Part shown: one piece after another, positions 1 through 64,000 of the stretch
How positions within the stretch are numbered: the stretch's first letter is position 1
How the letters are laid out: each line of letters begins with the position of its first letter
Assembly: GCA_964491605.1 (NCBI GenBank)
Contig: CAZBGY010000003.1
Span: forward strand, 24,678-88,677
Source of the DNA: an uncultured Candidatus Bathyarchaeia archaeon
GTDB taxonomy: Archaea > Thermoproteota > CALKCG01 > B24 > DRYS01
Reading direction: 5' to 3'
DNA: 64,000 bases
Notes under the pieces: generated by a model
Seen by the model: the letters and a program-made list of their open reading frames with translations, nothing else
What the model was told of the DNA's origin: nothing
Database searches by the model: none
Position numbers and translations under genes: made by a program

Positions 1-183
1 AAAGCAGCGGTTAAGCTTGGAGCAGCTGTTGCAACTAACGATAAAAAGCTTCGGATGAAGCTTAGATCTAAAGGTATACCCACCATATTCCTCAGGGAGC
101 GATCACATCTAGATATCGACGGATACATACCTTAAAAGCTTCACAATCTTTATAGAGAAGCGCGAAATCCTATAACCTTCTTT

Positions 184-1371
184 ATGGGGTTGCCAGATAG
201 ATGTAGTATTAGAGGCTATAGGGCTATAATTCTCCTAGGATTCGTAAGTTTAATGGGCGACATAGTCTACGAAGGAGCTAGAGGATTAATACCAAGCTTT
301 CTGAAGTATCTAGGGGCATCAGCATCCATCACAGGTTTATCTACAGGATTAGGTGATTCGATGGGTTTAGGTCTAAGGCTATTATCAGGATTAATAGCTG
401 ATGCTACCGGTAGATACTGGAGCTTAACCTTTACAGGCTATGGTCTGATAGTATCTATACCATTGTTATCCGTAGCATGGAGTTGGCCTATAGCCGTAAC
501 CCTATCTATAGTAGAGAGAGTGGGTAAAGCTTTGAGGACACCGAGTAGGGATACGATAATCTCGATGGTATCGAAGGATGTAGGCGCGGGTAAGGCGTTC
601 GGTATACATGAATTTCTAGATCAGGTAGGAGCGGTGGCAGGCCCTCTGATAGTAGCTATCGTAATGCTATATACTGGAGGTATATATGAATGTGCATTTG
701 CGGTTTTAACCATACCCTACATAGCCTTGATAGTTACATTATCGTACACATATAAGAGTATAGGACCCGTAGAATCTACTCGTAAAGCTGGATCTAAATC
801 GTTTAGATTTCCAAATCTAAGTATGAAATTCTGGCTATACTCCTCCGCAGTCTTAGCTAACACGCTAGGACTTATACCTGCTAGCCTAATACTCTATAAA
901 GCTTCAGATATATTCGTGGATGAATGGATTATACCGTTAATCTACCTAGCTATACAAGCTATAGACGCTCCGTCAGCCATCTTATCAGGTATATTCTACG
1001 ATAGAATAGGTCTTAAGATACTCTACATACCTATGCTAGCTTCAGCTATACCCTCGATCCTAGTATTTACTGAAGGAGCATGGTCTATAATGATCGCATC
1101 AATAATCTACGGAGTCGTATACGGGATGCAGGAGTCAATATACCGTGCAGCCATAGCTACGATCACACCTATGGAGTGCAGGGGGACTGGATACGGGGTA
1201 TTCAATACCTTATACGGAGCTGGCTTCCTAGCGTCAGGCGTAGTCTATGGGTTTATGCTAGATTACGGCATACCGCTACCTATCGTGTTAGCCTACACGC
1301 TATCCCTTCAAACGGTAGCAATGATACTTCTCTCATACAGTATCGGTAGGAGTAGCAAGGGTTTAAGCTAA
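184..1371 (+). CDS. Major facilitator superfamily transporter
   Basis: 395 aa with about 12 hydrophobic segments; Gly-rich MFS-like loop motifs (GLGLRLLSGLIADATGR). Confidence 0.6.
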   Translation: MGLPDRCSIRGYRAIILLGFVSLMGDIVYEGARGLIPSFLKYLGASASITGLSTGLGDSMGLGLRLLSGLIADATGRYWSLTFTGYGLIVSIPLLSVAWSWPIAVTLSIVERVGKALRTPSRDTIISMVSKDVGAGKAFGIHEFLDQVGAVAGPLIVAIVMLYTGGIYECAFAVLTIPYIALIVTLSYTYKSIGPVESTRKAGSKSFRFPNLSMKFWLYSSAVLANTLGLIPASLILYKASDIFVDEWIIPLIYLAIQAIDAPSAILSGIFYDRIGLKILYIPMLASAIPSILVFTEGAWSIMIASIIYGVVYGMQESIYRAAIATITPMECRGTGYGVFNTLYGAGFLASGVVYGFMLDYGIPLPIVLAYTLSLQTVAMILLSYSIGRSSKGLS

Positions 1372-2469
1372 ATCCTCCCCATCCTCTATGAATTTCAACA
1401 GCAGCCTATAAGCCTCTTCATCGCTTCCAATTTGAATGGGAGGATGCTTAAATAAGTATGCAGATGCACTTTTAACAACACCTTTGAATCCTCTATCGAG
1501 GGCAAGTTTAGCAACCCTTATAGCATCCACCAGAATACCTGCGATCATAGATTTATCATCGACTTTAAGTTTAACTTCGATTTCTACAGGAAAATCCGCA
1601 TAGCTCCTCCCCTTAACATATATGTAGCACACTTTAGTATTACCTAGGAATGGTATATAGTCGCTGGGACCTACCCTCACCCTACCTTCAGATTCAAGTT
1701 TATCCCCGTAGGGTAGGATGCATGTCACAGCTTTAGTCTTACTCACACGTTTATCGCGCAGTCTATCTTCAGAAAGCATATTCAGGAAATCCGTATTACC
1801 ACCTATATTCAGCTGATAAGTCTCCTCCACCTCTACACCCCTCATATATAGTAGATGTATTATGGAACGGTGAAGTATGGTCGCACCTATCTGACCTTTA
1901 ATATCATCACCTAGAATCGGTATACCAGCTTCATGGAACCTTTTACCCCATATGGGGTCGCTAGCGATGAATACAGGTATAGCATTCACGAAAGCCACCT
2001 TCGCTCTAATACATGCCTCCGCATAGAATAGTGAAGCCTCCCTACTCCCGACAGGTAGTAGATTAACGAGAACCTCTGTACCAGTATCTTCTAGGATCCT
2101 CGCTATTTCATCGACCGAGGGGTCAGGCATATCATGCTCTATATCGAAAAGGTTACGCATATGCTCGGCTACACCGTCGAGTATAGGTCCTCTACAAACT
2201 TTAACAGAAAGTCTAGGTACATCTACGAATCTAGGTGTGACGTTAGGTTTTTCGAATATAGCCTCGCTAAGGTCTAAACCAATCTTACGTCTACTTACAT
2301 CAAAAGCTGATACGAATCTTATATCGCTCAACCTATAGCCTCCTAGAACTGGGAAGGAGACGCCTGGTATATGATCGATATAATCGACGCTCCTATAGTA
2401 GTACACACTCTGTACGAGAAATGAGGCGGCATTACCCACTCCTACAATGCCTACCCTAACCTCGCCCAT
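1363..2469 (-). CDS. myo-inositol-1-phosphate synthase (archaeal type)
   Basis: N-terminal Rossmann motif VGIVGVGNAAS and the conserved NIGGNTDF motif; about 368 aa, typical of archaeal MIPS. Confidence 0.75.
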   Translation of the reverse strand: MGEVRVGIVGVGNAASFLVQSVYYYRSVDYIDHIPGVSFPVLGGYRLSDIRFVSAFDVSRRKIGLDLSEAIFEKPNVTPRFVDVPRLSVKVCRGPILDGVAEHMRNLFDIEHDMPDPSVDEIARILEDTGTEVLVNLLPVGSREASLFYAEACIRAKVAFVNAIPVFIASDPIWGKRFHEAGIPILGDDIKGQIGATILHRSIIHLLYMRGVEVEETYQLNIGGNTDFLNMLSEDRLRDKRVSKTKAVTCILPYGDKLESEGRVRVGPSDYIPFLGNTKVCYIYVKGRSYADFPVEIEVKLKVDDKSMIAGILVDAIRVAKLALDRGFKGVVKSASAYLFKHPPIQIGSDEEAYRLLLKFIEDGEDLA

Positions 2470-2564
2470 AATCTTACCCGTTATACTACTGATATTTACT
2501 CTATATTAAATATTTAATTGACGTTAAACTACCATTATTAGGCGGGCCTTTTAGCGATCGGAAC

Positions 2565-3899
2565 GTGATGAAGGAGGTTAAGATAGCCCTCGTAGGTGCT
2601 GGTAGTCTAACCTTTACACCGTCTGTAATCAAAGCTTTAACTCGTAGCAAGCTAGCCGATGAATGCATGTTAACCGTAGCCTTGATCGATGTAAACAAGG
2701 ATATATTGGATGTTATGTATAAGATATCATCGAAGATAGTGGAGGCAACAGGTAGAAGTTCTAATATACGCGTAGAAAAGTACACGGATAGGAGGGAAGC
2801 TTTCGAAGGAGTAGATTTCGCTATAGTTACTATAGGTGTAGGAGGGGTTGAAGCCACCCATCTAGATGTAGAGATTCCTAGAAAGTATGGCATCGAGCAG
2901 ATGATAGGAGATACTGTCGGACCTGGAGGTATCATGAGGGGGATAAGGCATGTACCAGCTTTAATCGATATAGCAAGCGATCTAGACGATATATCTCCTA
3001 ACGCTTACCTCTTCAATTACTCCAACCCGTTAACAGTTCTTACAAGAGCTGTTATCAGGGAGTGTAAGGTGAGAACTTACGGGCTCTGCACAGGTATATT
3101 CGGCGTGGTAGATGGTATCGCACGTATATTCGGCGTAGCATCGAAGGATGTTAAGCTGTATATAGGCGGTATAAACCATTTCTACTGGATCCTCGACTTC
3201 ACGGTTAAAGGCGAACCGGGATATCCTAAGCTGGAGAGGCTAATCAAAGAAAAACCGAAGGTAATCGAGAGATCGAAGCTGATATTCGACCTCTACAAGA
3301 TCTACAAGTTGATACCTGGACCCGGTAGACATGTAGCGGAATTCCTCCCACATATATTCATGAAGCCGGAGGCTATCGCTAGGTATAACTTTAAGCTATT
3401 CCCGGAAGGAACGATCTACGATTATAAAGTTAGGAAGCCGTATGAAGAGCTTCTCAGAGCTATAGCCTCGGATACCAAACCTATCGATGAATTGATAGGG
3501 ATTAAAGGTTTAGAGGAGGAGGGGATAGGCGTAGTGAAGCTTATAGAATCCATAGTATTAGATGAGCCTATGTTCTATCCTGGGATAAACGTCGCTAACG
3601 ATGGATGCGTAGAGGGTTTACCTTCATGGAGTGTAGTGGAGGTTCCAGCTTACGTAGATTCGGCAGGTATACACCCGATACATGTAGGTAAGCTACATAA
3701 ATCGATAGTGGGGTTAACCATACCTAGGATTATGCAGTACGAGTTAACGATAGACGCGGCGCTATCAGGCGATAAAGATCTAGCTATACAAGCTATGATG
3801 ATAGATGGATATGTGGATGATATAGAGAAGGCGAGAAAGATACTATCGGAGCTTATAGAAGCTGAGACGAGATGGCTTCCGGGATACTGGCTTAGATAG
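2565..3899 (+). CDS. Glycoside hydrolase family 4 (NAD-dependent alpha-glucosidase/galactosidase-like)
   Basis: N-terminal KIALVGAGS NAD-binding motif; NYSNP motif; length 444 aa, typical of GH4. Confidence 0.7.
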   Translation: MMKEVKIALVGAGSLTFTPSVIKALTRSKLADECMLTVALIDVNKDILDVMYKISSKIVEATGRSSNIRVEKYTDRREAFEGVDFAIVTIGVGGVEATHLDVEIPRKYGIEQMIGDTVGPGGIMRGIRHVPALIDIASDLDDISPNAYLFNYSNPLTVLTRAVIRECKVRTYGLCTGIFGVVDGIARIFGVASKDVKLYIGGINHFYWILDFTVKGEPGYPKLERLIKEKPKVIERSKLIFDLYKIYKLIPGPGRHVAEFLPHIFMKPEAIARYNFKLFPEGTIYDYKVRKPYEELLRAIASDTKPIDELIGIKGLEEEGIGVVKLIESIVLDEPMFYPGINVANDGCVEGLPSWSVVEVPAYVDSAGIHPIHVGKLHKSIVGLTIPRIMQYELTIDAALSGDKDLAIQAMMIDGYVDDIEKARKILSELIEAETRWLPGYWLR

Positions 3900-3916
3900 C
3901 TTCCCTTTAGATTACG

Positions 3917-4834
3917 CTACACGTATATATCGACCTGTATATCTCTAGCTAAGTTAGCATATCTATTCCTCACCGTTACCTCAGTAACGTTAGCAGCTTC
4001 AGCTACTTCCCTTTGAGTTTTCCTACATCCGCTTATAATCGAAGCCATATAGAGAGCCGCAGCGGCTATACCCGTAGGATTCTTCCCGTTAGTTATCTTG
4101 AGTGTTCTAGCGACTTCCACTATCCGGTATGCTATAAGCTCAGCTGAAGCTGGAAGCTGTAGAGGTTTAGCTATATGCTTAACATAGCTATGAGGGGGTA
4201 TAGGTGTAACTGTTATCGTGAGATCCTTTATAAGCGAACGGTAGCTCCTACCTATCTCCTTCTTATCCATCATGGATATCCTCGATAATTCATCTAGAGT
4301 TCTCGCATGCTTACATAGATGGCATGCGAGGTATACGGCGGCTGCAGCCATACTCTTTATAGATCTACCCTTAACCTTATTATTCTCTAAAGCTTTACGG
4401 TATACTACCGATGCAGTCTCCAGGACGGGTTTAGGTAGATTCAACGCCGATACTATCTCCATTATAGTTCTAAGAGCTAAAGCTAGGTTCCTATCCCTAG
4501 CACTCGATAGACGACTACGACTCTGCAATCTTCTAAGATTCATAAACTGGCTTAGCTTACCGATAGATAGACCACTTCTAGGCTTGATATCTATAATCGT
4601 GGATAGACCTTTATCGTGGACGGCATACGTTATAGGAGCACCTACACGTGTACGTCTCTCCCTCTGCTCATCGTCGAATGCACGCCATTCAGGACCTAGA
4701 TCCATAAGCTTATCATCGATCACAGAGCCACATGCACTACAGACGATCTCGGCTCTATCGTAGTCATATATCATGTTACGAGATTTACAGTGCGGACAGA
4801 TAATCTCTACATCATCTTTATTTTCATTCGACAT
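3917..4834 (-). CDS. tfb: Transcription initiation factor IIB (TFB)
   Basis: N-terminal zinc ribbon CPHC...CSAC followed by two cyclin-like repeats; 305 aa. Confidence 0.9.
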   Translation of the reverse strand: MSNENKDDVEIICPHCKSRNMIYDYDRAEIVCSACGSVIDDKLMDLGPEWRAFDDEQRERRTRVGAPITYAVHDKGLSTIIDIKPRSGLSIGKLSQFMNLRRLQSRSRLSSARDRNLALALRTIMEIVSALNLPKPVLETASVVYRKALENNKVKGRSIKSMAAAAVYLACHLCKHARTLDELSRISMMDKKEIGRSYRSLIKDLTITVTPIPPHSYVKHIAKPLQLPASAELIAYRIVEVARTLKITNGKNPTGIAAAALYMASIISGCRKTQREVAEAANVTEVTVRNRYANLARDIQVDIYV

Positions 4835-4842
4835 AAGCCCGG

Positions 4843-5115
4843 TTACCTCCTAGATCTATGTGGAGAAGAATAGTAGAGTATGACTCCACTTTCGATCTGT
4901 GTGCGTATAGATTCGCATCTAACTAGAGCGAAGGGGGAGGATGTGGATCCGATTATATCCTTGACGACGCCTATCTTATTCAGGTTTCGATCGAAGACGT
5001 AATCGCCGATCTTAGGAGTATTTTCAAGCTTCACTACGATATTATGATTCTTGGATATATGAAGTATGACTCCTAGCCGCCGCAAGGGTGAACAAGACTT
5101 AGTAAGCTTTGACAT
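4843..5115 (-). CDS. H/ACA ribonucleoprotein component Gar1
   Basis: Small beta-barrel protein with LGVILHIS...PKIGDYVFD...IGVVKDIIGSTSSPFALV pattern; immediately upstream of tfb, as in many archaea. Confidence 0.7.
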   Translation of the reverse strand: MSKLTKSCSPLRRLGVILHISKNHNIVVKLENTPKIGDYVFDRNLNKIGVVKDIIGSTSSPFALVRCESIRTQIESGVILYYSSPHRSRR

Positions 5116-5229
5116 AAAGATAAACTTTCCCTAGCTAGTGTATGGATGTACGATAGGGTGAGTCAAAGGGTTTACGCTTACATGTTTGGAATATAGCGGA
5201 GTAAATTCTTATAGTATCGCGGATATAGA

Positions 5230-6576
5230 TTGCTTAATACGTTCTTGTTAGCAGACGCTTTGAAGATAGCTATCGAGACTCTAGAGATAGTGGAATCTAC
5301 GAGAAGTAGCGTTAAGTCAGTATTCTACAAAGCTTCCAAGAATTACAGCGTTTCAGATATGGAAGCTCTACGTATGGCCTATAGGATAGTATACGAATCT
5401 ATCAAGAACCTTAACTTAGTAGATGCTATAGCTGAATCGATCATAGGTAGAGAATATCATGAAGATTTACCATCCATCCTTAAGAATATCATCAGGATTA
5501 TAGTGTACGAGTTTAAGGTAAATCCTTCCCAGCCTAAGCATAGTTTAGCGGATTACATATCGACGTTAAGATCCATCTACGGATGGAAGATTCTTCAACC
5601 GATAGAGCCGTATCTAGGTCGGATAGCAACGTTAAGCTATGATCAAACTAAACTTTGCGAACTAGATAGGATGGCTTTAGCATATAGACAGCCTAAATGG
5701 CTTGTAGAGTATCTAGAGAGGATCCTAGGTAGGAGTATAGCGTTAAAGGTAATCGAAGGATTGCAAGCTGAGCCTAGAATCTACATTAGGATCAATACGT
5801 TTAAAACTAGTGTAGAAGACTGCTTAGAGATGCTCCGGAACGAAGGATTCAAGCTCAAACCGGTCGATAATATACCGTACGTATATGTTCTAGAAAGCTA
5901 CGAGAAGCCAATACCACTATCAAGAGCCTACCACGACGGACTAATACAAGTACAGGATCTATCGAGCTGCTATTCAGTAGTTCTTTTAGATCCTAAACCA
6001 GGTGAACATATACTCGATCTATGTGCAGCTCCTGGTGTTAAGACCAGCTACTTGCTCCAGATAGCAGGTGGAAAGATAGATGTAGTATCCGTAGATATAT
6101 CTGTTAAGCGTCTCCATTTAATGAAGATTTTGATGGAGAAGCTCTCCATCAAAGACGCTTGTATGTTGGTAGCTGATGGAAGATACCTACCGTTAAAGGA
6201 TGTAGAGTTCGATGCTATCCTCCTAGATCCACCATGCTCAGGTACAGGCATACTGCATAGGGATCCAGCTTTCAAGTGGAGGTTGACATATAAGATGATC
6301 ACTAGATTTGCTAGACTTCAATACGAACTACTGGAATCGGCATCGAGGTACGTTAAACCCGGCGGACGCATAGTATACTCGACATGCAGCTTAACGTTGG
6401 AGGAGAATGAAATGGTATTAGAAAGATTCCTCAGGTTAAACCCAGAATTCTACTTATCTAAACCTAAGATCCTGTTAGGATCCGATGGACTTAGAGGTTT
6501 AAATTATGCCAGGAGACTATACCCTCATAGGGATCTATGCAATGGCTTCTTCGTAGCTGTTATAAGGAGGGTTTGA
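5230..6576 (+). CDS. RNA cytosine-C5 methyltransferase, NOL1/NOP2/Sun family
   Basis: SAM-binding motif DLCAAPGVKT, catalytic LLDPPCSGTG and TCS motifs; N-terminal NusB-like region. Confidence 0.8.
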   Translation: MLNTFLLADALKIAIETLEIVESTRSSVKSVFYKASKNYSVSDMEALRMAYRIVYESIKNLNLVDAIAESIIGREYHEDLPSILKNIIRIIVYEFKVNPSQPKHSLADYISTLRSIYGWKILQPIEPYLGRIATLSYDQTKLCELDRMALAYRQPKWLVEYLERILGRSIALKVIEGLQAEPRIYIRINTFKTSVEDCLEMLRNEGFKLKPVDNIPYVYVLESYEKPIPLSRAYHDGLIQVQDLSSCYSVVLLDPKPGEHILDLCAAPGVKTSYLLQIAGGKIDVVSVDISVKRLHLMKILMEKLSIKDACMLVADGRYLPLKDVEFDAILLDPPCSGTGILHRDPAFKWRLTYKMITRFARLQYELLESASRYVKPGGRIVYSTCSLTLEENEMVLERFLRLNPEFYLSKPKILLGSDGLRGLNYARRLYPHRDLCNGFFVAVIRRV

Positions 6577-6579
6577 TCC

Positions 6580-7197
6580 TTGAAAATCGCGGAGGCTAAG
6601 GAGAATCTAAGGAGAACTATATGGAGGCTACTCGAAGAGAGGGGGGTTGCTAGATATCCGCTGCCATGCTATGGGCGTATACCGAACTTCGAGGGATCGG
6701 AGCAAGCTGCGTTAAGATTAACAGCTACAGATGAATGGAGGAGGAGCGCGGTTATCCTAGCTAACCCAGATTACGCTCAGAAGCCTGTAAGAGAGAATGC
6801 TTTGAAGCAAGGTAAGATCGTTATTATGGCTACACCCAGACTTAAAAGTGGATTCATAGTTATAGATCCATCCAGAGCTAAGCATATGGAAGGCTATGCT
6901 TCGACGATAAAGGGAGCTTTCAAGCTAGGCTCACTCGTAGATAAACCTCCGAAAATCGATCTCATAGTAACTGGGTGCGTAGCGGTCGATAGAGAATTTA
7001 ACCGGTTAGGTAAGGGAGGAGGGTACGGTGATAGGGAGATATCCCTAGCGAGAACGCTCTACGGATATATACCGGTAGCGACTACGATTCACGATCTACA
7101 ACTCGTAGATAGGATACCGGTGGAAGAACATGATGTGAAAGTGGATATAGTAGCTACACCTACTAAACTATTGTATAGAAAATGGAGCGAGCACTAA
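6580..7197 (+). CDS. 5-formyltetrahydrofolate cyclo-ligase family protein
   Basis: Conserved GKGGGYGD motif and overall length of about 200 aa. Confidence 0.6.
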   Translation: MKIAEAKENLRRTIWRLLEERGVARYPLPCYGRIPNFEGSEQAALRLTATDEWRRSAVILANPDYAQKPVRENALKQGKIVIMATPRLKSGFIVIDPSRAKHMEGYASTIKGAFKLGSLVDKPPKIDLIVTGCVAVDREFNRLGKGGGYGDREISLARTLYGYIPVATTIHDLQLVDRIPVEEHDVKVDIVATPTKLLYRKWSEH

Positions 7198-7254
7198 AGT
7201 GTATCGGGTGAAGCTGTTTATAAGGAAGACTATCTAGGTTAAACTGTAATCGTC

Positions 7255-8790
7255 ATGGATGCATGGGTGCAACCGTTAGATCCGATAGGATGCCTCCCCC
7301 TCTCATGCCTAGCTTCATTTATACCTATAATGTCTCTTATAATCCTACTATGCATACTAAGGATCCCGGGATGGAAAGCTGCTTTAGCATCCTCGATAAT
7401 ATGTTTTGCTATCTCTCTAACGATATATAAGGCTCCATTCTATATAGCTTTATCGAGCTACTTATACGGCTTCGCATTCGGTTTCTGGCCTATATCCTGG
7501 ATAGTGGTTAACGCTGTATTCTTGTACAACGTAGCTAGAGAGAGCGGGTGCGTAGAGGAGCTTATCAGGTGGATGAAGAACAGTCTACCAAATAGTAGAG
7601 GACTATATGCTCTCTTCATAGCATTCCTACTGGGAGGGCTTATAGAGGGCGTGGATGGGTATGGATTTCCTATAGCCATCTCAGCCACCCTACTAGTAAG
7701 CTTAGGATTCAAACCTATAGACGCTGTATGTATATCGCTCATAGCGAACACCGTAACCGTACCGTTCGCAAGCCTAGGTGTACCTGTAGAGACTTTAAGA
7801 ATAGTATCGAATCTAGAGCTAAGATCTATATGCATACATCTTTCGCTATATCTTTCTCTGATAGCGATAGCGACATCCATACTCGTCGTCAGGATAGCTT
7901 CTATCCACGAATCCGACCGTAGAGTCTATGAAGCTGGGTTGATAGCTGGAGTTACGCTAGCTATATCCATATACATGGTGACGATCTATATAGATCCACA
8001 CCTCTCAGGTATATTAGCACCTATAGCCTCCATACTAGCTACGATACTCTACATAAGAATGCGATTCAAGAGTAGCGTTAAAGTTGTAGGCTTCAAAGGA
8101 TGGATACCGTGGATAATAGTCTCGATCGCTATGGGGTTTTCCGGCCTTACAGGATTCTACAAGTCGTTCTCTATGAAGATATACATACCGAATCTACATG
8201 AATCCATCTATATACCGCTCTACGGCAGTTTATCCACGGCGATCTACGAACTACAACCCTTAGCTCATGGAACGATAGCTTTAGCTTCAGCTTTAGCCGT
8301 AGCGTATATCTACGGGTTAAAGCCTTCGATCCTAGCTAAGCTATATATAGATACCTGGAGAAGGATGAGGTATGCTATACTAACCGTCATGGAGGTTTTA
8401 GGTTTAGCATTCCTAATGAATTACACAGGATTATCGTTAACGCTTGGGCACGCATTATCGCATATAGGTTTGCTATACCCGATCTTATCAGGGTTTATAG
8501 GATGGATAGGCACCTTCGTAAGCGGATCCGAAACAGGTTCGAATGCTTTATTTGGGAATCTTCAGAAAATGGCGGCTGAGATGATGGGAATAACACCATA
8601 TATAACGACCAGCTTAAACGCAGCTGGGGGAGTACTAGGTAAGATGGTATCGCTGCAAAGTATAGCGGTAGGATTATCAGCTGTAGGATTAGAAGGGGGT
8701 GAAGACGTTATCATGCGTAGATTGATCGGTTATAGCTTAGCTTTAACATCGATACTAGGATTAATAGCGTATGTAACAATACTCGCATAG
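7255..8790 (+). CDS. L-lactate permease (LctP) family transporter
   Basis: 511 aa polytopic membrane protein containing the LctP-like GSETGSNALFGNLQ signature. Confidence 0.55.
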   Translation: MDAWVQPLDPIGCLPLSCLASFIPIMSLIILLCILRIPGWKAALASSIICFAISLTIYKAPFYIALSSYLYGFAFGFWPISWIVVNAVFLYNVARESGCVEELIRWMKNSLPNSRGLYALFIAFLLGGLIEGVDGYGFPIAISATLLVSLGFKPIDAVCISLIANTVTVPFASLGVPVETLRIVSNLELRSICIHLSLYLSLIAIATSILVVRIASIHESDRRVYEAGLIAGVTLAISIYMVTIYIDPHLSGILAPIASILATILYIRMRFKSSVKVVGFKGWIPWIIVSIAMGFSGLTGFYKSFSMKIYIPNLHESIYIPLYGSLSTAIYELQPLAHGTIALASALAVAYIYGLKPSILAKLYIDTWRRMRYAILTVMEVLGLAFLMNYTGLSLTLGHALSHIGLLYPILSGFIGWIGTFVSGSETGSNALFGNLQKMAAEMMGITPYITTSLNAAGGVLGKMVSLQSIAVGLSAVGLEGGEDVIMRRLIGYSLALTSILGLIAYVTILA

Positions 8791-8935
8791 CTGAGGAAGC
8801 TTCTTGAAGGAAAATGATCGACTGATGGATAAGAGAATCAACTGAAAAGCTATAGTAGCCTTATCCAAGCCTTTCTAAAATCATAGAGCAATATAATAAG
8901 ACTTAAATAATTTCCAATGAAATTATTCAATAAAT

Positions 8936-9943
8936 ATGAAAGCAGCTGTTGTCGAAAAACCTGGAGTAATCGTCGTAAAGGATGTGCCTAAACCGAAGCT
9001 TGAGAGCGATTATGATGTGATAATTAAGGTACGTAAAGCTGCGATCTGCAGACATCCAGACTATGAGCTATTTCAAGGAATTCGCTCCCCTGTGAGAGCT
9101 GGTTGGGAGCCTACAAACTACCCCTTCATACTAGGACATGAGTTCAGCGGGGAAATAGTTGAAATGGGATCGAAGGTTAACGAAGTTTATCCTAAGCTGA
9201 AAAATGGGGATAGGATATGCGAGTGAACTTGGTGCGAGGGATTTGCAGAATATGTGAGGATAAACGTACGAGAGATAGCTGCGATAGCAACGCTCCCAGA
9301 TAACGTTTCAGACGAAGAGGGAGCTATCCTCGAGCTGGCAGGAGGCTCAACCATATTCCATGCGTGGGCTGCTATAAAACCACTCGATAAAGTTTTGGTG
9401 CTCGGCTGTGGACCAGCTGGCTTAAGTATCATACAACATGCAAGAAATTTTGGAGCTGATACCGTCGTCGGCACGGATATATACGATGATAGGCTTAAAG
9501 CGGCTAGGATGGTTGGGGCTGATGCTGTTTATAATGCGTCGGAGTATGAGCCTGATGAGTTAGGCAGGGTGATAAAGAGGGAGTTCGGCGAGATGGATTT
9601 AGTCTTCGATACAGCTGGAACAAGCAAAGCTATCTTTACTGGTGTAGAAGCTTTAAAGCCTAAAGGCTCCTTCTACATCTTTGCTCATGTATCAGAATCT
9701 GTAACGGTTCCATACTTGAAGATAGCTACAAAACTGAGCCATTTCGGTCCACCAATAGGTATGCCTAGTCACGTTAGGATGAGGAAGCTAATGGAGCTAG
9801 CAGTAAAGTGGGTGTCTGAAGGACGACTTGACGTTAAGACCATGATAACCCACCATTTTCCGTTGGATAAGATAGGGGAGGCGCTTACATTCAACTGGGA
9901 TAAACCTCAAGAGTGTATCAAAGTAGTAATCGATGTAGCATGA
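8936..9943 (+). pseudogene. Zn-dependent alcohol dehydrogenase/MDR family gene interrupted by one in-frame TGA (9224-9226)
   Basis: ORFs 8936..9226 and 9254..9943 are in the same frame. The first gives the GroES-like N-domain (GHEFSGEIVEMG...GDRICE). The second continues with GFAEYV and the Rossmann domain (VLGCGPAGL). Only a single stop separates them. Confidence 0.5.
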
Positions 9944-9958
9944 ATATGGGGGAGCGTA

Positions 9959-10831
9959 ATGGGTAGCATAAGATTAGCCATATCAGGTCAACAGCTCGGA
10001 GGATTCGGTAAGTCGCTTGAGGAGATACTATCGATACTTAAAGACTTTTCAATTTCGTGGATCGAACTGTGGACCTTCAACCTGATAGGAGGATTCCGAG
10101 GTAAGAGATGCAGCGATGAGGATTTAATTATGACGAGGGAGCTACTCGATGAGTATGGTATAAGTGTAGCATGCATCACGAACGGAGATGCTTTCGTGGA
10201 AGGGATATCCGAGAGACCAGAGGCATATATTGCATCGATGAAAGAAACAATCAGAATAGCTAAAGAGCTTAATTCGCCGTTTGTAAATTGCTATGTCTAT
10301 TATTTCGCCCTCGGTCACGATTCAAATATTAACCCATTCGTTAGGATAATGAAGCCTATAGTGGATTATGCGGAGAAGTTAGGCGTAACGATCGTCTTGG
10401 AGAATGAAGCACACGATGCTTCCGGGACTCCTGAAGGTATGCTTAAAATACTTAAAGCTTTAAACTCTGACTTTTTTAAGACGAACTTCGATGCAACTAA
10501 TTACTACCAAGCAAACGTTGAGCCCTTCCCTTATGCTTATGAAGTATTGAAAGACTACATAGCATACATCCACTTAAAGAATGGATGTAAGTTTATACCA
10601 GGTGTACATCCAGATTATGCTAGAGGAGGCCCGTTCGCTCCGCCTAATGAATCTCACCGCATATTTTACCCACCACTACCATACGGAGCTGTGAATATAG
10701 AGGGATTGATTCTACGATTAAAGCAAGATGGATATGATGGATTTTGTACGCTTGAACCACACGTACGTACATTGGATAAGCTTATGGAATATTACAGAGT
10801 AGAGGTATCCTATTTAAAACAACGCATCTGA
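9959..10831 (+). CDS. Sugar phosphate isomerase/epimerase (xylose isomerase-like TIM barrel) family protein
   Basis: 290 aa; general similarity to AP endonuclease 2/xylose isomerase-like TIM-barrel proteins. Weak call. Confidence 0.4.
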   Translation: MGSIRLAISGQQLGGFGKSLEEILSILKDFSISWIELWTFNLIGGFRGKRCSDEDLIMTRELLDEYGISVACITNGDAFVEGISERPEAYIASMKETIRIAKELNSPFVNCYVYYFALGHDSNINPFVRIMKPIVDYAEKLGVTIVLENEAHDASGTPEGMLKILKALNSDFFKTNFDATNYYQANVEPFPYAYEVLKDYIAYIHLKNGCKFIPGVHPDYARGGPFAPPNESHRIFYPPLPYGAVNIEGLILRLKQDGYDGFCTLEPHVRTLDKLMEYYRVEVSYLKQRI

Positions 10832-11283
10832 TGGTTATCGCATAAAATTAAATTCCTAACTATCATTCTATAGAAGTCTCCCCTTAAATATACCGATATA
10901 GCTGTGAAAGGCACTACCATCTGTCGTTACAAGATGAATGAATTTTTTACACATTCTTAGAATGATTATTTGAACGTCAGCTTGCGTTTTTCATGAAATA
11001 TCTGATAATAGTGTAGCAGAAGTATTAAACTGGCGAGAGATTAATACCTTCAAGCTATCATTCTCTAAATCACGTAGGCTTATCGTTTGATTTAGATAGC
11101 ATCTCTGGATCTACCGGATGGGAACGGGGATTAAGTTATCTCCGCAGAACCTCTAAAGCGTATGATACGCTTTCCCCTATTTCACGGTAGGTCGACCCAT
11201 CCTAGAGAGATGAGGGATTAGACAATATCTAATTTAGACAAAAACGTTTAAGACGTCATATCAGATACAGAATCGATAGCCGT

Positions 11284-11718
11284 ATGGTCTTCCTATCGCT
11301 CTGCGGTATAATCGAGGCTAACGTAGGTTACACATTCCGATTTATAGGTATACCGGAAGTATGCCGTGAATGCGGCTATCGAAATATATGCTTCGGGAAG
11401 CTTAAGCCTGGTAGACTCTATAGCGTGGTGGCAGTGAGAGGTAAGAGGTTTCCATGCAAGCTCCACGGTGAAGCGGTACTAGTTGAATTGGAGGAGGCAT
11501 CGATAGAAGCTGCGATAACCTCTAAGCAGGCTGTAAAGGATGCTATAATAGTGTTTAGATCGGAGGTATGCTGCGATAGGTCATGTCCAGCTTTCGATCT
11601 ATGCTATGCAGAGGGGTTAGAAGATAACGCTAGATATAAGGTGATAGAAGTTTACGATGAGAAGATTCCGTGTAGATACTACGGGTTTAAAGTTAAGGCT
11701 ATATTAAAGCCCATCTAG
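11284..11718 (+). CDS. UPF0179-family Cys-rich protein
   Basis: About 144 aa; N-terminal pattern LxG...G.xFxxxGxxExCxxCxxxxxC matches archaeal UPF0179 proteins. Confidence 0.45.
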   Translation: MVFLSLCGIIEANVGYTFRFIGIPEVCRECGYRNICFGKLKPGRLYSVVAVRGKRFPCKLHGEAVLVELEEASIEAAITSKQAVKDAIIVFRSEVCCDRSCPAFDLCYAEGLEDNARYKVIEVYDEKIPCRYYGFKVKAILKPI

Positions 11719-12422
11719 CCTGAAGATTCAGACGCTCTTCTCTCAGCTTTATACCTCTCTACAAACACGATCTCATCTATACTATCGATATACCTAGCTA
11801 CATCCGTAGCGAAGCCTCTCTTAGCTAGCTGAACCCCCTCGGCGAGCTGTAGGTCGCTCGGAAGCTCTATCTCAACCCTCCGATCGGTTATCCTAATTAC
11901 AGTCTTACCCATATCTATCCCTGGAAATCTACGTCGTAGTAGAGCTTCGATCTTCTCCTCGATACTCTCCAAAGTCTTCCTTAGAATCATCTTGTATACC
12001 AGAGTCTTACCTGCAAGAGGATGATTGAAGTCCACTTGAACCCTCCCAGCTCCTACAGTTCTCACTATACCTACACGCCCATCAACTTCAACTCTATCCC
12101 CAACTTTAGGTCTAGAATCTTTAGGAAATCTTCTCAGCGGAATCATACGAATCTTAGATGGATCTCTAGGGCCGACCCCCTTCTCCGGTGGAACCTCTAT
12201 AACTACTGGTTCACCGAGTTTAAGATTCGTTAAAGCTTCTTCGACACCTTTAACGACCCAGCCTTCACCGACGATTATTAACTTAGGCTCGTAAACCTCC
12301 CCAGCTCTATATATGCCTAGCTGCTTTGCATCCTCCTCCATCGTCGTCTCAACAGGTTCACCAGTCTCCTTAACAGTGACGGTATAGTCGAGTAGTATGA
12401 ATGAACCTTTCCCGATAGACAT
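11715..12422 (-). CDS. FKBP-type peptidyl-prolyl cis-trans isomerase (long archaeal type)
   Basis: FKBP core with insert flap (DYTVTV...GEGWVVKGVEEAL), and a C-terminal domain typical of archaeal 26-kDa FKBPs. Confidence 0.75.
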   Translation of the reverse strand: MSIGKGSFILLDYTVTVKETGEPVETTMEEDAKQLGIYRAGEVYEPKLIIVGEGWVVKGVEEALTNLKLGEPVVIEVPPEKGVGPRDPSKIRMIPLRRFPKDSRPKVGDRVEVDGRVGIVRTVGAGRVQVDFNHPLAGKTLVYKMILRKTLESIEEKIEALLRRRFPGIDMGKTVIRITDRRVEIELPSDLQLAEGVQLAKRGFATDVARYIDSIDEIVFVERYKAERRASESSG

Positions 12423-12499
12423 AGCAACCCTCCTATCAACGAGTAGGAAGGGGATCTATCATAACCCTATAAACTTTACCGTTACTGGATGAAGCGATA

Positions 12500-14242
12500 T
12501 CATCCACCTATCCTTCTGAATAGAGATGAAAGTATGGATGCGGACATTTTAGGCTGCCTATCTCTAGTGAAGACACCCTTCCTATTTAGTATAGTCCTCC
12601 CAGGATTTTGCGGTGCTCGGAAATCTGCGAAAACCCATACGTGTAGGCCTACGATGTAATCCTTTGTGGATAAGACCTCTATATACTTCTTAATAAGTTC
12701 GGCTTGATATTCCTCAGACCACATCTGCGGTGGATCGCTATGCAACCCTATGATAGCATCTGCTCCGAACTCCGTTATGATTATCGGTTTACCCCGATAT
12801 CTTCTGTGAATATCCTCCAGCTCTAGTAGCATGCTATCGATCCCCTTATCTATATCGCCCCAATGCGAGTACCATCCACGATAGAAGTTTAAGGAGATAA
12901 CATCTACGTAATCTAAAGCTAGATCCATAATCGTTTTATGGGATGCGAAGGTTAAAGGTCTAGATGGATCTACCTCTTTAAAATACGCGGATAATTTACC
13001 TATGAAATTAGCGACCTCAGGTATATCGCTCGGAGGCTCGTTCATAATACTATACATTATCACAGATGGCCTATTCTTATGTTCGTTAATCATTTCCAGG
13101 ATTACCTTCTTAGCCTTAGCTAGATACTCATCGCTACTAAATAGCTTCGCTATACCATCCCTACCGAGTATACGATCTATACCTGAATAGCATAGTGGAG
13201 GTTCTAGTATAACTAGGAAGCCGTATTCATCAGCCATATCTAGATGATCGGAGGAATACGGATAATGCGATGTCCTGAATGAGTTAGCTCCGATCTTCTT
13301 CATGAGGTAGAAGTCTCTCACAAGAACTGGACCTGGTAAATTCTTACCGAAAACAGGGAAATCTTCATGCCTACCAAAGCCTTTAAGGAATACTGGATGA
13401 TCGTTGATGTATATCCGGCCATCCTTAACCCTAATACTCCTAAAACCTATACGCTCGTATATAGAATCCTCTACGATACCATCAGAATATAACTCTACGA
13501 TTAGATTGTAGAGGTTAGGCTCCTCGGGGCTCCAAGGCTTAACATCGCTGAATATCCTTTCATAAACGAATCTACCGGCTTCCACCCCGCTTACCATCTC
13601 CTCATGTATAATCATGGATAGATCCTTACCGCCCAACGATATTTTCAGATCGATGGGCTTATCCGAAACTATAGTGATCGAAGCTTTCAAGTATCCGCTA
13701 CCATCGGTATATACGGTTATATCGTCGATGTAACGTCTACCGGTGAATTCAAGGTATACAGGTCTATGTATACCTCCATAATTGAAGAAATCGAACGCGG
13801 ATACATTGAGATTTAAAGCTGGGGGGAGATTCTCTATCGAAGGTGAATTATCAACCTTAACTATAAGCTTATTAAACCCGCCTATATTCAGCTTATCCAA
13901 CCTATACTTAAACCTGGTGAACGATCCTTCATGTTCTCCGATTAGAAACCCGTTGAGCCAGGCTTTAACCTTATAACCTGCACCTTCGAAGATAATCCAC
14001 GGTATCCTACCCTCAAACTCTTTCCCTACATAAAAATCCTTCTGGTACCATGCTACACCGCTGAATTGATCCCAATCAGGATTCTGCTCATTCCAAGATG
14101 AAGGGACGTATACCAGATCATGGGAGTTGAATCCGTTAAACCATCCATCTCTCTCACCTACAAGATCCTTATCAATCCTAAACTTCCAAAATCCATCGAG
14201 GGATATCTTAGATCTGAACCAGGATTTCACTTCCAAATACAC
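12500..14242 (-). CDS. Glycoside hydrolase family 2 (beta-glucuronidase/beta-galactosidase-like)
   Basis: 580 aa; sugar-binding N-domain; catalytic acid/base in MNEP and nucleophile in ITEFGAD motifs. Confidence 0.7.
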   Translation of the reverse strand: MYLEVKSWFRSKISLDGFWKFRIDKDLVGERDGWFNGFNSHDLVYVPSSWNEQNPDWDQFSGVAWYQKDFYVGKEFEGRIPWIIFEGAGYKVKAWLNGFLIGEHEGSFTRFKYRLDKLNIGGFNKLIVKVDNSPSIENLPPALNLNVSAFDFFNYGGIHRPVYLEFTGRRYIDDITVYTDGSGYLKASITIVSDKPIDLKISLGGKDLSMIIHEEMVSGVEAGRFVYERIFSDVKPWSPEEPNLYNLIVELYSDGIVEDSIYERIGFRSIRVKDGRIYINDHPVFLKGFGRHEDFPVFGKNLPGPVLVRDFYLMKKIGANSFRTSHYPYSSDHLDMADEYGFLVILEPPLCYSGIDRILGRDGIAKLFSSDEYLAKAKKVILEMINEHKNRPSVIMYSIMNEPPSDIPEVANFIGKLSAYFKEVDPSRPLTFASHKTIMDLALDYVDVISLNFYRGWYSHWGDIDKGIDSMLLELEDIHRRYRGKPIIITEFGADAIIGLHSDPPQMWSEEYQAELIKKYIEVLSTKDYIVGLHVWVFADFRAPQNPGRTILNRKGVFTRDRQPKMSASILSSLFRRIGG

Positions 14243-14334
14243 CTAAACCATCTTAGCAGGCATCTTCCATTTTAAACCTTACGTCTACATGGAATGTTAA
14301 CTGCATGAAATTAGGAAGCTCTACGAACGATAAA

Positions 14335-14616
14335 CTACCATATAATATCGAAGGATTTATACTCTCCTTTATAGGGCTCCCAGAAGATCTCTACCTTAGA
14401 TACTATAGCTCCTGGAGGACCCCTCTTACACCATTCAACCATCATCTTAACTTTATCCTCCTCACCTTCGATAACGGCTTCAACCCTACCGTCATATAGA
14501 TTCCTAATCCAACCTTTAACTCCAAGTCTTAAAGCCTCCCTCCTAGCGTTAGCTCTGAAGAAAACTCCTTGAACCCTACCAGATATGAAGACGTGAGCTC
14601 TAACATATCTAGCCAT
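14335..14616 (-). CDS. acyP: Acylphosphatase
   Basis: 93 aa; V.G.VQGVFFR...G..GWVRN..DG.VE signature. Confidence 0.85.
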   Translation of the reverse strand: MARYVRAHVFISGRVQGVFFRANARREALRLGVKGWIRNLYDGRVEAVIEGEEDKVKMMVEWCKRGPPGAIVSKVEIFWEPYKGEYKSFDIIW

Positions 14617-15418
14617 AGCCTACACCGCCCTCGATTAGATCTCTTACTCTATCCTTAAGGTTTTTCAAGGCCTCAGCAGCTATAGAGTTCGGTGCATAAT
14701 CTAGCAGCGGTACTCCAAGCCTCTCAGCTTCTACGACCGATCTATCAAATGGTATAGCAGCTATAATCGGTGATTCGAGGGAATACTCTATACTCTCGAT
14801 ATCTACATCCTCGGTAACCTTATTCACGATATAGCTTACCTTTTTCAACCCTAGATCTAAAGCAAGTTTAGCTATCCTTCTACAAGTATCTATGGATTGA
14901 GATGTAGGCTCAGCTACCGATAGTAGTAGGTCTACAGCTTCCACAGTACCACGTCCTAAAGGTTCGAGGCCTGCTTCAAGATCCACTACTACAGCTTCAT
15001 CTCTAGATAGCAGTATATAGGATAGTAGGGCTCTTAGTAGGGCGTTAGCTGGGCACATACACCCTGACCCACCATACCTTATAGTCCCAAGTCTAACAAG
15101 TATAACATCGTCCATACCCTTCACACCGTAACGTTCGATTATATCATCGACTCTAGGTGTTAGTAGGAGGAAGCCTGAACCGATATTAGTCCTCTCATCT
15201 ATAAGCTTGGAATCTTCGAGTATTGGTTTAACGACTTCAACCCTTCCGCTATCTATCCCAAGCTGTCGATGGAGATTCATAGCTGGATCAGCATCTATAG
15301 CTAAGACCTTATAGCCATCCCTAGATAAGAGTCTAGCTAGGGATCCGGCAATCAGAGTTTTACCTACGCCACCCTTCCCGGCTACGGCTATCTTAAACCC
15401 TCTGATACCGTTAACCCC
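14609..15418 (-). CDS. CooC/MinD-family P-loop ATPase (Ni-insertion accessory-like, CxC motif)
   Basis: The ORF track begins at M14-609..15280. The same frame upstream, to 15418, encodes the Walker A region (FKIAVAGKGGVGKT...LAIDADPA) with no in-frame ATG/GTG/TTG. A GSGCMCPANALLRALL motif follows downstream. The gene overlaps acyP by 8 nt. Confidence 0.6.
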   Translation of the reverse strand, partial: GVNGIRGFKIAVAGKGGVGKTLIAGSLARLLSRDGYKVLAIDADPAMNLHRQLGIDSGRVEVVKPILEDSKLIDERTNIGSGFLLLTPRVDDIIERYGVKGMDDVILVRLGTIRYGGSGCMCPANALLRALLSYILLSRDEAVVVDLEAGLEPLGRGTVEAVDLLLSVAEPTSQSIDTCRRIAKLALDLGLKKVSYIVNKVTEDVDIESIEYSLESPIIAAIPFDRSVVEAERLGVPLLDYAPNSIAAEALKNLKDRVRDLIEGGVGYG

Positions 15419-15495
15419 CTATACATACTCCAAACTTAGTCCTCGATAAAAGATTAGATTTTATTATAGCTCGATAACCTTTATCAGGAGAGGAT

Positions 15496-16344
15496 ATGCG
15501 TGGTAGCATGGTCGTAGTAGGTTTAGGAGAAGTAGGTGGGGCTCTATATAGGGTTATAGGTGGATCACGCATAGGATTCAAGCTTTACGGATACGATATG
15601 GATCCATCTAAAAGCGTGGACAGGCTTGACGATATACCTACGCCTATAGATTATCTGCATATAGCCTTCCCATATACTGGAAGCTCACCGTTTATAGAGG
15701 CCGTATCCACCTATGTCAAGCGATTCAAACCTAAACTTACGATAGTGCATTCGACCGTTGCACCTGGGACTACGAGGATCCTACAAGATAGGCTAGATAC
15801 GCTTATAGCATACTCGCCGGTTAGGGGTATACACCCGCATCTAGAGAGGCATCTTAGATTCTGGGTTAAATGGATTTCAGCCGTTAAACCTGAAGCTTTA
15901 GATGAGGGCAAAAGACATCTCGAGGATCTAGGCTTCAGGGTTAAGTGTATCGATAAACCAGAGACGCTGGAGCTAGCTAAACTATTCGAAACCATATACC
16001 GGGCAGCTTTAATAGCTACATGGCAGGAGATGCATAGGATAGCGGTAAAGCTTAACGGCGATATAATGGGTATAACCGAGTTCATCGCGGAAGTCCATGA
16101 AGTCTTAGGGGATAGACCAATCTACTATCCAGACGTTATAAGGGGTCACTGCCTAATACCTAATACGAAGATACTCTTAGAACAGGTGGATTCACCGCTA
16201 CTCAGATTCATACTGGAGTCTAACAATCTCAGAGAAGTTGAGCTTAAAGATCCTAGGATAGCTGAAGAAACATATTTGGTGAAGAGTATATGGAGTAGAT
16301 TCAGGAAGGCATGGTACTACGAAGGAGATGCCGCAGGGAGGTAG
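15496..16344 (+). CDS. UDP-glucose/GDP-mannose dehydrogenase family protein (NAD-binding and central domains only)
   Basis: N-terminal GLGEVGG Rossmann; STVAPGTT and AYSPVR motifs; central helix motif AKLFETIYRAALIATWQEM. At 282 aa it lacks the usual C-terminal UDP-binding domain. Confidence 0.4.
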   Translation: MRGSMVVVGLGEVGGALYRVIGGSRIGFKLYGYDMDPSKSVDRLDDIPTPIDYLHIAFPYTGSSPFIEAVSTYVKRFKPKLTIVHSTVAPGTTRILQDRLDTLIAYSPVRGIHPHLERHLRFWVKWISAVKPEALDEGKRHLEDLGFRVKCIDKPETLELAKLFETIYRAALIATWQEMHRIAVKLNGDIMGITEFIAEVHEVLGDRPIYYPDVIRGHCLIPNTKILLEQVDSPLLRFILESNNLREVELKDPRIAEETYLVKSIWSRFRKAWYYEGDAAGR

Positions 16345-16368
16345 AATGAAGCTAGAAGGTGCTATGGG

Positions 16369-17898
16369 ATGGAGGGAGATAGCAGTAGGCCTAGTATTAG
16401 GCTTAGGTATGCAGGCTTACTACTCTTCATATCTAGAATCTATAGTCTACTCATAGGTCTATTATTCACGGTGATAGCTACTAGGAGACTTACAGTCGAT
16501 GAATTCGGTTTATGGAGCTATATATCGACTATATCTGGGTATTGGATGCTTCCACTCAGCTTCATAGGATACTGGATCGTAAGATTCACAGCTAGAGGTG
16601 AACGTACCGGAGCTACAGCAGTATTCGTAAGCTCGATCATATCGTTGATCACTCCGCTGCTATTCCTCCTATCCTCCCGTATGATTTTCGAATCGATCGA
16701 TGTAGACTACCTAGTATTAATCCTAGTATCGGTGGAGTTAGCTATCATAGGTATATCATCATCGTTCGATTGGATAGCTCAAGGGTTAAAACCTGAGATA
16801 CTAGCTTTCGCTTCGATAGTTTTCGAGACGGCTAAGCTTCTATCGGTATCCATACTAGTAGCTATGATGAGACTGGGATTAGTCGGTATCGTACTAACCG
16901 TATCTATAGGCTATGCGGCTAGGGCTATGATGACGTATGGAGCTGTTAAACGGTTTATATCAGGATCATCTATGGATACCAAACTTATTAAACGCATCTT
17001 TAGGGGTATATGGCTACCTATCTATGGATCGATACCTTCGATTATCTCGTCGATGGACGCTATACTTTTAGTGCATATGACTGGGGCGACCGATAGTCTA
17101 GCATTCATATCAGCTATAAGGACTGTAGGCTCACCTATAGGATTAAGCTTAGTTATATCGACAGCTCTATACCCCAAACTTCTAGCTGAAGGTCGACTGG
17201 AAGATGCTGAGGAAGCTGCTAAGCTGATATACATGCTATCTATACCATCGTCTATAGGCATCGTACTACTGGCACCATACCTACTCTCGATACTTAGATC
17301 AGATTATACCATAGTATTCATACCCCTATCAGTATACGCTATACTTCAGCTGATCTCTATAGCTTCTAGTTTAGCTATGACGATAGCTTCAGGCTTGGAG
17401 AGAGTCGATCTAGATGAAGATGCAAACTTCAGAGATTATGCCAGAAGCAAGTTATTTAAGGTTGCTAATATGAGTACGGTGTCGTCGCTAATATATGTGG
17501 GAGTCCTAGCATGCCTACTATACCTCCAGAAAGATTCATGGTTATCTAAGATGCAGCCATCGATCTCTATAGCTTTTGCGTGGATAGTATCGGTTACTGC
17601 ATCGACGATATTCTCGTTGATATATGCGTATAGGATGCTTCTCGGAGGCTTAGAACGTGTGAGGATTCCGTGGACTTCGATAGCTAGATATATGTTAGCA
17701 TCGATCGCTATGGCTATACCAGTATACATGCTTAGACCTAAAGTTGTCTATGTGGAGGTATTACCGCTTCTAAGGAGTATAGCTCCACCGATACTCTCAG
17801 GTGCATCCGTATACTTCGCTGCACTATACCTGTTAGATCCATGGTTTAGGAGACTATTATCAAGGCTTATATTCATGGTAACTAGGAGGTTCTCCTAA
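16369..17898 (+). CDS. Polysaccharide biosynthesis/oligosaccharide flippase (Wzx/MOP superfamily)
   Basis: 509 aa with about 14 TM segments; N-terminal region typical of the PST family. Confidence 0.6.
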   Translation: MEGDSSRPSIRLRYAGLLLFISRIYSLLIGLLFTVIATRRLTVDEFGLWSYISTISGYWMLPLSFIGYWIVRFTARGERTGATAVFVSSIISLITPLLFLLSSRMIFESIDVDYLVLILVSVELAIIGISSSFDWIAQGLKPEILAFASIVFETAKLLSVSILVAMMRLGLVGIVLTVSIGYAARAMMTYGAVKRFISGSSMDTKLIKRIFRGIWLPIYGSIPSIISSMDAILLVHMTGATDSLAFISAIRTVGSPIGLSLVISTALYPKLLAEGRLEDAEEAAKLIYMLSIPSSIGIVLLAPYLLSILRSDYTIVFIPLSVYAILQLISIASSLAMTIASGLERVDLDEDANFRDYARSKLFKVANMSTVSSLIYVGVLACLLYLQKDSWLSKMQPSISIAFAWIVSVTASTIFSLIYAYRMLLGGLERVRIPWTSIARYMLASIAMAIPVYMLRPKVVYVEVLPLLRSIAPPILSGASVYFAALYLLDPWFRRLLSRLIFMVTRRFS

Positions 17899-18209
17899 GA
17901 TCAACTTCGTTATGGATGTATATGGATAGGGTTCTGAGTAGCCTAGTCTTCAGTGGGTGTACATAGCTCTGAGGATTTATAGGTAAGCGTCAGACGGTTG
18001 ATCCATCTTCATATATCTGCTAAGGCTGAACTCATCATCCGCAAAGATAAATCTACCATTTCTCGATGGCTATAAGCTTATCGAGGTTATCTTCTCACGC
18101 TTCATCTATCTCTTATAGCTTCATACATCCATAAGCTATACACTTAAGAGTCGGACGATACGACGAACATTTAAGCTTTTACGAATCTTAAAAGTTAGTT
18201 GGTGGAAGT

Positions 18210-19460
18210 ATGTCTAAGGTTAGAGATTTAGGGCTGGCTTCAGAGGGGAGGCTTAAAGTCGAATGGGCTGAAGTACATATGCCTGTCCTTATGAAGATAA
18301 GAGAAGCCTTCCTAGAAGAGAAACCTCTAAAAGGGGTTACGGTAGGAGCTTGCCTCCATGTAACTAAGGAGACGGCTGTACTTGTTAAAACACTTATAGC
18401 CGGAGGAGCTAAGGTAGCTCTATGCTCATCCAACCCGCTTAGCTGTCAGGATGATGTAGCCGCAGCTTTAGCGTTAGATGGGATACACGTGTATGCATGG
18501 AGAGGACAGAGTAAGGATGAATATTACAAGTCGATAGATGATGTGTTAAGCTACAATCCCGATATACTACTCGATGATGGTGCGGATCTGATAGTTACGA
18601 TGCATAGGAGACATCCTGAACTCTTAGAAACCTGTATAGGTGGATGCGAGGAAACTACTACCGGTGTGTATAGGCTTAGAGCGATGGAGGTAAGGGGGGA
18701 GCTTAAGATACCTGTTATAGCGGTTAATAATGCTGAGACTAAATGGGATTTCGATAATGTCTACGGTACTGGTCAGAGCACATTGGATGGTGTGATGAGA
18801 GCTACCAATATCCTGTTAGCTGGTAAGAAAGTTGTCGTAGCTGGATATGGACATTGCGGTAGAGGTATAGCCTGGAGGGCTAGGGGTATGGGTGCTCATG
18901 TGATAGTAACAGAGGTCGATCCAGTTAAAGCATTGAAGGCTGTTATGGATGGGTTCCATGTTATGCCTATGAGCGAGGCGGCTCCTATAGGCGATATATT
19001 CATAACGGCTACGGGGAATAGGGATGTAGTAAGGGCTGAGCATATGGAGGCCATGAAGGATGGGGCTATACTATGTAACGCGGGGCATTTCGATGTAGAG
19101 ATTTCGGTTGGAGATTTGGAGAGGATATCTGTATCTAAGCGTAGGGTTAAACCCTATGTGGATGAGTATAGACTTAGGGATGGCAGGAGGCTATACCTAC
19201 TAGCTGAGGGGAGGCTTGTAAACCTTGTAGCGGCTGAGGGGCATCCGAGCGAGGTTATGGATATGTCATTCTCGAATCAAGCTTTATGCGTAAAGTATCT
19301 AATCGAGAATAGGGGTAAGCTTAAACCTAGCGTATACGATGTACCTTCGGAGATAGATAGAGCTGTAGCGAAACTTAAACTAGAGACTTTAGGTGTAAGG
19401 ATAGATAGCCTTACGGATGAGCAGATAGCGTATTTATCGAGCTTCGAGTATGGTACATAG
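18210..19460 (+). CDS. ahcY: S-adenosyl-L-homocysteine hydrolase
   Basis: 416 aa; NAD-binding GYGHCGRG motif; strong overall AhcY pattern ([17 protein letters not shown]). Confidence 0.9.
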
Positions 19461-19462
19461 CT

Positions 19463-20452
19463 ATGAAGCTATCAGATGTAGGTGAGAGGAAGCTTATAGA
19501 GATTATATCATCCATCCTGAAGCAGGATCCGGATGAGATCTTAGGCTTAGGCATAGACGATGCTGCAGCTAAACCTGTGTATAGGGATCTATGCATAGTT
19601 ATGCATACGGATGTATTTGTCGAATCGACAGATAAGCTTCCAAATCAAAGCTATAGAAATCTAGCTTGGAAGGCTGTAACCGCTAATGTATCTGATATAG
19701 CGGCTAAAGGTGCTAAGCCATACGCGATACTCTCAGCTATAGGAATACCTGAAACGTACGATCTAGATATTTTCGAGGAATTGATAATAGGGTTAAATGA
19801 TGCTTCATCTGAATATGGATGCTACGTAGTCGGAGGAGATTTAACCTCGTCTAGGGAACTATTCGTAGCTATAACAATCCTAGGGTTAGCCCATAGGGAT
19901 AGGATTATAGGTAGGAGGGGGGCTAAACCCGGAGACATAGTATGTCTTACAGGTGAGATCGGCTATACAGCGTTAGCATATAAGATACTATTCGATGGAT
20001 GGTATGTAAACGGAGATATTAAATATAAAGTCCTCGAGAGGGTCTACAAGCCTAAAGCACGGTTAGATGAAGGGTTAACCTTAGCATCGACTGGAGCCAT
20101 ATCTAGCTGCATGGATGTAAGCGATGGGTTAGCTGTATCCTTGAATACGCTTGCGGAAATCAATCGTGTATCGATCATAATCGATGATATACCTGTACCG
20201 ATGGAAGTTTCATCGATAATCGAGGGGTATGGTATGGATCCTAAATATACTGTGCTATATGAGGGGGGAGAGGAATACGAGCTTCTATTCACAGTTAAAC
20301 CTAGCGAGTTGAAACTAGTCGAGGAGGCGTTATCTAGGCTTGGATCAAGATTTAGCATTATAGGACGCGTAGCAGAGGGGCGCGGTGTTTACCTATCCTC
20401 TGGAGTAAGGATTGAAGCTAGAGGATGGCAGCACTTCTTTCGATGGAGGTAG
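19463..20452 (+). CDS. thiL: Thiamine-monophosphate kinase-like (AIR synthase-related family)
   Basis: N-terminal GERKLIEII...GDDAA pattern and PurM-like C-domain; 329 aa. Could be another PurM-superfamily member. Confidence 0.5.
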   Translation: MKLSDVGERKLIEIISSILKQDPDEILGLGIDDAAAKPVYRDLCIVMHTDVFVESTDKLPNQSYRNLAWKAVTANVSDIAAKGAKPYAILSAIGIPETYDLDIFEELIIGLNDASSEYGCYVVGGDLTSSRELFVAITILGLAHRDRIIGRRGAKPGDIVCLTGEIGYTALAYKILFDGWYVNGDIKYKVLERVYKPKARLDEGLTLASTGAISSCMDVSDGLAVSLNTLAEINRVSIIIDDIPVPMEVSSIIEGYGMDPKYTVLYEGGEEYELLFTVKPSELKLVEEALSRLGSRFSIIGRVAEGRGVYLSSGVRIEARGWQHFFRWR

Positions 20453-20461
20453 TATCCAGGT

Positions 20462-20875
20462 CTATTTTCTAGGAACTCTTACTTCTAATACATTCCTATA
20501 ACATGTTATCGAAGCTCTACTAGGATCTACGGGTACGGGTATATCTATACGTATATGGTATTTCTTGAACCTACCGCTCCTATGAGTAACTCTCAGAGAA
20601 CTGAAATCTAACGTACGTTGAAGATTAGCTTCTATCTCTACGGTATTTTCATCTACGAACCTTACACGAGCACTCTCACTATCGGCGCAAGGTATATCGA
20701 CCGTTATCACAACCTCTCTAGGTTCTACGTAGACGTTAGCTAACGGCTCTATAGCTTCTGATGATGGATGCCAGAGGTTCCTCTCCTCCACCTCTGCTAG
20801 ATAATCCTCTATGATCCCCTCCAACCTACTCATGTACTCTTCGATTATATCCGTTAACCTCCTACGCTTACTCAT
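20462..20875 (-). CDS. Hsp20/alpha-crystallin family small heat-shock protein
   Basis: Alpha-crystallin-domain pattern (VVITVDIPCADSES...RFVDENTVEIEA...GRFKKYHIRIDIP...NVLEVRVPRK). Confidence 0.55.
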   Translation of the reverse strand: MSKRRRLTDIIEEYMSRLEGIIEDYLAEVEERNLWHPSSEAIEPLANVYVEPREVVITVDIPCADSESARVRFVDENTVEIEANLQRTLDFSSLRVTHRSGRFKKYHIRIDIPVPVDPSRASITCYRNVLEVRVPRK

Positions 20876-20887
20876 GCGCTACACCCC

Positions 20888-21646
20888 CTATACGTGGAGC
20901 GGAGGTATATCATACTCTTGAGCTTTCCTCATCCTAGCAAGCTCAGCTTCAGTCCTCTTCATTAGATCCCTAGCAGCTAGCCTTATCTCCTCACCCTTCT
21001 CCCTAAGCTCGGCTAGATCTATCTCCAACCCGACAAGCCTACCGAGCTCCTCTAAGACCGAAGCCGCGGCATCTGGATCCGGATAGTTGAAGAAGCTTTG
21101 AGCTAGAAGCCCCACAGCTGTTAACCCGTATAACGGTGCAAGCCTCATCATCGATGCATACGGCCCGACTAAGTAGCCTCTATCAAGTATCTCCATACCC
21201 ATAGCTTTAAGATCCTCTAAAACCTCTCTATTCGAAGCTGTAACATAGACTTTAGGCTTATCAAGCTTATACCTCTCCTCAACAGGTATACCGCCTAGGG
21301 TTACTAGGAGTTTAGCTTTCTTCCTAGAAACCCATTCGACTACAGCTCTACATATCTTAGGTACGGCTGAAGCTGGGATAGCGATCTCTGATACGAGCGC
21401 AACTAGCCTCCCGGAACGTAGTATCCTAAATGGGGGTTTAGGTACACCTCCATGGAGGACTACAACCGGTGGTAGTAGATCCGATTCTATGAAGCCAACC
21501 TCCTCCATATCGGTCTTAGAAGCTAGATGGAATACAGCTATCAAACCCACTAAACCTACATCAGGTAGCCCCGCGATTACTATAGGTTCCTCACCTATCT
21601 CCTTAACCTCTACTATAGAAACCTCTCCGTCGGACATACTAGCCAC
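20888..21646 (-). CDS. PAC2-family (proteasome assembly chaperone-like) protein
   Basis: About 250 aa with GLPDVGLVG near the N-terminus, typical of archaeal COG1938/PAC2 proteins. Weak call. Confidence 0.4.
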   Translation of the reverse strand: MASMSDGEVSIVEVKEIGEEPIVIAGLPDVGLVGLIAVFHLASKTDMEEVGFIESDLLPPVVVLHGGVPKPPFRILRSGRLVALVSEIAIPASAVPKICRAVVEWVSRKKAKLLVTLGGIPVEERYKLDKPKVYVTASNREVLEDLKAMGMEILDRGYLVGPYASMMRLAPLYGLTAVGLLAQSFFNYPDPDAAASVLEELGRLVGLEIDLAELREKGEEIRLAARDLMKRTEAELARMRKAQEYDIPPLHV

Positions 21647-21742
21647 AATAAATTTTTGCGATATAGCCTTATATCAACGTTACACACTCATACCATATAG
21701 CGAATAGTATTTATAGATCGAATTCACCTATCCAAGCTGATA

Positions 21743-22225
21743 TTGAAGATTAAGATTATAGCTCTAGGAAGTATAGCATCCTCAGATGATGCTCTAGCTT
21801 TGAAGGTTATAGATAAGCTTAGATCGGTAAACCTACCATCAGGAGTAGAGTTGATAGAAGCTGATAGAAACCCCTACAGACTCTTAAGCGAGATAGAAGG
21901 ATGCGATAAACTCATAGTGATCGATGCTATAAGAGCCGGAGCACCACCTGGAACAATACATAAACTCGGATTAGACTCCATAGAGCCATCCAGATCGATA
22001 ACACTCCACAAGATGGATACAGCTACACTGATAAAGCTAGCGCTAATCCTATCATCAGAAAAGCCTAAGGATATAGTAATCATAGGTTTAGAACTGTACA
22101 CGGTAGATCCAGGAGAAAATCTATCACCCAGGATCGAGGGAGGAATAGATAAACTGGTAGAAGAAGTTTTAAGGGAGATAAATCGAGGGAAACGCTTAAA
22201 CCCAAGCCCCATATCTACAACATAG
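21743..22225 (+). CDS. Hydrogenase maturation protease (HycI/HyaD family)
   Basis: 160 aa; motif pattern ALGS...DDALALKV...DKLIVIDA...GAPPGT. Confidence 0.6.
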   Translation: MKIKIIALGSIASSDDALALKVIDKLRSVNLPSGVELIEADRNPYRLLSEIEGCDKLIVIDAIRAGAPPGTIHKLGLDSIEPSRSITLHKMDTATLIKLALILSSEKPKDIVIIGLELYTVDPGENLSPRIEGGIDKLVEEVLREINRGKRLNPSPISTT

Positions 22226-22236
22226 AACTAGAGGTA

Positions 22237-22324
22237 GCGGGGGTAGCCAAGCTAGGTCTAAGGCGCGGGACTGAGGCTCCCGTGGGGTAGCCCTTCGTGG
22301 GTTCAAATCCCACCCCCCGCACCA
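22237..22324 (+). tRNA. tRNA-Leu (anticodon GAG), encoded CCA
   Basis: Acceptor GCGGGGG/CCCCCGC; anticodon stem CGGGA/UCCCG with loop CUGAGGC; long variable arm; T-arm GUGGG-UUCAAAU-CCCAC; 3' ACCA. Confidence 0.8.
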
Positions 22325-23119
22325 ATTTACCAGTAAATCACAGGTACTAATTCATCCAGTTTGTTCCTAGTGTTGTATACTTAAGCCTAATAGGGTGAGA
22401 ACGAGACGATTAAGGATAGGATCATTTATACTTATCCTCCATCTTTGGAGGTGGTTAAGGATCGGAAGTGTAGGGTTGACTCCTCACTTTCTAAGTTTAT
22501 TGTTAAATGCGTTTTGGTTAAACTTTAACGAGTATGGTAAGATATAATAAGACTAATTAAAGAAATGCGGGAATAGTCTCTGAGAAATTATTAGAGATAT
22601 CAAACGCTGCTATAGCGAGGGAGCTTCAAGTATCTATTTAATACATGTAGCAGTATGTTCGGTGCATTGGAGTTAAGAATTTCGCTGTTAAGAATGAACT
22701 AAAGAAGATAGCGATAACCGAGATGAGGTATGCAGAGGCTATCGTTGAAAGACTCTTCTATCCTGGAGGAATACCTACAACAAAGCCAGCGGAGATATTA
22801 GTGGGCAAAATTCTTAGAGAGATGATAGAGTGCGATATAAAGGATGAGGAAAATGCCATCACCTTATATAGTGAGATAATAGCTCAAGCACGTGTAAAAA
22901 GGATGAGAGTAAGAAAAATTCTGAGGTTTAATTGGCAAGTTTAAGAAAGTATAAAGTTAGATAAATGGAAGTATCGAGTTCGTGGTTACCATTTATGATC
23001 CAGAATTCGGTGATTCAAATTAGGCGTTAATCCGAGAACACCCTTCGAGGATTTAGCGAACAACTGGGTTTGCTTAAATAGATAGAGTTAAATAATTGAA
23101 GCACCAAACACATAGTTAG

Positions 23120-23743
23120 GTGATCTTTATGGAGGTATCTAAACTTTATGTTCTGCCACAGCTTCCCTATAATTACAATGATTTAGCACCATATATGTCT
23201 GAGGAGCAGCTGCGCATACACTATACCATACATCATCAAGCTTACGTTAATGGGGCAAACGCTATACTTAGGAAGCTAGATAGTGCCCGTAAAGAAAATG
23301 CCGACATAGATGTTAAAGCCGCTTTAAAGGAGCTTTCATGGAATATAGGAGGACACCTATTACATTCAATATTCTGGAGGAATCTTGCACCGCCAGGTAA
23401 AGGCGGAGGAAAACCAGGCGGAAGATTAGCTGATATTATCGAGAAGGAGTTTGGCAGCTTTGAAAGGTTTAGAAAGGAGTTTACGCAGACTGCTGTCAGC
23501 GTTGAAGGCTCTGGTTGGGCAGCCCTAACAATATGCAAGCAAACTAACCGTCCATTAATAATGCAAATAGAGAAACATAACACCAATATATATCCGACAT
23601 TCCCAATCCTAATGGTCTTAGACGTCTTTGAACACGCCTACTACATAGACTATAAAAACAAAAGAGCTGACTTCGTAGAAGCCTTCTGGAACATAGTCAA
23701 TTGGGATGAAGTAAGTAAGCGCTTAGAAGAAATGCTTAAATAA
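23120..23743 (+). CDS. sod: Fe/Mn superoxide dismutase
   Basis: [31 protein letters not shown]-terminus; DVFEHAYY near the C-terminus. Confidence 0.9.
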
Positions 23744-24380
23744 GAAGGAAAGCATTAAAAATTCATCCTATATTTTTATCCAAAGAAAAAGATACGGTTA
23801 TATATTATAGTTCTTCCTAAAATCATGGATATCGAAGAGGCGACTATTAGATTGAAAGACCGTCTTATTTATTTGTGTCGATAATAGTTTTAGAAGGCAG
23901 ATTGCTGAAGCATACTTCAATAAATTTATCCATGAGAACTGGAGGCTCATTAGTGCTGGTTTAATACAGCTGAAGATGCCCACCCAAATACTCTCAGGCT
24001 TATATGATGGATTCTCTTCGAAAATTTTCTTTTTAAGAAATAATGCTATTTAGTGAAAGTGGTTTGGCGTTTGAGGATTAGGTCAGATATTTTACAATTT
24101 TTACATGAGTTAACTAAGCATGCTGAGAAGATATTTGAGATAAAGAATGATGCAAATTTAGAAGATTTAATTGAAATAATTGCGTCCAGGTATAGTAATA
24201 AGGAGTATCAATATCTATATACTAGTGAAGATTAAAGAATTGTTGAGCCATCAATTCGTTTTCTAATTAATAGAAGGAATTCAAATATGCTTCAAGGATT
24301 AAAGACTAAGCTTAGGAATAGCGATAATACCGCTTATGGGTGGTGAATAATCAGCACGATTTATCTCTGAATCTTATATG

Positions 24381-26315
24381 TTACCTAATGAGAAGTGTCA
24401 GAATCCTGAATGCAATCCCACCTAAAATTATTGCGAATACTATCTCGAACACTGTTATTAAAAGTGCATTTTTCCATCCAACTTCCTTAATTAATGCTGC
24501 GATAGTCGATATGCATGGTATATAGAACATCGTTACTATCGTGAATACAACCATCTGAGTAGGTGTTAAGATGCTGGAGAAATCCGTCGTTTCAAGTAGA
24601 GTTGAGAGCATTATCAACGTTAATTCCTTTCTTAGTATGCCGAAAATCAATGTTATACCTGTAGTAGCTGGTAATCCCAGCCATGTGACGATTATCGGAC
24701 TAAGCATCGTTGAAATAATCTCTGATAAACCTAAAACCTCCATCGATTTAATGATGAAGCTTCCGGCGATTATGAGAGGGAATGCTATCTTGATGAACTC
24801 GATTAGCCTAAATAATGTTTGCTTGAGAACAGTTTTTAGATGCGGAATCCTATAGGTAGGCATTTCCATAATTAAAGCCGTAGGCTCACCTGGAAGAGCT
24901 TTAAAGGCTAATCTTCCGAGTAAGAGTATAATTATGAGGTTGAAAACGTATAGTGCTAGAGCCCACTCCATCCCTAGAAATCGACCGACAAGGCCGAGGA
25001 TTATAACTGTTCGTGCAGCACAGGGGATGAGGGTTGTTACGAAGACCGCGAGAAGTCTCTCCCTCTCAGTCTCCATTATTCTGCAACCTAAGCATGCTGG
25101 AACATTACATCCATAGCCAAGCATTATCGGTATAAAGGCTTTTCCATGCAACCCCATTTTATGCATTAAGCTATCCATTAGGAATGCGATTCGACACAGA
25201 TATCCTGAATCCTCTAGCATGTATAGTATTACGTAGAATGGAGCTATATATGGAAGAACTATGGTGACGCCAGCGATAAGTCCCTCCATAATACTCCATA
25301 CTAATGAGCCCACTACTCCGACCCCGAAAATCCCACTAATAAAGGGCTCTAAACCGTAAAATATACCGTTTAGTAGTTCTGAGATATATCCTCCAAAAAT
25401 GAAGACGGTATAGAATATGGAGAGAAGTGTAAGGATCATTATTGGATAACCTAAAATCTTATGAGTTGTTAGATCGTGAAGTATCTCCTCGATCGACGGC
25501 TTTAAAGGAGGCGTAATCCTCTGAACTTCTCTAACGATACAGGTAACCTTCTCATATCTTTCGGAAGTCATCACCGATGGGCAGGGATGCCCATGGATTT
25601 TCTCGATCTCAACAGCAAGATTCCTAGCAAAAGAAACTATCTGAGGATTTATCTTCGATATTTCTTCCACAATTTCCTTATCTTCTTCGAGTAGTTTAAT
25701 CACTGTGTAGCGTATTGGATAATGATAATTTATTTGTTTAATCATTTCTGCAAGTTTAGCTATTCTCTCCTCGATCTCCTTACCATACTTTATCTTAACA
25801 CATCTTTTCTGCCCCTTTTCAGCGACTTCTATAATCTTGTCTAAAAGTTGGGTAAGACCTACACCCTTTATTGCAATCGTAGGTACGACAGGAATTCCTA
25901 AAAGCTCTTCCAGTTTTCCCACATCGATAGATATACCCTTCTTTCTCGCAATATCCATCTGATTTAACGCTATAACCATTGGAGATTCAAGTTCCATCAA
26001 TTGTAATGTGAAGAATAAGTTTCGTTCAAGAGCCGAAGCATCGATTACATTCACTACGACATCAGGTTTCTCAATCGCGATATATCTTCGTGAAATAAGC
26101 TCCTCCAAGGAATACGTCGATAATGAGTATATTCCAGGCAAATCGATTATATCGATAACATAACCCTTATAGTAGAGTGTTCCTTCAGCTTTCTCGACAG
26201 TTTTACCCGGCCAATTACCGATATGTTGATGTAATCCAGTAAGCTGATTAAATATAACGGATTTTCCAACATTCGCATTCCCAGCTAAAGCTACTGTTAT
26301 CTTTCTCTTAGACAT
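24381..26315 (-). CDS. feoB: Ferrous iron transport protein B
   Basis: N-terminal G-domain ([15 protein letters not shown]), followed by large polytopic membrane domains; 644 aa. Confidence 0.9.
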
Positions 26316-26595
26316 CCCTTTTCACCACAAAAACCTTCTCAGCTAAGCCTCGACCTAAGGCTAGCCTAGTACCTCTCACTAAAATTTCCAATGGACCATG
26401 GAATGGAGCTGCTTTCACAACTAAAACTTCTGTTCCCGGAGTAAGACCCATATCCATTAACCGCTTCTCAGCCCCCCATCTAGCCCCATATCCCCTTCCA
26501 TAGCCTCCTCTAATCGACGACACGATCCCAGCTTCACCTTCCCTTAACCAGGTTAACGGTACCTCCTGCCCGCTAGATATTTTTCGCTGTTCCAT
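26308..26595 (-). CDS. feoA: FeoA-family protein
   Basis: Small SH3-like protein; overlaps the feoB start by 8 nt. Confidence 0.65.
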   Translation of the reverse strand: MEQRKISSGQEVPLTWLREGEAGIVSSIRGGYGRGYGARWGAEKRLMDMGLTPGTEVLVVKAAPFHGPLEILVRGTRLALGRGLAEKVFVVKRDV

Positions 26596-27256
26596 ATAGC
26601 CCCCTCACCCTAATAGAGGATGCCATAGAGATGCTGAGCACATGACTTCTATCCCCCACTTTAACAAGAATCAACTCATCAGAAATTTTCCTCAGAACTT
26701 CTATCGTAGCTCCAGGCACTATCCCTGCTTTAGCAAAATACTCTAATACATTGTATTCCTCTTCAGTTAGCTTAACTATTACAGTGCTTTCACCAGGCTT
26801 TAAGTCGGTTAACGGCTGACTCTCCTCCTCAAATACTCCTCCACAGTCGGTGGGTATAGGATTTCCATGTGGACAAGTTTGAGGATGCCCCAAAGCTTTT
26901 TCGATCTTCTTTATTATATCTCGTGGGAAAACATGTTCCAATTTACAAGCAATATCATGGACTCTTTCCCACTCAACATGGAAAATATCGGTTAAAAGCC
27001 GTTCGCAAAGCCTATGTCTCCTAATCACTTGTAAGGCTATCTTTCTACCTTCCTCAGTTAATCTTACACCTCTATAAGGCTCATGGACTATATAGCCCTT
27101 CCTTTCAAGTCGCTTAAGGGTATTAGTAACCGATCCGGGAACAACTTTTAAAAGTCTAACTAAATCTTTAGTTCGTGCTCTACCTACCTTCTCCTGCAAC
27201 CTATAGATAATCTCAAGATATTCCTCCGTAGTCTCGGTAAGAGCGTGCTCCTCCAT
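26573..27256 (-). CDS. DtxR/MntR-family iron (metal)-dependent transcriptional repressor with C-terminal FeoA/SH3-like domain
   Basis: wHTH N-domain, dimerisation/metal-binding domain, C-terminal SH3-like domain; first gene of the dtxR-feoA-feoB run. Confidence 0.8.
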   Translation of the reverse strand: MEEHALTETTEEYLEIIYRLQEKVGRARTKDLVRLLKVVPGSVTNTLKRLERKGYIVHEPYRGVRLTEEGRKIALQVIRRHRLCERLLTDIFHVEWERVHDIACKLEHVFPRDIIKKIEKALGHPQTCPHGNPIPTDCGGVFEEESQPLTDLKPGESTVIVKLTEEEYNVLEYFAKAGIVPGATIEVLRKISDELILVKVGDRSHVLSISMASSIRVRGLYGTAKNI

Positions 27257-27270
27257 GTTAGACGTATATA

Positions 27271-27292
27271 AATGTACGATTAGTCGTACATT
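27271..27292. promoter_or_regulatory. Perfect 9-3-9 palindrome AATGTACGA-TTA-TCGTACATT 15 bp upstream of the dtxR start, flanked by TATA-like A/T boxes; candidate DtxR operator
   Basis: Seen directly in the sequence. Its position overlaps the presumed promoter of the minus-strand dtxR-feoAB operon. Confidence 0.4.
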
Positions 27293-27657
27293 TAAACTTT
27301 ATCTCGTCGAAAACAAAACCTCAACTATACGCTCTTTGAATAAATCTCTACGATTCTCTTGAAGCTTCCCGGTATAGATGCTAGCATGGAAAGATCTACT
27401 GAGACCTTAAAATATATTGGAATCAATATATCTGCCGGTATACTAAAGTTTACAAGGAGGCATGGAGTAATAGCTATCTGCGAGAAAATGAAAATTTACT
27501 ATTCATCGATGGTTCCTTTGACGATAACTCCATAATATATCCTCAAACAGAAAGCAGGATTCAAATAGAGGTGGGGGTCGCATCAAATCTGTGGTATTCA
27601 AAAATTACTTCTTCCATATTACCTTTACCCTCATGCCCTTTTTCCTTAACTATTATA

Positions 27658-28224
27658 CTATAGCATGTAAAGATTACCGACGCTTCCATAAACAAATGAA
27701 TCCAGCATAGCTTTATGCATCGTGAAGATTGCATGCCGACCAGTGCAATGTGATGGGACGATAATCTTCGGACTTATTTTTCTCAGCTCTTCTACGGTTT
27801 GGTTGATACGCTTCTCGAATTCCCTACCTCCTAGATGGAAGCCGCCTAAAACGGCGTAAACCGTCTCTATACCTGTAAGATGTTGTGCATAGCTGATCGT
27901 ATTTATTATACCAGCATGACTGCATCCAGATAGGATAATTAGCCCCTTACGCTTAACATCGATTACTAACGCTCTTTCATCCCATATCCATGGATCTGGC
28001 TCCCACCTACCATTAATGAAAGCTCTATGTTGTGGATAGCCCTTCTCGAAGGAGGTTTTCCGCGGAATCTCACCGGTAACCAATGCTGAGCTATCGGCTA
28101 TGAGGAGTGGTTTGCTCACCTCGATATACCCAGCTGGTTTAATCCTATCTTCAGATGGAAAGCTTGTAGCGATAGTTAAGCAGAATGCGAAGATGTTAGT
28201 TGAAAGGGAGAATATCGATATCAT
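27658..28224 (-). pseudogene. Remnant (C-terminal half only) of an MBL-fold metallo-hydrolase (COG1237-like)
   Basis: The C-terminal half carries ILSGCSHAGIIN...GGFHL...PSHCTG, but the N-terminal HxHxDH half is absent. Upstream sequence is occupied by opposite-strand fragments. Confidence 0.4.
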
Positions 28225-28606
28225 ACTAATCGATGGCCCTCCATGGATAGGCTGTCCGGCAATATCCTCTGTTGTAGATGTGGATATAGGTCTAATAGTT
28301 ACTGAGCCTACAGTATCAGGTTTTCACGATCTGAAAAGAGTACTACTCTTACTGTAACATTTCGATACCCCATCCTTAATATGTATAAACATGTATGATA
28401 TAAATTATGATAATATCGTAGAATTCTGCAGAGAAAATGATATAGAGGTTATTGGTAGAATCCCCTTTAACCCGAAGGTTATCGAGGCGATGATTAATAG
28501 GAAAACTATCATAGAGTATTCTCCAGAAAGCGATGTTGCAAAGGAGATAGAGAGAATATGGGGGGAATACTTAATTATAATCATATTATTATATTGTCTA
28601 ATTTAA
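28040..28606 (+). pseudogene. Fragment of a MinD/CooC-superfamily ATPase (COG1149-like), with internal TAA and missing N-terminus
   Basis: ORFs 28100..28357 (ILIDGPPWIGCPAISS...VTEPTVSGFHDLKR) and 28391..28606 (VIGRIPFNPKVIEAM) are in one frame, separated by a single TAA. No Walker A or ferredoxin region lies upstream. Confidence 0.5.
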
Positions 28607-28633
28607 TTATTATGTTATCTAAGAGGGTGGTGG

Positions 28634-29576
28634 ATGACTTCACCAGTATTCGGGCCAGTTCCCTCAAGGCGTTTAGGAAGAAGTCTAGGGATAAACAATA
28701 TCCCGTATAAGACGTGTACGTATTCATGCGTATACTGTCAGCTAGGAAGGACAACTCATATGCTTATTAGAAGGCGAAGATTCTATAAACCAAAGGAGAT
28801 TTTAACTGAGGTTGAAAGGAAGGTTGAAGAATTACGCTTAAAAGGTGAGCGGATAGATTATTTAACCTTCGTCCCTGGCGGTGAGCCAACTTTAGATGCT
28901 AACCTCGGAAGGGAGATTCTACTTCTAAAGCGGATAGGTATTCCGATAGCTATTATAACTAACGCTTCTCTACTCTGGAAGCATGATGTTAGAGAGAGCT
29001 TACTTGAAGTCGATCTTATTTCATTAAAGATCGATGCAGTTAGTCAAAACTTATGGAAGAAGGTGAATAGGCCGCATAAGAACTTGCAGTTAAATGACAT
29101 TTTACACGGCATAAAAGAGTTTACTAAAATATTTGATGGAACAATAATAAGTGAAACGATGCTTATTGATGGCATAAACTATGGTGAAGAACTTAAGCGG
29201 ATAGTAGACTATCTTGGGAAGCTAGATAAATTAGATGCGGCTTATATAGCGGTGCCGACAAGACCGCCAGCGGAGGGATGGGTTAAACCAGCTAGAGGGG
29301 GTCTTAAACGAAGCTTTCCAAGCATTTTCAAAGGAGCTTGGAGGTGAGAGAATAAAATTTTTAGTGAAGCATGAAGAGGATACCTTCGCTTTTACTAGGG
29401 GGATCGAGGATGAGATAGTTAGCATAGCGGCTGTGCATCCGATACGGAAAGACTATTTAACGAAGTTTTTAAACAGCATTGGAGTGGATACGTGCATCAT
29501 AGAAAAGCTTATTCAAGAAGGAAAACTAGTAAAACTTAGATACGGCGGAGACGAGTTTTATAGGAGCCGTTTCTAG
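28634..29576 (+). CDS. Radical SAM protein (COG0731-like); reading frame shifts at a G5 run (29296-29300)
   Basis: CxxxCxxC (CTYSCVYC) and GGEPTL motifs. Removing one G from the G5 run fuses ORF 28634..29347 seamlessly to 29364..29576 (…GWVKPARGVLNEAFQAFSKELGGERIKFLVKHEED…). Confidence 0.55.
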
Positions 29577-30490
29577 AATATACTGTACAATGGATGATTT
29601 TTAACTAGCGGCTTTATACCTAGGCTTCTTGCATGATACGCTATTATCGCATCGATTACCGCGCATATAGGAAAGATATGTTTCGCTTTCGCGATTGAGC
29701 CGTAAACGATGAAATTTGCCCCCATCGCCTGAGCGAGGGATAGTACTCCACCTCTACATGCTATCTTCGCATCCTTCTCTAGGCCTTTATTTTTACACCA
29801 TTTCCCCACAACACCTATCGGCGCTGTCCCAGTGGGTAAACCGAACTTTTCTTTAGCTATGTAGACACCGTAAACTGCAAAACCTATATTTGGAACATCC
29901 AAAACTGGCGTGAAGATTAAGGGTTTCTCTATCCCAGCCCTTAAAGCTCTCATAATTAACCCCTCTTTTTCTAGGGTTCCCTCAAGGATCTGGATCATTC
30001 CATCTGGATACGGATTTCTAGGGTTAAAAGCTTGAACGATAGCCGCCTTCAACCCGGTTCCTTTAATTGCTTTAATTTCCTCCTCGTTCAGCGTATAATT
30101 TATCGAGTTGTAAACCGCTTTATCCTGGAGACCAACCTCTCTCACGTAATTCGCTGCTTCAACCCTAACGGAGGCGTTAGGCCCATTTATTAAGAAGGGA
30201 CTGTTAGTAATGCTTGCTACAAATTCGATGTATTTTATTAGTGCCTTGGAAGTTTCTCCGACAACATCGAGCATGCATGGAACACCAGTTTTATTAGACA
30301 TTTCCTCTTGAATATTTATCAATCTTTCAGCTTCGATTTTATCGAAAATCCCTAAATATCTATCCTTAACTATTTTTTGCCTCTCATGAAATATACTTCC
30401 AATCAGTACAGTAGGCAATTCTCCTAGCTGCCCACTTATCCTTACTCCTCCAATATCGAAAATTTCCTGTCTCCTCCCAAACTTAAATAA
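29573..30490 (-). CDS. MtrH-like methyltransferase (tetrahydromethanopterin S-methyltransferase subunit H family homologue)
   Basis: From memory of MtrH sequences, the start of MtrH resembles the 24 codons immediately upstream of the first canonical start (TTG at 30418), which read LFKFGRRQEIFDIGGVRISGQLGE. At the homologous initiator position this gene has TTA. Confidence 0.6.
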   Translation of the reverse strand, partial: LFKFGRRQEIFDIGGVRISGQLGELPTVLIGSIFHERQKIVKDRYLGIFDKIEAERLINIQEEMSNKTGVPCMLDVVGETSKALIKYIEFVASITNSPFLINGPNASVRVEAANYVREVGLQDKAVYNSINYTLNEEEIKAIKGTGLKAAIVQAFNPRNPYPDGMIQILEGTLEKEGLIMRALRAGIEKPLIFTPVLDVPNIGFAVYGVYIAKEKFGLPTGTAPIGVVGKWCKNKGLEKDAKIACRGGVLSLAQAMGANFIVYGSIAKAKHIFPICAVIDAIIAYHARSLGIKPLVKNHPLYSIF

Positions 30491-30561
30491 AGTATTCCAC
30501 CGTACAGCTTCAACTAAACGTTGATCAAAACTACTATTTAGCAGTTTACTACTCCACTATA

Positions 30562-30921
30562 TTACTTCTCAAGAATTGCTAGATTTTCCTTAATAACATC
30601 TGCAACTTTGGTATTAGGCTTTACCGGGATAACCCTTACATTATGATAGTTAAGTAGCTCTGAAGCTTCCAGTCCTAGTTCCGCCGCTAATACTACATTC
30701 ACATTAAGATCTACCAAGGTTTTTACCACGATTGGTCCTGATCCATGCTTATATGATGATGCAGGATTATCGAGGATATATACGCTTATAATCGTACCAT
30801 CTTCGATATCGATGATGGTGAATGTCCTGGCTCTACCGAATACTTCTGAGACAACATCATCTAGACCTGCATGAGCTTTTGTTGGAACGGCTACTCTTAC
30901 CTTTCCCATATCGATCAGCAT
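30562..30921 (-). CDS. Dinitrogenase FeMo-cofactor-binding (NifX/NifB C-terminal-like) domain protein
   Basis: 119 aa; KVAVPT...FGRARTFTIIDIEDG...GSG...VNVVLAAELG pattern of the Nitro_FeMo-Co domain. Confidence 0.65.
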   Translation of the reverse strand: MLIDMGKVRVAVPTKAHAGLDDVVSEVFGRARTFTIIDIEDGTIISVYILDNPASSYKHGSGPIVVKTLVDLNVNVVLAAELGLEASELLNYHNVRVIPVKPNTKVADVIKENLAILEK

Positions 30922-30956
30922 CCAGATACCCGGGGAAAATAGAGGGGGTGAATGTT

Positions 30957-31136
30957 TTACCTAGGAGGCCCTCTACCTCTTCCACACCTCCCCCCTGGAG
31001 GTCCTTTATTTATTCTATGAATCATTATCGATGGTGCACCGCATCTTGGGCAAATTCGCGGTTTTGGTATACCTTGAGGGACCTCTATCATGTATCCGCA
31101 ACTACTACATTGGAAAAGCTTAACTGGTAAGCTCAT
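30957..31136 (-). CDS. Small zinc-ribbon protein with Gly/Arg/Pro-rich C-terminal tail
   Basis: 59 aa ORF, below the 60 aa cutoff of the ORF track: MSLPVKLFQCSSCGYMIEVPQGIPKPRICPRCGAPSIMIHRINKGPPGGRCGRGRGPPR. Two CxxC pairs; ATG at 31136, TAA at 30957-30959. Confidence 0.4.
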   Translation of the reverse strand: MSLPVKLFQCSSCGYMIEVPQGIPKPRICPRCGAPSIMIHRINKGPPGGRCGRGRGPPR

Positions 31137-31156
31137 ACTCTTATATCCCCTGAAAG

Positions 31157-31393
31157 CTATCTAAAGCCCCTCTCAAGCATATCCTTTAACTCCTTTATTC
31201 TCGTCTCAACCTCTCTTATCTCCTCTTCGATATCTGCCTTCTCTTCCTCAAGATGCTTCTTGTAATCTTCTAGCGCCTTCAATTCATCCTCTGGAGATAT
31301 AAAGGGATATCGTGGTAGATACATATATGGATATGGCGGTGGATAGATCCACCATCGCCAGAATCTCTGCCTTCCAAACCACACCATCCTCAT
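31157..31393 (-). CDS. DUF5320-like small protein (Trp/Tyr/Pro/Arg-rich N-terminus plus acidic coiled-coil C-terminus)
   Basis: The N-terminus is WFGRQRFWRWWIYPPPYPYMYLPRYPF. It is followed by SPEDELKALEDYKKHLEEEKADIEEEIREVETRIKELKDMLERG. This architecture matches DUF5320 as remembered. Confidence 0.4.
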   Translation of the reverse strand: MRMVWFGRQRFWRWWIYPPPYPYMYLPRYPFISPEDELKALEDYKKHLEEEKADIEEEIREVETRIKELKDMLERGFR

Positions 31394-31407
31394 TCACCCC
31401 TCATAGT

Positions 31408-31662
31408 TTAATACCAGTATGGCGGATAAATTATTGGGGGAAGACAATATGGGAGACCGTACCCATAGTAGTATGGGTATACCCACCACCATCTTGGAAG
31501 CCATGGAAATCTAGCACAAACCCATGGATTATATGGGTAGCCCCAAAGCCATCTACCGAAGCCGAAAAGCCATCCAGGCCTCTGCCATGGTGGCAAGTAG
31601 CTAAACGGCCCTCTCCCAGGCCAAGGCCCAATCCAACCAATATCTCTCCAACCCCAAGCCAT
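31408..31662 (-). CDS. Extremely Trp/Tyr/Pro/Gly-rich small ORF (84 aa; about 19% W, 14% Y)
   Basis: MAWGWRDIGWIGPWPGRGPFSYLPPWQRPGWLFGFGRW...WWWVYPYYYGYGLPY. The frame was chosen because it continues the composition of the next gene's N-terminus. The DNA here is CCATGG/CCA-rich, so all three reading frames stay open. Confidence 0.3.
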   Translation of the reverse strand: MAWGWRDIGWIGPWPGRGPFSYLPPWQRPGWLFGFGRWLWGYPYNPWVCARFPWLPRWWWVYPYYYGYGLPYCLPPIIYPPYWY

Positions 31663-33641
31663 TTGGGATCACCAAATATTGTGCATATGCACACAAATAT
31701 ATAAATCTTTCGTTAATATAGTTCATCTAGAGGATACCAAACATGTTGCGAAGATTGTATGATATCATAGATTTGAATATAGGAGAAGAGGTAAGTTACC
31801 AAAGTCTGTAGGGTTGACGACTTCGCAGACTTAACTAATGCTACACTCGAACTGCCGAGTCACTTAGATCCTATATTCCTAGAGATTGCGAGCTTGAAGT
31901 TTTCAGATCTGTCGGTTTTGAGAGATACTAGATTCGTCTCTAGAGTTAGCTTAACAACATTTCCATCTTCCTAGTTTATAACCTTAAGATGATGTGCTAG
32001 GTTGGATGGAACTCGGATGTATTAATCCTAGTTACCAGTAAACTTTGAAGCTTCTCTAACCGATAAAAGAGCCCCTTATCGGTTTCTTCTCCCCTATATC
32101 AGATATCACTTAAACTGCAAACTTAGATTTTGTAAAGTTCATAATTACTGGGAAAAGATCAATCATACTTTCAGTCGTTCGGTGTTATTATCATGATGAA
32201 TGTATGATTTGTACCATCACTTCTACCTTCATACTAGCTTAGATATACGCTATTCAATCCTTCATTAGATGCTATTTCGCATAGCTTTCTATCCGCTGCT
32301 AGAAATCATATAGCGTTTACATTTTTAGCTTAAGCTATTTGTAGTGCGTCAGCTTAATACACATGACATTTCTCGAGTATGATCTATGCCTATTTCAACG
32401 TTATACTCTTTACATGAAGTAGTATAAGCGAACGAAGCCTAGCCAACCTTATGGTCTCAAGTATAAATCTTCTCGTAGCGATGTAATCCTCTTCGATTAT
32501 CTTCTTAATGCTTTTCGCCCTATCTAATACGTCTAAAACCTCGCCGATATTCCATATATTAAACGATAGCTTCAACTCGCCTCCATATGCTTTCCTATAT
32601 AATTCCCTTACAAACTCTATGCCAGGGCTCCTCAATATACCTCTTTACGACGGCACTACTATCGAGATAGACTATCTGATCTACCTATCCATCATCCTTT
32701 TAACCAGCATACTCATAAGATCCTCCTTCGGTATTACAGGTTCGAAATCTAACTCATAGGTTTTTCGAGTTGGCGAGCTCATTTAAACCCTTCTCTACAT
32801 AATCCATAAGCTCCCCTATAAACGAACTAGTTTCTAAATCTTTCTCCCACAGCATAACTTTTAAACATCCTTCAAAGCTTTTTCATCCACATATATACTA
32901 CTCTTCCTTCTAGATATATAGACACCAACAGATATATACCGAAAACATTTTTAGACATTTCTACCTAAAGCATTTACTAGAAAACATCTATTGAATAGTC
33001 CAAGATATGGTGTATGCTATCTGAACATTAGATCTTAAGATTCAATTAAGTTATGAAGGGAGTTAAATATCTAAAATGCTATCGATAAAATCATCGATGA
33101 AACTATGATTAAAACATAGATTTCAATAAATCTTAATCTAAGCTCTTTACTACGTTCTAAAACTTTTTCATAGACATACAGCATTATTATGAGTAGTTTT
33201 GATATATTCTTCACTATTCCTCCTTCCGGATAGAAAAATACTACATAGTAACTGATAATTATTCGTTAACACTTAAAAATCTACTTAGGATAATGAATGT
33301 TTGAAGCTGGCTAGAGAGATCATATAATAAAAATTTAAGTTACAGCCTCCTAATCTAATCTCCGCTAAACCTTATCTAGCAGTCTATTTAGAGTTAGTAG
33401 AAGATCTAGTACACTCTAGAAGTATCCTTGACGAAAAGCTGATGATACGTAGACCTGAGGATTGACGCCACCTAAACTCTCGATACAACTATGCTGCTTC
33501 TATATAGCTTAACTCGCAAGTTATTTTAGGAAACCTAGAAAATGTTAACCTTCTTCTAACTAGTAGTTAATGGGATGGTTATAGATGTCATCTACGATAT
33601 ACGTTAAGATTAAATGGTTGAATGCGTGATCAGAGAATGTT

Positions 33642-34484
33642 GTGATAGTAGATATCCATACTCACCTAGGAGGAGTTCGATCCTGGTATAGAGGTTTGAA
33701 GGGTATAATCTTCTCTGGTTTAAACGATCTCCTAAGCTATATGTCTGATACCAGTATCGATAGAGCTGTAATCCTACCTACACCCGGTGTAGATAGGATC
33801 TTAGGAGAGTATCTATACTCGTACGATATGATCTATAGAATTAATAGGATTTATCAGCAGCTTATGGTATTCTGCTATGTGGATCCATGGAGCCCTAAAA
33901 TGGAGCATATGATAGAGGAGTATGTATCTAGGGGTGCTGTAGGTTTCGGTGAGTATAAGGTTAAACTCCCGATAGATCATCCATACTCCCTTGAGATCTA
34001 CAGGATATGCGGGGAGCTAGGTATACCTATATTACTACATATCGATGATAAGCATAACTACGGGGTAGAAACCGTATTTCTGGATGTAGCTTCAAAGTAT
34101 AATAAGACTATATTCATAATGCATGGACCTGGATGGTGGAAGCATATATCCAGTATACCTAGCTGTGAAACATATCCTAGAGGACCTATATCACCTGGAG
34201 GGTTGATCGAAAAGATATTGGAGAGCCTTGATAACGTTTACGCAGATATCTCAGCTACATCGGGATACAATGCTCTCGATAGGGATAGGGGGTATGCTAA
34301 ATTATTCCTAGAGAAGTATAGTTCTAGGATACTATTCGGTACAGATTTCCCATGCATAGATATGTATGGAGGACAATATGGCGTAGATAAGCTGCACCTA
34401 AACCTTCTAAAATCTCTCGATCTAAAAAATAAAACTATGAACAATATACTATACAAGAATGCTGAAAGAATACTAGGAATATAA
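33642..34484 (+). CDS. Amidohydrolase-2-type TIM-barrel metal-dependent hydrolase
   Basis: VDIHTHL N-terminal metal-binding motif; HID and FGTDFP motifs. Confidence 0.6.
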   Translation: MIVDIHTHLGGVRSWYRGLKGIIFSGLNDLLSYMSDTSIDRAVILPTPGVDRILGEYLYSYDMIYRINRIYQQLMVFCYVDPWSPKMEHMIEEYVSRGAVGFGEYKVKLPIDHPYSLEIYRICGELGIPILLHIDDKHNYGVETVFLDVASKYNKTIFIMHGPGWWKHISSIPSCETYPRGPISPGGLIEKILESLDNVYADISATSGYNALDRDRGYAKLFLEKYSSRILFGTDFPCIDMYGGQYGVDKLHLNLLKSLDLKNKTMNNILYKNAERILGI

Positions 34485-34955
34485 ACATTCCTCAACCCTA
34501 ACTAGACTCTGATTCCACTAGGTGTGAATTAAGTAGGGATTATCCAGGGGGGATCATATACAACGAGGTATCTATGGAGGTATGGGGAATCGAGAGGTAG
34601 ATAAACCCTCCTAGTATAACATTAGAAATTAAGCCATCAAATACGTATCCTAGAATGTTAGAATAGAAAACTCGAGTTAGATATGGAAGCTCCGTATGCA
34701 TATACCTATAGTAATATGGTGTAAACACTAAAGTATCTGCTGAATTTTAATATGTAAATCATCTTTACTGTATCTAATATCTAATCTTATCCTGTAAAAA
34801 TTTTAGATAATGAGAGGCTAAACCTCGATCCTTAATGCATCCGAGCACTTTCACCTTATCTGCTTGCTTCATAGAGTGCTCTTCGGCTTCCTAGAATTAG
34901 CAGGTCATCTTCTATAGGCAGCTACTCTAAGTTTATCTCCATGTCTTCACCTCGT

Positions 34956-35927
34956 TTACTGAGCTCTTAACCTATATGTAAGGAAGTATGCTATATCGTA
35001 TATGTTTCCGCTAACCACCTTGATAGGTATTCCATCCTGTATATCGTAGACTCTTATGGTAGCTATACCCCCATACCTACTGAACCAGTTTGAATATCTT
35101 TCAAGCTCCTTATAGGGGTTTTCAGATCCTAGAGCCGACGGGTACCCTGTATAATAGCTACTTGCAGTATCGAGTATGGTTAACCTGCCTTCTCCTACTG
35201 GGAACGCTACGGCTACATGTTCCATGCCATCTTTAAGCGTTATATCTATAAGCCAAAGGATACGCTCTTCGCCGTAGATATAGCGTTGATAAGATGCTAT
35301 TAACGCGTATAGGAGTATAGCCTGATCTTCGCAGTCTCCCTGCTTACAGCTTAAAACCTCACTTGGAGATAGAACGATCTGTCTATATGTCGTTTTCACG
35401 TATATCCCACATTCAAGGTCTGATGCTAAGGGGGGATAAGGTACCGGGGGATCATAGACGTACTCTACGTTCTTTCTAACATAATCGTATAGCTCTTTCA
35501 CGCTACACCAGTAATCGTCGGGATGAGATATCATCGATTGTGCTAAGGAGGCTAGGTTTGATATCTCGCTATCGTTCAGAACCCTACTTATAGAATCTTC
35601 GAGGAATAGGTAGGATAAAGCATACCTCCTCCAATCTTCGTAGCTACCGATTAAACGTTGATAGCTTATTCGTAGAGCTGAGTAGCTAGCCTCCAGAATC
35701 CTATACTCATTCTTCAATCCTATATGCTCATCGGATAGGCTATCATACATCGCATATAGAACTCTATACTCTTCCTCAAGCTTACTAAATGATCTTCTAA
35801 GCTCACCGTAACTACGCAGAAGAGCCGCATACTGATTGTAAGAATAGAGAGCGGAGGTGAGCCCTAAAACGGCGGATGCTAGGAGGATGGAGATTAGAAT
35901 ATTAGATTTAACACCGGCAATATTCAT
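34956..35927 (-). CDS. Membrane-anchored transglutaminase-like (papain-fold Cys protease-like) protein with coiled-coil stalk
   Basis: N-terminal TM helix, then a heptad-like repeat region (YRVLYAMYDSL...YRILEASYSALRISYQRL), then a QGDCEDQAILLYALI Cys-core motif with downstream His/Asp. Confidence 0.5.
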   Translation of the reverse strand: MNIAGVKSNILISILLASAVLGLTSALYSYNQYAALLRSYGELRRSFSKLEEEYRVLYAMYDSLSDEHIGLKNEYRILEASYSALRISYQRLIGSYEDWRRYALSYLFLEDSISRVLNDSEISNLASLAQSMISHPDDYWCSVKELYDYVRKNVEYVYDPPVPYPPLASDLECGIYVKTTYRQIVLSPSEVLSCKQGDCEDQAILLYALIASYQRYIYGEERILWLIDITLKDGMEHVAVAFPVGEGRLTILDTASSYYTGYPSALGSENPYKELERYSNWFSRYGGIATIRVYDIQDGIPIKVVSGNIYDIAYFLTYRLRAQ

Positions 35928-36385
35928 CTACATCGGTATCATTATCCTCTGAAACCGAGTATATTAAGGCTTAGAAACATTCTATAGACTTAGAAGGTGG
36001 CTAGGAAATAGCCTAGAAGATTATAGACGTGTAACGAGTATCGTTTTAATCTAGGATTGATCTTTAAAATATCTTTGAAGCGGATGATGGATAATGAAGC
36101 ATATTCCTCAAAGGTTTATGGAGATGTAAAAAATATATCGAGGAATTAGGTTCGCGGGAGAAGGGAGACTGGTCTTAGGTAATGAGGGATATGATACTAC
36201 ATAGGCACCTCTATATTCAAATCTTCCAGAGAACCGGGTTCTGGGAAAGAAACCGAAAGCTACGCATAATAGTGAAACGGAGTACTAGAATTACCTTTAA
36301 ACAGAATATCCTCTCGAGAATCCCGAACATATTGCTACTAGCTAAAATAGTAGGAGAAGCATAGATTACGGCGATGGTTATGGGA

Positions 36386-36513
36386 TGGTAGCCCGGGGGA
36401 GATTCGAACTCCCGTCGGCGGGGTTCTCCTCCCCGTCGATGGAGATCCAGAGCCTTATGGGAGGGACTGGCCCTACCGCCTCCCGCCATGCTTGGCCGCT
36501 GCACCACCGGGCT
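36386..36513 (-). tRNA. Intron-containing tRNA (about 128 nt; isotype unresolved, possibly initiator-type with A1:U72)
   Basis: Minus strand: acceptor AGCCCGG...CCGGGCU-A-CCA; D-arm GUGC-AGCGGCCAA-GCAU; T-arm GGGAG-UUCGAAU-CUCCC. That leaves about 51 extra nt in the anticodon region. No single canonical 37/38 intron gives a U33 loop by eye. Confidence 0.65.
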
Positions 36514-36563
36514 ATCCTCGACGTATTATTTCTCCTAAGAGTATTTTAAGGATTTTGGTTGGT

Positions 36564-36830
36564 CTATAGAATTTCTGCCGTAGATCCTAGGATAGTCCCA
36601 GGTACTCCTCTATTCATCCTAACTATTACGACCCCATTCCTTCCATGTGTAGCTACTATCTTTCCATGCAGTTTCTTAGTCTCTCTGCTTAACTTAACTT
36701 GTAGGATTAGTTTCCTACCTATTAGTTTTGAAGCTTCAGCATCGGACTCTACGCCTTCCGGTTTAACTAATAGTTGCTTCGAATACTGTTTCTTAGGCCC
36801 GATCCTATATTGTAGGATCCTAGCCTTCAT
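36564..36830 (-). CDS. rpl35ae: Ribosomal protein L35Ae (eL33)
   Basis: 88 aa; LHGKIVATHGRNGVVIVRMNRGVPGTILG pattern. Confidence 0.7.
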   Translation of the reverse strand: MKARILQYRIGPKKQYSKQLLVKPEGVESDAEASKLIGRKLILQVKLSRETKKLHGKIVATHGRNGVVIVRMNRGVPGTILGSTAEIL

Positions 36831-36907
36831 CGAATCTCGCCTCTTATAATATGATTCATCAGAACTTCAGATTCATTAACTTTTCCAGATTTATATCTAG
36901 CTTATAG

Positions 36908-37759
36908 ATGAGGTTTAAGGTTAAGGTATTCGAGAGCTGCTACTGGATACCTGGATACGATTTCGAAAGTGAGATCATTTCTAGGGTTAGCCGTTATGCT
37001 AAGACTGGAGATTATCTGGTAATCTCCGAGAAGGCTATATCTACCGCTTTAGGCTACCTAGTCGATGAGTCTAAGCTTAAACCCGGCTTATCTGCTAGGA
37101 TTCTAGCCAGAATATGGATCCCAGTATTTTGGGGCTACCTACTCGGGGTCCTATGCGGCTTGAAGCCTAGCACGCTTGTTAAGCTTAGGAATTATCCGTA
37201 TACTGAGGGGGTACGTCATAAGGAGGCTGCGATACGCTACGCAGGCCCGGTAGCTGCTTTAAAGCATTTCTCCGAAGGGGGATTGGATGTGAATAATCTA
37301 CCGTATAGCTATGCATCCCTACCCCTACCAAGATGTGAAGCCCAGGAGTTAGCTTCTAGAATTAGGATGAAGCTAGCTAACAGATACGGATTAGATGTAA
37401 CGGTGGTTATCGTAGATAGCGATCATACGTTTAGCTGGAGATCGATATATCTATCCTCAAGACCAGCGGCCGACGGTATCATAAATCTCTCTACGTTAGG
37501 ATTCATAATAGGTTCATCGTTAAGGTGGAAAGCTAGACCTACACCTATAGCTATATCAGGATCCTATGGAAGCTTAGAGGAGATTTTAGAGGTTTGTAGG
37601 ATTGCCGATAAGACCATGGGATACGGTCTAGGTAGAGATATATGGGATGTATCGTCTAAACTCGGTGTTCCACCTACTGGTTTAACGTGGAGTATCCTTA
37701 TGATGTATACGCATAAACCCTATGCTTTGATACGTAAACTCGATCAATACGTATCTTAA
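36908..37759 (+). CDS. CofE-like (F420-0:gamma-glutamyl ligase family, COG1478) protein
   Basis: DYLVISEKAISTALGYLVDESKLKP and GGLDVNNLP-like motifs; 283 aa. Confidence 0.4.
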   Translation: MRFKVKVFESCYWIPGYDFESEIISRVSRYAKTGDYLVISEKAISTALGYLVDESKLKPGLSARILARIWIPVFWGYLLGVLCGLKPSTLVKLRNYPYTEGVRHKEAAIRYAGPVAALKHFSEGGLDVNNLPYSYASLPLPRCEAQELASRIRMKLANRYGLDVTVVIVDSDHTFSWRSIYLSSRPAADGIINLSTLGFIIGSSLRWKARPTPIAISGSYGSLEEILEVCRIADKTMGYGLGRDIWDVSSKLGVPPTGLTWSILMMYTHKPYALIRKLDQYVS

Positions 37760-38544
37760 CTGATCTTGGATAGCTCTTCGAGGAGCCTATCCTCCATAAC
37801 CTTATGCTCCCTGAAATGTTCGTTCGGATCCTTTGTAAGAGTATATATCCAGTAGAGTATGAAGAAGCCTAACGTAGCTATGGTAGCTACTATGTATACG
37901 GCCGTACTCCTATCTGGAAACTCGTAGTCTGAATGAAAGCTTATAGGCTTGAAGCTGGGATCAACCTCAACGGCAACCGATGAGAAGCTACTCAGCACAT
38001 ACCTCTCCATCTTACTATGAATAGAGAAATCCTTATTGAGGAAGTGGTATACATAGATGAGAATCGGTAAGCCTACTATAGGTATCAACTGCAGGATAGC
38101 CCATATGAATGCATCCCTTTCGCCCCATTCGTAGCCTGCATCTCTAATATCTCTTTCTAGAAGTTGAAGTTTACCCTTTACATATGCCCCCTTCTCGGTA
38201 CTTACGACCACTATATAGTCTTTCATCGATTCGAATAGTTTTAAAACTCTTCTGAAATGCTTATTCCTCCTATCTATCCATCTATAAACGATGTATACGT
38301 TGAATAGATGCACTACTATCAGTATGATGGATGTTACCGTATACCATACGATCGGAAAAATTATTACACCCGGCCTGAAGCGTGGATATATGAAGATACG
38401 TACACCTATCGTCGATACGTATACGAGGATCAATAACAGTATGAACGGTAGTAGCGGAAGCCATACGGGCATTATACGATCAGTCTCCCTTCTAGCCTCG
38501 ATACATCTACGTATATACTCTAGATACTGCGGGTGTAAGGTCAA
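37756..38544 (-). CDS. Hypothetical membrane protein
   Basis: Several hydrophobic helices; no recognisable family. Confidence 0.3.
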   Translation of the reverse strand: MTLHPQYLEYIRRCIEARRETDRIMPVWLPLLPFILLLILVYVSTIGVRIFIYPRFRPGVIIFPIVWYTVTSIILIVVHLFNVYIVYRWIDRRNKHFRRVLKLFESMKDYIVVVSTEKGAYVKGKLQLLERDIRDAGYEWGERDAFIWAILQLIPIVGLPILIYVYHFLNKDFSIHSKMERYVLSSFSSVAVEVDPSFKPISFHSDYEFPDRSTAVYIVATIATLGFFILYWIYTLTKDPNEHFREHKVMEDRLLEELSKIS

Positions 38545-38643
38545 GCCATATCTCCATGAATAACCGCGATATATTAACCCTTACTACCTGGTTAGATACA
38601 GAACTCTTATCTAGGTCTCGTATACCGTTATACTATCCTAGTC

Positions 38644-39864
38644 ATGCCGATGGTGAAGATTGGTATAGTAGGTAAGACTAACACTGGTAAGACTACATTA
38701 TTCAACGCTGCGACGCTGCTCAGAGCTGAGGTAGGCACATACCCATTTACGACTAAGAAGCCTAACGTAGGTATCGGGTATGCTAGAAGCTTCTGTGTAT
38801 GCTCGGAATTCGGTGTTAAGGATAATCCTAGAAACTCTATCTGTATAAGAGGTTTCAGATTCATACCGGTAGAGCTTATAGATCTGCCAGGACTCATTAA
38901 GGGTGCATGGATGGGCAAGGGTCTAGGCAACCAGTTCCTAACGGTAGCATCACAAGCCGATGCACTATTACACGTTGTAGATGCATCTGGTAGTATAAAC
39001 CAGGCTGGTGAACTTGTAGCTCCAGGTATCGGCGACCCTATACAGGATGTACTCGATATAGAGGAGGAGCTTACGATGTGGCTCTACAAGATACTAGAGG
39101 GTAGTAGAGCTAAGATAATCAAGATGCTTGAAAGCCGTACTACCAGGTTAATCCCAGCTCTAGTACAGCTACTCTCAGGTTTAAAGATAAATAAGGCTCA
39201 TATAGAGGAGGCACTTAAGCTATCAGACCTCTACGATAAGTCTTTCGAAAGATGGAGCAATGAGGAGTTGAAGCTATTCGCTACGAATCTTAGAAAAGTC
39301 TCTAAACCCACGGTGATAGTAGCTAATAAGATGGATGTGGATGGAGCTGAGGAGAACTATGAGAGGCTTGTAGAAGCTTTCAAACCTACACCTGTCGTCC
39401 CATGCTCGGCTGAAGCTGAGCTTGCTTTGAGGAGGGCTGAATCAGATGGACTGATAGAATACCTGCCTGGAGATGAGATGTTCAGAGTCAGATCCTATGA
39501 ACAGCTATCCGAAAGGCAGAGAGCTGCCTTGAAATATATAGCGGAGAAGGTTTTCGAGAAGATTTCTAGGACAGGTGTACAGTACGCTATAGATGTAGCC
39601 GTATTCAAGCTTCTACGTATGAACGTAGTATATCCGGTTGAAGATGAGAATAAGCTTACAGATCATAGAGGGAATATCCTCCCAGACGCATTCCTCATGC
39701 CTCAAGGAACTACAATCTACGATCTAGCTATGGAGATACATAGCGAGCTAGCTAATACCATGCTCTACGCTATAGATGTTAGGACTAAGGTGAGGCTACC
39801 TAAAGACTATGTATTAAGAGATAGAGATGTTGTTAAGATAGTAGCCGCAGCCGGTAGAGGCTAG
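38644..39864 (+). CDS. Obg/YchF-like GTPase with C-terminal TGS-like domain
   Basis: G1 GIVGKTNTGKTT, G3 DLPG, NKMD G4 motif; 406 aa. Confidence 0.75.
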   Translation: MPMVKIGIVGKTNTGKTTLFNAATLLRAEVGTYPFTTKKPNVGIGYARSFCVCSEFGVKDNPRNSICIRGFRFIPVELIDLPGLIKGAWMGKGLGNQFLTVASQADALLHVVDASGSINQAGELVAPGIGDPIQDVLDIEEELTMWLYKILEGSRAKIIKMLESRTTRLIPALVQLLSGLKINKAHIEEALKLSDLYDKSFERWSNEELKLFATNLRKVSKPTVIVANKMDVDGAEENYERLVEAFKPTPVVPCSAEAELALRRAESDGLIEYLPGDEMFRVRSYEQLSERQRAALKYIAEKVFEKISRTGVQYAIDVAVFKLLRMNVVYPVEDENKLTDHRGNILPDAFLMPQGTTIYDLAMEIHSELANTMLYAIDVRTKVRLPKDYVLRDRDVVKIVAAAGRG

Positions 39865-39867
39865 CTT

Positions 39868-41106
39868 ATGGTCAAACTCAGATTTTATGGTGGTGTCGAA
39901 GGATCCATAGGTGGAAACCAGATAGTGCTAGAGGATGAAAGTGCTACACTACTCCTAGATTTTGGTTTAAACTATCGTCTATGGTCTAGCTATTTCGAAT
40001 TCATATTTTCAGAACCTGAGAGTATAGAGGAGGTTATCCGTGTAGGTTTAGCCCCAGATCTACAGGCCATAGATTCTATCGATGCATGCCTTATATCGCA
40101 TGCGCACACCGATCACTGGCGTCTTATAACGATGCTACCGGAAGGTTCACGCATCCTTCTAGGTGAATGTACTTATAGGATTATAAGCGGCTGGTCTAAG
40201 CGTGTGAGAAGGAGGACCCTACTATATCGTACATCCCATCTTAGATTCGATACTTTCAGGACAGGATCCACCATAAGAGTTGGGGGAATTGACATCAAGC
40301 CTATAAGCGTAGATCACAGTATACCTGGGGCGTACGGCTTCCACATATATACTCCATCGGGTTTGATAGTATATACGGGTGATTTCAGACTTCACGGTAG
40401 GTTTAAGCCTAGGATAGATCTATGCGAGGGGATAGAGGACCGGGTATCGCTTCTAATATGCGAAGGAACGAACGTAGGTAGGCTTGTAGAACCTACGAGC
40501 GAAAGCGATGTGGATGCTAGAGCCTCCAGCATAATACGGCGGTGTAGAGGCTTAGTTATAGTGGATATAGCCCCGGCGGATCTAGATAGATTAAACACGA
40601 TGGTAGAAGTAGCGCGTAAAGTCGGTAGGGAAGTTTTATGCAGTGGTAGAATTATGGATACGGTTACGGATCTATCCAGTGATAGATCCTTAAAGGTTCC
40701 GAGGATAGGTGACGATGTGAAATCCTTTGAAGAGTTTAAAGATGATTGCATGCGGAGTCCTGAGAAGTATATGTTGGTTACATGCTTATACAGCGAGAGA
40801 GAGGTTAGAAGAATTAAACCCCCTCCTGGAAGCATCTATCTCTTAAGCTGTTCAGAGCCCTTCGAGGAGGAGAGGGAGATAGCGTTCAACCGCCTCTTGA
40901 ATTGGCTGAATACATTCGGTGTATCTATATACCATATACATTCATCCGGACATATATACCCCATCGATATACGTGAGATAGTCGAGAAAATCAAACCTAA
41001 AGCCGTAGCAGCGATACATACAGAGTATCCAGATGCATTCAGATCACTTCTATCCGATCTAACTAAAGTCTATACGTTCAGGAGAGGAGATGAACTTAAA
41101 ATCTAA
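39868..41106 (+). CDS. MBL-fold/beta-CASP hydrolase (archaeal RNase J-like)
   Basis: HAHTDH motif; downstream Asp/His motifs; C-terminal HSSGH beta-CASP-like motif; 412 aa. Confidence 0.5.
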   Translation: MVKLRFYGGVEGSIGGNQIVLEDESATLLLDFGLNYRLWSSYFEFIFSEPESIEEVIRVGLAPDLQAIDSIDACLISHAHTDHWRLITMLPEGSRILLGECTYRIISGWSKRVRRRTLLYRTSHLRFDTFRTGSTIRVGGIDIKPISVDHSIPGAYGFHIYTPSGLIVYTGDFRLHGRFKPRIDLCEGIEDRVSLLICEGTNVGRLVEPTSESDVDARASSIIRRCRGLVIVDIAPADLDRLNTMVEVARKVGREVLCSGRIMDTVTDLSSDRSLKVPRIGDDVKSFEEFKDDCMRSPEKYMLVTCLYSEREVRRIKPPPGSIYLLSCSEPFEEEREIAFNRLLNWLNTFGVSIYHIHSSGHIYPIDIREIVEKIKPKAVAAIHTEYPDAFRSLLSDLTKVYTFRRGDELKI

Positions 41107-41762
41107 AAGTCGATAAGATACGGTAGTATAGCTTTAAGATTACTGGATTCTACTACTACATCGACTACCTCCCTCACTGCTTCGACTTTAGGGTTGAACG
41201 CTATCCTGAATCCAGCCTCCTCGAATAGGGATATATCGCTTATATCATCCCCTATAGCCGCTGTGAAGCTTCTAGGAATACCGTCGCGCTTCATAAAATA
41301 CCTTAGAATCCTACCCTTATCCCCTATACCAACCCTAATTTCGATATCACCTGTAAGAATACCGTCGGCGACCACAAGCTTATTCGCTATAGCATAATCT
41401 ACACCTAACCTACAGGCAGCCAGATCTGCGAGCTCCTGTAGACCTGCGCTTATAATTAAGATTCTAGCACCAGCCTTCTTTAAAACTTCTATGACGTAAT
41501 CGGCTCCATCCACATACTCAACTTCTCTTAAAGCCTTCATAACATCGTCTAACGGTATACCACGCCATAGGTTCGCATCGAGTTTAGCCCACTCCTCATA
41601 GCTTATTCTCCCCTGGAAGAATAGCTCGGCGTTAACCTTAGCTTTATCGATAGTACCGAATCTCCTATGTAGATACTCCCATACGCTTACGGTCTTGGTT
41701 AGTGTTCCATCTAGGTCGAAAGCTACCAGTTTGAACCTAGCTTTCATAAAGTCTACAAACAT
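41103..41762 (-). CDS. HAD-superfamily hydrolase (phosphoserine phosphatase-like)
   Basis: FDLDGTLT motif I, and IISAG/GDDISD motifs. Confidence 0.6.
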   Translation of the reverse strand: MFVDFMKARFKLVAFDLDGTLTKTVSVWEYLHRRFGTIDKAKVNAELFFQGRISYEEWAKLDANLWRGIPLDDVMKALREVEYVDGADYVIEVLKKAGARILIISAGLQELADLAACRLGVDYAIANKLVVADGILTGDIEIRVGIGDKGRILRYFMKRDGIPRSFTAAIGDDISDISLFEEAGFRIAFNPKVEAVREVVDVVVESSNLKAILPYLIDF

Positions 41763-41920
41763 TAATCAGAAGGGCTTTAAATTTAACTGTAAAGTGTAGA
41801 GCGTGGTGGTGCAGATGTTCAGGGAGCCTATAGTAGCCGTTACGCACGGAGAGTCTCGGATCGAGACCCGAAGATTGTGACGGCATCTGCTCGGCTGCTC
41901 TACTTAAAAGGAATCTAGGG

Positions 41921-42811
41921 GTGGATCGTATACGTATATCTACACCTACAGGTCTCTGTAGAGCTTTAAGATCGATAGTATCTACGAATCCATCGACTAT
42001 AATCATATGCGATATCGCCTTAGATACAGGCCATATAGGCGAACTTATAGATCTAATAAGAGGTCTACCACCTGGATGCTCGGTATGCTATATCGATCAT
42101 CATCCACCACCGTCAGGATTCCCCCCATCAGATCTAGATAGATTAGAGTATAGGTATAGATCAGGTGTATCAGCGTCCCAACTTGTATATGAAGCGTTAG
42201 GTGAACCCGATGATAGGATCTCTAAGATGCTTATGGTGTACGGTGCGATAGGCGATATGTGCGATGACTCCCAGCTAGTCAGGGAAATATTGAGTCTATG
42301 GGATAGACGTCTCATATACCTTGAAGCAGGATTCATAGTTGAAGGATTGATATCTAGAAGAGATCAGGCTTTCATCGATAAACTCATAGATAGGCTAGCA
42401 CAGGGGAATCCTCCTAGCAGTATACCTGAATTAGTATCGAGCTGTCTTAAAACCTTAAGCGACGAGTATAAGGTCTACAAGTATGTCGAAGAGAACGTCA
42501 CGGTTAAGGGTAGGATAGCTATCGTATCGAAAATACCTATAAGCGGTTTCGGAGGTAAAGCTGCAAACTACGCTCTAGCATGCACTAAAGCCGATGTAGC
42601 TATAGCAGTAACCGTGAATAAAGGTATAGCTCACATAAGTTTGAGGAGTAGGAATCCTATGATAGATCTAAACGATCTAGCACGTAGATTATCCACAGCT
42701 CTAGGAGGCTATGGCGGGGGGCATCCACAATCCGCTGCGATGCGAATACCGGCTTCCAGGATGGAGGAGTTATTGATGTTCATGGAAATAGCTCTATCCG
42801 GTATAAGCTGA
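41921..42811 (+). CDS. DHH/DHHA1 phosphoesterase (NrnA-like)
   Basis: DHH motif region (YIDHHPPP) and C-terminal GGGH DHHA1 motif. Confidence 0.65.
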   Translation: MDRIRISTPTGLCRALRSIVSTNPSTIIICDIALDTGHIGELIDLIRGLPPGCSVCYIDHHPPPSGFPPSDLDRLEYRYRSGVSASQLVYEALGEPDDRISKMLMVYGAIGDMCDDSQLVREILSLWDRRLIYLEAGFIVEGLISRRDQAFIDKLIDRLAQGNPPSSIPELVSSCLKTLSDEYKVYKYVEENVTVKGRIAIVSKIPISGFGGKAANYALACTKADVAIAVTVNKGIAHISLRSRNPMIDLNDLARRLSTALGGYGGGHPQSAAMRIPASRMEELLMFMEIALSGIS

Positions 42812-42885
42812 TGATATCATAAACCTTTAAGCTAAACGTTAATATGTAAGTGTATCGTGAGCATCCTATGGCGGTGAACTACTAG

Positions 42886-43983
42886 ATGAAGATAACTATA
42901 TCCGTTATAAAAGCCGATGTAGGATCCCTAGCTGGGCACCATATAGTCTATCAAGAGCAGATAGAGCTTGCTAAGAAGATTTTAGAGAAAGCTAAGGATG
43001 ACGGTTTGCTGATAGACTACTACGTATTCAACGCCGGCGATGATCTAGAACTTGTAATGACCCATACTAAAGGTGAATCTAGCCCTGAGATCCACGGCCT
43101 AGCTTGGAATGTATTCAAGGAAGTGACGGAGAAGGTTTCACGTCCTAGAAAACTGTATGCCGCAGGCCAGGATCTACTAAGCGAGGCATTCTCAGGTAAC
43201 GTTAGGGGTATGGGGCCTGGAGTAGCCGAGATGGAGATAGAGGAGAGGAGGAGTGAACCTATAATAGTCTTCGCCGCTGATAAGACTGAGCCTGGAGCAT
43301 GGAATCTACCTCTATACAGAATATTTGCCGATCCATGGAACACAGCTGGGTTAATCATAGATCCAGCCTTACATCAGGGTTTCGTCTTCAGGGTTATGGA
43401 TGTAATCGAAGGTAAGACGATAGACCTGAAGACACCTGAAGAAGCATACGATCTACTAGCTTTGATAGGTACTACAGGGAGGTATATCATAGAGAGAGTA
43501 TATAGAGCTGATGGATTACTAGCAGCTGTAGCTAGCGTGACAAGACTAAGCTTGATAGCAGGTAGATATGTAGGTAAGGATGACCCTGTATGCATAGTCA
43601 GATGTCAGCATGGCTTACCAGCTGTCGGAGAAGCTTTAGCCCCATTCTTCACACCACACTTCGTAGCAGGCTGGATGAGGGGGTCACACTACGGACCGCT
43701 AATGCCTGTAGGCTTAAAGGATAGTAGATGCTCATTCTTCGACGGACCACCCAGAGTGGTAGCACTAGGATTCCAGCTAGCTGAAGGTAGGCTAATAGGA
43801 CCTGCCGATCTCTTCGAAGATGTAGCATTCGACCATTCACGTAGAATAGCTCTACAGATGGCTGAACTTATAAGAAGGAATGGACCTATAGCACCGGCTA
43901 TACTAGGACCGGAAGAACTCGAGTATACAGGTATAAAGGAGACTCTACAGCGCCTAGCATCTAGATTCAAATCTGAGAAGTAA
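42886..43983 (+). CDS. fbp: Fructose-1,6-bisphosphate aldolase/phosphatase (class V FBPase)
   Basis: MKITISVIKADVGSLAGHH N-terminus, characteristic of the archaeal bifunctional FBPA/P; 365 aa. Confidence 0.9.
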   Translation: MKITISVIKADVGSLAGHHIVYQEQIELAKKILEKAKDDGLLIDYYVFNAGDDLELVMTHTKGESSPEIHGLAWNVFKEVTEKVSRPRKLYAAGQDLLSEAFSGNVRGMGPGVAEMEIEERRSEPIIVFAADKTEPGAWNLPLYRIFADPWNTAGLIIDPALHQGFVFRVMDVIEGKTIDLKTPEEAYDLLALIGTTGRYIIERVYRADGLLAAVASVTRLSLIAGRYVGKDDPVCIVRCQHGLPAVGEALAPFFTPHFVAGWMRGSHYGPLMPVGLKDSRCSFFDGPPRVVALGFQLAEGRLIGPADLFEDVAFDHSRRIALQMAELIRRNGPIAPAILGPEELEYTGIKETLQRLASRFKSEK

Positions 43984-44155
43984 CTAAATATACATATTCA
44001 CGTCAATATAGTCCAACCTATATTTTTCCCCTATGGATACAGCCATTACATCTAACTACACTTCTCTGTAGTTATCACACTAAAAGCGTTTCCAACAGAC
44101 TTAAATCTAAAACCTAGATGAAACATTAGAATCGCCGGTCGATAGGCGATACCCC

Positions 44156-44425
44156 GTTACATCTCCATCGCGATCCTGTAGAGATATAGCGGTGGAGACG
44201 TAACAGTGGACAGCCTCCTCCCCCCGGAGGGGGAGATCTACCGGGGGGATCTCCCCCTGGGAGACTGCCCACTGTTATGCCTCCGCTACTATATCTCTAC
44301 AGGATCAAGGTGGAGATGTAGCCTTCAGGAACCCCTAGGTCCCCCGCCTAGGAGTTCCTGAAGGTAGGGGATGCTTACAATTAACCGTAGGCTCCGAAAC
44401 CGGAGCTGAAGGTTAGTTGTAAGTC
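44156..44425. repeat. Compound palindromic element: about 54-bp imperfect inverted arms (44156-44209 / 44269-44322) around GC-rich hairpins, followed by two further long hairpins (44322-44364, 44373-44425)
   Basis: The reverse complement of 44269-44322 matches 44156-44209 at most positions. The centre is CTCCCCC-CGGA-GGGGGAG and GGGGGGATCTCCCCC. The second hairpin is CCTTCAGGAACCCCTAGG...CCTAGGAGTTCCTGAAGG. The third is GCTTACAATTAACC...GGTTAGTTGTAAGTC. Confidence 0.6.
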
Positions 44426-44498
44426 ATGGAGGAAACTCCTATCGCCTGACAAACGGCGTCTACCTTCTAAGTAAATCGATGCGGATCTGAAGGATATT

Positions 44499-44762
44499 CT
44501 AGATGGATCTTAGTTCCTGTTGGCCTCTACCCGTGAGCTTCCACATGGATGGCCTCTCAGATATTCTTACAATTATACCATCCTGCTCCATCTTCCTAAG
44601 CTGTTTTAACGTTGCTGAGTAAGATCTACCCACCGCTCTAGCTATAGTACTTGTATCGATTAACCCTTCCTTCAAAGCCTTCACTATAAGGCTGCGTGTT
44701 TCAAGCCCCTTCTTTACGTTTCTAACGGTAGCTAGGTAAGATCTCGCTTCATATCCATCCAT
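44499..44762 (-). CDS. Small winged-helix DNA-binding protein (MarR/TrmB-like)
   Basis: 87 aa; a predicted HTH (TSTIARAVGRSYSATLKQLRKMEQDGII) followed by a wing. Confidence 0.45.
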   Translation of the reverse strand: MDGYEARSYLATVRNVKKGLETRSLIVKALKEGLIDTSTIARAVGRSYSATLKQLRKMEQDGIIVRISERPSMWKLTGRGQQELRSI

Positions 44763-44857
44763 CTAGATCTACTTAACCTCCGATAGTATGAATGTTTATT
44801 CCGGTATCTTAACGTTTATCTCTAGCTTTAGGTATCTATCAATCGTGGTTTCGGTTT

Positions 44858-45880
44858 ATGTCTAGGAGGATACTTGATGGTGATGTTATCTATAGTAGGG
44901 ATGGATTCATATTCTATGTATTCGGCTACGAACACCCGCCAGATAGAGCTATAGCATTCCTTAAGTATATCCCAAAAGAATACTCTGATAAGCTTAATCT
45001 GGAGTATCTAAAGTACGAATGGGTGTTTAAGGGAAGGAGGTATGTTAGACCTGCTTCGCTCTATACGGCTAGCAACTATCAACGTATAATAGAATTCTTC
45101 GAAAACTATTACCCAGACTATGTATACGATTGCCATGTAAACGGTAGAAAGCTTATAGCAGTCCCTAAAGATTTAATCGAGGAAATCTACTATCCGGATG
45201 AGGGGCTACGTAAGATTCTAGGTATCAGCTCGCTTCCACCCATATACAAGGTTTCGGTGGAGCTTATCGAACTTATCTCGAGAACATCCGGTATCGGCTT
45301 AGAAAATTTCGGTTTACATGGATCGCTCCTTCTAGGTATGGAGTCTGAGAAGCCCGATATAGATATAGCCGTCTACGGATGGCAGAACTACCGTACGATT
45401 AAACAGACTCTCATGGAGTTGGAAGCGAAGGGCTATCTAAAGATCCTCTACGAAACTCCTACAGATTATAGAAGGAGGAATAGATGTATCTTCAGGAACT
45501 ATAGAGCTGTCTTCAACGCTATACGTAAACCTTGGGAAGTTCACGATATATACGGATCCGTGATACGTAAATCGGTTAAGCATGTAAGATTTAGGACAAT
45601 AGTTAGAAACGCTTCTGAATCGATATTCCGTCCAGCCATATACATAATACAGGGATACACGCCTTTAGATGAATCCTCACGCATAGATAAGGAGGATATT
45701 CCGTGGCTTCTAGTATCGATGGTAGGAGATTATAGGGATGTGATCGAGGAGGGCTCTGTGATAGAGGTCGCAGGTCTACTTGAAAGAGAGTATCTACCAG
45801 ATGGCAGGCCGTATAGGACTAGGGTTATTGTAGGTTCGGGTTTAAGAGATGACGAATATATAAGTGTAGTGAAGGAGTAA
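44858..45880 (+). CDS. Nucleotidyltransferase-fold protein, paralogue A (unknown family)
   Basis: Pol-beta-type motif [24 protein letters not shown] in the middle of the protein; conserved N-terminal domain G-x-I-F-x-V-x-GY-x-HPPD shared with the next gene. Confidence 0.45.
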
Positions 45881-45885
45881 ATCGT

Positions 45886-46956
45886 ATGTCTACGAGGCTT
45901 AGAGATAGAGATTATATCGTCGGAGCCGAGGGTATAATCTTCAGGGTTTTAGGCTACTTCCACCCTCCAGATGGCTATATATGCGAGCCGGAGTATGCAC
46001 CTAAAAGGATATTCACATCCGAAAATCCTAGAGCACTTAGAGGCTACCCTGAAATATCATACTTCAAATTCTATGGAGATGAAGGGTTAAGATTCGTAGA
46101 GGAGAATTATCCGTCGTATCGTCTATACGTTAAACCTCTTAAAACATACCTCGTAGGCGTTCCCAATAATCTTATCGCAGCTGTTAGGAAACCGCAGGAT
46201 AGGCTAGCTAAGATCATAGAGGAAAGCTACAGAGATAAGCTTCTAGAGGATACCCTCGATATCGTGGAGATCGTATGCGAAAATGCAGAGCTCAACCTCT
46301 CTAGTCTAGGCGTTTTCGGATCGATTCTACATGAATTTTATAACCCATTCCTATCGGATATAGATTTAGTAGTTTATGGGTCGAAGAATACTATTAAGCT
46401 TATGGAATGCTTATCCGAGCTGTACAGTGGAAGAGACAGTCCTCTTAGGAACGAATATGATTTCCCTGTGGAGAAAGCTAGATGGATCTTTAGAAACTAT
46501 AGCTTTAAGGAATACATCTTTCATGAAAGAAGGAAGATGATATACGCTAAGTATTGGGATGGGAGTAGATGGGTTAAAGTCGAGTTCGAACCTGTTAGGG
46601 ATTATGACGAATACCATAACGAATACATGGATGTAAATTCGATAGAGAAGATCGGATGGGTTAAACTCGAATCTATCATTGTAGATGATAGTGGGGTATA
46701 CTTTATGCCAGCTACATACGGGGTTGAAGTAACGAAGCTTATATCAGGTCCTAAGGAGGCTTTAGAGGCTTCTAAGATAATATCCTATATCGATGAATTC
46801 AGGATTCAAGCCTGGAGGGATGAAGAAGTCTACGTGGAGGGGATGCTTGAAAGAGTCGTTAGGAATGATGAAGTGGAATATCAGGTTTCCATAACATACT
46901 GCGATAGGTATGGAGACCAGGTTCTTAAGCTTAAGAAGATACCAGGTAGATTATAA
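45886..46956 (+). CDS. Nucleotidyltransferase-fold protein, paralogue B (unknown family)
   Basis: LGVFGSILHEFYNPFLSDIDLVVYG motif; N-terminus MSTRLRDRDYIVGAEGIIFRVLGYFHPPDG aligns with paralogue A; shared IFRNY and G(L/M)LER motifs; 5 nt intergenic gap. Confidence 0.45.
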   Translation: MSTRLRDRDYIVGAEGIIFRVLGYFHPPDGYICEPEYAPKRIFTSENPRALRGYPEISYFKFYGDEGLRFVEENYPSYRLYVKPLKTYLVGVPNNLIAAVRKPQDRLAKIIEESYRDKLLEDTLDIVEIVCENAELNLSSLGVFGSILHEFYNPFLSDIDLVVYGSKNTIKLMECLSELYSGRDSPLRNEYDFPVEKARWIFRNYSFKEYIFHERRKMIYAKYWDGSRWVKVEFEPVRDYDEYHNEYMDVNSIEKIGWVKLESIIVDDSGVYFMPATYGVEVTKLISGPKEALEASKIISYIDEFRIQAWRDEEVYVEGMLERVVRNDEVEYQVSITYCDRYGDQVLKLKKIPGRL

Positions 46957-46993
46957 GCCATACATTTTTTAGTATCCTCTACACGAGGGTTAA

Positions 46994-47680
<687 letters not shown>

Positions 47681-47713
47681 ATCGGTCAACCCGGTAGGCA
47701 TATGATACTATCC

Positions 47714-48388
47714 CTACGGTACTATCATCGTTCCTCTAACGTTTTTCCCTTCCAACGCATACCCGACTATATCTGGGTTTAAACCGTTAACGATCATGCA
47801 TTTGATAGGTTTAAGCCTGAATAGTCTGGGGAAGAATCTATCCACGCATACCTCTTTAAGCTTCTCCAACTCCGAAACGCTTACGATAGGCATAAACTCT
47901 GCTTCAGGATGGATCCTAGGATCCATTCTGTAAACCCCATCCACATCCTTCACCAGTATAAGTTCCTCGATATCCCAATCCTGAGCTAACTTTAAAGATA
48001 TCGAATCCGATGTCACATCCCAACTTTCAGGTAAATCCCTTAACTCCTTCAACCCGTATACCTCTAATATGGGAGTATAACCATCTACCCATAATCTCTG
48101 CGCTTCACTTAAACTCGAAGCCACCCTACCGTTAGGTATAAGGTACGCTAGGAGTAGACCATAGATATCCATAGATTTTACAGCCATCCAATGGGATATA
48201 CGGTTCGATAAATCGAGAAGCCTATCTATATACCTAACGGAATCTGCGAATATACCTCCACCTGGAATTACTAGGAAGGATCTAACCCTACGATTCGATA
48301 GAAGCCTACATAGCTCTACGAGTTTACTTGGATACCTCAATAAGCTGCCGCCCAGCTTAATTATACACTCTATAGCTCCGGATCCCAA
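47714..48388 (-). CDS. Amino-acid-kinase-family protein (COG2054-like archaeal kinase)
   Basis: IKLGGSLL N-terminal motif; about 224 aa; overlaps the next gene. Confidence 0.5.
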   Translation of the reverse strand: MGSGAIECIIKLGGSLLRYPSKLVELCRLLSNRRVRSFLVIPGGGIFADSVRYIDRLLDLSNRISHWMAVKSMDIYGLLLAYLIPNGRVASSLSEAQRLWVDGYTPILEVYGLKELRDLPESWDVTSDSISLKLAQDWDIEELILVKDVDGVYRMDPRIHPEAEFMPIVSVSELEKLKEVCVDRFFPRLFRLKPIKCMIVNGLNPDIVGYALEGKNVRGTMIVP

Positions 48389-49455
48389 TATATCCTCCTA
48401 CCCTCTAAATACGAGGCTGCAAGGAAAGCTAAACCTACAGCCGGAGTCATTATAGCTACATCTCTACGAGTGATACTACTAAGTCTAACAACTGGTCTCA
48501 ACCCCGCCTTCACAGCAGCTTCAGCGGCTAGGAAATCTTCACCTAAACCTGTGGCGATACACGGTATATCTTCGACACCGTAATGTTCCCTCATCCTCTC
48601 AGCCTTCCTCTTCAAGCTTGAAGCTATAGCTTCAAGCTGCTTCTCATAGAAGTATCTAGCTATAGACATTATATCCTCCATATCGAGGGTTTTAGTATCT
48701 GCACACACAGTTCTTGCGATACGGCTGGCAGCTTCCTCCTTGGATAAACCCCTACCATCGGGAGTATCGCACGTATAGTCTTCGATCGATATAAAGCCTA
48801 ACAACAGATATACATCACCCGTTTGAGCGAAGTATTCGCTGCTAATGTTAATCCATCGATCCTTGAGACTTATCCTGGAAGCAATAGTTGCTAGATTCGT
48901 CCTTAAAGCACCTGTATAGACGAGTTCGTATAGTTGTAGCTTCTCTAAATCTGTGAAACCTTCAGCTTTAACTTCACCCATCGCCACCGGTACTATGCTC
49001 GTCGTGGTACTACCTACATCCACTAGTATACATAGATCGAAGAACTGTGACGCAAACCATCCTGATGCATACCAATTCGAAGCTGCCACCTTGTACGGAT
49101 CCTCTAAGGCGTCATCCATACTTAGCAATCTACCGCTACAATCTAGAACCCTAATATCTACATCTCTGAAAATTTCGAGTACAGCATGACATATAGCGGC
49201 CACACCTTCATCCTTAGATCTGAATATGTCGGATAGCTCCCCGGTCATAGTTAGAGCAACCATATCAGGCTCCCCCCAATTCTGTAGAGTCTCTAGAGAA
49301 AGGATCTTCAATGTAGATGGAAGCTCCGAAAGCCTCTTCCAGAGCGGTAGGTAACGTATACCAGTCGATAGGCTTACAGCTCTCCCCCTGTGAACGTTTA
49401 AAGCTGCGATCTTAGTATTCGCTCCACCTACGTCGATACCTATAGTTAGGGTCAA
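48370..49455 (-). CDS. Hydantoinase/ASKHA-like protein (COG1548-type, methanopterin-pathway associated)
   Basis: N-terminal IGIDVGGANTK ASKHA phosphate-1 motif, and a second DVGSTTT motif. Confidence 0.5.
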   Translation of the reverse strand: MTLTIGIDVGGANTKIAALNVHRGRAVSLSTGIRYLPLWKRLSELPSTLKILSLETLQNWGEPDMVALTMTGELSDIFRSKDEGVAAICHAVLEIFRDVDIRVLDCSGRLLSMDDALEDPYKVAASNWYASGWFASQFFDLCILVDVGSTTTSIVPVAMGEVKAEGFTDLEKLQLYELVYTGALRTNLATIASRISLKDRWINISSEYFAQTGDVYLLLGFISIEDYTCDTPDGRGLSKEEAASRIARTVCADTKTLDMEDIMSIARYFYEKQLEAIASSLKRKAERMREHYGVEDIPCIATGLGEDFLAAEAAVKAGLRPVVRLSSITRRDVAIMTPAVGLAFLAASYLEGRRIYWDPEL

Positions 49456-50600
49456 TCTAGCTTACCCCTTATATCTAGGAGATCAACCCAGGCATCTCTT
49501 AAACTATAACCGAAACCTGAGATTAAGCTATAGCCGTCTATAGATGCTATAAGCCTATCATCCATATGTAAGCCTACATCTAATGCAGCCTTCCTAACCT
49601 TTAGGAAAACTGAAAAACCTCTGAATTCATTAAATATATCCATCTCTCGAAGTTTACCATATACAGCCGCCTCTAATACGACTTCAGCTGGATTTCTCCT
49701 GTAGCTTCTACTTAAACCGATATATGAGACAGTTAATCTAGGATTAACCTCGATCACATATACTTCACCGCCAGCTATAACCGTATCGACGCCTACATAA
49801 CCTTTCAACCCATGTAGAAGAACCTCCAGCTTATCGATAAGCTCATCCATATGGATGTAAGGTAATATCAACGGTACATATCCCCCGAAGTAAGATGAAC
49901 CAGTATATGATAGATTTACGAATTGACGGTTAATCGATAAAGGCTTCAACGAGCACCCATTTGATATAAGCGAAAGGCTTGAAGCTAAACCCTTCACATA
50001 TTCTTGAACAATCCATAATCTATCGCGATGTCTAAGAAGTTTCTCAGCCTCACCACGATCCCTTACTACACGTAAACCGCTACACCCAGCTTCCAACCTA
50101 GGTTTAACTATCAGAGGGTAACCGAGCTTATCCAGATCTTCTAAAGTAACCTCATCTAAATCGATCGATCTAGGAGTTTTCACACCCATTCTCGAAAGTT
50201 CATAGTAGAGATCTAGCTTATCGATAATTCTATCCAGCGTATCGATACACCCATTAGCTATTATCGACGATCCGTATTCATCCTCTATTCTATGGAGTAT
50301 GGAGGATAGGAAGCCGTTTGTCTCAGGCGCTATAACGTAAACCTTATCGAAATCCAGTTCACCTATCCAGTACAGTATATTCTCTATACATGAATCCTTA
50401 AGGTAGATCTTACGGCATGGTAGTATGGAGTCGGGTAGATTGACTACAAGCTTTCTATCCACAACAGTATATAGATCGACCCAACTAAGCTTAGATACAT
50501 CTACAGAAAATCTCCTAAGCATAGAGAAGCCTTCGATTAGAATCGAGGGTGGGGCATCGATTAAACCAGCCGTTAATGCTTCTACTAAGAGAAGCTTCAA
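49452..50600 (-). CDS. ATP-grasp ligase (COG1821-type)
   Basis: GYPLIVKPRLEAGCSGLRVV ATP-grasp core and IEVNPR motif. Confidence 0.5.
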   Translation of the reverse strand: MKLLLVEALTAGLIDAPPSILIEGFSMLRRFSVDVSKLSWVDLYTVVDRKLVVNLPDSILPCRKIYLKDSCIENILYWIGELDFDKVYVIAPETNGFLSSILHRIEDEYGSSIIANGCIDTLDRIIDKLDLYYELSRMGVKTPRSIDLDEVTLEDLDKLGYPLIVKPRLEAGCSGLRVVRDRGEAEKLLRHRDRLWIVQEYVKGLASSLSLISNGCSLKPLSINRQFVNLSYTGSSYFGGYVPLILPYIHMDELIDKLEVLLHGLKGYVGVDTVIAGGEVYVIEVNPRLTVSYIGLSRSYRRNPAEVVLEAAVYGKLREMDIFNEFRGFSVFLKVRKAALDVGLHMDDRLIASIDGYSLISGFGYSLRDAWVDLLDIRGKLD

Positions 50601-50702
50601 CGCATACCACCAATCCTGGAGTCTAGTTTCGATCGATATTATCGAATCTAGTAGATAGATTAAACGTTTATATGACCTTATAGAACCCGTTCAATTTAAG
50701 GT

Positions 50703-51434
50703 TTGATAGTTATACCTGTGATAGACGTTATGAACGGCTTAGCGGTTCATGCTGTTAGAGGTGAGCGGAAAGCGTATAAACCGTTAGAGAGCATCTTATC
50801 CAAATCCACGGATCCGGTGGAGGTAGCATCGATATTCTCGAGTATAGGATTTAACCATATCTATGTAGCAGATCTAGATGCTATAATTCATAGGATGCCT
50901 TCATGGAGTTTATACTCGAAGTTGAAATCCGTAGTCAGATATCTCATGCTCGATAACGGTGCTAGATCATATAGAGATTGCATGAAGCTTTTAGATCTAG
51001 GTATAGATTACGCTGTGATCGGAACCGAGACGTTCGAATCTATGAGTGAGCTTAAGAACCTCTTAGAAGCTTATGCTGATAAGGTTATCATAAGTGTTGA
51101 TCTTATGCATAACCAGATACTTTCACCTATACAATCTGTGAGAATATTGCGTGTAGATGAATACCTGAGAATCCTACACGGATTCGGTCTTCGTTCAGCT
51201 ATAATACTAGAACTCTCGAGAGTAGGATCCGGTTTAGGTATCGATACTGATATGATGAATATGATAGGTAGATTAACGCCGCTGGTCGATAAGCTCTATG
51301 TAGGGGGAGGCGTTAGATCTATCGAAGATATAGAGGTATTGAAGGAGATCGGTGTCTACGGTGTTCTCATAGCTACAGCTCTGCATAAAGGATGGGTAGC
51401 GATAGAAGGTCTAAGAAGTAAAGGATATCTCTAA
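50703..51434 (+). CDS. HisA/HisF-like TIM-barrel protein (COG1411-type)
   Basis: IIPVIDV...G..V N-terminus; YVADLDA and GGGVRS phosphate-binding motifs. Confidence 0.55.
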   Translation: MIVIPVIDVMNGLAVHAVRGERKAYKPLESILSKSTDPVEVASIFSSIGFNHIYVADLDAIIHRMPSWSLYSKLKSVVRYLMLDNGARSYRDCMKLLDLGIDYAVIGTETFESMSELKNLLEAYADKVIISVDLMHNQILSPIQSVRILRVDEYLRILHGFGLRSAIILELSRVGSGLGIDTDMMNMIGRLTPLVDKLYVGGGVRSIEDIEVLKEIGVYGVLIATALHKGWVAIEGLRSKGYL

Positions 51435-51655
51435 GCTTCTACGAGAGTCTCCGTACTCCTCACACCTTCTATACGGTTTATCTCAGCCGAAATCCTGGCA
51501 ACTTCCTCGTTACTCTTAGCTTCTATGAAGCATACTACATCAAAACGTCCGTAGACCGGGTAGCATTTAACAACGCCATCGATACTCTTTAAGGCATCCA
51601 ACACCTTAGCTAACCTTATAGGTACGACTTTCATCAATATGCAAGCTTTAACCAT
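51431..51655 (-). CDS. Stand-alone Lrp/AsnC ligand-binding (RAM) domain protein
   Basis: 74 aa; V...D.V..V..YGRFDVV..IEA pattern. Confidence 0.5.
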   Translation of the reverse strand: MVKACILMKVVPIRLAKVLDALKSIDGVVKCYPVYGRFDVVCFIEAKSNEEVARISAEINRIEGVRSTETLVEA

Positions 51656-51893
51656 GGACTTCCACCCCTTTCATCTCAATAAGAGTCTCCGTAAATACTA
51701 CGGAGCCAAGCCTCCCGATCCTTCTAACGATCCTAGTAAGCTCCTCTATATCGGAAGCCTCTACATCAGCTACTACATCCCAGCGTCCGAGTACTGGAAA
51801 TACATTCTTAACCTGCGGTATCTTACTCAGAGATTCCACGACATCTATGTATCTACCGGTTGAGCTTCTTATGAGAATGCATGCAGATATCAA
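51648..51893 (-). CDS. Stand-alone Lrp/AsnC ligand-binding (RAM) domain protein (paralogue)
   Basis: 81 aa; VFPVLGRWDVVADVEA; overlaps its paralogue by 8 nt. Confidence 0.5.
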   Translation of the reverse strand: MISACILIRSSTGRYIDVVESLSKIPQVKNVFPVLGRWDVVADVEASDIEELTRIVRRIGRLGSVVFTETLIEMKGVEVHG

Positions 51894-52037
51894 GGTCTAC
51901 GACACCATTATATTTCTGGTAAGCTATATACACATAAATATTCCGGTCTACGACAGGTTTACCGAGTATAGATTCCTGAAAGAAACGTTTAATAGAGGTA
52001 TCTAATGGTAAATGATTCTCTACAGGAAACGTAGGCT

Positions 52038-53156
52038 ATGAATAGAGTGGGCCTAGTATATGATAAGCTGACATCGGATGAGGAGGAAATAATACTGGAA
52101 GCTGAGAGGAGAGGCTTCCAACTCAGATATCTATTTGTTAAGAACCCTGTACAAGCGTATCTTCCAAGTTCTAAGCTTATAGATCTACCGGTTGTATTCA
52201 ATAGATGCGAGAGTAAGAGAAGAGCTCTAGAGGCAGGCAGGATAATCGAGGATAACGGTATACCTGTAGTAAATCCTTTCAAAGTTGAGTATCTATGCGC
52301 CGATAAGATAGAGACTTTAAAGTTATGGTTTAATAACGGTATAAATACACCTAGATGGGTATACGCATCTTTTACGGGGAGGGATGGATTTCTCGATAGC
52401 GAGATCGAAGATATAGCCGATGAAATCGAGAAGTTAGGGTATCCTATCGTAGTTAAACCTACTATGGGGAGCTGGGGTAGGGGAGTCGTGAAGATAGATG
52501 ATAGATGCAAGCTTATCGAGGCTCTACGTAATTCTCATCCATCACCTATAAATCCGGATGGATTCTTCGCTCAAGAGTATGTAGAGAAGCCAGGGTTCGA
52601 TCTACGTATACTCGTAGGTCTCAAACCTAGAGGTGATATTAAAGTTTTATGCGGAATAGCACGCATATCTCCATCACCTAAGGAGTTTAGAACTAATACT
52701 CATCTTGGCGGTATACCACTCGGGCTTAAACTAGATGAAAATTCGAAGATAGTCAAAGAAGCGGTGGATGCTGGTAAAATCCTACTGAATGGGTGTAAGT
52801 GGGGTGTGATAGCGTTGGACGCCATGCCTGATGCTAGAGGTGTAGATTACAGCATGATTTATAGGTATGTACCTGAATGTAATAATCTATTCCAGCAAAT
52901 TAGGAGACTTGTAGAGGAGAATAAGCAGTATAGATATAGATCTTGGAAACACCTTCTAGAGGATGCCTTCTTAAAATACAAATCTTCTGAAGCATATATC
53001 AAGATGGAGGCGATCGTACATGAAATCCTAGAGTTCTGCAAACTTAAATGGCATGAAGCTAATTCTAGGTTCGATTACGCGGTGAATACTCGTAACGCTT
53101 CGGGTTTCAACCCGGCTAAATTCTACCTAGATATAGCTGAAGATTTAGCTTACTAA
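52038..53156 (+). CDS. RimK-family ATP-grasp ligase (MptN/LysX/CofF-like) with C-terminal extension
   Basis: GYPIVVKPTMGSWGRGV ATP-grasp motif; preceding pre-ATP-grasp domain; 372 aa. Confidence 0.55.
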   Translation: MNRVGLVYDKLTSDEEEIILEAERRGFQLRYLFVKNPVQAYLPSSKLIDLPVVFNRCESKRRALEAGRIIEDNGIPVVNPFKVEYLCADKIETLKLWFNNGINTPRWVYASFTGRDGFLDSEIEDIADEIEKLGYPIVVKPTMGSWGRGVVKIDDRCKLIEALRNSHPSPINPDGFFAQEYVEKPGFDLRILVGLKPRGDIKVLCGIARISPSPKEFRTNTHLGGIPLGLKLDENSKIVKEAVDAGKILLNGCKWGVIALDAMPDARGVDYSMIYRYVPECNNLFQQIRRLVEENKQYRYRSWKHLLEDAFLKYKSSEAYIKMEAIVHEILEFCKLKWHEANSRFDYAVNTRNASGFNPAKFYLDIAEDLAY

Positions 53157-54506
53157 TCCCTCTACGAACTTCAACGTCGATAGCGCTACCCGCTCGGTTA
53201 ACTCTACGGCTTTACCGAGATAGTTAGCAGGTTTGAATAATTCATCTAGCTCTTCATCCGATAGATACTTCGATACCTCTGTATTCTTCAAAACCTCCTT
53301 CAGATGGACCCCCCTCTTCATAGCTTCCAAGCAGCTAACCCTTAATAGTTCATGAGCTTTCTGCCTATCATAACCTTTCCTAGTTAACGCTATCATAACA
53401 GCTTCAGAGAATATAAGCCCCATAGTAGCTTCTATATTCTTCATCATATTCTCAGGATACACTTTAAGGTTCGATAATACCTGGTACATCGTTTTAAGTT
53501 GTTCATCTAGTAGTAGGAATACTTCAGGTATCATAACCCTCTCGCATGAGCTATTAGTTAGATCCCTTTCATGCTCTTGAACTACATTCTCTAGGGAGGG
53601 TATAGCGAAACCTCTGAGGATCTTAGCTAGTCCGCATACCTTCTCGGATCTTATAGGATTCCTCTTATGCGGCATAGTACTCGAGCCGATCTGAGTGGTT
53701 TCTTCGAACGCTTCCTCAGCCTCTCTTATCTCTGTTCTATGTAGATTCCTAATCTCGTTAGCCATTTTATCTAAAGTCGATGATATAAGTGATAAGGTTA
53801 ATATCAACTCGGCTAAGCTATCTCTCGGAACGATCTGAGTCGTTATCTCAGCAGGCTTTAAACCGAGAATCTTCATAGCGTAATCCTGTATCTCGAAGGC
53901 TTTATCGCCGAAGCCAGCCATAGTCCCTACCGCACCTGTCAACTTACCTACACATATCCTATCCTTAAGCCCGTTCAATCTCTCTATATGCCTCTTAAGT
54001 TCTGAAGCCCATACGGCAAACTTGAAACCGAAAGTTATAGGTATCGCAGCTACACCATGAGTCCTACCCAAGCATATGGTATCCTTATACTTGAGAGCCA
54101 TCTCGGCGGTGAGTTTAGCTAGTCTAGCTAGATCCCTCTCCACCACTTTTAAAGCTTCCTTAATCTGTAATGCTAGAACGGTATCGGTTATATCGTTCGA
54201 AGTCGCTCCTAGATGCACATACCCGCCGTAGGGATCCCCGACGGCTTCAGCTAAAGCTTTAACAACTGCTACTACCTCATGCCTAGTTATAGCTTCTAGT
54301 TCATTCACCCTCTCAAGCTTAACATACTTGGTAGAAGCTTTACTCCTTATAGCTTCGGCTGCTTCCTTAGGGATATTGCCTACGGCTGCATGTGCATCGG
54401 CTAACGCGGCTTCAACCATAAGCATGTATTCAAGCCACATCTCCCTTTCGAAGATCTTACGCATCTCACGACTACCGTAACGGTATTCTATCGGGTGTAC
54501 CGGCAT
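53145..54506 (-). CDS. purB: Adenylosuccinate lyase
   Basis: Fumarate-lyase signature GSSTMPHKRNP. The likely start is the internal Met (MPVHPIEYRYGS), not the ORF-track start at 54566. Confidence 0.85.
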   Translation of the reverse strand: MPVHPIEYRYGSREMRKIFEREMWLEYMLMVEAALADAHAAVGNIPKEAAEAIRSKASTKYVKLERVNELEAITRHEVVAVVKALAEAVGDPYGGYVHLGATSNDITDTVLALQIKEALKVVERDLARLAKLTAEMALKYKDTICLGRTHGVAAIPITFGFKFAVWASELKRHIERLNGLKDRICVGKLTGAVGTMAGFGDKAFEIQDYAMKILGLKPAEITTQIVPRDSLAELILTLSLISSTLDKMANEIRNLHRTEIREAEEAFEETTQIGSSTMPHKRNPIRSEKVCGLAKILRGFAIPSLENVVQEHERDLTNSSCERVMIPEVFLLLDEQLKTMYQVLSNLKVYPENMMKNIEATMGLIFSEAVMIALTRKGYDRQKAHELLRVSCLEAMKRGVHLKEVLKNTEVSKYLSDEELDELFKPANYLGKAVELTERVALSTLKFVEGLVS

Positions 54507-54582
54507 GTAGTACCAGCCCCGCCGCCATGAAATATATGAAGGAACAACTAATAAACCTAGGTGCACGTTATCTGATGGTGAA

Positions 54583-55644
54583 ATGACTACAGCGATATTC
54601 TACGACCCCATATTCCTAGAACATGATACGGGCTATGGACATCCGGAATCAGCCGATAGACTCAACTCTATAATTAGAGGACTTAGGGAACACGGCATAC
54701 TTGAAGATCAGAGGTTTAAGGTTCTAAAACCGAGCAAAGCATCCATAGATGAGATAAGCCTTATACATGATCCAGACTATATCAGATTCATGGATGATTT
54801 CTGCAGAAGAGGTGGAGGAATCGTCGGGACTTGGGGTGGAGGTATCGTATGCAGCTCAAAGAGTTTCGAAGCTGCATGCTATGCCGTAGGCGCGGCTCTA
54901 GATGCTGTTAGGCTATCCGTAGATGGGGTGTATCCTAGATCTTTCTGTTTAGTAAGACCTCCAGGACATCACGCCGAGTATAATTATCCATACGGCTTCT
55001 GCATGTTCAATAATATCGCTATAGCGGCGGCGTATCTCCTAAAGTATAGAGGGGTTGATAGGATTATGATAATCGACTTGGATGCTCACCATGGAAACGG
55101 TACACAGCATGCATTCTACGATTCATCCAAGGTGCTCTACGTAAGTATACACCAAGACGCTATATTCCCTGGAACAGGATTTATCGATGAAGTAGGCGTA
55201 GGCGATGGTGAGGGGTATACGTTAAATATACCGGTACCCGCATATACTGATGCAGAAGTATATCTGCAAGCGATACATAAAATAATTAAGCCTATAGCTA
55301 TAGAATATAAGCCTGAGATCATACTCGTCTCAGCAGGTTTCGATCCCTATTACGATGACCCTATAACAGATCTGGGAGTAACCCTGGAAGGGTTCAGGGA
55401 TATATACAGAGAGGTTATCAATCTAGCAGATATATGCTCTGGGAGGATAGTATTCTGCCTTGAAGGTGGATATAATCTGGAATGCTTGAGGGTAGCGGTC
55501 GCATCGGTCATCGCTTTAATGGAAGGTATAGAGTTCAAGCTACCTAAGGAGGAGGTATACCCGCCGGGCTATCTTAAGAAAGAGGCTCTCTCTATAGTAG
55601 AGAGAGTGAAAGAGATTGCATCATCGTATTGGAGGATACGTTAA
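54583..55644 (+). CDS. Histone deacetylase/acetoin-utilization (AcuC) family protein
   Basis: PPGHHA, DLDAHHGNGT and GFDP motifs of the arginase/deacetylase fold. Confidence 0.8.
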   Translation: MTTAIFYDPIFLEHDTGYGHPESADRLNSIIRGLREHGILEDQRFKVLKPSKASIDEISLIHDPDYIRFMDDFCRRGGGIVGTWGGGIVCSSKSFEAACYAVGAALDAVRLSVDGVYPRSFCLVRPPGHHAEYNYPYGFCMFNNIAIAAAYLLKYRGVDRIMIIDLDAHHGNGTQHAFYDSSKVLYVSIHQDAIFPGTGFIDEVGVGDGEGYTLNIPVPAYTDAEVYLQAIHKIIKPIAIEYKPEIILVSAGFDPYYDDPITDLGVTLEGFRDIYREVINLADICSGRIVFCLEGGYNLECLRVAVASVIALMEGIEFKLPKEEVYPPGYLKKEALSIVERVKEIASSYWRIR

Positions 55645-55717
55645 CTTCGAATCATGATTCAGCGAGATGGGTAAATATTTATATGAACGAGATACCCTTT
55701 CAGGATAGAGTACCCGT

Positions 55718-56359
55718 ATGTATTATAGAGTGAGCAGCGTTAAGAAGATCTTAGAGGAGCAGAGGAAGAAGGCTTCGATAGAGGAGTTTCTAAGGAATTA
55801 TCTTAAGGACACCGGGTTTGGAGGCGTCAGCATTTTAACGACACCGTTAGGTACACGAGTAACACTGTATGTGATGCGACCTGGTATGGTGATCGGTAGA
55901 GGCGGACAGAATATAATGATGCTATCGAAGCTGCTTGAAGAAAGGTTTGGGTTAGAGAACGTTCAGATAGCGGTCGCGGATGTACCTAAACCTGAGTTGG
56001 ATCCCTACATAATGGCATGCCAGATAGCAGCGGCTATGGAGAGGGGGATAAAGTTTCGTAGAGCAGCTTATTGGGCTCTCAACCGTATAATGAGCGCTGG
56101 AGCTTTAGGTGTTGAGATAAAAATTTCTGGTAAACTTACATCGGAGAGAGCTAGGACTGAGGCTTTCCGCGCCGGATATCTGCCTAAATCTGGAGATCCA
56201 GCTATGAAGAATCTTAAGTCAGCTTCTGTACAAGTTCTACTGAAGCCAGGTATCTACGGGGTGAAAGTATCCATCCTACCTCCTGATGCTAAATTCCCAG
56301 ATAAGATCGAGTTTGTAGCCGAGGAGAAGGCTGCGGTGGAGGAGGTAAGCGAAACTTGA
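55718..56359 (+). CDS. rps3: Ribosomal protein S3 (uS3)
   Basis: KH domain GMVIGRGGQNI; position at the head of the r-protein operon. Confidence 0.9.
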   Translation: MYYRVSSVKKILEEQRKKASIEEFLRNYLKDTGFGGVSILTTPLGTRVTLYVMRPGMVIGRGGQNIMMLSKLLEERFGLENVQIAVADVPKPELDPYIMACQIAAAMERGIKFRRAAYWALNRIMSAGALGVEIKISGKLTSERARTEAFRAGYLPKSGDPAMKNLKSASVQVLLKPGIYGVKVSILPPDAKFPDKIEFVAEEKAAVEEVSET

Positions 56360-56571
56360 CTATACTACGGGTTAAAGATATCAGGGCTATGAGTAGCGCC
56401 GAGAGGAGACGGAAGCTACTGGAGCTACGAAATGAGTTGATGAAGATGGTAGCTACGGTTAAATCTGGAGGGGCGGTAGAGAATCCAGGCCGTATAAGGG
56501 AGCTTAGAAGGGCTATAGCTCGCATACTTACCGTAGAGAGAGAGGAGCAGATTAGGAGGTTGAAGAAGTGA
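56356..56571 (+). CDS. rpl29: Ribosomal protein L29 (uL29)
   Basis: 71 aa helical protein; LRNELMK pattern; overlaps neighbouring genes. Confidence 0.8.
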   Translation: MTILRVKDIRAMSSAERRRKLLELRNELMKMVATVKSGGAVENPGRIRELRRAIARILTVEREEQIRRLKK

Positions 56572-56840
56572 TGCCCATAACTCCATACAATATAGTTAGA
56601 CATGAGCTTATAGGTTTGGAGGTTAAAGTTTCAGCTTCATCTAACCCCTATCTTAAAGGCATCTCCGGTATAGTTGTCGACGAGACGAAGAATATGCTTA
56701 TCGTGGAGGGAGCCGATGGAAGAGTTCGAAAAATACCTAAATCCTGCTGTAGATTTAAGTTCAAGATATCCGCGGATCTTATAGTCGAAGTTGATGGGAA
56801 GCTACTAGTAGGTAGGCCTGAAGAGAGGCTTACGAGGTAG
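56568..56840 (+). CDS. rnp1: RNase P protein component 1 (Rpp29/Pop4)
   Basis: ELIGLEVKV...GISGIVVDETKNMLIVE pattern; canonical position between L29 and S17. Confidence 0.75.
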   Translation: MMPITPYNIVRHELIGLEVKVSASSNPYLKGISGIVVDETKNMLIVEGADGRVRKIPKSCCRFKFKISADLIVEVDGKLLVGRPEERLTR

Positions 56841-56846
56841 AACTGT

Positions 56847-57164
56847 ATGAGTACATCTCACCAATCTGTATGCAACGATAGGGATTGCCCATTCCACGGA
56901 TCTCTTAGGATTAGAGGCAGGGTTCTAGAAGGAGTTATCGTAAAGTCTAAAGCTAGTAAGATGGTGGTAGTGGAGAGGGAGTATCTACACTATGTTCCAA
57001 AGTATATGCGTTACGAGAGACGCAGGAGTAGGATACATGCCCACAATCCTCCTTGCATCAACGCTAAGGTAGGGGATAGGGTTAAAATAGCTGAATGTAG
57101 ACCTATAAGTAAGACCGTATCCTTCGTCGTTATAGAGAAGAGGGAGGGAGAAAAGGTTGTCTAG
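56847..57164 (+). CDS. rps17: Ribosomal protein S17 (uS17)
   Basis: [15 protein letters not shown] motif. Confidence 0.85.
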
Positions 57165-57615
57165 TAGGAGACCTACTAGAGGTACAGGTAGATCTAGAGC
57201 TGTATCAGCTAAAGCTGTCGAGGTACATAAGCCACATATACCCAGAGCACTCCCGATAGGAGCACATCTTGTATGCGCTGATAATAGCGGTGCTAAGGAG
57301 GTTAAATTGATAGGTGTCATAGGGTATAAAGGTAGGCTTAGAAGACTTCCAGCAGCAGCGGTAGGGGATATGGTTGTCGTATCGGTGAAGAAGGGTGTGA
57401 CGGAGCTTAGAGGCCAAGTTTTCTACGCTGCTGTGATAAGGCAGAAGCAGCCGTACCGTCGAGCTGATGGTACATGGATATGCTTCGAAGATAACGCTGT
57501 AGTACTCCTCACACCTGAGGGCGATGTTAAAGGTAGCGAGGTAAGGGGGCCAATAGCTTTAGAAGCTGCTGAGAGATGGCCGCAGATAGCTTCCATAGCA
57601 TCTATGGTGGTATAG
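57157..57615 (+). CDS. rpl14: Ribosomal protein L14 (uL14)
   Basis: CADNSGAKE motif. Confidence 0.9.
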
Positions 57616-57617
57616 TT

Positions 57618-58016
57618 ATGAGCAAGAAGATCTCTGGATCTAAGCGGAGGAAGCAGAGGAAGCGTTACTTTGAAGCACCAATCCACCGCGTACGTAAGAT
57701 GATGTCTGCAACCCTTTCAGATGAGCTTAGAGATAGGTATGGAATCAGATCCTTCCCTGTACGTAAAGGTGATGTTGTGAAGGTTTTAAGAGGGGATTAT
57801 AAAGGTGTAACAGGGACTGTTATTAGGGTCGATTATAAGAAGAGAAGGATATATGTGGATGGAGTAGTTAGACAGAAGGTTAGCGGCGAGAGTACGCATG
57901 TAGCCATCCACCCATCTAAGGTTATGATAACTAAGCTTAACCTGGACGATAAGCGTAGAGTGGAGGCTTTAGAGCGGACTTCTAAAGTTAAAGCCGCAGC
58001 CGTGGGAGGAAGCTAG
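57618..58016 (+). CDS. rpl24: Ribosomal protein L24 (uL24)
   Basis: KOW motif VRKGDVVKVLRGDYKG; start placed at the internal Met (MSKKIS) right after the L14 stop. Confidence 0.8.
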   Translation: MSKKISGSKRRKQRKRYFEAPIHRVRKMMSATLSDELRDRYGIRSFPVRKGDVVKVLRGDYKGVTGTVIRVDYKKRRIYVDGVVRQKVSGESTHVAIHPSKVMITKLNLDDKRRVEALERTSKVKAAAVGGS

Positions 58017-58017
58017 T

Positions 58018-58794
58018 TTGGGTAGGATGGGTGGTTCTAGGCATCTAAAGAGGTTAGTAGCTCCATCTATATGGCCGATCCCGAAGAAGAAGTTTAAATG
58101 GGTAGTTAAACCTTCTCCAGGTCCACATCAGGCGGATTACAGCATACCGTTAACAATCATCCTAAGGGATATACTCGGCTACGCGAATAATATGCGTGAG
58201 GTACGCTTCATACTCAACAACAAAATGGTTTTAATAGATGGTGTAGCTAGATGCGATCCGGGATTCCCGGTAGGTATCATGGATGTCGTATCTATACCTA
58301 AAACAGAAGAGCACTACCGTATCCTACCAGATAGGAGCGGGCGATTGATACTACATCGTATAAGTGATGCTGAAGCACGGTTTAAGCTATGTAAGATTAT
58401 AGGTAAAACTATGCTTAAGAAAGGACGCTTACAATTGAATCTACATGATGGGAGAAATATACTGGTGAGATTATCGGATCCCATGCATCCCGTGGAAGAT
58501 GTCTATCACGTCCACGACGCCCTCCAGTTATCTATACCTGAAAACACTTTGATGACACATATACCGTTGAAGGAGGGCACGTTATGCCTTATAATTAAAG
58601 GAAGTAACGTTGGTCGTACAGGGTATATAATCGAGAAGATACCTGGTAGCCTCACCTCTCATCCTAGAGCTATACTCGAAGATGAATATGGTGAAAGATT
58701 CGAAGCTATACTAGAATATGTATTTCCTATAGGTGTGGAGAAAGCACTCATATCCCTTCCGAAAACTGTAGCGGAGGCTGCTAGACGTGGTTAA
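58018..58794 (+). CDS. rps4e: Ribosomal protein S4e (eS4)
   Basis: MGRMGGSRHLKRLVAP N-terminus. Confidence 0.9.
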   Translation: MGRMGGSRHLKRLVAPSIWPIPKKKFKWVVKPSPGPHQADYSIPLTIILRDILGYANNMREVRFILNNKMVLIDGVARCDPGFPVGIMDVVSIPKTEEHYRILPDRSGRLILHRISDAEARFKLCKIIGKTMLKKGRLQLNLHDGRNILVRLSDPMHPVEDVYHVHDALQLSIPENTLMTHIPLKEGTLCLIIKGSNVGRTGYIIEKIPGSLTSHPRAILEDEYGERFEAILEYVFPIGVEKALISLPKTVAEAARRG

Positions 58795-59290
58795 CCCTAC
58801 GTACGATAACCCGATGCGTACACCTAGGATACTCAAAGTAGTAGTTCACTCATGTGTAGGGGAATCTGGAGCCCCGTTAGAGAAGGCTATGAAGATACTT
58901 GAAGAACTTACAGGTGCTAAACCCTGCATTAGGAAAGCTAAACGCACTATAAGAGATTTCGGTATACACCGCGGCGAACCGATAGCCTGCATGGTAACTT
59001 TAAGGGGTATTAAAGCTGTAGAATTCTTGAAGAAAGCTTTAACCGCTGTAGGGAATAAAATTAAAGCTTCAAGCTTCGATGAATATGGAAATTTCAGTTT
59101 CGGTATAAAGGAACATCTAGATATCCCTGGTGTGAAGTATAAACCTGAACTCGGTACGATAGGTATGGATATATGCGTTCATATAGGTAGACCCGGATAC
59201 AACGTAGGTAGGATAGGAAGGAAGCATAGGGTAACGAAAGAGGAAGCCATAAACTTTATGAGGGAAGCTTTCGGTGTAGAAATTATATAA
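58787..59290 (+). CDS. rpl5: Ribosomal protein L5 (uL5)
   Basis: Typical uL5 pattern, including GMDICV. Confidence 0.9.
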   Translation: MVNPTYDNPMRTPRILKVVVHSCVGESGAPLEKAMKILEELTGAKPCIRKAKRTIRDFGIHRGEPIACMVTLRGIKAVEFLKKALTAVGNKIKASSFDEYGNFSFGIKEHLDIPGVKYKPELGTIGMDICVHIGRPGYNVGRIGRKHRVTKEEAINFMREAFGVEII

Positions 59291-59816
59291 TCCTCCTTCA
59301 AGCTTTACACTCATTCATTCCGTCTGAATTAAATATTCTTAGTATTCTAGTATGAACCTCGGAGAATTCCGCTTCCCAGGAACTTCCCCCTTAAATGGAT
59401 GAGGAGCTAAGAGACTCCTCATGAATACACTCTACTACTTCCCTGTCGATAAGATTTTAGGTATAGTAGCCGATCTTTTAGGAGAATGCGCCGAAAAGCA
59501 TATGATTAAGAATAATGAAGCTGTAGAGATCGTTAAGATGTAGTTCTATGAGGATTCGGAACCCATACCGGCTTAAAGTCTAAAGCAAGGGAATATTAAA
59601 GGATACCTCCAAAGTATATCAATCTTTCCTGGATCTACTTCCCATTAAAGTTGTAGATGAATCCTTCAGAATCTTCTGTACACCCGATGAACGGATAGCT
59701 TTGAAGGGTAGGAGAAGGGGGTGGGAAGCACTATAGCATCTAATTCGAGGGGGAAATGCTTTTTAGGAAGAGAGGCTATGATGCTTTAGAGAGTTAAGGG
59801 GGAAGGAGCTTAAGGT

Positions 59817-59981
59817 ATGGCTAAACATAGACCTCCTAAGGAGAGAAAGTTTGGGAAGGGTAGTCGTAGGTGTAGGCGTTGTGGTAGTCATGAAGCTGTA
59901 ATCCAAGCATATAATCTCATGTATTGTAGGAGATGTTTCCGAGAGATAGCCCCTCTTCTAGGTTTTAAGAAGTTTGATTAA
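59817..59981 (+). CDS. rps14: Ribosomal protein S14 (uS14, zinc-binding type)
   Basis: 54 aa, below the ORF-track cutoff: [54 protein letters not shown], with a CxxC...CxxC zinc finger. Confidence 0.8.
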
Positions 59982-59996
59982 GGATGCTGATACGAT

Positions 59997-60389
59997 ATGG
60001 TCATGGTTGATCCACTATCGAACGCCATAGCTATAATAGATAACGCTGAGAGGCGTAGGAAGAAGGAGTGCATAATAGCGCCTGCATCTAAGCTGATAGG
60101 CGAGGTTCTACGCGTAATGCAGAAGCATGGGTATATCGGTGAATTCGAATACATAGATGATGGATACAACGGCAAGTTTAGAGTACAGCTACTCGGACGT
60201 ATAAATAGGTGTAAAGCTATTAGGCCGCGATTTTCTGTACGAAACGATGAGATACTCGATTTTGCTCGTAGATATCTACCCTCACGTGATCTAGGTATAC
60301 TTATACTTACAACCCCTAAAGGCGTTATGACGCATAGGGAAGCTTTAGCTTCAGGTATAGGCGGTAAGCTGCTAGCTTTCGTATACTAG
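59997..60389 (+). CDS. rps8: Ribosomal protein S8 (uS8)
   Basis: DPLSNAI...NAERR N-terminus. Confidence 0.9.
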   Translation: MVMVDPLSNAIAIIDNAERRRKKECIIAPASKLIGEVLRVMQKHGYIGEFEYIDDGYNGKFRVQLLGRINRCKAIRPRFSVRNDEILDFARRYLPSRDLGILILTTPKGVMTHREALASGIGGKLLAFVY

Positions 60390-60400
60390 GAGGGATCTAT

Positions 60401-60960
<560 letters not shown>

Positions 60961-60961
<1 letters not shown>

Positions 60962-61401
60962 TGAGCGGGGAGACTCAGCAGACTGAGAAGCCATCTATAC
61001 CTAAACCGAGACTCTCGGATAGGGAACGGTATCTACTTAGGTTGAGAATGGAGCGAAGAGTGAAATTCGTTAGACAGGAAAGTTGGAGGTATGTACGTGT
61101 TAAGGATAAGTGGAGAAAGCCTAGAGGTGTTTCCAGTAAGATGAGGCGCCGTATGAGAGGATGGCCTAGGATAGTATCAATAGGTTATGGTGCACCTAGA
61201 GCTATCAAAGGACTTCATCCATCAGGTTTCAGAGAGATTTTAGTGTACAACGAGAAGGAGCTTGAGGGGCTGAACCCGCATAGGGATGCTATCCGTATAG
61301 CCCATACGGTAGGTATGAGGAAGAGGAGGCTTATACTCGAGAAGGCTAGGCAGCTTGGATTGAAGGTTTTAAACCCAGGTATCATAGCAGAGGTGGGGTG
61401 A
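60961..61401 (+). CDS. rpl32e: Ribosomal protein L32e (eL32)
   Basis: WRKPRG...GYGAPR motifs. Confidence 0.85.
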
Positions 61402-61402
61402 G

Positions 61403-61837
61403 ATGAAGGTAGATGTGCAACGTCGTATAGCTGCATCTCTACTCGGAGTAGGCTATCATAGGATATGGATAGATCCCGAGAGGATGGAGGATGTGCAATC
61501 TGCTATAACTAGAGGTGATGTAAGGGCTTTAGTGAAAGATGGAGTGATAAGAGTTAAGCCGGTTAAGGGTACGAGCAGGGCGAGGGTTAATAAGCGTAGA
61601 AGAGGGGTTGGAAGTGTTAAGGGTAGTTCTAAATCTAGGATGGATGAAGGACAGATGTGGGTTGCACGTATAAGAGCTCTGCGAAGGGAATTGAAGAGGC
61701 TTAGGGAGAGGCGTATAATAACTAGGTCTACTTACAGGTATCTCTACCGTTTAGCTAAAGGTAATGTATTCCGCTCTGTTAGGGATCTTAGAAGCTACAT
61801 ATATAGCCATGGATTGGCTAGGAGGCTACCTATATGA
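61403..61837 (+). CDS. rpl19e: Ribosomal protein L19e (eL19)
   Basis: QRRIAASLLGVG...IWIDP N-terminus. Confidence 0.85.
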   Translation: MKVDVQRRIAASLLGVGYHRIWIDPERMEDVQSAITRGDVRALVKDGVIRVKPVKGTSRARVNKRRRGVGSVKGSSKSRMDEGQMWVARIRALRRELKRLRERRIITRSTYRYLYRLAKGNVFRSVRDLRSYIYSHGLARRLPI

Positions 61838-62430
61838 TAGGGAGGGTTGTTCTTCCGCTTAAACGTATGAGGCTCGGTTTAACAGATTATAGACGTAGAA
61901 GGAAACTGATACTTTCAGGTTTACCTAGATTCACCGTGAGATTCTCGAATAGGTACATACTCATACAGCTGATAGAAGCTAGGCTGGGAGGGGATCATAC
62001 GATCACCTCATTCTACTCAAGAGAGCTGTCAACGAGGTATGGATGGAAAGCTTCATGTATAAATACGCCTGCGTCATACCTCTCAGGTTTAGTTGCAGGG
62101 TTTAGATCATTGAGAGCCGGGGTGGATAAAGCTGTACTAGATGTTAAGAGGTTTGGTAGAGGCTTCAGATGTTCCGCAGTACTTAAAGGAGCGCTCGATG
62201 CCGGTATGGATATACCACACGGCGACGATATATTCCCGAGCAAGTCTAGGATCAGAGGGGAGCATATCGCTAACTATGCAGCTCTACTAGAGAGGATGGA
62301 CCCGGAGATGTATCGTAGAAGGTTCAGTTCGTATTTAGCTAAAAGTTTGGATCCAAAAGATTTACCTAAACACTTCGATGAGGTTTATCGAGCTATAGTA
62401 GAATCCTTCAAGAGGGAGGGGGTGATCTGA
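61834..62430 (+). CDS. rpl18: Ribosomal protein L18 (uL18)
   Basis: RLxVxxSNRxIxxQLI pattern. Confidence 0.85.
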   Translation: MIGRVVLPLKRMRLGLTDYRRRRKLILSGLPRFTVRFSNRYILIQLIEARLGGDHTITSFYSRELSTRYGWKASCINTPASYLSGLVAGFRSLRAGVDKAVLDVKRFGRGFRCSAVLKGALDAGMDIPHGDDIFPSKSRIRGEHIANYAALLERMDPEMYRRRFSSYLAKSLDPKDLPKHFDEVYRAIVESFKREGVI

Positions 62431-63053
62431 TGGCATTTGATACGAGCGGATGGACGCCTAGAACTCAGCTAGGTGAGATAGTTAAGAAGGGGCTAGTGAC
62501 AAGTATAGATGAGATATTTGCTAGAGGATATAAGATAATGGAACCTGAGATAGTGGATGTACTGCTACCAGATATTCAGTACGAGATAGTATACACGACT
62601 ATAGTTCAGAAGCAGACTGATGCAGGTGAGAAATCACGTTTTAAAGTTATAGTAGCTGTAGGTAATGGCGACGGCTATATAGGTATAGGATCTGGTAAAG
62701 CGGCTCAATGGCGTGTAGCTGTAGAGAAATCTCTAAAGGAAGCTAAACTCAACATAACACCTGTTAGACGGGGATGCGGGTCATGGGAGTGTAGCTGCGA
62801 TCAACCCCACTCTGTACCATTCAAGGTTGTGGGTAAATGCGGTAGCGTTAGGTTCGAGATACTACCAGGACCTAGAGGTTTAGGACTCGTAGCTAATGAT
62901 ACATCCAAGATTCTACTCAGGTTAGCTGGTATAAAGGATTGCTGGACGAGGAGTAGGGGATCTACGAGAACTACTCAATCTCTTATATACGCTACGTTCA
63001 ATGCTTTAGCGAATACCTACCGTATAGTTACTCCGAGCGATTGGGTAAGGTGA
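62430..63053 (+). CDS. rps5: Ribosomal protein S5 (uS5)
   Basis: VAVGNGDGYIGIGSGKA motif. Confidence 0.9.
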   Translation: MAFDTSGWTPRTQLGEIVKKGLVTSIDEIFARGYKIMEPEIVDVLLPDIQYEIVYTTIVQKQTDAGEKSRFKVIVAVGNGDGYIGIGSGKAAQWRVAVEKSLKEAKLNITPVRRGCGSWECSCDQPHSVPFKVVGKCGSVRFEILPGPRGLGLVANDTSKILLRLAGIKDCWTRSRGSTRTTQSLIYATFNALANTYRIVTPSDWVR

Positions 63054-63060
63054 TAAAGTT

Positions 63061-63519
63061 ATGATCGCGGTGGTAAGGCTGAGAGGTGTAGTCAACGTTA
63101 GGATTGATGTAGAGGAAACACTTAGAAGGCTTAGGCTAGTTAAGCCTAACCACTGCGTAGTCGTACCGGAGACGGCTGCATATCTAGGTATGATAAATAA
63201 GGTTAGGGATTGGGTTGCCTACGGCGAGATAGATCTGGAAACGCTTAAGCTCCTACTTAAAGAGAGGGGTAGAGTTATCGGGGATAAACCTTTAACAAAC
63301 GAGGTCTGTGAGAAGTTGGGTTTCAAAGACGTAGATAGTCTCGCCGAAGCTATATACTCTGGACGTGTAAGTTTTAAGGATCTAAAGATTATTAAGCCTG
63401 TATTTAGGTTGCATCCACCATCAAAAGGATACTATAAAAATGTGAAGAAGCATTATCCTGAAGGCTCCTTAGGATATTGGGGGAAGGATATACGGAAGCT
63501 TATCGAACGTATGGTTTAA
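63061..63519 (+). CDS. rpl30: Ribosomal protein L30 (uL30)
   Basis: VRLRGVVNVRIDVEETLRRLRL N-terminus. Confidence 0.85.
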   Translation: MIAVVRLRGVVNVRIDVEETLRRLRLVKPNHCVVVPETAAYLGMINKVRDWVAYGEIDLETLKLLLKERGRVIGDKPLTNEVCEKLGFKDVDSLAEAIYSGRVSFKDLKIIKPVFRLHPPSKGYYKNVKKHYPEGSLGYWGKDIRKLIERMV

Positions 63520-64000
63520 ACATACCATAACCAAGATCATAAATATCGTATTAGGTAGAGTGGATGGTATAAGTTTGCATATCATGCTAGTAGATTTACA
63601 TCGTGTAGCCGAAACTCATGTACGCATATCTTAGATGCACATAATCATGATATTTCACGAAACTTTTCTAATCTCTATCTAAACTTAATAAGGAAAACCT
63701 ATGGATTTGATGCTAAAACTTATTTAAGCAAAGTAGACAAAATAAAATAGTGGTTTAATAATCTTAAGAGGTAACCCGTTACAAGCTGATGGAAGTCATT
63801 AAAACCTGTTGAAATTGGTATGATATACTTGAAGAATAGGATTGCCTTACCTCTGATGCATATACCCGTCTCGCAGTACCAGATAGCTTCGTAACGAAGG
63901 AGATGATAAATTATACTACTCCGAGAGGATGAGAGATATCGAGCTAACAATTATCGAGTACAGCTAATATGATGAAGATTAGGGTAGAGCACTTAGAGTA

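Follow-up and report, generated by a model that had tools for sequence, protein, structure and literature searches.

A probable microhomology-mediated deletion beheads two divergent genes at an ORP-like operon in a Bathyarchaeia genome

The window, i.e., the whole 64-kb stretch of Bathyarchaeia DNA that was analysed, contains the remnants of two genes that lie on opposite strands. The remnant on the minus strand (27658-28166) consists of codons ~150-317 and the stop codon (27658-27660) of a COG1237-type MBL-fold gene, and is contained in an ORF of 188 aa (27658-28224). Comparison of this ORF by phmmer with the full-length, 317-aa MBL-fold proteins of Bathyarchaeia gave a match to P0001 with 96% identity (E = 6.6e-104) that is confined to residues 150-317 of 317; tblastn placed the match at 28164-27661, and the DNA homology to the contigs of two relatives, L001 and L008, stops at 28166. 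The N-terminal 149 codons are deleted, and among them is the metal-binding motif HGHYDH (residues 103-108 of P0001), so that the HxHxDH signature has no counterpart in the remnant. The C-terminal segments SGCSHAG, GGFHL, and HCTG are kept, and Pfam found no domain in the remnant, Lactamase_B and Lactamase_B_2 included. Searched against the GTDB species representatives, P0001 has only relatives of at most 68% identity, and the source species is without a representative there.

The plus strand carries, at 28157-28606, codons ~141-289 of a gene for a MinD-type P-loop ATPase with a 2x[4Fe-4S] insert (COG1149, Orp3/Orp4-like). This remnant shows up as a pair of same-frame ORFs, one of 85 aa (28100-28357) and one of 71 aa (28391-28606), separated by a TAA codon and a short stretch without a start codon. 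When the pieces were joined and compared by phmmer with MinD/Fer4 ATPases of 286-292 aa, they matched P0121 (289 aa), which is encoded by L008, a 195-kb JGI contig, with 82% identity (E = 7.4e-73). The match begins at about residue 141 and includes the C-terminal MinD/NifH-like homology. The deviant Walker A motif of P0121 (GKGGTGKT, residue 8) is gone from the remnant, and neither of its two CxxCxxC ([4Fe-4S]) motifs, at residues 68 and 94, is found in the window. Pfam gave no match for the 85-aa piece and only weak, subthreshold matches to Fer4_NifH and ParA for the 71-aa piece; the recognition of both the MBL remnant and the 85-aa piece thus required phmmer against full-length relatives.

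The MinD remnant has accumulated further lesions. The nonsense codon TAA (28355-28357) stands in place of AAA (Lys208) of the intact orthologue and is common to all four assemblies of this lineage, which are described below. In the DGPPG motif, the codon TGG (28244-28246) specifies Trp in place of the Gly (GGG) of L008 and P0121, a radical substitution affecting a motif conserved elsewhere, and the same change occurs in two of the other assemblies, L006 and L007. Compared with L008, the remnant also has an in-frame 9-bp deletion after position 28414 and a divergent C-terminal tail. L006 has an additional Cys-to-Tyr replacement (28254) in the GCP motif, and L007 is missing a 33-bp AT-rich segment (28573-28605) from the remnant's tail, ahead of the radical-SAM gene, an indel polymorphism among carriers of the deletion. 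Read-through or recoding of the TAA codon was considered and rejected: no archaeal case of TAA recoding is known, and the N-terminal half is absent regardless. An earlier note, made from the sequence alone, had described the minus strand as encoding only the C-terminal half of a COG1237-type MBL-fold protein and the plus strand as encoding a MinD-like ATPase that is N-terminally truncated, devoid of Walker A and ferredoxin parts, and interrupted by a single in-frame TAA; the matches to P0001 (residues 150-317) and P0121 (from about residue 141) and the lesion at Lys208 bear out this description.

On the MBL side, the scar is flanked by minus-strand genes for FeoB (24381-26315), FeoA (26308-26595), and a DtxR-like iron-dependent repressor (26573-27256), all intact and collinear with all relatives. 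On the MinD side follows a radical-SAM gene on the plus strand (28634-29576), a probable pseudogene, as a 2-bp deletion at 29297/29298 leaves an ORF of 237 aa and an out-of-frame C-terminal part, compared with the single, intact ORF of 314 aa in L008. The frameshift is seen in the DNA alignment, in three-frame translations, and in two tblastn HSPs that lie in different frames. The possibility that it marks a conserved natural split or recoding site was rejected, given that the window has a -2 and another lineage (L027) a -1 frameshift, ~40 nt apart, and that L008 and L023 have single ORFs. Next is an apparently intact gene for an MtrH-family methyltransferase on the minus strand (29573-30490), with 305 codons, no internal stop, and a dN/dS of 0.10 versus L008. 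It is followed on the same strand by a NifX-like gene (30562-30921), a zinc-ribbon/MJ0401-like gene (30957-31136), a DUF5320-like gene (31157-31393) with a weak match under the Pfam cutoff, and a Trp/Pro/Tyr-rich ORF of 84 aa (31408-31662), all retained and collinear with L008; the first three are intact.

Some variation in the surroundings was also recorded. The intergenic region that separates the DtxR-like gene from the MBL 3' end is ~275 bp longer in L008 (4276-4564) than in the window (27537-27550), and in L008 it includes a called ORF of 35 aa. Between the small-gene cluster and an Amidohydro_2 gene lies a variable island of ~1.5 kb (31932-33451) with a low GC content (0.35-0.36), which is nearly without long ORFs; the largest, of 81 aa (32390-32635, minus strand), has no Pfam match. 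At this position L001 has ~0.5 kb and L008 ~0.2-0.3 kb of unrelated sequence, and L022, another assembly of the lineage, shares the island at least to 32736. The Rfam and tRNA scans found nothing inside the scar; the sole Rfam/ARAGORN match in the 64-kb window is a tRNA-Leu (GAG) at 22237-22324, between the genes for a HycI-like protease and a superoxide dismutase.

The origin of the two remnants is made clear by L008, in which the operon is intact and whose flanks are 87-89% identical in nucleotide sequence to the window and collinear on both sides. Window 27550-28166 corresponds to L008 4564-5166, and window 28156-31932 to L008 8423-12231, so that ~3.26 kb of L008 (5166-8423) has no counterpart in the window. 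The gene order in L008 is, on the minus strand, FeoB, FeoA, the DtxR-like repressor, the MBL-fold protein (317 aa), and an AsnC/Lrp regulator (189 aa); then, on the plus strand, an Mrp/NBP35-type NTPase (290 aa), two NifX-like proteins (131 and 123 aa), MinD-Fer4 (289 aa), and the radical-SAM enzyme (314 aa); and then, again on the minus strand, MtrH (305 aa), a NifX-like protein (119 aa), and small genes. The sequence without a counterpart comprises MBL residues 1-149, MinD residues 1 to ~140, and four whole genes, i.e., those for the AsnC/Lrp regulator, the MrpORP-like P-loop NTPase, and two NifX-like proteins. The divergent intergenic region, which presumably holds both promoters, is lost as well. 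As expected of deletion pseudogenes, the homology is partial with respect to syntenic full-length genes (both genes in L008 and the MBL gene in L001), the 5' ends are lost, and a stop codon and a frameshift are present.

At the joint (28156-28166), where the blastn HSPs overlap, lies an 11-nt microhomology, TGGAAAGCTTG. In a three-way alignment, the same 11 nt are found without mismatch in two intact genes, the MBL gene of the closest relative, L001 (on the reverse strand), and the MinD gene of L008; the left-hand (MBL) copy is exact in L001 and 9/11 in L008, so that the parental arrangement, reconstructed from two different relatives, would have had one copy at each breakpoint. Because the chance of an 11-nt identity at a random joint is, by our estimate, ~4^-11, the deletion was most likely microhomology-mediated.

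Alignment with intact orthologues from relatives, which the earlier note had proposed as a check, revises its picture of the locus in some respects and strengthens it in others. The alignment uncovered one deletion of ~3.26 kb rather than two truncations, and the possibility that the missing N-terminal parts are encoded elsewhere was not borne out within the 64-kb window: tblastn with all L008 proteins found no second copy of the lost genes and half-genes there, and the sole related match was a distant MinD/ParA paralogue (23% identity) at ~14.6-15.4 kb. Both remnants are indeed incomplete, as had been claimed, but this does not follow from their overlap. The mechanically called ORFs overlap by 125 bp (28100-28224), and the homologous parts share just the 11-nt junction; in the rest of the overlap, each ORF merely runs on by chance along the strand antisense to the other remnant. 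Nor do the genes face each other. They are divergent, not convergent, their 5' halves have been removed, and the deleted 5' ends abut. The view of the region as a decay scar beside a NifX/DUF5320 cluster is sound, with the specification that the scar is that of a deletion and that the neighboring radical-SAM gene is broken too.

The junction is not peculiar to one assembly. Together with the TAA codon, it is present in L006 (JGI sample 3300038924, 99.7% identity to the window), in L007 (JGI sample 3300038925, 98.8% identity and the extra 33-bp indel), and in L022 (the Logan assembly of SRR5468562, 99.95% identity), which also has the radical-SAM frameshift. Judged by their sequences, L006 and L007 are strains distinct from that of the window, and L022, being nearly identical, may come from the same population. 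The junction was recovered through exact-protein look-ups; an exact search with 40 nt across it gave no match in genome_contigs and none in metagenome_contigs. In L006, at 4336-4342, window position 24188 (downstream of FeoB) is joined in inverted orientation to window position 21268 (in the middle of a PAC2 gene). Either ~2.9 kb is truly inverted here or the contig is chimeric; a search for inverted repeats at the ends of this rearrangement gave nothing convincing.

On this evidence, the best reading of the locus, with a probability of about 0.93, is that a single microhomology-mediated deletion took ~3.26 kb out of this Bathyarchaeia genome and left the scar. Replication slippage or illegitimate recombination between the two copies of TGGAAAGCTTG, one in the MBL and one in the MinD gene, would have removed the intervening DNA and thereby set MBL codon ~150 (minus strand) back-to-back with MinD codon ~141 (plus strand). 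Transcription of the remnants would presumably have been lost at the same time. Later, the MinD remnant would have gained the AAA-to-TAA and Gly-to-Trp changes and small indels, and the radical-SAM gene, cut off from the upstream region of the operon and from its partner genes, would then have gained its 2-bp frameshift deletion. The remnants are considered dead because their 5' ends and start codons, the shared intergenic region with the presumed promoters, and the catalytic motifs are gone. What remains is an ordinary pair of deletion pseudogenes within a lineage-wide erosion of an ORP-like operon.

Three other explanations were weighed against the deletion. The first is a relocation, by inversion or transposition, of the N-terminal halves and the four genes to another place in the genome, where they might still be partly functional. 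Such an event is conceivable as the visible part of the genome is 64 kb, beyond which relocated or paralogous copies could lie, and as L006 is rearranged ~4 kb away, so that events of this kind do occur in the lineage. However, both flanks are collinear with L008 and in the same orientation, which is the signature of a simple deletion, and the AsnC gene, the MrpORP-like gene, both NifX-like genes, and the N-terminal halves are untraceable in the window by tblastn. Furthermore, a database of 5.8 billion proteins, in which the lineage is sampled, holds no full-length MinD-Fer4 protein with more than 82% identity. The half-genes would be non-functional wherever their other parts are located, and relocation is very unlikely.

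A second explanation, which is even harder to sustain, is that the remnants are functional truncated or new genes, i.e., that the C-terminal MBL piece is a protein of 153-188 aa (JGI calls a 153-aa version, P0002) or that the C-terminal MinD piece stands alone. In favor of this, the ORFs do have start codons (an ATG at 28224, a GTG in P0002) and are annotated by gene callers, and the dN/dS of the MBL remnant versus its relatives is still low, 0.20-0.25, compared with 0.24 for the C-terminal half of the intact gene in L001; the value for the MinD remnant is 0.29, versus 0.10-0.24 for intact neighbors, all from small counts. Selection is thus not clearly relaxed, and the ratios give no independent proof of non-function, though they are consistent with a recent deletion: because the deletion would be young, most of the measured divergence would be older than the deletion itself, which accounts for the low values. 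Against function, the MBL remnant is without HxHxDH, and half of an MBL fold, which is an alpha-beta/beta-alpha sandwich, is unlikely to fold. The MinD remnant is without the P-loop and the Fe-S motifs and has a nonsense codon and a Trp in DGPPG, to which the strain in L006 adds the Cys-to-Tyr change in GCP.

The third, that a chimeric or collapsed assembly joined half-genes of a genome in which the block is intact, is scarcely credible, even if the source is apparently metagenome-derived and the exact junction search came back empty, as three further assemblies, made from other samples or runs by different pipelines, have the same junction and TAA, two of them differing from the window by SNPs and indels, as the TAA and the Gly-to-Trp change are common to all assemblies, as for a real, older event, and as an 11-nt repeat, being shorter than the k-mers that assemblers typically use, is unlikely to cause a collapse.

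The deletion reading is also supported by what has become of the operon in related lineages. Besides L008, a more distant relative (L023 and L025) has it intact and enlarged by a NifU and a further MinD-Fer4, still divergent from AsnC-MBL. In a sister lineage (L001-L005), which is 95.6% identical in nucleotide sequence over 8 kb of flank, the MBL gene is intact, and the sequence corresponding to L008 6189-10345 (4.16 kb) is lost at an 8-bp microhomology. This loss fused codons 1 to ~138 of MtrH in frame to about codon 3 of AsnC/Lrp (L001 7019-7983, also in L002-L005), and the AsnC part of the fusion has two later frameshifts. The deletion in the window (L008 5166-8423) and that in L001 overlap and are not nested, and must therefore have arisen independently from an intact ancestor.

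Four further lineages show other states. In L011 (MBL 64% identical), MinD residues 1-74 adjoin radical-SAM residues 144-269. In L026 (MBL 70% identical), the Mrp-type NTPase and one NifX are all that is left. L027 (GCA_038864205.1) lacks the Mrp-type NTPase and one NifX, has MinD in three frames, and carries the -1 frameshift in the radical-SAM gene already mentioned. In L028 (GCA_038882715.1), a fragment of NifX abuts a radical-SAM gene that is itself heavily degraded. The eight lineages examined show at least six different lesions, with the flanking genes kept; several of the compared loci are MAG or metagenome contigs, in which single-base frameshifts could be sequencing errors and differences in gene content cannot. 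Fragments of an IS240-family transposase and of a Cas12f1/TnpB-like gene lie a few kb from the MBL gene in L026 (9993-10472 and 13054-13377), and mobile elements may contribute to the instability of the neighborhood in some lineages.

A broader reading, that the scar is one case of a repeated, independent loss of the ORP-like operon across a Bathyarchaeia clade, is somewhat less probable than its opposite. If it is true, these archaea would be able to do without the operon under some conditions, or selection would even act against it, and the lineages would form a natural-knockout series for learning what ORP-type systems do. That some Bathyarchaeia have the operon intact and others have it broken, in at least six ways, suggests an anaerobe-associated metallocluster system that is readily lost, and the co-loss or retention of its conserved partners, i.e., the AsnC/Lrp regulator, the MBL-fold protein, and the radical-SAM enzyme, could guide functional work. 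A practical consequence is that the MBL ORFs of 153-188 aa, the MinD ORFs of 85 and 71 aa, and the radical-SAM ORF of 237 aa should be flagged as pieces of pseudogenes. Such pieces are unfit for protein counts or metabolic reconstruction, an example being the methanopterin-synthase label that JGI has put on the 153-aa fragment.

Compared with known COG1237-type MBL-fold proteins, the remnant in the window matches the last 168 residues of a 317-aa member with 96% identity, and residues 1-149 are gone. The JGI label for this type, 7,8-dihydropterin-6-yl-methyl-4-(beta-D-ribofuranosyl)aminobenzene 5'-phosphate synthase, is automatic and putative; the nearest solved structures, 2p4z and 3h3e (TM1679), are distant relatives, the best E value in the PDB being 7e-26. 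With other prokaryotic pseudogenes that arose by microhomology-mediated deletion, the locus shares a short direct repeat (11 nt) at both parental breakpoints, of which one copy is left at the joint, and a clean loss (3.26 kb) that was followed by nonsense, frameshift, and radical substitution changes. It differs from them in that the deletion spanned a presumed divergent promoter region, so that two opposite genes were beheaded at once.

The ORP complex of Desulfovibrio vulgaris Hildenborough contains Orp3 and Orp4 (MinD-like, with two [4Fe-4S]), Orp5 and Orp8 (NifX-like), and Orp9/MrpORP. Its genes form divergent operons beside a regulator, and the functions proposed for it are Fe-S delivery and cell division (PMC6345978, PMC8359166). 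The block in L008 likewise has an Mrp/NBP35 NTPase, two NifX-like proteins, and a MinD-like protein with two 4Fe-4S motifs, and is divergent from a transcription regulator. The best NCBIfam match of its Mrp-type NTPase is MrpORP (NF041136), with a score of 352 bits and a match that covers model positions 2-250 of 365; the two NifX-like (Nitro_FeMo-Co) proteins of the block match the C-terminal domain of this model. The NTPase score falls short of the 450-bit cutoff because NifX is encoded separately here and not as a fused domain. Indeed, in contrast to the ORP cluster, the NifX domains of L008 are encoded by separate genes and are unfused to the MrpORP-like NTPase, the regulator is of the AsnC/Lrp type and not the sigma54 activator OrpR, and the block is found in an archaeal host and has a radical-SAM enzyme, an MBL-fold protein, and MtrH as extra partners. 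In the window itself, just the C-terminal half of MinD and one distal NifX-like gene are kept, short of the co-location that marks an ORP cluster. The sequence comparison thus points to a resemblance of the L008 block to ORP in composition rather than to established membership, and its setting beside DtxR-FeoAB, a superoxide dismutase gene, and a ferritin-like gene would fit a role in metal or Fe-S metabolism.

Follow-up and report, generated by a model that had tools for sequence, protein, structure and literature searches.

Eroded arm of a probable iron–sulfur-handling gene cluster in a Bathyarchaeia archaeon

The stretch of DNA analysed here (the window; 64,000 nucleotides) comes from a Bathyarchaeia archaeon, and homologues of its MtrH-like protein are likewise named Bathyarchaeia. 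Five minus-strand genes, encoding two DUF5320-type micro-proteins, a zinc ribbon, a NifX-like protein and an MtrH-like protein, lie beside the remains of further genes and a set of iron-related genes (Table 1). All five open reading frames described in an earlier sequence-only reading were found, the MinD-like remains that it reported beside them are real, and its family assignments (MtrH, NifX, zinc ribbon, DUF5320 and the MinD remnant) hold in profile searches and precomputed Pfam annotations (for example, PF02007 for MtrH with E 2.6e-74 and PF02579 for Nitro_FeMo-Co with E 3.6e-16). Its view of the five genes as an intact compact unit does not survive: the MtrH-like gene has no start codon and is substituted at two invariant positions, and the radical SAM, MinD/Fer4, MBL and DUF134 partners have become pseudogenes or were cut down to stumps by a deletion. 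The five genes do exist, but as the remaining edge of a partly destroyed cluster, in which only the first four (the two DUF5320-type genes, the zinc ribbon and NifX) are intact. The same layout is present in an independent assembly (Logan).

Table 1. Features of the locus, in window coordinates
Feature	Position	Strand	Remark
DtxR-type iron repressor (26573–27256), FeoA (26308–26595), FeoB (24381–26315)	24381–27256	-	
MBL-fold protein, C-terminal fragment (intact length 317 aa)	27658–28164	-	
MinD-like ATPase with ferredoxin insert, 3′ fragment (residues ~121–280)	28091–28606	+	
Junction of ~4.1-kb deletion	28156–28166	.	Alignment to L022
Radical SAM pseudogene (237-aa and 70-aa open reading frames)	28634–29576	+	2-bp deletion at 29297/29298
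MtrH-like gene, divergent N102/F194/G227 subfamily	29573–30490	-	No start codon; TTA at 30488–30490
119-aa NifX-like protein (Nitro_FeMo-Co/IPR003731), tail-less, cysteine-free	30562–30921	-	PF02579, E 3.6e-16
59-aa CxxC...CxxC zinc ribbon, MJ0401 family, ending GPPGGRCGRGRGPPR	30957–31136	-	
78-aa protein, aromatic/Arg-rich N terminus and acidic coiled coil, corresponding to the DUF5320 C-terminal half	31157–31393	-	
84-aa W/Y/P/G/R-rich protein, DUF5320 N-terminal module (WPGRGPFSYLPPWQRPGW...CARFPWLPRWWW) then aromatic tail	31408–31662	-	
Perfect 14-bp palindrome TGTGCATATGCACA, putative repressor operator, between TATA box and start codon	31680–31693	.	
TATA box TTTATATA of the small-protein operon, inferred promoter	31698–31705	-	Read from sequence
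DUF134 (HTH) regulator gene, frameshifted remnant, divergently transcribed	31766–31935	+	tblastn E 1.6e-4

The complete cluster, with a full ORP-like set, is present in a 91%-identical relative. There, one arm runs from two DUF5320-type genes through the zinc ribbon and NifX to the MtrH-like gene, and a convergent second arm comprises a radical SAM gene, two MinD/ferredoxin ATPases, two NifX genes and Mrp/NBP35, followed by AsnC and MBL; loci L015 and L022 have this intact arrangement. Alignment to L022 (665–4481 to window 31932–28156, and 8577–8609 to window 28166–28134) shows what the deletion took: the second MinD gene, two NifX genes, Mrp/NBP35 and AsnC, together with the N-terminal half of the first MinD gene and an N-terminal portion of the MBL gene. 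These last two are left as the MinD/ferredoxin ATPase and MBL-fold stumps. The MinD-like fragment also carries an in-frame TAA (28355–28357) and a G-to-W change in its DGPPGIGCP motif, the radical SAM gene is intact (314 aa) in L015 and L022, and the pieces of the DUF134 gene are spread over three frames. A sister strain (L016/L017) has a separate 5.0-kb deletion, from the middle of the MtrH-like gene to the middle of AsnC. Beside this type of cluster, DtxR, FeoAB, ZIP, ABC-3 and VIT1 genes recur.

The four intact genes form one closely packed operon, preceded by a TATA box and a conserved palindrome (the putative operator), and the same TATA–operator–SD–ATG layout lies 5′ of the orthologous genes in L016, L022, L018, L020 and L049. 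The palindrome has a single perfect match within the window. In 893 kb of related loci, 21 copies have at most one mismatch; for 15 of these, a DUF5320-type first gene starts no more than 120 nt downstream, and such cases include Caldarchaeales and Nezhaarchaeales. The putative operator is thus conserved across archaeal classes. The usual divergent neighbour of the cluster is DUF134 (UPF0251), whose gene is undamaged and transcribed away from the operon in L004, L018, L020, L103 and L106, and we suggest that a DUF134-type repressor may act at the palindrome. Substitution patterns indicate that the four genes are under purifying selection: since the split of the window from L001 and L002 (in which the NifX protein is identical) there have been zero changes in the W/Y/P-rich protein (WYP), zinc ribbon and NifX, and pN/pS for these three is 0.17–0.39 against L016 and L022. 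As the small open reading frames are kept in other archaeal classes, with pN/pS 0.17–0.39 against relatives, they are more than chance.

The 84-aa protein (14 W, 12 Y and 16 P; pI 9.4; pN/pS 0.17–0.25) has no direct Pfam match and no coiled coil, and AF2 gives no confident fold (mean pLDDT 50, from a shallow input alignment of 18 sequences). It has 283 homologues, many with PF17253. They extend into Caldarchaeales (L018/L019) as well as Nezhaarchaeales (L020/L021), and one match carries the NCBI name Candidatus Jordarchaeum sp. The 78-aa protein (pN/pS 0.17–0.27) matches DUF5320 (PF17253) at E 3.7e-4 and 22 bits, under the gathering score of 27, and is 47% identical (E 1e-17) to the C-terminal half of P0185, an NCBI-named single-chain DUF5320 protein whose N-terminal half matches the 84-aa open reading frame (E 5e-24). 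By these matches to the two halves of the family, both micro-proteins are DUF5320 relatives; the earlier reading had seen a DUF5320-like architecture in one of them. Relative to DUF5320 itself, the features are divided over two genes and an aromatic tail replaces the coiled coil in one. The zinc ribbon shares the MJ0401 annotation (PF27353, from JGI precomputed Pfam on an identical protein), lies between the DUF5320 pair and NifX also in L103–L106, and ends in a tail of pI 12, KGPPGGR(R/C)GRG, that is kept in 12 orthologues. The nearest solved structures to the NifX-like protein are TM1816, MTH1175, PH0822, TM1290 and the Desulfovibrio ORP 2WFB.

The MtrH-like gene has fared differently. The 281-aa open reading frame (29573–30418), which also appears in the Logan assembly, is a truncated call because the frame runs 24 codons further upstream to 30490 and the TTG start has been lost (the window TTA is a TTG start in 99%-identical strains). 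Four changes are derived in the window lineage (TTG>TTA, G19S, P22L and S201N), and G19 and P22 are invariant in 37 orthologues. Since the split from L001 and L002, the gene has gained seven amino-acid changes and the start-codon loss versus two synonymous changes. An AGGAG motif lies shortly 5′ of an internal TTG (30418). These features point to a gene that is probably a pseudogene or yields an N-terminally truncated product; translation from the internal TTG could still give such a protein.

In its intact form, the protein belongs to a small divergent subfamily that is apparently undescribed and lacks the catalytic residues. It is homologous over its full length, within the TIM-barrel family PF02007, to MtgA (Desulfitobacterium hafniense; PDB 6SJ8) and to MtrH from the Mtr complex (PDB 8Z9U and 9QTP). 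The MtgA match has E 2.8e-73 with the L022 sequence alone and 3.8e-86 with the A2 profile. S32, D75 and N129 are conserved, whereas D102 is replaced by N, D194 by F/L, N227 by G, Y35 by H and R166 by M. D102, D194 and N227 are three of the four residues invariant in the canonical members compared and are kept in the MtgA structure and in two structurally solved MtrH chains; R166 is conserved in canonical members. Among the 150 best clusters from an unbiased search across 1.84 billion representatives, only some 7–9 have the N..[LFM]G pattern and 82 have D-N-D-N. Stand-alone MtrH is well documented in Bathyarchaeia (PMC7886697, PMC8407382), so that its presence outside methanogens is not unexpected as had been supposed, and stand-alone CoP–MtrH couples of Bathyarchaeia, Methanomethylicia and others (PMC7886697) share host lineage and ‘MtrH’ annotation with the window gene. 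In the analysed loci, MtrH genes beside B12-binding corrinoid proteins and MTTB have the canonical D-D-N and only 44–54% identity to the window type. CoP and MTTB genes adjoin the canonical type only, and no CoP, MTTB or URO-D gene lies within the window. A NifX, MinD, DUF5320 or DUF134 neighbour was found at 30 of 52 subtype loci versus 0 of 13 canonical ones (Fisher p = 1e-4), which upholds linkage across relatives; the search within 5 kb of the other 22, many of them on short contigs, showed no ORP-like neighbour. Because gene order is shuffled between loci, this linkage is likely to be functional. With DtxR in nine subtype loci, FeoB in seven and FeoA in five, and no adjacent corrinoid protein at any, the subfamily travels with NifX, MinD, DUF5320, DUF134 and iron/metal transport genes, not with corrinoid proteins.

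These data bear on two readings that keep MtrH chemistry. In the sequence-only reading, the five genes work together as one intact module that serves methyl transfer or metallo-cofactor handling and has its catalytic core in the MtrH-like enzyme. Although the genes are co-directional and closely spaced, their families were rightly assigned and the NifX–MtrH adjacency is kept in relatives, the missing start codon, G19S and P22L, the destroyed partner genes, the deletion or mutation of the same MtrH-like gene in sister strains, the catalytic residues absent from the whole subfamily and the lack of a corrinoid protein in the window make this proposal very improbable, and for the window it is largely refuted; its methyl-transfer part is weakened because the subfamily is without D102, D194 and N227. 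The subfamily could instead comprise corrinoid- or tetrapyrrole-dependent methyltransferases with a remodelled pocket, perhaps with URO-D/MtaA-like partners, in which case the ORP-like linkage would reflect metal or Fe–S cofactor supply and the window copy would start at the internal TTG. Strong long-term purifying selection (pN/pS 0.12 against L022), the retained S32, D75 and N129, a URO-D/MtaA-like gene adjoining the MtrH-like gene in five loci, an intact orthologue that passes the NCBIfam mtrH cut-off, if barely (277.4 versus 271.4), and the AGGAG motif are consistent with this. However, the MtgA mutants D102A and N227A/D are inactive (PMC7154762), R166 is also gone, no subtype locus has a corrinoid gene beside it, the neighbours of the subfamily being Fe–S and metal genes, and recent changes in the window lineage look neutral; as folate-dependent and H4MPT-dependent enzymes alike keep D102, D194 and N227, the change is not an adaptation to pterin type. 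We therefore consider a remodelled methyltransferase unlikely. The loss of these three residues argues against canonical chemistry, without proving that all methyl-transfer activity is gone, and the subfamily is probably not a canonical methyl-corrinoid:pterin methyltransferase.

For the surviving operon, it is barely conceivable that biased sequence has produced both aromatic micro-ORFs as artefacts that encode nothing, as the JGI annotation of L001 (a 136-aa antisense open reading frame over the 84-aa gene, 31312–31704, plus strand), the absent or sub-threshold Pfam support and the low AF2 confidence might suggest; this is already refuted by the conservation data, that is, the homologues across archaeal classes, pN/pS of 0.17–0.27, the conserved SD, inferred promoter and putative operator, and the occurrence of both halves in single-chain DUF5320 proteins. 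RG-rich tails can bind nucleic acids, and the JGI product name of the zinc ribbon is ‘Zn-ribbon and HTH transcriptional regulator’. On these grounds, the cluster could be the archaeal counterpart of the Desulfovibrio ORP complex, serving Fe–S delivery or cell division, with the DUF5320 proteins and zinc ribbon as structural or regulatory adaptors (a coiled-coil scaffold, a nucleic-acid-binding RGG/zinc ribbon) rather than binders of an inorganic Fe–S polymer. The D. vulgaris complex comprises the MinD–ferredoxin ATPases Orp3 and Orp4, the NifX-like orange protein Orp8 and the MrpORP Orp9, and is tied to cell division and Fe–S delivery, not storage (PMC6345978); the combination of NifX, MinD/Fer4 and Mrp is thus not wholly without an assignment, as had been thought. 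L015 and L022 match it with two MinD-like ATPases bearing a 4Fe–4S ferredoxin insert, several single-domain Nitro_FeMo-Co proteins and an Mrp/NBP35 with a strong but partial match to MrpORP (354 bits), and the NifX-like protein of the window detects ORP 2WFB. The archaeal cluster differs in its DUF134 and AsnC regulators in place of a sigma-54 regulator, in an Mrp without a fused NifX domain and in the added radical SAM, MBL-fold, DUF5320-pair, MJ0401 zinc-ribbon and MtrH-like genes, and in the window the ATPases and Mrp are deleted. Three observations make such an ORP-like role rather unlikely. Fusions of NifX to DUF5320 or zinc-ribbon domains point to small proteins that share their ligand or complex with the NifX domain; iron-transport genes recur beside the cluster; and the four-gene operon outlasts ATPase loss in the window and sister strain and is ATPase-free in Caldarchaeales and Nezhaarchaeales.

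We favour a model in which the four-gene operon works like IssA, the thioferrate storage protein of Pyrococcus furiosus, divided into separate polypeptides. IssA combines an IPR003731/NifX-like globular domain with an unstructured, cationic tail rich in Pro, Arg, aromatic residues (Trp) and Gly, proposed to bind anionic thioferrate (PMC5524996); WYP matches this tail in composition, pI and lack of a confident AF2 fold, and the window genes likewise stand in an iron-related context. The window NifX protein is tail-less, and the tail-like sequences are separate DUF5320 and zinc-ribbon polypeptides, fused to NifX only in some relatives (Nitro_FeMo-Co + DUF5320, with PF17253 at 38–53 bits versus a gathering score of 27; NifX + zinc ribbon; GR-rich + NifX). 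DUF5320 adds a coiled coil, a feature not described for the IssA tail in PMC5524996. The analogy rests on composition and domain fusions, with IssA taken from its description, and the NifX+DUF5320 and NifX+zinc-ribbon fusions suggest that the small proteins are detached IssA-like cationic/aromatic tails. The NifX domain would bind or nucleate anionic Fe–S species, the disordered cationic, aromatic and Gly/Pro-rich DUF5320 proteins and the zinc-ribbon GR tail would wrap these electrostatically, and the coiled coil and zinc ribbon would supply oligomerisation. The region thus probably represents the left arm, now eroded, of an archaeal ORP/IssA-like cluster for iron–sulfur handling in this Bathyarchaeia genome.

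The five consecutive minus-strand ORFs that the sequence-only reading had described as a compact unit are present in the window, as an ORF check confirmed, and the profiles expected for the first two (MtrH PF02007 and Nitro_FeMo-Co PF02579) both match above their gathering scores (see table). Given that every one of the closest MtrH homologues is named Candidatus Bathyarchaeia, the host is a Bathyarchaeia archaeon. Flanking genes comprise a DtxR–FeoA–FeoB iron-uptake operon and genes for SOD, HycI, an amidohydrolase, and transglutaminase-like, L35Ae and F420-ligase-like proteins. The 95-aa FeoA, encoded between DtxR and FeoB (26308-26595, minus strand), contains a GGYGRGYGARWG stretch (GGGYGRRWG in the orthologue of locus L047) whose Gly/Arg/aromatic make-up recalls the tails of the neighbouring DUF5320 and zinc-ribbon proteins. 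Further away (18210-20452 and 21743-22324) are genes for S-adenosylhomocysteine hydrolase, an AIR-synthase-related (PurM/HypE-like) protein and the HycI hydrogenase maturation protease; an AIR-synthase-related gene also adjoins the MtrH-like gene in five other loci. Neither the Rfam nor the tRNA scan detected an RNA element at the locus, and the sole tRNA of the window is tRNA-Leu(GAG) at 22237-22324.

Features of the five-ORF unit and of its upstream control region, with Pfam results
Feature	Position	Strand	Evidence
MtrH-like ORF	29573-30418	minus	Pfam PF02007, E 2.6e-74, 250 bits (gathering score 22.8)
NifX119, 119-aa NifX-like protein (Nitro_FeMo-Co)	30562-30921	minus	PF02579, E 3.6e-16, 59.7 bits (gathering score 26.3)
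CxxC...CxxC zinc-ribbon protein, 59 aa	30957-31136	minus	Local Pfam scan, generic zinc-ribbon matches only
78-aa ORF	31157-31393	minus	DUF5320 PF17253, E 3.7e-4, 22 bits (below gathering score 27)
84-aa W/Y/P-rich ORF	31408-31662	minus	No Pfam match
Perfect palindrome TGTGCATATGCACA, putative operator	31680-31693		Upstream of first gene
TTTATATA box	31698-31705		Upstream of first gene; read from sequence

Four of these genes are intact (that is, those for both aromatic micro-proteins, the zinc ribbon and NifX119), with 14–35 nt between genes. All four have pN/pS values of 0.17–0.39 against a sister strain (L016) and a 91%-identical relative (L022); in the 99%-identical JGI contig L001, the W/Y/P-rich, zinc-ribbon and NifX proteins are identical and the 78-aa protein has two residue differences. 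On the 3′ side of TGTGCATATGCACA lie a GGTGA Shine–Dalgarno motif and then the ATG of the first gene. Allowing one mismatch at most, 893 kb of related loci contain this palindrome 21 times, and 15 of the copies are directly 5′ of the orthologous first gene, Caldarchaeales and Nezhaarchaeales included. There the unit is a divergent DUF134 gene plus the two small proteins, joined in Caldarchaeales by the zinc ribbon, and no MtrH, NifX or MinD gene is nearby; elsewhere it comprises DUF134, two small proteins, the zinc ribbon, NifX and VIT1, adjoining DtxR–FeoAB or ZIP/ZnuA. As unit and operator recur across lineages without the rest of the cluster, we regard the first four genes as a conserved operon in its own right.

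The DUF5320-like architecture read earlier in one micro-protein did not pass the profile cut-off for either ORF, and the relationship itself was recovered by direct comparison. The N-terminal half of P0185, a single-chain protein named DUF5320 by NCBI, matches the 84-aa ORF (E 5e-24) and its C-terminal half the 78-aa ORF (E 1e-17); because each half matches one of them, both micro-ORFs are predicted to be DUF5320 relatives. For the 84-aa protein, 283 homologues were detected, PF17253 being annotated on many of them, and their alignment reveals a conserved N-terminal module, WPGRGPFSxLPPWQRPGW...CARFPWLPRWWWAYP, after which a coiled coil follows in canonical DUF5320 and a terminal Y/W/P tail in the Bathyarchaeia subgroup. 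The 84-aa protein itself contains 14 W, 12 Y, 16 P, 11 G and 6 R, with one Asp as the sole acidic residue (pI 9.4), and AF2 could not fold it with confidence (mean pLDDT 50). The 78-aa protein combines a short aromatic/Arg N-terminus with the DUF5320 coiled coil. For the zinc ribbon, the identical protein on JGI and Logan contigs carries MJ0401 (PF27353) as a precomputed unmarked match (E ≤ 1e-5); PF27353 is absent from the local Pfam scan output for the window's copy. Its homologue search, in which the word index was limiting, returned 4 matches only, and its tail, KGPPGGR(R/C)GRG (pI 12), is kept in 12/12 orthologues. Homologues and pN/pS led us to prefer the conserved genes for the 84-aa and 78-aa proteins over an antisense ORF of 130 aa (31312-31704, plus strand), which was rejected. 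In L001, the JGI caller placed a 136-aa antisense ORF over the conserved 84-aa gene (9200-9610, plus strand, equivalent to window positions ~31312-31720), and TGG/CCA-rich genes such as this one appear prone to wrong-strand calling. A literature search on DUF5320 found nothing relevant.

The surviving operon belongs to a larger cluster that is intact in two 91%-identical relatives (L015 and L022). In these, two DUF5320-type genes, the zinc ribbon, NifX and the MtrH-like gene are followed, convergent to the last, by a radical SAM gene (314 aa), a pair of MinD-like ATPases that each contain a ferredoxin insert, two further NifX-domain genes and Mrp/NBP35, and the cluster ends with an AsnC regulator and an MBL-fold protein of 317 aa. 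The window retains a ruin of this arrangement, so that the module proposed from its sequence is not intact here: the radical SAM gene has lost 2 bp at 29297/29298 and now reads as two ORFs of 237 aa and 70 aa; the first MinD-like ATPase is down to residues ~121–280, with a TAA at 28355-28357; the remainder up to mid-MBL gene went in a deletion of ~4.1 kb whose junction is at 28156-28166; and of the divergent upstream DUF134 regulator gene only pieces in three frames persist (31766-31935). Elsewhere in the window, at 14612-15418 (minus strand), another ParA/Mrp/MinD-like ATPase gene is recognised by the Mrp and the MinD profile (E about 1e-24 to 1e-30); its ATG-started 223-aa ORF has no Pfam match at E ≤ 0.001, and it might serve as a stand-in for the deleted ATPases. 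The sister strain (L016/L017, flanks 95–96% identical) carries a separate 5.0-kb deletion from mid-MtrH to mid-AsnC. In another, more distant Bathyarchaeia MAG (L004, CALKGV010000057, 7788-8891 and 9390-10143), a deletion has joined NifX to MtrH, a frameshift lies close to the 3′ end of MtrH, and the radical SAM and MinD genes are cut to 158 aa and 89 aa, which could be genuine erosion or MAG assembly error. Since the window, L016/L017 and L004 each carry their own damage, the right-hand part of the cluster, MtrH-like gene included, seems to have been lost repeatedly in this group, and the locus captures cluster loss in real time through independent deletions in closely related hot-spring strains.

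Decay has also reached the MtrH-like gene itself. Its frame extends 24 codons 5′ of the TTG at which the ORF was taken to begin and encodes the conserved MtrH N-terminus; at the start position, however, the window has TTA versus TTG in L001 and L002 (99% identical) and in L015 and L022. With the latter two as outgroups, the changes G19S and P22L (both positions invariant in 37 orthologues) and S201N fall on the window lineage, where the N-terminal GGQPGE motif now reads SGQLGE. L001 and L002 have non-synonymous changes of their own, among them C72Y, where 35/37 orthologues have Cys. Since the split of the window from L001/L002, 7 amino-acid changes and the start-codon loss have accumulated versus 2 synonymous changes, suggesting roughly neutral recent evolution; the long-term pN/pS against L022 is 0.12. 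Sequencing error was rejected as the source of the lost start codon because an independent Logan assembly of identical gene layout contains the same 281-aa form (similar 281-aa forms are found in JGI and ENA data), and the strain differences are transitions in both directions. Across the 11.6-kb alignment of window positions 29355-40920 with L001 (99.7% identical), ~22/39 differences lie within ~3 kb (29.3–32.6 kb), a clustering compatible with relaxed selection on the locus. A ~1.2-kb segment at 31933-33130 (35% GC), present in the window and L001 and missing from the otherwise syntenic L016 and L022, includes an 81-aa ORF (32390-32635, minus strand) with no Pfam match; neither terminal repeats nor a second in-window copy of the segment was found.

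Beyond this degraded copy, the MtrH-like family divides by active-site residues. In MtgA, S32, D75, D102, N129 and D194 are pterin ligands and N227 is catalytic, and the D102A, N227A and N227D variants are inactive (PMC7154762); D102, N129, D194 and N227 are present in solved MtgA and in both solved MtrH chains. By contrast with these canonical residues, found in 19/92 MtrH-like sequences of the examined loci, about 73/92, the window's included, have N102, F/L194 and G227, and the same divergent clade also shows Y35H, L154Q, R166M and A228V. Homology to the family nevertheless spans the full length (the L022 orthologue matches MtgA 6SJ8 at E 2.8e-73), and the divergent type still carries the 'MtrH' annotation; against the NCBIfam mtrH equivalog cut-off of 271.4 bits, the window ORF scores 232 (below) and the intact L022 orthologue 277.4 (borderline). 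Among the best 150 clusters of an unbiased HMMER search of 1.84 billion representatives, 82 have D-N-D-N and about 7–9 have N..[LFM]G, and most of the others retain D194 and N227. Neighbourhoods differ in parallel: a NifX, MinD, DUF5320, DUF134 or zinc-ribbon gene lies within 5 kb in 30/52 divergent-type loci versus 0/13 canonical ones (p = 1e-4), and B12-binding corrinoid proteins and MTTB methyltransferases adjoin canonical-type loci only. As noticed, the MtrH-like gene is genuinely linked with NifX, MinD and DUF5320 genes, and this linkage is conserved. A literature search on 'MtrH-like' returned nothing on an active-site-divergent subfamily or on a canonical/divergent split, and the subfamily is apparently undescribed.

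A metallo-cofactor or methyl-transfer module had been suggested, and MtrH regarded as unexpected outside methanogens; stand-alone MtrH is in fact known in Bathyarchaeia, where the described cases are couples of a corrinoid protein and MtrH (PMC7886697). No corrinoid-protein, MTTB or URO-D gene was found in the window, and no cognate corrinoid/MtrA partner accompanies its MtrH-like gene. We consider it probable that the divergent subfamily is neither a canonical methyl-corrinoid:pterin methyltransferase nor catalytic, and the window's copy is itself decaying. A link to the nitrogenase-like [Fe8S9C] L-cluster recently reported in Mtr was rejected, and we keep it as context only: that cluster resides in MtrCDE, not MtrH (bioRxiv 10.64898/2026.07.03.736320), and the local radical SAM gene has no NifB match in NCBIfam. 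Nor did annotated neighbours, or cluster HMMs across the window, yield nif genes (nifB or a nifEN or nifHDK context), the setting that marks NifX/NafY proper, the nitrogenase cofactor carriers. A caveat comes from five loci (L035, L037, L042, L053 and L057) in which the divergent gene has a URO-D/MtaA-family neighbour, commonly accompanied by an ABC-3/ABC_tran metal transporter and in no case by a corrinoid protein; a tetrapyrrole-related role would be conceivable given this neighbour.

Known iron–sulfur systems provide closer parallels. The orange-protein (ORP) complex of Desulfovibrio combines the MinD-ferredoxin ATPases Orp3 and Orp4, the NifX-like Orp8 and MrpORP (PMC6345978), and the corresponding set (two MinD/ferredoxin ATPases, a NifX-like protein and Mrp/NBP35) is present in L015 and L022 and incomplete in the window, which has no Mrp. 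By analogy, we view the full cluster of the relatives as an archaeal counterpart of the ORP complex, to which it adds radical SAM, MBL, DUF134, DUF5320, MJ0401 and the divergent MtrH-like protein. The second parallel is IssA, the thioferrate storage protein of Pyrococcus, a type marked by binding of polymeric Fe–S and by nanoparticle formation. In IssA, an IPR003731 domain bears an unstructured Pro-rich, cationic, Trp-rich and Gly-rich tail proposed to wrap anionic thioferrate (PMC5524996). NifX119 has TM1816, MTH1175, PH0822 and Desulfovibrio ORP as solved relatives, of which MTH1175 was the template for modelling IssA. Unlike IssA, NifX119 stops right at its domain end (pI 5.5), and the tail-like sequences are separate ORFs in the window, fused only in relatives. 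Three MtrH-containing loci (L045, L056 and L063) encode a single chain in which a NifX domain leads through a G/R/M-rich stretch into the DUF5320 coiled coil (PF02579 together with PF17253 at 38–53 bits, above the gathering score of 27); L049 (11060-11632) and L050 (11058-11630) encode a 190-aa NifX domain protein with a C-terminal CxxC...CxxC zinc ribbon; and in L065 (2638-3129) a GRGRG-rich N-terminus is joined to NifX. This NifX-plus-tail architecture resembles that of IssA, and the fusions tie all of the small-protein types to the NifX domain. Iron genes (DtxR, FeoAB and VIT1) and other metal-transport genes (ZIP and ABC-3) are recurrent beside the cluster. From the fusions, tail composition and pI, NifX relatives and recurrent iron and metal genes taken together, we infer that the operon may encode a split IssA-like system binding anionic Fe–S or metal-sulfide species.

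A broader scenario, which we offer tentatively and consider unlikely, is that in Bathyarchaeia and other Thermoproteota the MtrH-like proteins with N102/[FL]194/G227 do not act as methyltransferases but are repurposed TIM-barrels in archaeal Fe–S storage or trafficking. Tail-less NifX-domain proteins, free-standing DUF5320 'tails' and the GR-tailed zinc ribbon would jointly hold anionic Fe–S polymers, and DUF134 would control the system through the TGTGCA-N2-TGCACA operator, a candidate sequence yielded by the locus comparison. If true, this would give DUF5320, MJ0401 and DUF134 their first function, and these 'mtrH' calls would leave methyl-metabolism reconstructions.

The interest of the locus lies in the apparently undescribed MtrH-like subfamily and in the split-IssA hypothesis for DUF5320/MJ0401 rather than in this degraded copy. 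Fusions and neighbourhoods together lead to a testable hypothesis for DUF5320, MJ0401 and DUF134, three families with no assigned function, and for how the ORP system, itself poorly understood, is represented in archaea. Methyl-H4MPT metabolism, or a partial Mtr complex, has been attributed to Bathyarchaeia from 'mtrH' calls (PMC8407382, PMC7886697), and part of these inferences would need revisiting if an entire subfamily is devoid of the catalytic residues and forms part of an iron–sulfur gene cluster.

Follow-up and report, generated by a model that had tools for sequence, protein, structure and literature searches.

Two small open reading frames of unusual composition lie side by side in an archaeal stretch of 64,000 nucleotides, the window of this study, and raise the questions whether they are genuine genes, whether they are the halves of one broken gene and what their products might do. 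Both are found on the minus strand, one encoding 84 aa at 31408-31662 (ORF84, gene A) and the other 78 aa at 31157-31393 (ORF78, gene B). As described in the original prediction, they are separated by 14 nt (31394-31407) and read in unlike frames (269 mod 3 = 2).

The translation of ORF84 (MAWGWRDIGW...WWWVYPYYYGYGLPYCLPPIIYPPYWY) contains 12 Tyr, as counted before, and 14 Trp instead of the approximately 16 claimed. Next to these, 16 Pro, 11 Gly and 4 Phe are present, and aromatic residues occupy 30 of the 84 positions. Measured against the long ORFs of the window itself (1.1% Trp, 9.3% aromatic), this enrichment has a binomial P of 5e-13 for Trp and 4e-11 for aromatic residues. Within the A family, the median content is 35% aromatic, 17.5% Gly, 16% Pro and 8% Arg, and the medians for Asp/Glu and for Lys are zero; the commonest aromatic residue is Trp, above Tyr (medians 15 and 13%). 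At approximately 15% Trp and 35% aromatic residues overall, this family counts, to our knowledge, among the most aromatic of conserved proteins. The underlying DNA is rich in CCATGG, with 3 copies in the 255 nt of ORF84 and 15 in the full 64 kb, and CCA and TGG together occur 30 times per 255 nt, which is the maximum of the window (mean 6.0, sd 2.8). Its description as self-complementary holds trivially, since the Trp codon TGG is the reverse complement of the Pro codon CCA; past this composition, no long inverted repeats exist within either ORF, and the mRNA fold is no better than that of shuffled sequences (z = -1.31).

Besides its own frame, two further frames are open across ORF84, as had been noted: an antisense ORF of 130 aa on the plus strand (31312-31704) and an ORF of 87 aa on the same strand as A, but out of frame (31431-31694). 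Substitution counts between the window and its close relative L001 rested on 12 differences, too few to tell the frames apart, and a core-block analysis of 70 orthologous DNAs took their place. In the ORF84 frame, the core block shows a pN/pS of 0.024 and entropies of 0.135, 0.026 and 1.163 at codon positions 1, 2 and 3. For the coil block of gene B, the corresponding entropies are 0.46, 0.29 and 1.19, and gene B varies in length in-frame in L001. Gene A has 283 homologues, and a profile search returned 142 relatives of gene B, many of them labelled PF17253. Judged by conservation at the amino-acid level in orthologues, the coding frames are the minus-strand frames of 84 and 78 aa. Genes A and B are real, conserved archaeal protein-coding genes, which are translated separately and are under purifying selection.

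An alternative in which the locus makes a structured non-coding RNA or the antisense protein of 130 aa, leaving the aromatic ORFs as accidents, has next to no chance of being right. In the window, no stop interrupts the antisense frame, a state reached by only 0.8% of synonymous recodings of protein A, but just 13 of 74 orthologues have this frame fully open, its pN/pS is 1.8 and it lacks a family match. The codon-position pattern of the substitutions refutes this alternative. The 87-aa ORF has a pN/pS of 3.7 in its own frame and is open in 34 of 74 orthologues; under random synonymous recodings of protein A, on average 70 of 84 codons of this frame stay free of stops. Pfam and NCBIfam scans of these two ORFs gave no match, and both are by-products of composition. 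An RNA product is opposed by the fold z-score mentioned above as well as by Rfam, of which no family matches at E <= 1 inside genes A and B. The sole Rfam match in 30400-33700, a weak snoRNA-like one (E 0.83; 22.5 bits, gathering score 70), sits over the remnant of a DUF134 gene described below and is judged to be due to chance.

The A protein consists of a core, GPWPGRGPFSYLPPWQRPGW...NPWVCARFPWLPRWWW in the window, and a tail. Invariant in the core are PGRGPFSYLPPWQRPGW, one conserved Cys and then RFPWLPRWWW. Instead of a coiled coil, a Trp/Tyr/Pro tail devoid of acidic and lysine residues follows, and its last residue is W or Y in 52 of 64 relatives. Gene A itself has no match in Pfam (at E <= 1) or NCBIfam. 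Since the A-type core is missed by the current models of both collections, every copy of gene A bears the annotation "hypothetical". AF2 with 120 sequences gave no confident fold for A (pLDDT 49, pTM 0.20), and a PDB profile search with the A family returned generic coiled-coil matches alone, which fall onto the coil columns of fused members. A phmmer search of the whole library with A yielded 46 representatives at E <= 1e-3; among its matches, P0256 (1225 aa) was rejected as a spurious repeat match. In Thermococci, A is a 60-aa protein and no B-like ORF was detected downstream, which indicates that B is not universally required.

ORF78 begins with MRMVWFGRQRFWRWWIYPPPYPYMYLPRYPF and continues into an acidic heptad-like segment, in line with the original prediction. 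Its Arg/Trp/Tyr/Pro head is followed by an acidic coiled-coil helix of 41 residues (34-74), which is confident in AF2 (blockwise pLDDT 83-94). The Shine-Dalgarno-like GAGGGGTGA (31394-31402, minus strand) lies inside the 14-nt spacer at the optimal distance of 6 nt from the second ATG of the gene at 31387, and relatives of gene B start with M-x-W-P-R-R at this position. Therefore, B probably starts at 31387 and comprises 76 aa. For gene A, a Shine-Dalgarno-like GGTGA is present 6 nt 5' of the ATG (31669-31673, minus strand).

Together, A and B represent a split two-gene form of a DUF5320-type protein. The DUF5320 family (PF17253) comprises uncharacterised small proteins of bacteria and archaea, whose N-terminus is rich in Gly and Arg and whose C-terminus forms a coiled coil. 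Neither protein of the window reaches the Pfam gathering threshold of 27 bits: A has no match, and B matches profile positions 43-98 of 99 with 22.0 bits (E 3.7e-4). Among B orthologues, DUF5320 is the top family in 11 of 19, likewise below the cut-off (best E 3.7e-5). The relationship is shown by homology to proteins that do pass the threshold, as A matches P0042 (E 1.8e-14; itself at 34.6 bits against PF17253) and P0036 (E 1e-15; itself at 32.4 bits), and many homologues of A and B carry the label PF17253 or "DUF5320 domain-containing protein". Comparing the B profile with the A profile by hhalign gave a probability of 99.5% (E 5e-23), a score owed largely to the coil of fused members in the A alignment. 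The gene neighbourhood is shared as well: DUF5320 genes are associated with DUF134 and Nitro_FeMo-Co genes, an association among the loci studied here and no formal family criterion, and the window holds a NifX-like gene in the operon and a divergent DUF134 remnant.

In contrast to canonical members, which combine both parts in the same polypeptide, the protein is divided over two genes here, A being devoid of the coil and B of the conserved core. Fused archaeal forms align to DUF5320 from approximately PPWQRPGW onward (profile positions 27-99), and the A core PGRGPFSYLPPWQRP lies outside this part of the profile. The canonical N-terminus (positions 1-57) is another sequence than the A core, and in the L074 protein the canonical N-terminus is placed before an A-type core. 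The long W/Y/P tails are specific to split forms. Literature searches on DUF5320 and DUF134 turned up no experimental work with a DUF5320 protein and no account of function or operator; the one mention was of a Hadesarchaea DUF5320 protein, listed as a possible G-quadruplex binder by motif scan (PMC7565180).

It had been suggested that the pair derives from a single gene split by a frameshift. One-gene forms, in which the core is joined to the same coil, do exist in other archaea, as the idea of a pair fused elsewhere implied. In total, at least 25 distinct split loci with a coil-type B from several archaeal lineages, at least 13 split loci with another helical partner and at least 10 fused forms were found; these counts are lower bounds, since the automatic A/B classifier undercounts B partners and fused forms, some "solo" loci visibly carrying a B gene or coil. 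Gaps between -13 and +41 nt and each of the three relative phases (11/6/8) are seen in the split loci, and SD-like sites precede gene B in 23 and gene A in 21 of 25 split loci. The median number of aromatic residues after PPWQRP is 26-27 in split forms vs. 11 in fused forms.

A recent frameshift in one DUF5320 gene, leaving at least one half as a pseudogene fragment, would fit the adjacency of the two ORFs, their short gap and differing frames, the known fused homologues and the true decay of the neighbouring DUF134 gene. Nevertheless, this origin is extremely improbable and refuted for practical purposes. The two-gene layout, SD sites included, recurs across lineages with gaps and phases that vary, and both halves are under purifying selection. 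Furthermore, the stop of A comes after a complete aromatic tail of its own, and read-through or a frame shift at the junction yields no A-like or B-like continuation. Gene B has its own N-terminal head, which profile-profile alignment places, with low column confidence, on the N-terminus of A. Programmed frameshifting between A and B is rejected too, since phase and gap vary among orthologues. The pair is better explained by an old fission, or by a tandem duplication followed by complementary loss, than by a frameshift lesion.

Downstream of the pair, two further genes follow on the minus strand. The third gene (30957-31136), 20 nt past B, encodes a zinc-ribbon protein (CxxC...CxxC) with an RG-rich tail, whose zinc-ribbon or rubredoxin-like matches in Pfam and NCBIfam are all below cut-off. 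A zinc-ribbon gene is located downstream of A in 28 of 88 loci. In 13 of 22 relatives of this protein, GPPW is found near the C-terminus after an RG-rich stretch, and 7 of these 13 are PPW[QR]R-like; the copy of the window ends at GPPR. The fourth gene (30562-30921), 35 nt past the zinc-ribbon gene, encodes a NifX-like protein with a Nitro_FeMo-Co domain (PF02579, E 3.6e-16, 59.7 bits), which also matches the C-terminal domain of the NCBIfam family MrpORP. NifX-like genes are present in 52 of 88 loci, nearly always on the same strand downstream of A. Among 148 neighbouring proteins, Nitro_FeMo-Co is represented by 32, DUF134 by 20, ParA/NUBPL-type NTPases by 8, CbiA/MinD by 8 and Fer4 by 6, and in one locus (L059) a natural DUF5320-Nitro_FeMo-Co fusion occurs. 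The order A, B, zinc-ribbon and NifX-like gene is a tight same-strand row with the pair first, and these four genes would be transcribed together as a single operon. The conserved NifX-like neighbour and the L059 fusion lend indirect support to the earlier guess of a metal-cluster binding module.

This arrangement resembles the ORP system (Orp3/4/5/8/9) of Desulfovibrio vulgaris, whose complex contains a NifX-like protein together with Mrp/NBP35-type proteins (PMC6345978). Both gene sets are confined to anaerobes and centred on a small Nitro_FeMo-Co protein, which is Orp8 in ORP and, as the orange-protein-like component, the product of 30562-30921 in the window. The Mrp/NBP35-type and MinD/ferredoxin-type ATPase families of ORP also adjoin gene A in related loci, although in a minority of them. 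No such ATPase is encoded among the window genes from 24381 to 35927, and the operon differs from ORP in this respect; a complex is hinted at here only by the L059 fusion. A further difference concerns regulation, as the ORP genes are driven by sigma-54 and OrpR, in contrast to an archaeal TATA promoter and a palindromic operator here, plus DUF134 in relatives. Orp5 (DVU2105) may be a DUF5320 protein as well; the ORP literature examined gives no domain information.

Based on this, we propose, with slightly better than even confidence, that the split DUF5320 pair, with its operon and putative DUF134 operator, serves as an adaptor or scaffold for an ORP-like metal-cluster system. B would oligomerise via its helix, and A would associate with B through the aromatic/Arg regions of both, which are largely disordered and would replace the covalent link of the fused form. 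Such an assembly could serve the NifX-like metal-cluster carrier and the zinc-ribbon protein as a small adaptor or scaffold, which would make it the archaeal equivalent of the ORP-type complexes specific to anaerobes. Gene order, one fusion and composition are what suggest that A interacts with B, that the pair is linked to the NifX-like protein and that DUF134 is paired with the operator.

Upstream of gene A, a putative promoter can be read from the sequence. The TATA box TTTATATA (31698-31705, minus strand), 43 nt 5' of the ATG and preceded by a BRE-like CGAAAG, is found at a similar distance in many orthologous loci. Between this box and the expected transcription start lies the 14-bp perfect palindrome TGTGCATATGCACA (31680-31693), a site that is unique in the window even with two mismatches allowed. 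The strict pattern TGTGC[AT]4GCACA occurs at 37 sites in 637 kb of related loci, and 35 of these lie within 130 nt upstream of gene A, whereas shuffled sequences lead one to expect 0. A looser palindrome pattern is present in 55 of 74 upstream regions of gene A. This palindrome would be a repressor-type operator, to which a DUF134 protein from another part of the genome probably binds.

An intact DUF134 gene, mostly divergent and approximately 90-350 nt upstream of A, is found in 56 of 88 loci. In the window, a decayed divergent remnant of this putative HTH regulator gene occupies 31763-31971 on the plus strand; tblastn with DUF134 proteins of related loci matched 31766-31831 and 31855-31899 in unlike frames (E 1e-4), with in-frame stops and no HTH part.

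This neighbourhood also allows a rather unlikely reading, in which A and B are no scaffold but a module that works with the DUF134 transcription factor in regulation, whether as sensor, co-repressor or anti-repressor. Lying first behind the operator, gene A would then feed back on the regulator, perhaps via the conserved Cys or a bound metal cluster. Nearly all strict operator sites belong to the promoter of gene A, no neighbour is more frequent than DUF134 and A invariably comes first after the promoter; moreover, operator and A/B persist here although the adjacent DUF134 copy has decayed. However, the promoter-proximal place is uninformative on function, and the L059 fusion joins the DUF5320 coil to a NifX-like domain and not to DUF134.

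The composition of A invites comparison with known aromatic-rich proteins. The FUS, LAF-1 and DDX4 RGG regions are Arg/aromatic/Gly "sticker-spacer" low-complexity regions of eukaryotic condensate proteins, which the A family resembles in composition and in yielding no confident AF2 fold. They differ from A, which is a tiny prokaryotic protein with an invariant linear motif, a conserved Cys and more Trp than Tyr, and for which condensation is hypothetical. A might be a disordered Trp/Tyr/Arg "sticker" and B its coiled-coil partner with an aromatic/proline head to match, forming a new self-associating prokaryotic assembly module, which we regard as an unlikely case. Through cation-pi and pi-pi contacts, A and B would then build a scaffold that is condensate-like or lies at a membrane interface, with the shared RG-rich PPW(Q/R)RP element as a docking motif. 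If true, such a scaffold would bring NifX-like and zinc-ribbon/rubredoxin-like proteins together at high concentration, for the handling of Mo/W/Fe-S clusters by anaerobic archaea.

Tritrpticin (VRRFPWWWPFLRR) and indolicidin are Trp/Pro/Arg-rich antimicrobial peptides. When composition alone is compared, the A motif ARFPWLPRWWW shares their local Arg, Trp and Pro and a membrane-interface-seeking chemistry. In contrast to these peptides, A has 84 aa, shows neither a signal peptide nor a processing site and belongs to a cytoplasmic metal-cluster operon.

In cyclophane-forming and darobactin-type RiPP systems, aromatic residues are cross-linked by a radical SAM enzyme. A, and perhaps B, could be such precursors, both being small and extremely aromatic, and a gene for a 237-aa radical SAM protein is located approximately 2 kb off (28634-29347). 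This gene, however, lies on the opposite strand, has its best NCBIfam match, far under cut-off, in the viperin family and has no counterpart at this position in the relatives L001-L003, which are 93% identical; radical SAM proteins are also outside the top 25 Pfam families of the 148 neighbouring proteins. In addition, conservation of A across several archaeal phyla peaks in the N-terminal core, a leader/core or protease/exporter pattern is missing, and B ends in a long coiled coil. Since no conserved modifying enzyme is present, a RiPP function is disfavoured and appears very improbable.

DUF5320, DUF134 and small NifX-like proteins form a widespread gene set, which is confined to anaerobes and of which the ORP complex of Desulfovibrio is the sole studied relative, itself still poorly understood. 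Here, the N-terminal core PGRGPFSYLPPWQRPGW of DUF5320-type proteins emerges as an unmodelled domain. The fused and split forms represent a natural dissection, in which the conserved core is parted from the coiled coil and long aromatic tails accompany the split state. Due to its extreme composition, A is a useful case for disordered, aromatic-rich proteins of archaea. The L059 fusion of DUF5320 to a NifX-like domain points toward a protein partner, and the sharply defined TGTGC-N4-GCACA palindrome is a DNA target that is directly testable with DUF134.

The minus strand of the window carries two adjacent small genes, gene A (ORF84, 31408–31662, 84 aa) and gene B (ORF78, 31157–31393, 78 aa), at the coordinates of the original prediction, 14 nt apart and in different frames. 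Here, ORF84 contains the 12 Tyr that had been counted and 14 instead of about 16 Trp, as well as 16 Pro, 11 Gly and 4 Phe. Compared with the composition of the window's own long ORFs, both the 14 Trp in 84 residues (binomial P 5e-13) and the 30 aromatic residues (binomial P 4e-11) are exceptional. ORF78 displays the described Arg/Trp/Tyr/Pro head, 31 residues long, followed by an acidic heptad-like segment.

The DNA itself is rich in CCATGG, as predicted: three of the 15 sites of the window fall within the 255 nt of ORF84, and its 30 CCA and TGG triplets are the window maximum (mean 6.0, sd 2.8). The proposed self-complementarity holds only at the codon level, TGG (Trp) being the reverse complement of CCA (Pro); a long inverted repeat is not present, and folding of the ORF mRNA does not exceed that of shuffled controls (z = -1.31). 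In gene A of the window and 74 orthologues, CCA encodes 55% of the Pro residues that precede Trp vs. 36% of the other Pro residues (odds ratio 2.1, Fisher P 1.5e-7, the sequences not being independent). This usage yields a mean of two CCATGG sites per gene A, and as a guess it reflects a codon-pair or dinucleotide bias.

The two competing ORFs, a same-strand shifted frame of 87 aa (31431–31694) and an antisense frame of 130 aa (31312–31704, + strand), are also present, which raises the alternative that the antisense ORF or a non-coding RNA is the real product. A search with the 84-aa translation retrieved 283 related proteins, nearly all of 80–145 aa and from archaeal metagenomes and MAGs, including Bathyarchaeia, Hadarchaeota, Nezhaarchaeales, Jordarchaeum, Terraquivivens and Hydrothermarchaeota. 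Residues P24, P25, W26, R28 and P29 of protein A are invariant, and PGRGPF, C49 and RFPWLPRWW nearly so. When an 18-codon core block was compared across 70 distinct orthologous DNAs, the ORF84 frame, thus conserved on amino acid level, had a pN/pS of 0.024 vs. 3.7 in the shifted and 1.8 in the antisense frame. Variation is concentrated at the third codon position, with entropies for positions 1/2/3 of 0.135/0.026/1.163 in this block and, likewise, of 0.46/0.29/1.19 in the coiled-coil block of gene B. In a close relative (L001, 93% identical), gene B differs by an insertion in its Tyr/Pro region that keeps the reading frame. Of 74 orthologues, only 13 have a fully open antisense frame, and 34 an open shifted frame. 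The openness of the shifted frame follows from composition, since random synonymous recodings of protein A keep it free of stops, on average, over 70 of 84 codons. An Rfam scan inside both ORFs gave no family match at E ≤ 1. ORF84 and ORF78 are therefore protein-coding in the frames originally suspected, and an antisense or RNA product is refuted by the substitution patterns.

It had also been proposed that a frameshift may have split a single ancestral gene. To address the arrangement, 80 loci from named genomes and eight from metagenome look-ups were compared. At family level the idea of a single ancestral architecture is right: at least ten fused proteins combine the core with the same EDELxALEDYKKELEEEKASIEQEI coil in a single chain. 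A recent frameshift lesion is excluded, since gap and phase vary across at least 25 distinct cases of an A-type gene followed by a B-type coiled-coil gene, found in Bathyarchaeia, Hadarchaeota, Nitrososphaeria, Terraquivivens and one bacterial MAG. In these split loci the genes lie between -13 and +41 nt apart, the relative phases 0/1/2 occur in 11/6/8 loci, and 23 of 25 have an SD-like sequence ahead of B. The same varying gap and phase, together with the SD-like sites, exclude programmed frameshifting from A into B. The explanation of the pair as the pseudogene of a broken gene is likewise all but refuted. The present two-gene state is an old, maintained arrangement. In the window the spacer reads TAA-ACTATGAGGGGTGA-ATG, and spacing and orthologue alignment make the second ATG (31387) the probable start of gene B. 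Tandem duplication with complementary loss is at least as likely as simple fission, because the N-termini of A and B are similar, albeit with low column confidence. After the PPWQRP motif, split proteins have a median of 26–27 aromatic residues vs. 11 in fused ones.

Other lineages show other arrangements. Desulfurococcales, Thermofilales and other Thermoproteota provide at least 13 cases in which a different aromatic-plus-helix protein of 60–75 aa follows gene A. This partner, encoded 3–16 nt downstream of gene A (loci L063, L065, L067–L073, L077, L079, L081, L083 and L085–L087), has an aromatic start (MYPYYPY...) and a DP motif. It also has a helix-like segment that is aromatic, very hydrophobic and terminated by W-R/K-K. 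It has no Pfam match and could be membrane-associated. Thermococci have a 60-aa A gene, and no B-like ORF was detected downstream.

Protein B matches positions 43–98 of the 99-position Pfam profile DUF5320 with E 3.7e-4 and 22 bits, below the cut-off of 27, and a profile built from 19 B orthologues retrieved 142 proteins, of which many bear the label PF17253 or "DUF5320 domain-containing protein". Protein A itself has no Pfam or NCBIfam match, while many of its homologues are longer proteins above the DUF5320 threshold. In the fused proteins this match begins at about PPWQRPGW, therefore the invariant core PGRGPFSYLPPWQRP falls outside the model. The canonical DUF5320 N-terminus (profile positions 1–57) differs in sequence from the A core; both occur in a 142-aa protein of a bacterial MAG (L074, 1435–1860, + strand), where the canonical N-terminus (58.8 bits over positions 1–57) precedes an A-type core and aromatic tail, with a separate B gene downstream. 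A profile-profile comparison links the B and A families with 99.5% probability (E 5e-23), the score coming mostly from the coil of fused members in the A alignment. It is almost certain that A and B are real genes related to DUF5320.

Structurally, AlphaFold2 gave no confident fold for A (120-sequence alignment, pLDDT 49, pTM 0.20), no solved structure matches the A core, and B is predicted as a single long helix (residues 34–74, blockwise pLDDT 83–94) behind a low-confidence head. The 64 coil-less A proteins share a conserved composition, with medians of 15% W, 13% Y, 35% aromatic residues, 16% P, 17.5% G and 8% R, and zero for both Asp+Glu and Lys; the final residue is W or Y in 52. The family is small: at 50% identity, 1.84 billion proteins yielded 46 representatives, including one spurious match. 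Small proteins of such composition might be taken for RiPP precursors, an explanation that is disfavoured.

A and B are the first genes of a tight same-strand row. A zinc-ribbon protein of 59 aa with an RG-rich tail (30957–31136, -) follows B after 20 nt, a NifX-like Nitro_FeMo-Co protein (30562–30921, -; E 3.6e-16) after a further 35 nt, and an MtrH/MtgA-family methyltransferase (29573–30418, -) lies 143 nt beyond. Between the first four genes no terminator-like sites were found on the minus strand, except a weak one inside ORF84. Of the 88 loci, 52 carry a NifX-like gene, which almost always follows A in the same orientation, and 28 have the zinc-ribbon gene. DUF134 genes occur in 56 loci, mostly divergent and about 90–350 nt upstream of A. 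Pfam matches of 148 neighbouring proteins were led by Nitro_FeMo-Co (32), DUF134 (20) and metallo-beta-lactamase (12), and included ParA/NUBPL-type iron-transfer NTPases (8), CbiA/MinD (8) and 4Fe-4S domains (6). Furthermore, in a Nitrososphaeria MAG (L059, 5193–5888, +) B is fused to Nitro_FeMo-Co in one 232-aa ORF (DUF5320 32.7 bits, PF02579 63.3 bits), a Rosetta-stone fusion that links NifX-like proteins to the coiled-coil half. In 13 of 22 zinc-ribbon relatives (including those of L009, L011, L015, L018, L028 and L074) GPPW stands near the C-terminus after the RG-rich stretch, seven being PPW[QR]R-like (e.g., GGGPPWQRP). This resembles the invariant PPWQRP of protein A and may represent a shared docking motif; the window copy ends at GPPR, without GPPW.

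About 4 kb downstream of the operon lies a cluster for iron uptake and its control (24381–27256, -). It encodes FeoB (644 aa), FeoA (95 aa) and a 227-aa fusion of a DtxR-type repressor with a FeoA domain, and its relative position is kept in the close relatives L001–L003. A small radical SAM protein (28634–29347, +) has the viperin family as top, sub-threshold NCBIfam match. In the close relatives the MtrH-family gene call is shorter (167 aa), and AsnC-type regulator and metallo-beta-lactamase genes occupy the radical SAM position, further along.

Upstream of A, the gene strand reads CGAAAG-A-TTTATATA-TTTG-TGTGCATATGCACA-ATATTT-GGTGA-TCCCAA-ATG, which can be read as BRE/TATA, a perfect 14-bp palindrome at the expected transcription start and an SD sequence. 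The palindrome TGTGCATATGCACA (31680–31693) is unique in the window even at two mismatches. Its consensus is TGTGC-N4-GCACA with an A/T spacer; the strict form TGTGC[AT]4GCACA occurs 37 times in 637 kb of related loci, 35 of them within 130 nt upstream of A (0 expected from shuffles), and a looser pattern, frequently present twice, in 55 of 74 upstream regions, spanning Bathyarchaeia to Thermococci; in Desulfurococcaceae the position of this pattern is immediately upstream of the TATA box. The palindrome is kept at A promoters of Bathyarchaeia, Hadarchaeota, Thermococci, Desulfurococcales, Thermofilales, Nitrososphaeria and Methanodesulfokora. No description of such an operator was found in the literature consulted. 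Since the palindrome sits in the intergenic region common to the divergent DUF134 gene, this putative HTH regulator is the obvious candidate binder.

In the window, the divergent DUF134 gene survives only as a decayed remnant (about 31763–31971, +). Its two homologous fragments differ in frame, contain in-frame stops and lack the HTH part, and no intact copy was found across the 64 kb. The candidate operator has therefore been kept despite a dead neighbouring regulator. A weak Rfam hit to the C/D-box snoRNA Z119 overlapping the remnant (31778–31875, +; 22.5 bits, gathering 70, E 0.83) is most likely due to chance. Across the family, A is linked to both DUF134 and NifX-like genes. The main rival explanation, considered less likely, is that A and B would modulate DUF134 itself.

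In the preferred explanation, A, B, the zinc-ribbon and the NifX-like gene would be co-transcribed as one operon, with the palindrome as a repressor-type operator for a DUF134 protein; this operon and regulon assignment is probable. More tentatively, and rather doubtful in its specifics, a scaffold can be envisaged: the helix would oligomerise B, the aromatic/Arg regions of A and B would join the halves in place of the covalent link of the fused form, and the assembly would serve as adaptor for the NifX-like cluster carrier and the zinc-ribbon protein. The gene set around A can be likened to the ORP complex of Desulfovibrio vulgaris, with NifX-like Orp8, Mrp/NBP35-type Orp9 and ferredoxin-motif Orp3/4 (PMC6345978), by its NifX-like and ATPase/Fe-S neighbours. 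Unlike that system, the window operon has no ORP-style Mrp/NBP35- or ferredoxin-motif ATPase.

DUF5320 is a catalogued, uncharacterised family, for which no functional study was found in the literature consulted. According to the sources examined, the unmodelled invariant A core, the split architecture whose aromatic tails are conserved in composition, the TGTGC-N4-GCACA candidate operator at A promoters and the DUF5320-NifX fusion are new. Offering no mechanism that would overturn current views, and with a putative function, the A/B pair is nevertheless real, unusually aromatic and placed in an interesting genomic context.

Follow-up and report, generated by a model that had tools for sequence, protein, structure and literature searches.

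A very probable two-intron tRNA-Gln(CUG) gene from a Bathyarchaeia-like hot-spring archaeon

Archaeal tRNA genes interrupted by several introns were reportedly described between 2003 and 2008 in Crenarchaeota, including Thermoproteales, and in Thaumarchaeota (Marck & Grosjean 2003; Sugahara et al. 2007, 2008). As many as three introns in one gene are on record for these groups, above all for Thermoproteales, and the documented non-canonical archaeal intron positions include 29/30 and 53/54 (PMC4090602, PMC8450103). A strict bulge-helix-bulge (BHB) splice motif, hBHBh', has by definition 2 or more base pairs in each of its outer helices, h and h' (PMC7714728), and non-canonical and multiple archaeal tRNA introns are a target of the tRNAscan-SE 2.0 design (PMC8450103). 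A limited literature search returned no published account of tRNA introns in Bathyarchaeia.

The gene described here lies in a 64,000-nt window, the whole stretch of DNA that was analyzed. Its type is already well known: all of its testable features fit the documented multi-intron class, and the new element is the host. We put the probability that the locus is a functional tRNA-Gln(CUG) gene interrupted by two archaeal-type introns at roughly 93%.

The locus and its detection by tRNA finders

A tRNA-shaped gene of 128 nt, encoded CCA included, occupies 36513..36386 on the minus strand; sequence reading and ARAGORN run with introns allowed (-i) gave the same ends. The gene and its neighbors are listed below.

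36386..36513, minus strand: complete tRNA-Gln(CUG) gene (very probable reading), 128 nt, two introns; ends from ARAGORN -i
36388..36386, minus strand: encoded 3' CCA, from sequence reading
36830..36564, same strand as the tRNA gene: L35Ae gene (Pfam Ribosomal_L35Ae)
36542..36550, minus strand: TATA-box-like element CTTAAAATA, spanning -37 to -29 as counted from tRNA position 1, from sequence reading

The acceptor stem reads AGCCCGG/CCGGGCU, with an A1:U72 pair, and is followed by U8 and G9. The D arm is GUGC-AGCGGCCAA-GCAU, then G26; the variable region is CGAC (4 nt), the T arm is GGGAG-UUCGAAU-CUCCC and the discriminator is A73. A first-pass annotation had proposed a 128-nt tRNA gene here with canonical acceptor, D and T arms, an A1:U72 pair and a GGGAG/CUCCC T-stem, and all of this is borne out by the sequence. 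Its sizes of 68 nt for the anticodon region and ∼51 nt for the intron sequence were each one short: the anticodon region spans gene positions 28-96, i.e., 69 nt, of which 17 nt are the mature arm and 52 nt are extra.

The locus forms a 66% G+C island in surroundings of roughly 42% G+C. The tRNA gene had been placed immediately upstream of L35Ae, but in the sense of transcription it starts 50 nt 3' of the L35Ae stop codon, on the same strand. The element CCTTAAAA is kept in three related loci (L052, L149 and L152), while the intergenic bases around it vary. Conservation of CTTAAAATA in these loci suggests that it is likely the tRNA gene's own promoter. Six contigs that code for an identical L35Ae protein also carry an identical tRNA gene, and these contigs therefore provide no comparative information.

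The generic detectors failed on the unspliced locus. Default ARAGORN made no tRNA call, and the Rfam tRNA model RF00005 gave no match at the gathering threshold and none at E<=10. The same model scored uninterrupted homologues at 56.4 bits (L064) and 61.7 bits (L057), against a gathering score of 29, and missed the two-intron orthologue L052, hence the failure here is caused by the introns. The first-pass annotation had named failure of covariance models as grounds for rejecting a tRNA; the unspliced gene does escape the model, but as an artefact of the introns, given homologues at 56-62 bits and the equally missed L052.

When introns were allowed, ARAGORN returned the correct ends with one 52-nt intron, a loop AGGCGGU that lacks U33, and the label Arg(GCG). 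This 52-nt intron is forced, because ARAGORN places only a single anticodon-loop intron. Generic finders leave such a gene unannotated or, in the case of ARAGORN with introns, name it tRNA-Arg(GCG), and a genome in which it is missed or mislabelled would falsely seem to be without tRNA-Gln(CUG). The chief value of the present analysis is practical, namely correct annotation.

A T-arm and acceptor scan of the 64-kb window for further intron-bearing tRNA genes found only the tRNA-Gln gene and a tRNA-Leu(GAG) at 22237..22324 (plus strand). The latter is uninterrupted, scores 58.4 bits with the Rfam model and has its CCA encoded, so that not all tRNA genes of the host organism have introns.

Introns, splice motifs and predicted mature tRNA

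Every possible intron was scanned for a BHB motif in which the central helix H has 4 bp, each of the two 3-nt bulges is cut behind its second base, and h and h' are the outer helices; this register agrees with the published description (PMC4090602). In the anticodon region only two strict motifs were found, at gene positions 31-59 and 68-90, which divide the gene as follows.

36484..36513, minus strand: exon 1, gene positions 1-30 (5' strand of the acceptor stem, D arm, G26, first three anticodon-stem bases G27-C28-G29)
36455..36483, minus strand: intron 1, GGAGGCGGUAGGGCCAGUCCCUCCCAUAA, 29 nt, gene positions 31-59, non-canonical tRNA position 29/30; coordinates confirmed by blastn
36447..36454, minus strand: exon 2, gene positions 60-67 (G30 G31 C32 U33 C34 U35 G36 G37)
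36450..36448, minus strand: anticodon CUG, in exon 2, gene positions 64-66
36424..36446, minus strand: intron 2, AUCUCCAUCGACGGGGAGGAGAA, 23 nt, gene positions 68-90, canonical tRNA position 37/38
36389..36423, minus strand: exon 3, gene positions 91-125 (C38, CCCGC as the 3' side of the anticodon stem, variable region CGAC, T arm, 3' side of the acceptor stem, A73)

Each motif is a strict hBHBh', in which a 4-bp H lies between opposed 3-nt bulges and h and h' have at least 2 bp. BHB1, around intron 1, has h AGC/GCU (3 bp), H AUGG/CCAU (4 bp) and h' GAGG/CCUC (4 bp), with bulges CG|G and AA|G. BHB2, around intron 2, has h GG/CC (2 bp), H CUCU/GGAG (4 bp, one of them G-U) and h' UCUCC/GGGGA (5 bp), with bulges GG|A and AA|C; with intron 1 gone, its outer helix h lengthens from 2 bp to the complete 5-bp anticodon stem.

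A 17-nt anticodon arm is left by 5,679 models with one or two introns, all of which were enumerated. A 5-bp stem together with Y32, U33 and R37 was obtained in 42 of them, none with a single intron, and in just one of the 42 (31-59 plus 68-90) did both introns have a strict motif. The earlier statement that no single-intron model yields a U33 loop was thereby confirmed, as it was by the ARAGORN -i loop. The earlier alternative of two introns or a non-canonical position proved true on both counts (29/30 and 37/38, each with a strict BHB, and junctions confirmed by uninterrupted homologues). When the interior was shuffled, any complete strict-BHB model arose in 1 of 3000 shuffles, so the tRNA gene structure is more than chance. 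Several further anticodons offered by the enumeration were rejected, for want of BHB motifs at their boundaries.

Owing to a repeated GG, cuts at 29/30, 30/31 and 31/32 would all leave an identical product; sequence alone cannot fix this boundary, and 29/30 is accordingly assigned from the BHB register. In the clade of the window, the end of exon 1 recurs at the start of intron 1, GGCGG occupying both gene positions 27-31 and 34-38 (36487..36476, minus strand). Intron 1 of L052 contains GGCGGG, and the repeat is absent from other clades. The GGCGG in intron 1 thus mimics the anticodon stem's 5' strand and may be a trace of the intron's origin.

Removal of both introns gives the 76-mer AGCCCGGUGGUGCAGCGGCCAAGCAUGGCG|GGCUCUGG|CCCCGCCGACGGGAGUUCGAAUCUCCCCCGGGCUACCA, with predicted exon joins ...GCAUGGCG|GGCUCUGG|CCCCGCC.... 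The spliced 76-mer has an anticodon stem GCGGG/CCCGC and a loop CUCUGGC with U33 and G37, and ARAGORN reads it as tRNA-Gln(CUG), a perfect cloverleaf with all stems perfect. It has the 7-bp acceptor, the D arm, the 5-bp anticodon stem with 7-nt loop, the T arm and the discriminator of a cloverleaf, and CUG at 34-36 after splicing, as the YUG anticodon of archaeal tRNA-Gln demands. A1:U72 and A73 are identity elements of tRNA-Gln. They are present here as in all TACK and Asgard tRNA-Gln genes extracted, where they were fixed by the search patterns and so appear by construction.

Homologues and alternative readings

Genomes were searched with the first 26 nt of the gene, variable positions being left open. 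This 5' pattern matched tRNA-Gln genes in more than 120 TACK and Asgard archaeal genomes, and 90 of the genes extracted were uninterrupted 73-nt tRNA-Gln genes (28 CUG, 61 UUG). The uninterrupted tRNA-Gln(CUG) of Nezhaarchaeota WYZ-LMO8 (L064) is identical to the spliced product at 71 of 73 positions and is contiguous across both junctions; that of Bathyarchaeota JZ_bin_14 (L057) is identical at 69 of 73. The exon junctions are borne out by these uninterrupted homologues, and the analysis as a whole shows the gene structure, the splice positions and the CUG identity of the product. The L057 gene lies ∼1.45 kb upstream of a 16S rRNA gene on the opposite strand (1593..3093 of L057), unlike the L35Ae context of the window.

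Candidatus Bathyarchaeota archaeon JZ_bin_32 (L052) is syntenic with the window: the two are 79% identical at the DNA level across 4.6 kb and have L35Ae and the F420-ligase gene in the same order. The exons of its tRNA-Gln gene are 100% identical to those of the window, and its introns, of 32 and 19 nt, lie at the same two sites and have diverged in sequence. Exon 3 is identical in L052, L066, L149 and L152, and exon 1 is identical in L052. By this sequence comparison the closest genome is a Bathyarchaeota MAG (JZ_bin_32), which points to a Bathyarchaeia-like hot-spring archaeon as host rather than a member of Thermoproteales. The likeness to Thermoproteales tRNA genes drawn in the first-pass annotation thus holds for the type of intron but not for the closest genome.

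A metagenome scan was run with an exon pattern containing two open gaps, leaving the introns unconstrained, and returned 33 loci. Pooled with the genome matches, these gave 25 distinct two- or three-intron tRNA-Gln(CUG) genes. In all 25 variants each H helix has 3-4 paired positions and each h' helix at least 3 bp, in the same register. Exon base 26 covaries with its intron partner in BHB1, being G:C in the clade of the window and A26:U in others, and the neighboring BHB1 H pair is a G-U wobble in some orthologues. The BHB1 h' stems comprise at least 6 unrelated sequences, all of which pair; for BHB2, h' stems and loops vary across orthologues and the motif is kept in all. The compensatory changes at base 26 and the replaced yet still pairing h' stems indicate that the BHB motifs are under selection. 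A search of the window and 159 loci for other copies of intron 1 or 2 returned matches in orthologous tRNA-Gln genes only.

Related Bathyarchaeia (L072, L127, L131, L144 and the L130 group) have a three-intron tRNA-Gln(CUG). The third intron, of 15-18 nt, follows the T-stem 5' strand GGGAG (53/54) and has a BHB helix H CGGG/CCYG; many three-intron genes form just 3 of the 4 H pairs at introns 1 and 2. tRNA-Gln genes with ∼29-nt insertions were retrieved from L015, L054, L058, L063, L110 and L112 (Promethearchaeota/Asgard and uncultured archaea) and from L081, L099 and L114. In Asgard-type MAGs these insertions lie either within the T loop, following GGUUCGA, or within the variable region, not at 37/38, and they look like non-canonical introns at other positions. 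Candidatus Bathyarchaeota QZM_B1_bin_58 (L034) has a ∼245-nt tRNA-Gln(UUG) gene whose single insertion, placed after position 37, measures ∼170 nt and greatly exceeds in length the other introns in the retrieved tRNA-Gln genes.

These comparisons bear on the isotype. If the CAU of CCCAUAA were the anticodon, the gene would encode an initiator or elongator tRNA-Met with C33 and introns at ∼31/32 and 38/39. C33 occurs in some eukaryotic initiators, A1:U72 and three G:C pairs at 29-31/39-41 are initiator-like, and the region does hold a CAU followed by AA. However, the required boundaries have no strict BHB, the CAU (gene positions 55-57) sits in the CCAU strand of BHB1 helix H and leaves with intron 1, CAU is not what the spliced product carries at 34-36, and the 71/73-identical uninterrupted homologue has CUG there. 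A1:U72, moreover, is in every tRNA-Gln gene retrieved, having been fixed by the search patterns. The first-pass annotation had taken the CAU of CCCAUAA to be the only one and had hinted, from it and A1:U72, at Met or an initiator. CAU occurs three times in the gene (24-26, 55-57 and 73-75), never as the anticodon, and with the CAU intronic and the anticodon CUG, which is that of Gln, we consider a tRNA-Met extremely improbable. We attach as little likelihood to a tRNA-Arg(GCG) with one 52-nt intron: it is what ARAGORN -i puts out, but its loop has G33 instead of U33, its intron follows position 38, its boundaries have no BHB, the single-intron fit is forced, and the homologues are tRNA-Gln. 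The enumeration also contains models with a 5-bp stem, U33, R37 and the anticodon CCC, i.e., a tRNA-Gly(CCC) with loop CUCCCAU or CUCCCAC and two introns elsewhere. Those introns are devoid of BHB motifs (best helix counts (0,2,1) and (0,4,0)) and the tRNA body matches tRNA-Gln genes throughout, which leaves a tRNA-Gly with a vanishingly small chance.

Were the locus a tRNA pseudogene in decay, with the 52 extra nt as insertions that are never spliced out, the failure of standard detectors on it would be accounted for. Yet the exons are 100% conserved against a genome of 79% identity in which introns and flanks have diverged, every stem of the spliced product is perfect, compensatory changes maintain both BHB motifs across the 25 variants, and a conserved TATA-like box lies upstream. 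Decay of the gene is very unlikely on these grounds, and a functional two-intron tRNA-Gln(CUG) gene is the reading that we prefer.

Proposed splicing route and place among known tRNA introns

For the preferred two-intron tRNA-Gln(CUG) gene, we infer EndA cutting, RtcB-type ligation, the order of splicing, the promoter and expression by analogy with archaeal tRNA splicing (PMC4090602, PMC7714728). The primary transcript would probably start at the gene's own TATA-like promoter, about 50 nt downstream of L35Ae. BHB1 would present both splice sites of intron 1, at the 29/30 junction and at the intron's 3' end, in two 3-nt bulges on either side of AUGG/CCAU. In BHB2, a classical 37/38 motif, nucleotides 32-35 (CUCU, the first two anticodon bases included) would pair with the GGAG that lies close to the 3' terminus of intron 2. 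EndA, the archaeal tRNA splicing endonuclease, would cut each bulge after the second nucleotide, and ligation of the three exons by an RtcB-type enzyme would yield the 76-nt tRNA. Because both motifs are strict hBHBh', a broad-specificity endonuclease would not be required.

G31-C32-U33 is used twice, in the outer helix of BHB1 and in the outer and central helices of BHB2, so that complete BHB1 and complete BHB2 are mutually exclusive; BHB1 formation also requires opening of two inner D-stem pairs. Constrained folds gave about -49 kcal/mol with BHB1 complete, about -50 kcal/mol with BHB2 complete, and -42 kcal/mol with both motifs present and BHB1 stripped of its outer helix; the unconstrained minimum was -60.7 kcal/mol. 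The precursor minimum is not unusual (z = -1.07), and its fold, of which only helix H belongs to BHB1, is not the double-BHB form. Competition for G31-C32-U33 makes it likely that the introns are removed one after the other, probably in either order and with refolding between. The tRNAscan-SE 2.0 authors describe stepwise removal with refolding in such genes (PMC8450103).

The terminal loop of intron 1 carries GGGCCAG (36473..36467, minus strand; gene positions 41-47). This heptamer is exactly complementary to mature C34-C40 (CUGGCCC), across the junction left by intron 2. GGGC(C/U)(A/G)G is found in most of the intron-1 lineages seen, despite entirely different h' stems, and the loop variants CCAG, CUGG, CCGG and CUAG can all base-pair with the anticodon and the adjacent G37. 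Once intron 2 is lost, the intermediate is predicted to fold with the 7-bp GGGCCAG helix formed. It is conceivable, though we think it improbable, that intron 1 is more than a passive insertion, and that it would set the order of splicing, mask the anticodon until splicing is complete or serve the excised intron; on the broader form of this idea, a clade of Bathyarchaeia would be a reservoir, so far unreported, of multi-intron tRNA genes that are old and conserved. The GGGCCAG motif may equally be a relic of intron origin or of shared ancestry.

Compared with the uninterrupted tRNA-Gln(CUG) genes of L064 and L057, the gene shares A1:U72, the D loop, the T arm and the anticodon loop CUCUGG(C/A), whereas those genes have no introns. 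With the three-intron tRNA-Gln(CUG) genes of Bathyarchaeia (L072, L127 and the L130 group) it shares the 29/30 and 37/38 introns in the same register; those genes differ in adding a 53/54 T-arm intron, an A29:U41 pair and A38, and often have 3 of 4 H pairs.

The known range of multi-intron tRNA genes, the conserved 29/30 intron included, is extended to a Bathyarchaeia-like hot-spring lineage and its relatives. This is useful for the study of archaeal tRNA intron gain and retention and leaves knowledge of the mechanism unchanged. Like the multi-intron genes of Crenarchaeota, Thermoproteales in particular, and Thaumarchaeota, the gene (i) has short BHB-flanked introns and combines a canonical 37/38 with a non-canonical intron; and (ii) is missed or mis-called by generic tRNA finders. 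It departs from Thermoproteales genes in that both motifs are strict hBHBh', whereas relaxed HBh'/hBH motifs are common there, and, in contrast to the 'intron transposition' of that order, copies of its introns are absent from other genes (window and 159 loci). Finally, multi-intron genes are well documented in Crenarchaeota and Thaumarchaeota, whereas the host here is Bathyarchaeia-like.

Follow-up and report, generated by a model that had tools for sequence, protein, structure and literature searches.

The question raised by this locus is what kind of element fills an intergenic region that folds into a long palindrome followed by further hairpins. The DNA analysed, called the window throughout, is a stretch of 64,000 nt from an uncultured Candidatus Bathyarchaeia archaeon (GCA_964491605.1 CAZBGY010000003.1:24678-88677). 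An earlier note on this DNA had described positions 44156-44425 as three stacked hairpins between the convergent genes fbp and wHTH, and had offered a structured non-coding RNA (ncRNA), a foldback or MITE-like element at an insertion boundary, or a binding site for the wHTH protein as candidate identities. The location was found as described, 149 nt past the fbp stop codon and 40 nt past that of wHTH. To our knowledge, very few large structured archaeal RNAs have been recognized beyond rRNA, tRNA, RNase P RNA, SRP RNA, and guide RNAs. Surveys for such molecules have scarcely touched the uncultured Bathyarchaeia. The following genes surround the element:

42886-43983, + strand: fbp, fructose-1,6-bisphosphate aldolase/phosphatase, flanking ORF
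44499-44762, - strand: wHTH, 87-aa winged-helix protein, flanking ORF
44858-45880, + strand: NT1, Pol-beta-type nucleotidyltransferase, paralogue of NT2
45886-46956, + strand: NT2, Pol-beta-type nucleotidyltransferase, paralogue of NT1
46994-47680, + strand: tpiA, triosephosphate isomerase, flanking ORF

Folding was carried out on positions 44120-44470. The element (44133-44458, + strand) forms a single closed structure, composed of the helices P1 and P2 around a 6x6 loop, a long rod, and three further hairpins. The minimum free energy structure of 44133-44458 had -222.1 kcal/mol, compared to -118 +/- 5.3 for 100 dinucleotide shuffles (z = -19.7), so that the RNA folding check proposed in the note came out clearly in favor of structure. 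The minus strand folded nearly equally well (z = -20.2), as expected of an element composed of hairpins. When the 64 kb were scanned in 637 sliding windows of 300 nt, the element was the top outlier (-178 versus a mean of -71.5, sd 14), and its G+C content is 0.53-0.58 versus ~0.42 in the surroundings.

Reading of the sequence, a repeat finder, and folding all confirmed the stacked long hairpins in 44156-44425. The GC-rich core with CTCCCCC-CGGA-GGGGGAG is present at 44218-44235, together with a second tip hairpin at 44241-44260. Several dimensions had to be corrected. The imperfect palindrome exists, but its arms are 61 nt long and 84% complementary (44158-44218/44260-44320) instead of 54 bp; both hairpins said to follow with about 18 and 14 bp are there, with arms of 18 nt (94%) and 23 nt (83%), the latter pair spanning 44374-44423 within hp3. 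The structure assigned to a 270-bp element is real, but the ncRNA unit measures ~326-336 nt (44127/44133-44458/44462) with the enclosing P1 and P2 and a GNRA hairpin at 44428-44439 included. The parts of the unit and its putative signals are as follows:

44100..44106, + strand: TATA-like box CTTAAAT, putative promoter, located 27-33 nt before P1; predicted start ~44128-44132
44133..44458, + strand: whole structured ncRNA, P1 5' strand to P1 3' strand, from folding; 134-pair consensus, 35 pairs doubly compensatory
44133..44137, + strand: P1 5' strand CGCCG, partner CGGCG at 44454-44458; inner 3 bp in 10/10 loci, with C-G to U-A changes
44138..44143, + strand: J loop 5' half GUCGAU (consensus GUCRAN), opposite GACAAA at 44448-44453 (consensus GAYAAR); 6x6 internal loop
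44144..44151, + strand: P2 5' strand AGGCGAUA, partner UAUCGCCU at 44440-44447; 8 bp, 95% of cells paired
44152..44155, + strand: P3 5' strand CCCC, partner GGGG at 44367-44370; encloses rod and hp2; 4 pairs, C-G changed to U-A in one of them
44158..44320, + strand: long rod, arms 44158-44218/44260-44320, with two tip hairpins
44218-44235, + strand: rod tip hairpin 1, CUCCCCC-CGGA-GGGGGAG, loop CGGA
44241-44260, + strand: rod tip hairpin 2, CCGGGGGG-AUCU-CCCCCUGG, loop AUCU
44322..44364, + strand: hp2, 18-bp hairpin with 94% complementary arms and heptaloop UCCCCCG (44340-44346), from repeat finder and folding
44371..44427, + strand: hp3, 23-nt arms (83%), 3x3 loop GUA (44387-44389) versus GAA (44408-44410), distal 7-bp stem
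44428..44439, + strand: hp4, GGAG-GAAA-CUCC tetraloop hairpin adjoining P2, stem invariant
44459..44468, + strand: pyrimidine-rich tail UCUACCUUCU after P1, probable termination region

Outside P1, positions 44127-44130 can pair additionally with 44459-44462, in the analysed window alone.

For comparison between species, the element was queried by BLAST and nhmmer against 170 fetched loci. Homologues were found solely at the orthologous position downstream of fbp, in nine further distinct Bathyarchaeia sequences; including the window, ten distinct loci carry the RNA and fall into two clades. Clade A comprises the window, L001 (=L082), L002 (=L169), L161/L162, and L163, with L170 and L081 as partial members, and clade B comprises L004 (=L083), L005, L084 (=L167), L164, and L006 (~L085). 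The fbp protein of the window is 95% identical to those of the 'Candidatus Bathyarchaeota' MAGs JZ_bin_32 and SKYB62, and 84-86% identical to those of a second group including Bathyarchaeota archaeon B24. The order fbp (+), RNA (+), wHTH (-), NT1 (+), NT2 (+) is common to all ten loci. A 51-codon ORF at 44206-44361 was rejected as protein-coding, being frameshifted or stop-interrupted in L001, L002, and L163.

The five sequences of the clade A alignment are 75-89% identical to the window. The clade B RNA is dissimilar to them in sequence, equally structured, and located at the same spot. Little primary sequence is shared between the clades, which are linked as homologues by synteny, by the closing motif, and by the 3' domain, for which the covariance models R1 and R2 were built. 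Model R2, derived from clade B only and run on 94 kb, both strands, with filters off, had its top match at 44370-44459 of the window (24.9 bits, E about 1e-5) and also matched L163, L001, and L002. As a sequence-only clade B profile did not match the window, a structure-aware model was needed to connect the two clades. Within the accessible data, the RNA family is restricted to a group of Bathyarchaeia of hot-spring and hydrothermal origin.

The note had called the substitutions between the two arms compensatory-looking; pair compensation was assessed between species, since a single sequence cannot show it. For the five clade A sequences (alignment A3), RNAalifold gave 134 pairs, of which 35 were changed on both sides, and for the five of clade B (alignment A4) 95 pairs, of which 14 were compensatory, with several invariant G·U pairs; as the sequences are few and related (five distinct per clade), these counts overstate the number of independent events. 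In an independent count on clade A, 95.2% of the cells were paired versus 40-46% when the 3' partners were slid by 1-3 columns, and the covariation score was reached by none of 500 column shuffles. In the closing region aligned across both clades (alignment A8), six of the eight P2 pairs were doubly changed and the inner three P1 pairs covaried. The covariance check against homologous loci, also proposed in the note, thus revealed compensatory pairs in both clades.

Conservation is unevenly distributed over the individual parts. The J loop holds eight positions invariant in all ten loci (G, U, C, A versus G, A, A, A; 5'-GUCNAN / 5'-GANAAN) and only 35% of its cells are Watson-Crick compatible, which suggests a structured non-canonical motif, likely a protein or tertiary contact site. 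In clade A, hp2 has 17 pairs, seven of them doubly changed, with 97.6% of cells paired, and its loop and inner stem are invariant in all five sequences. Hairpin hp3 is homologous to the clade B hairpin CUAUAACC...GGUUAUAG. The hp4 loop of clade A reads GAAA in three sequences, GGAA in L002, and GAGA in L163.

The pairs also carry information on the strand: a G·U pair on the + strand corresponds to an A·C mismatch on the minus strand. G·U outnumbered A·C in both clades: the counts were 52:25 overall in clade A (p = 0.001), with 13 versus 0 in hp3, and 56:11 in clade B (p = 1e-8). From this excess of G·U, the RNA is read from the + strand. The long rod considered separately gave 29:19 (p = 0.10); the rod by itself thus holds little strand information, whereas the enclosing helices do carry it, and with such a ratio the rod pairing could be kept partly at the DNA level. 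The minus strand of L163 folds more stably than its + strand (-220.8 versus -199.9 kcal/mol).

Upstream of P1, a box (T)CTTAAA(T/A) occurs at an equivalent distance in 10/10 distinct loci, and archaeal promoter geometry points to CTTAAAT as the promoter. Downstream of P1, a T/C-rich tract follows in all loci (T6 in L006, T5 in L163, T4 in L004, and the tail listed above in the window), and this pyrimidine tail probably acts as the terminator. T-rich runs were also found 3' of the fbp stop codon, ahead of the TATA-like box, and the overall geometry fits an independent archaeal transcription unit rather than an fbp 3' UTR. The promoter, the ends, and the expression of the RNA are accordingly described here as predictions from sequence.

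These signals bear on the possibility that the element acts in cis, be it as a stabilizer or terminator in the fbp 3' UTR, as a roadblock for wHTH, or as a DNA operator of wHTH. Its position between convergent genes, close behind both stop codons, would suit such a role. The conserved TATA-like box at promoter distance between fbp and the RNA speaks against it, as do the T-rich tracts already present 3' of the fbp stop. The note had remarked that there is more structure than an archaeal terminator needs, and this holds for ~300 nt with 134 covarying pairs and an internal loop that does not vary. For an operator, the divergent promoter region of wHTH and NT1 (44763-44857) would be the expected place, not the sequence past the stop codon, and the strand bias of the G·U pairs argues against a DNA site. 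The binding site for the wHTH protein suggested in the note found no support, for the same two reasons, as the element lies beyond the wHTH stop codon and its strand-asymmetric G·U pairs point to RNA and not DNA. A cis-acting element of any of these types is highly improbable in our view.

The structured ncRNA, the first candidate of the note, is the one that the comparison strongly favored, by covariation across species, the excess of G·U over A·C, the TATA-like box, the T/C-rich tail, and synteny in two clades. What is generally expected of a structured ncRNA was found here: a compensated structure, strand asymmetry, no conserved ORF, and transcription signals, the latter based on sequence.

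The two clades differ in the interior of the RNA. At the position of the rod, clade B has the irregular helix H1 and, after it, a three-way junction (H2) in which two hairpins are capped by GNRA loops. This domain carries GNRA/UUCG tetraloops and ~60 conserved unpaired nucleotides, such as those of GUCGUCUAAARUCGAAAGG, CUCAACGGAG, AGUAGAUAGG, and CUUAAACC, and L006 has an extra ~60-nt insertion at H1. Nearly all of these conserved unpaired nucleotides are missing from clade A, a loss that would be surprising were they the seat of the function. Most simply, an older RNA was remodelled in clade A: near-perfect helices took the place of its central domain, while the closing motif and the 3' junction were retained.

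The long rod is one of these helices and the fastest-evolving part of the clade A RNA. Its arms are 60-85% identical within the clade, a range similar to that of the fbp-RNA spacer (65-92%), while the 3' domain (hp3, hp4, P2', P1') shows 84-96% identity with the window. The rod has 54 stem pairs, 23 of which are doubly compensated in clade A, and selection on it appears to act on base pairing alone. Its tip hairpins, short and perfectly paired, differ among close relatives. Each arm is built of nested palindromes with direct repeats CGTTACATC.CTATAG. A cruciform or three-hairpin form of the rod was rejected, being ~50 kcal/mol less stable than the rod form (-73 versus -122 kcal/mol). The sequence L081 is 100% identical to L001 through fbp and the spacer and lacks ~125 nt of the rod, deleted between the repeats, with a 33-nt hairpin left; this deletion may be a population variant or an assembly artefact, as the contig stops inside the RNA.

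On these grounds the rod might be regarded as a foldback or MITE-like DNA element, or as a palindromic amplification inside an older RNA gene, in which case the clade A RNA would be remodelled and possibly decaying and the rod would have no RNA-level function. Nested palindromes with direct repeats, arms that evolve almost as fast as the adjacent spacer, the ratio of merely 29:19 in the rod, the deletion in L081 next to a flank identical to that of L001, and the quite different, irregular domain at the rod position in clade B all fit such a history. Other observations run counter to it. The five diverged clade A sequences all retain the rod, with 23 doubly compensated pairs, and the promoter box, the 3' domain, and hp2 are clearly constrained; the deletion in L081 may, as stated, be an artefact of assembly at a contig end. 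A rod without RNA-level function is considered quite unlikely.

Copy number and borders weigh on the same point. The element is present once in the 64-kb window; with model R1, no second copy outside the orthologous site was found in ~1 Mb of related archaeal loci, and the element is absent from the virus, phage, and plasmid collections IMG/VR, INPHARED, and PLSDB. The search for other copies suggested in the note, by which a MITE would be multi-copy, thus matched orthologous sites only. Neither a target-site duplication nor terminal inverted repeats were noticed at the rod edges on reading the sequence. As to the presence/absence polymorphism expected of a MITE, the element is located at the same site in 10/10 distinct relatives, and no relative that has the neighboring genes lacks it there. 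The only polymorphism at the site is the internal L081 deletion between direct repeats. Identification as a MITE or foldback was consequently abandoned, and the long palindrome is classified as a fast-evolving peripheral helix. The rod is probably a peripheral expansion that arose by palindromic duplication at the DNA level.

The suggestion that the element marks the edge of an insertion holds in an evolutionary sense. Outside clade A, 44 fetched loci contain both fbp and tpiA, and in 30 of them these genes are separated by 22-160 nt; such close pairs include those of Bathyarchaeota RBG_16_48_13, Nezhaarchaeales, Methanomethylicia, and Desulfurococcales. Clade A has four loci with both genes, and there the gap is 3.0 kb and contains exactly RNA-wHTH-NT1-NT2. 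Since this 3.0-kb block parts two genes that are nearly adjacent elsewhere, with the RNA as its first element, the idea of an insertion edge is supported, and the distribution among the loci supports an old event common to the lineage. Beyond NT2, tpiA follows in clade A and a Ham1-like gene in clade B. In L070, fbp and tpiA are 2.8 kb apart; this locus was rejected as a comparable block, the genes in between being unrelated.

The constant company of the RNA raises the possibility that it is a component of an RNA-wHTH-NT1-NT2 cassette, as a substrate, a primer or template, or a ligand activating NT1/NT2, with wHTH as the local regulator. The four elements occur in the same order in all ten loci of both clades, while the genes past NT2 differ, and the block parts a gene pair that is adjacent in many archaea. 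In the AlphaFold model of NT2 (pLDDT 93.4), a beta domain at the N terminus is followed by a nucleotidyltransferase core of the Pol-beta type, which resembles GLD-2/TENT2, CutA, and cGAS-like receptors, and the C terminus forms an SSB-like OB fold. According to this model, the NT proteins could plausibly act on nucleic-acid 3' ends, and the RNA and the enzymes may be partners. On the other hand, NT2 homologues are numerous in Bathyarchaeia (239 matches), and those of L165, L166, and L168 (Promethearchaeota) have no nearby wHTH gene; nor was the RNA 3' domain found in these three loci with model R1. The association could also be plain inherited synteny in one lineage. The search for wHTH homologues returned close relatives only. 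Overall, we regard a functional cassette as unlikely.

Several known RNA families were compared with the element. A very divergent SRP (7S) RNA or RNase P RNA that escaped the covariance models would find some support in the length of 280-340 nt, the pairing of the two ends, and the long rod bearing two tip hairpins, all of them superficially reminiscent of archaeal SRP RNA. Neither RNA was found elsewhere in the 64-kb window, an absence to be expected for most stretches of this length. With Rfam 15 at gathering thresholds, however, the whole window returned only a tRNA-Leu at 22237; at E <= 1 on window positions 43000-46000 and on five loci, and at E <= 10 with lax filters on the isolated clade B element of L006, no family matched, chance hits to miRNA-type hairpins aside. 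No match was obtained with the covariance models Archaea_SRP (RF01857), RNaseP_arch (RF00373, type A/M), and RNaseP-T (RF02357).

Inspection of the structure led to the same result. Helix 8 of SRP RNA presents a GNRA tetraloop flanked by symmetric and asymmetric AGCA-type loops and binds SRP54. No such motif was seen in alignments A3 and A4, where both the tip hairpins and the GNRA hairpins have short stems paired throughout, with no AGCA-type loops. Similarly, neither the CR-I/CR-V P4 pseudoknot of RNase P RNA nor a GGAAAGUCC-type CR-I near the 5' end was seen, and hp3 and hp4 fill the place expected for the 3' strand of P4. The helix order fits neither RNA, and the tip hairpins vary between close relatives. 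Furthermore, the standard set of RNase P proteins has been reported for Bathyarchaeota (PMC4919917), so that a standard RNase P RNA is expected there. That the element is a disguised member of either family seems hardly credible.

Guide RNAs are recognized by C (RUGAUGA) and D (CUGA) boxes in a k-turn by the terminal stem, or by an ACA box 3' of a pocket hairpin. The J loop reads 5'-GUCRAN / 5'-GAYAAR, and a box C/D or H/ACA guide RNA was rejected. A box C/D or k-turn reading of the loop fails in that CUGA is missing in four of the five clade A sequences (which have CCGA) and that four extra nucleotides between GA and P1 depart from k-turn geometry. No bulge-helix-bulge motif was assigned either, as the internal loops found in the rod are all of the symmetric 1x1 or 2x2 type and the J loop cannot adopt a 3-4-3 geometry. 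An archaeal replication origin, in which inverted ORB boxes would flank an AT-rich unwinding element next to orc1/cdc6, was dismissed, too: the palindrome is most G/C-rich at its center, its neighbors are fbp, wHTH, and the nucleotidyltransferases with no orc1/cdc6, and the G·U asymmetry indicates RNA. No description of such an RNA was found in the literature searched.

Taken as a whole, the locus very probably contains a genuine new structured ncRNA gene. With almost the same confidence, we propose that it is a stand-alone gene of ~330 nt on the + strand with its own TATA-type promoter and a pyrimidine-rich end, representing a new family of Bathyarchaeia. In the mechanism that we put forward, transcription would start on the + strand from the TATA-type promoter and end in the pyrimidine-rich tract. 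The family core would consist of P1, the invariant 6x6 J loop, and P2, which would close a multi-helix junction with the conserved hp3 and hp4 on its 3' side. The RNA might then act in trans as a folded scaffold, most likely within a ribonucleoprotein, with the J loop and the hp3/hp4/P2 junction as the putative binding platform, because these are the sole parts kept in both clades. In clade A, further contact sites could be provided by the invariant hp2 heptaloop UCCCCCG and by the 3x3 loop GUA/GAA within hp3, and the rod would remain a peripheral expansion, selected for pairing alone. This trans-acting scaffold mechanism is tentative, and we hold it to be somewhat short of an even chance. Less likely still, and unlikely overall, is that the element represents an archaeal functional RNA of a new class. 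It would be the partner of the NT pair in a transferable RNA-wHTH-NT1-NT2 cassette, as a substrate, a primer or template, or an activator, or else a new ribonucleoprotein or ribozyme, whose unpaired core in clade B would have been remodelled in clade A to a dsRNA rod with 61-bp arms.

For further work, the locus supplies a well-delimited RNA of 280-340 nt, backed by covariation, with two architectures, a sharp closing motif, and defined neighbors. Clades A and B form a natural experiment on which parts of an RNA are dispensable, and on how a near-perfect duplex with 61-bp arms arises and persists. If the RNA were linked to the OB-fold nucleotidyltransferases, this would indicate an undescribed archaeal RNA-modifying or RNA-sensing system.

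Among known systems, archaeal SRP RNA (RF01857) is similar in length (~300 nt), in its paired ends, in a rod with two tip hairpins, and in being GC-rich in a thermophile with an AT-rich genome. The element differs from it by the lack of a model match, of the helix-8 motif, and of Alu-domain helices 3/4 before the rod, by unconserved tip hairpins, and by a different order of helices. With MITEs and foldbacks it has in common a long imperfect nested palindrome, internal direct repeats, and a position where a block begins that has split an ancestral pair of genes; unlike them, it is single-copy and orthologous in all relatives, has no target-site duplication noticed, and lies within a covarying RNA structure.

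The rod is best compared with the expansion segments of rRNA, RNase P RNA, and SRP RNA. Like these, it is inserted in a conserved core and changes fast in sequence while its pairing is kept, and length differences are large (the 125-nt deletion in L081; the ~60-nt insertion at H1 in L006). Here, in contrast, the host RNA is not itself a known one, and the nearly perfect nested palindrome of the rod suggests an origin by inverted duplication at the DNA level.

The whole RNA most resembles the bacterial orphan ncRNAs OLE, raiA, ROOL, and GOLLD (PMC12286853, PMC12054373). These are likewise several hundred nucleotides long, multi-helix, and supported by covariation; they are restricted to certain lineages (here to extremophiles), have no known biochemical function, and were noticed through an unusually structured GC-rich intergenic region. 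The present RNA is archaeal and smaller, shares no homology with them in sequence or structure (no Rfam match), and consists in clade A for one half of an unusual near-perfect duplex with 61-nt arms instead of an ornate irregular fold. It thus adds a new family to the orphan structured ncRNAs, a kind already familiar, from a lineage of archaea that has been little explored.

Peripheral helices of the RNA, a structured non-coding RNA of ~330 nt (window 44133-44458, + strand), vary considerably in length among the related loci. At L081 (4262-4320, contig Ga0209394_1000070), the long rod, the 61-nt-arm helix of the clade that includes the window (clade A), is shrunk to a 33-nt hairpin, with flanks 100% identical to those of L001. 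The missing part of the rod went through a deletion between direct repeats of the form CGTTACATC.CTATAG. As the contig stops inside the RNA, at 4403, the shortened form represents either an assembly artefact or a variant present in the population. A second peripheral helix that differs greatly in length is found in the B24-type RNA of the other clade (clade B), where L006 (7320-7385) and L085 carry a G/C-rich insertion of ~60 nt at the tip of the irregular helix H1 compared to other clade B members.

In clade B (L004-L006, L084, and L164), a downstream AUGACG(Y)C can be paired with either the 5' single-stranded GCGUCGUC or the strand GGUCGUG of the three-way-junction helix H2, as exemplified by L005 (7265-7285 and 7445-7455). 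The sharing of one AUGACG(Y)C by two strands suggests that the clade B RNA adopts an alternative pairing or a pseudoknot.

The small tetraloop hairpin hp4 carries GGAGG-type Shine-Dalgarno-like strings in both clades. A micro-ORF of 7-8 codons (window 44425-44450, AUG GAG GAA ACU CCU AUC GCC UGA) overlaps hp4 and the 8-bp closing helix P2. Its frame is likewise uninterrupted in the clade A relatives, L163 having GUG; most likely it is a side effect of the pairing being conserved. The 51-codon GTG ORF within the RNA (window 44206-44361) is not conserved: a frameshift or a stop interrupts it in L001, L002, and L163.

Within the 64-kb window, the sole RNA gene recognised by Rfam or ARAGORN is tRNA-Leu(GAG) (22237-22324).

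In the window lineage, fbp is separated from tpiA by a 3.0-kb block (window 43983-46994) comprising the RNA, the wHTH gene, and the paralogous Pol-beta-type nucleotidyltransferase genes NT1 and NT2. In clade B, tpiA has gone from the downstream side altogether. In many archaeal lineages, tpiA adjoins fbp with a gap of 22-160 nt (loci L007-L013, L026, L028, L035, L043, and others).
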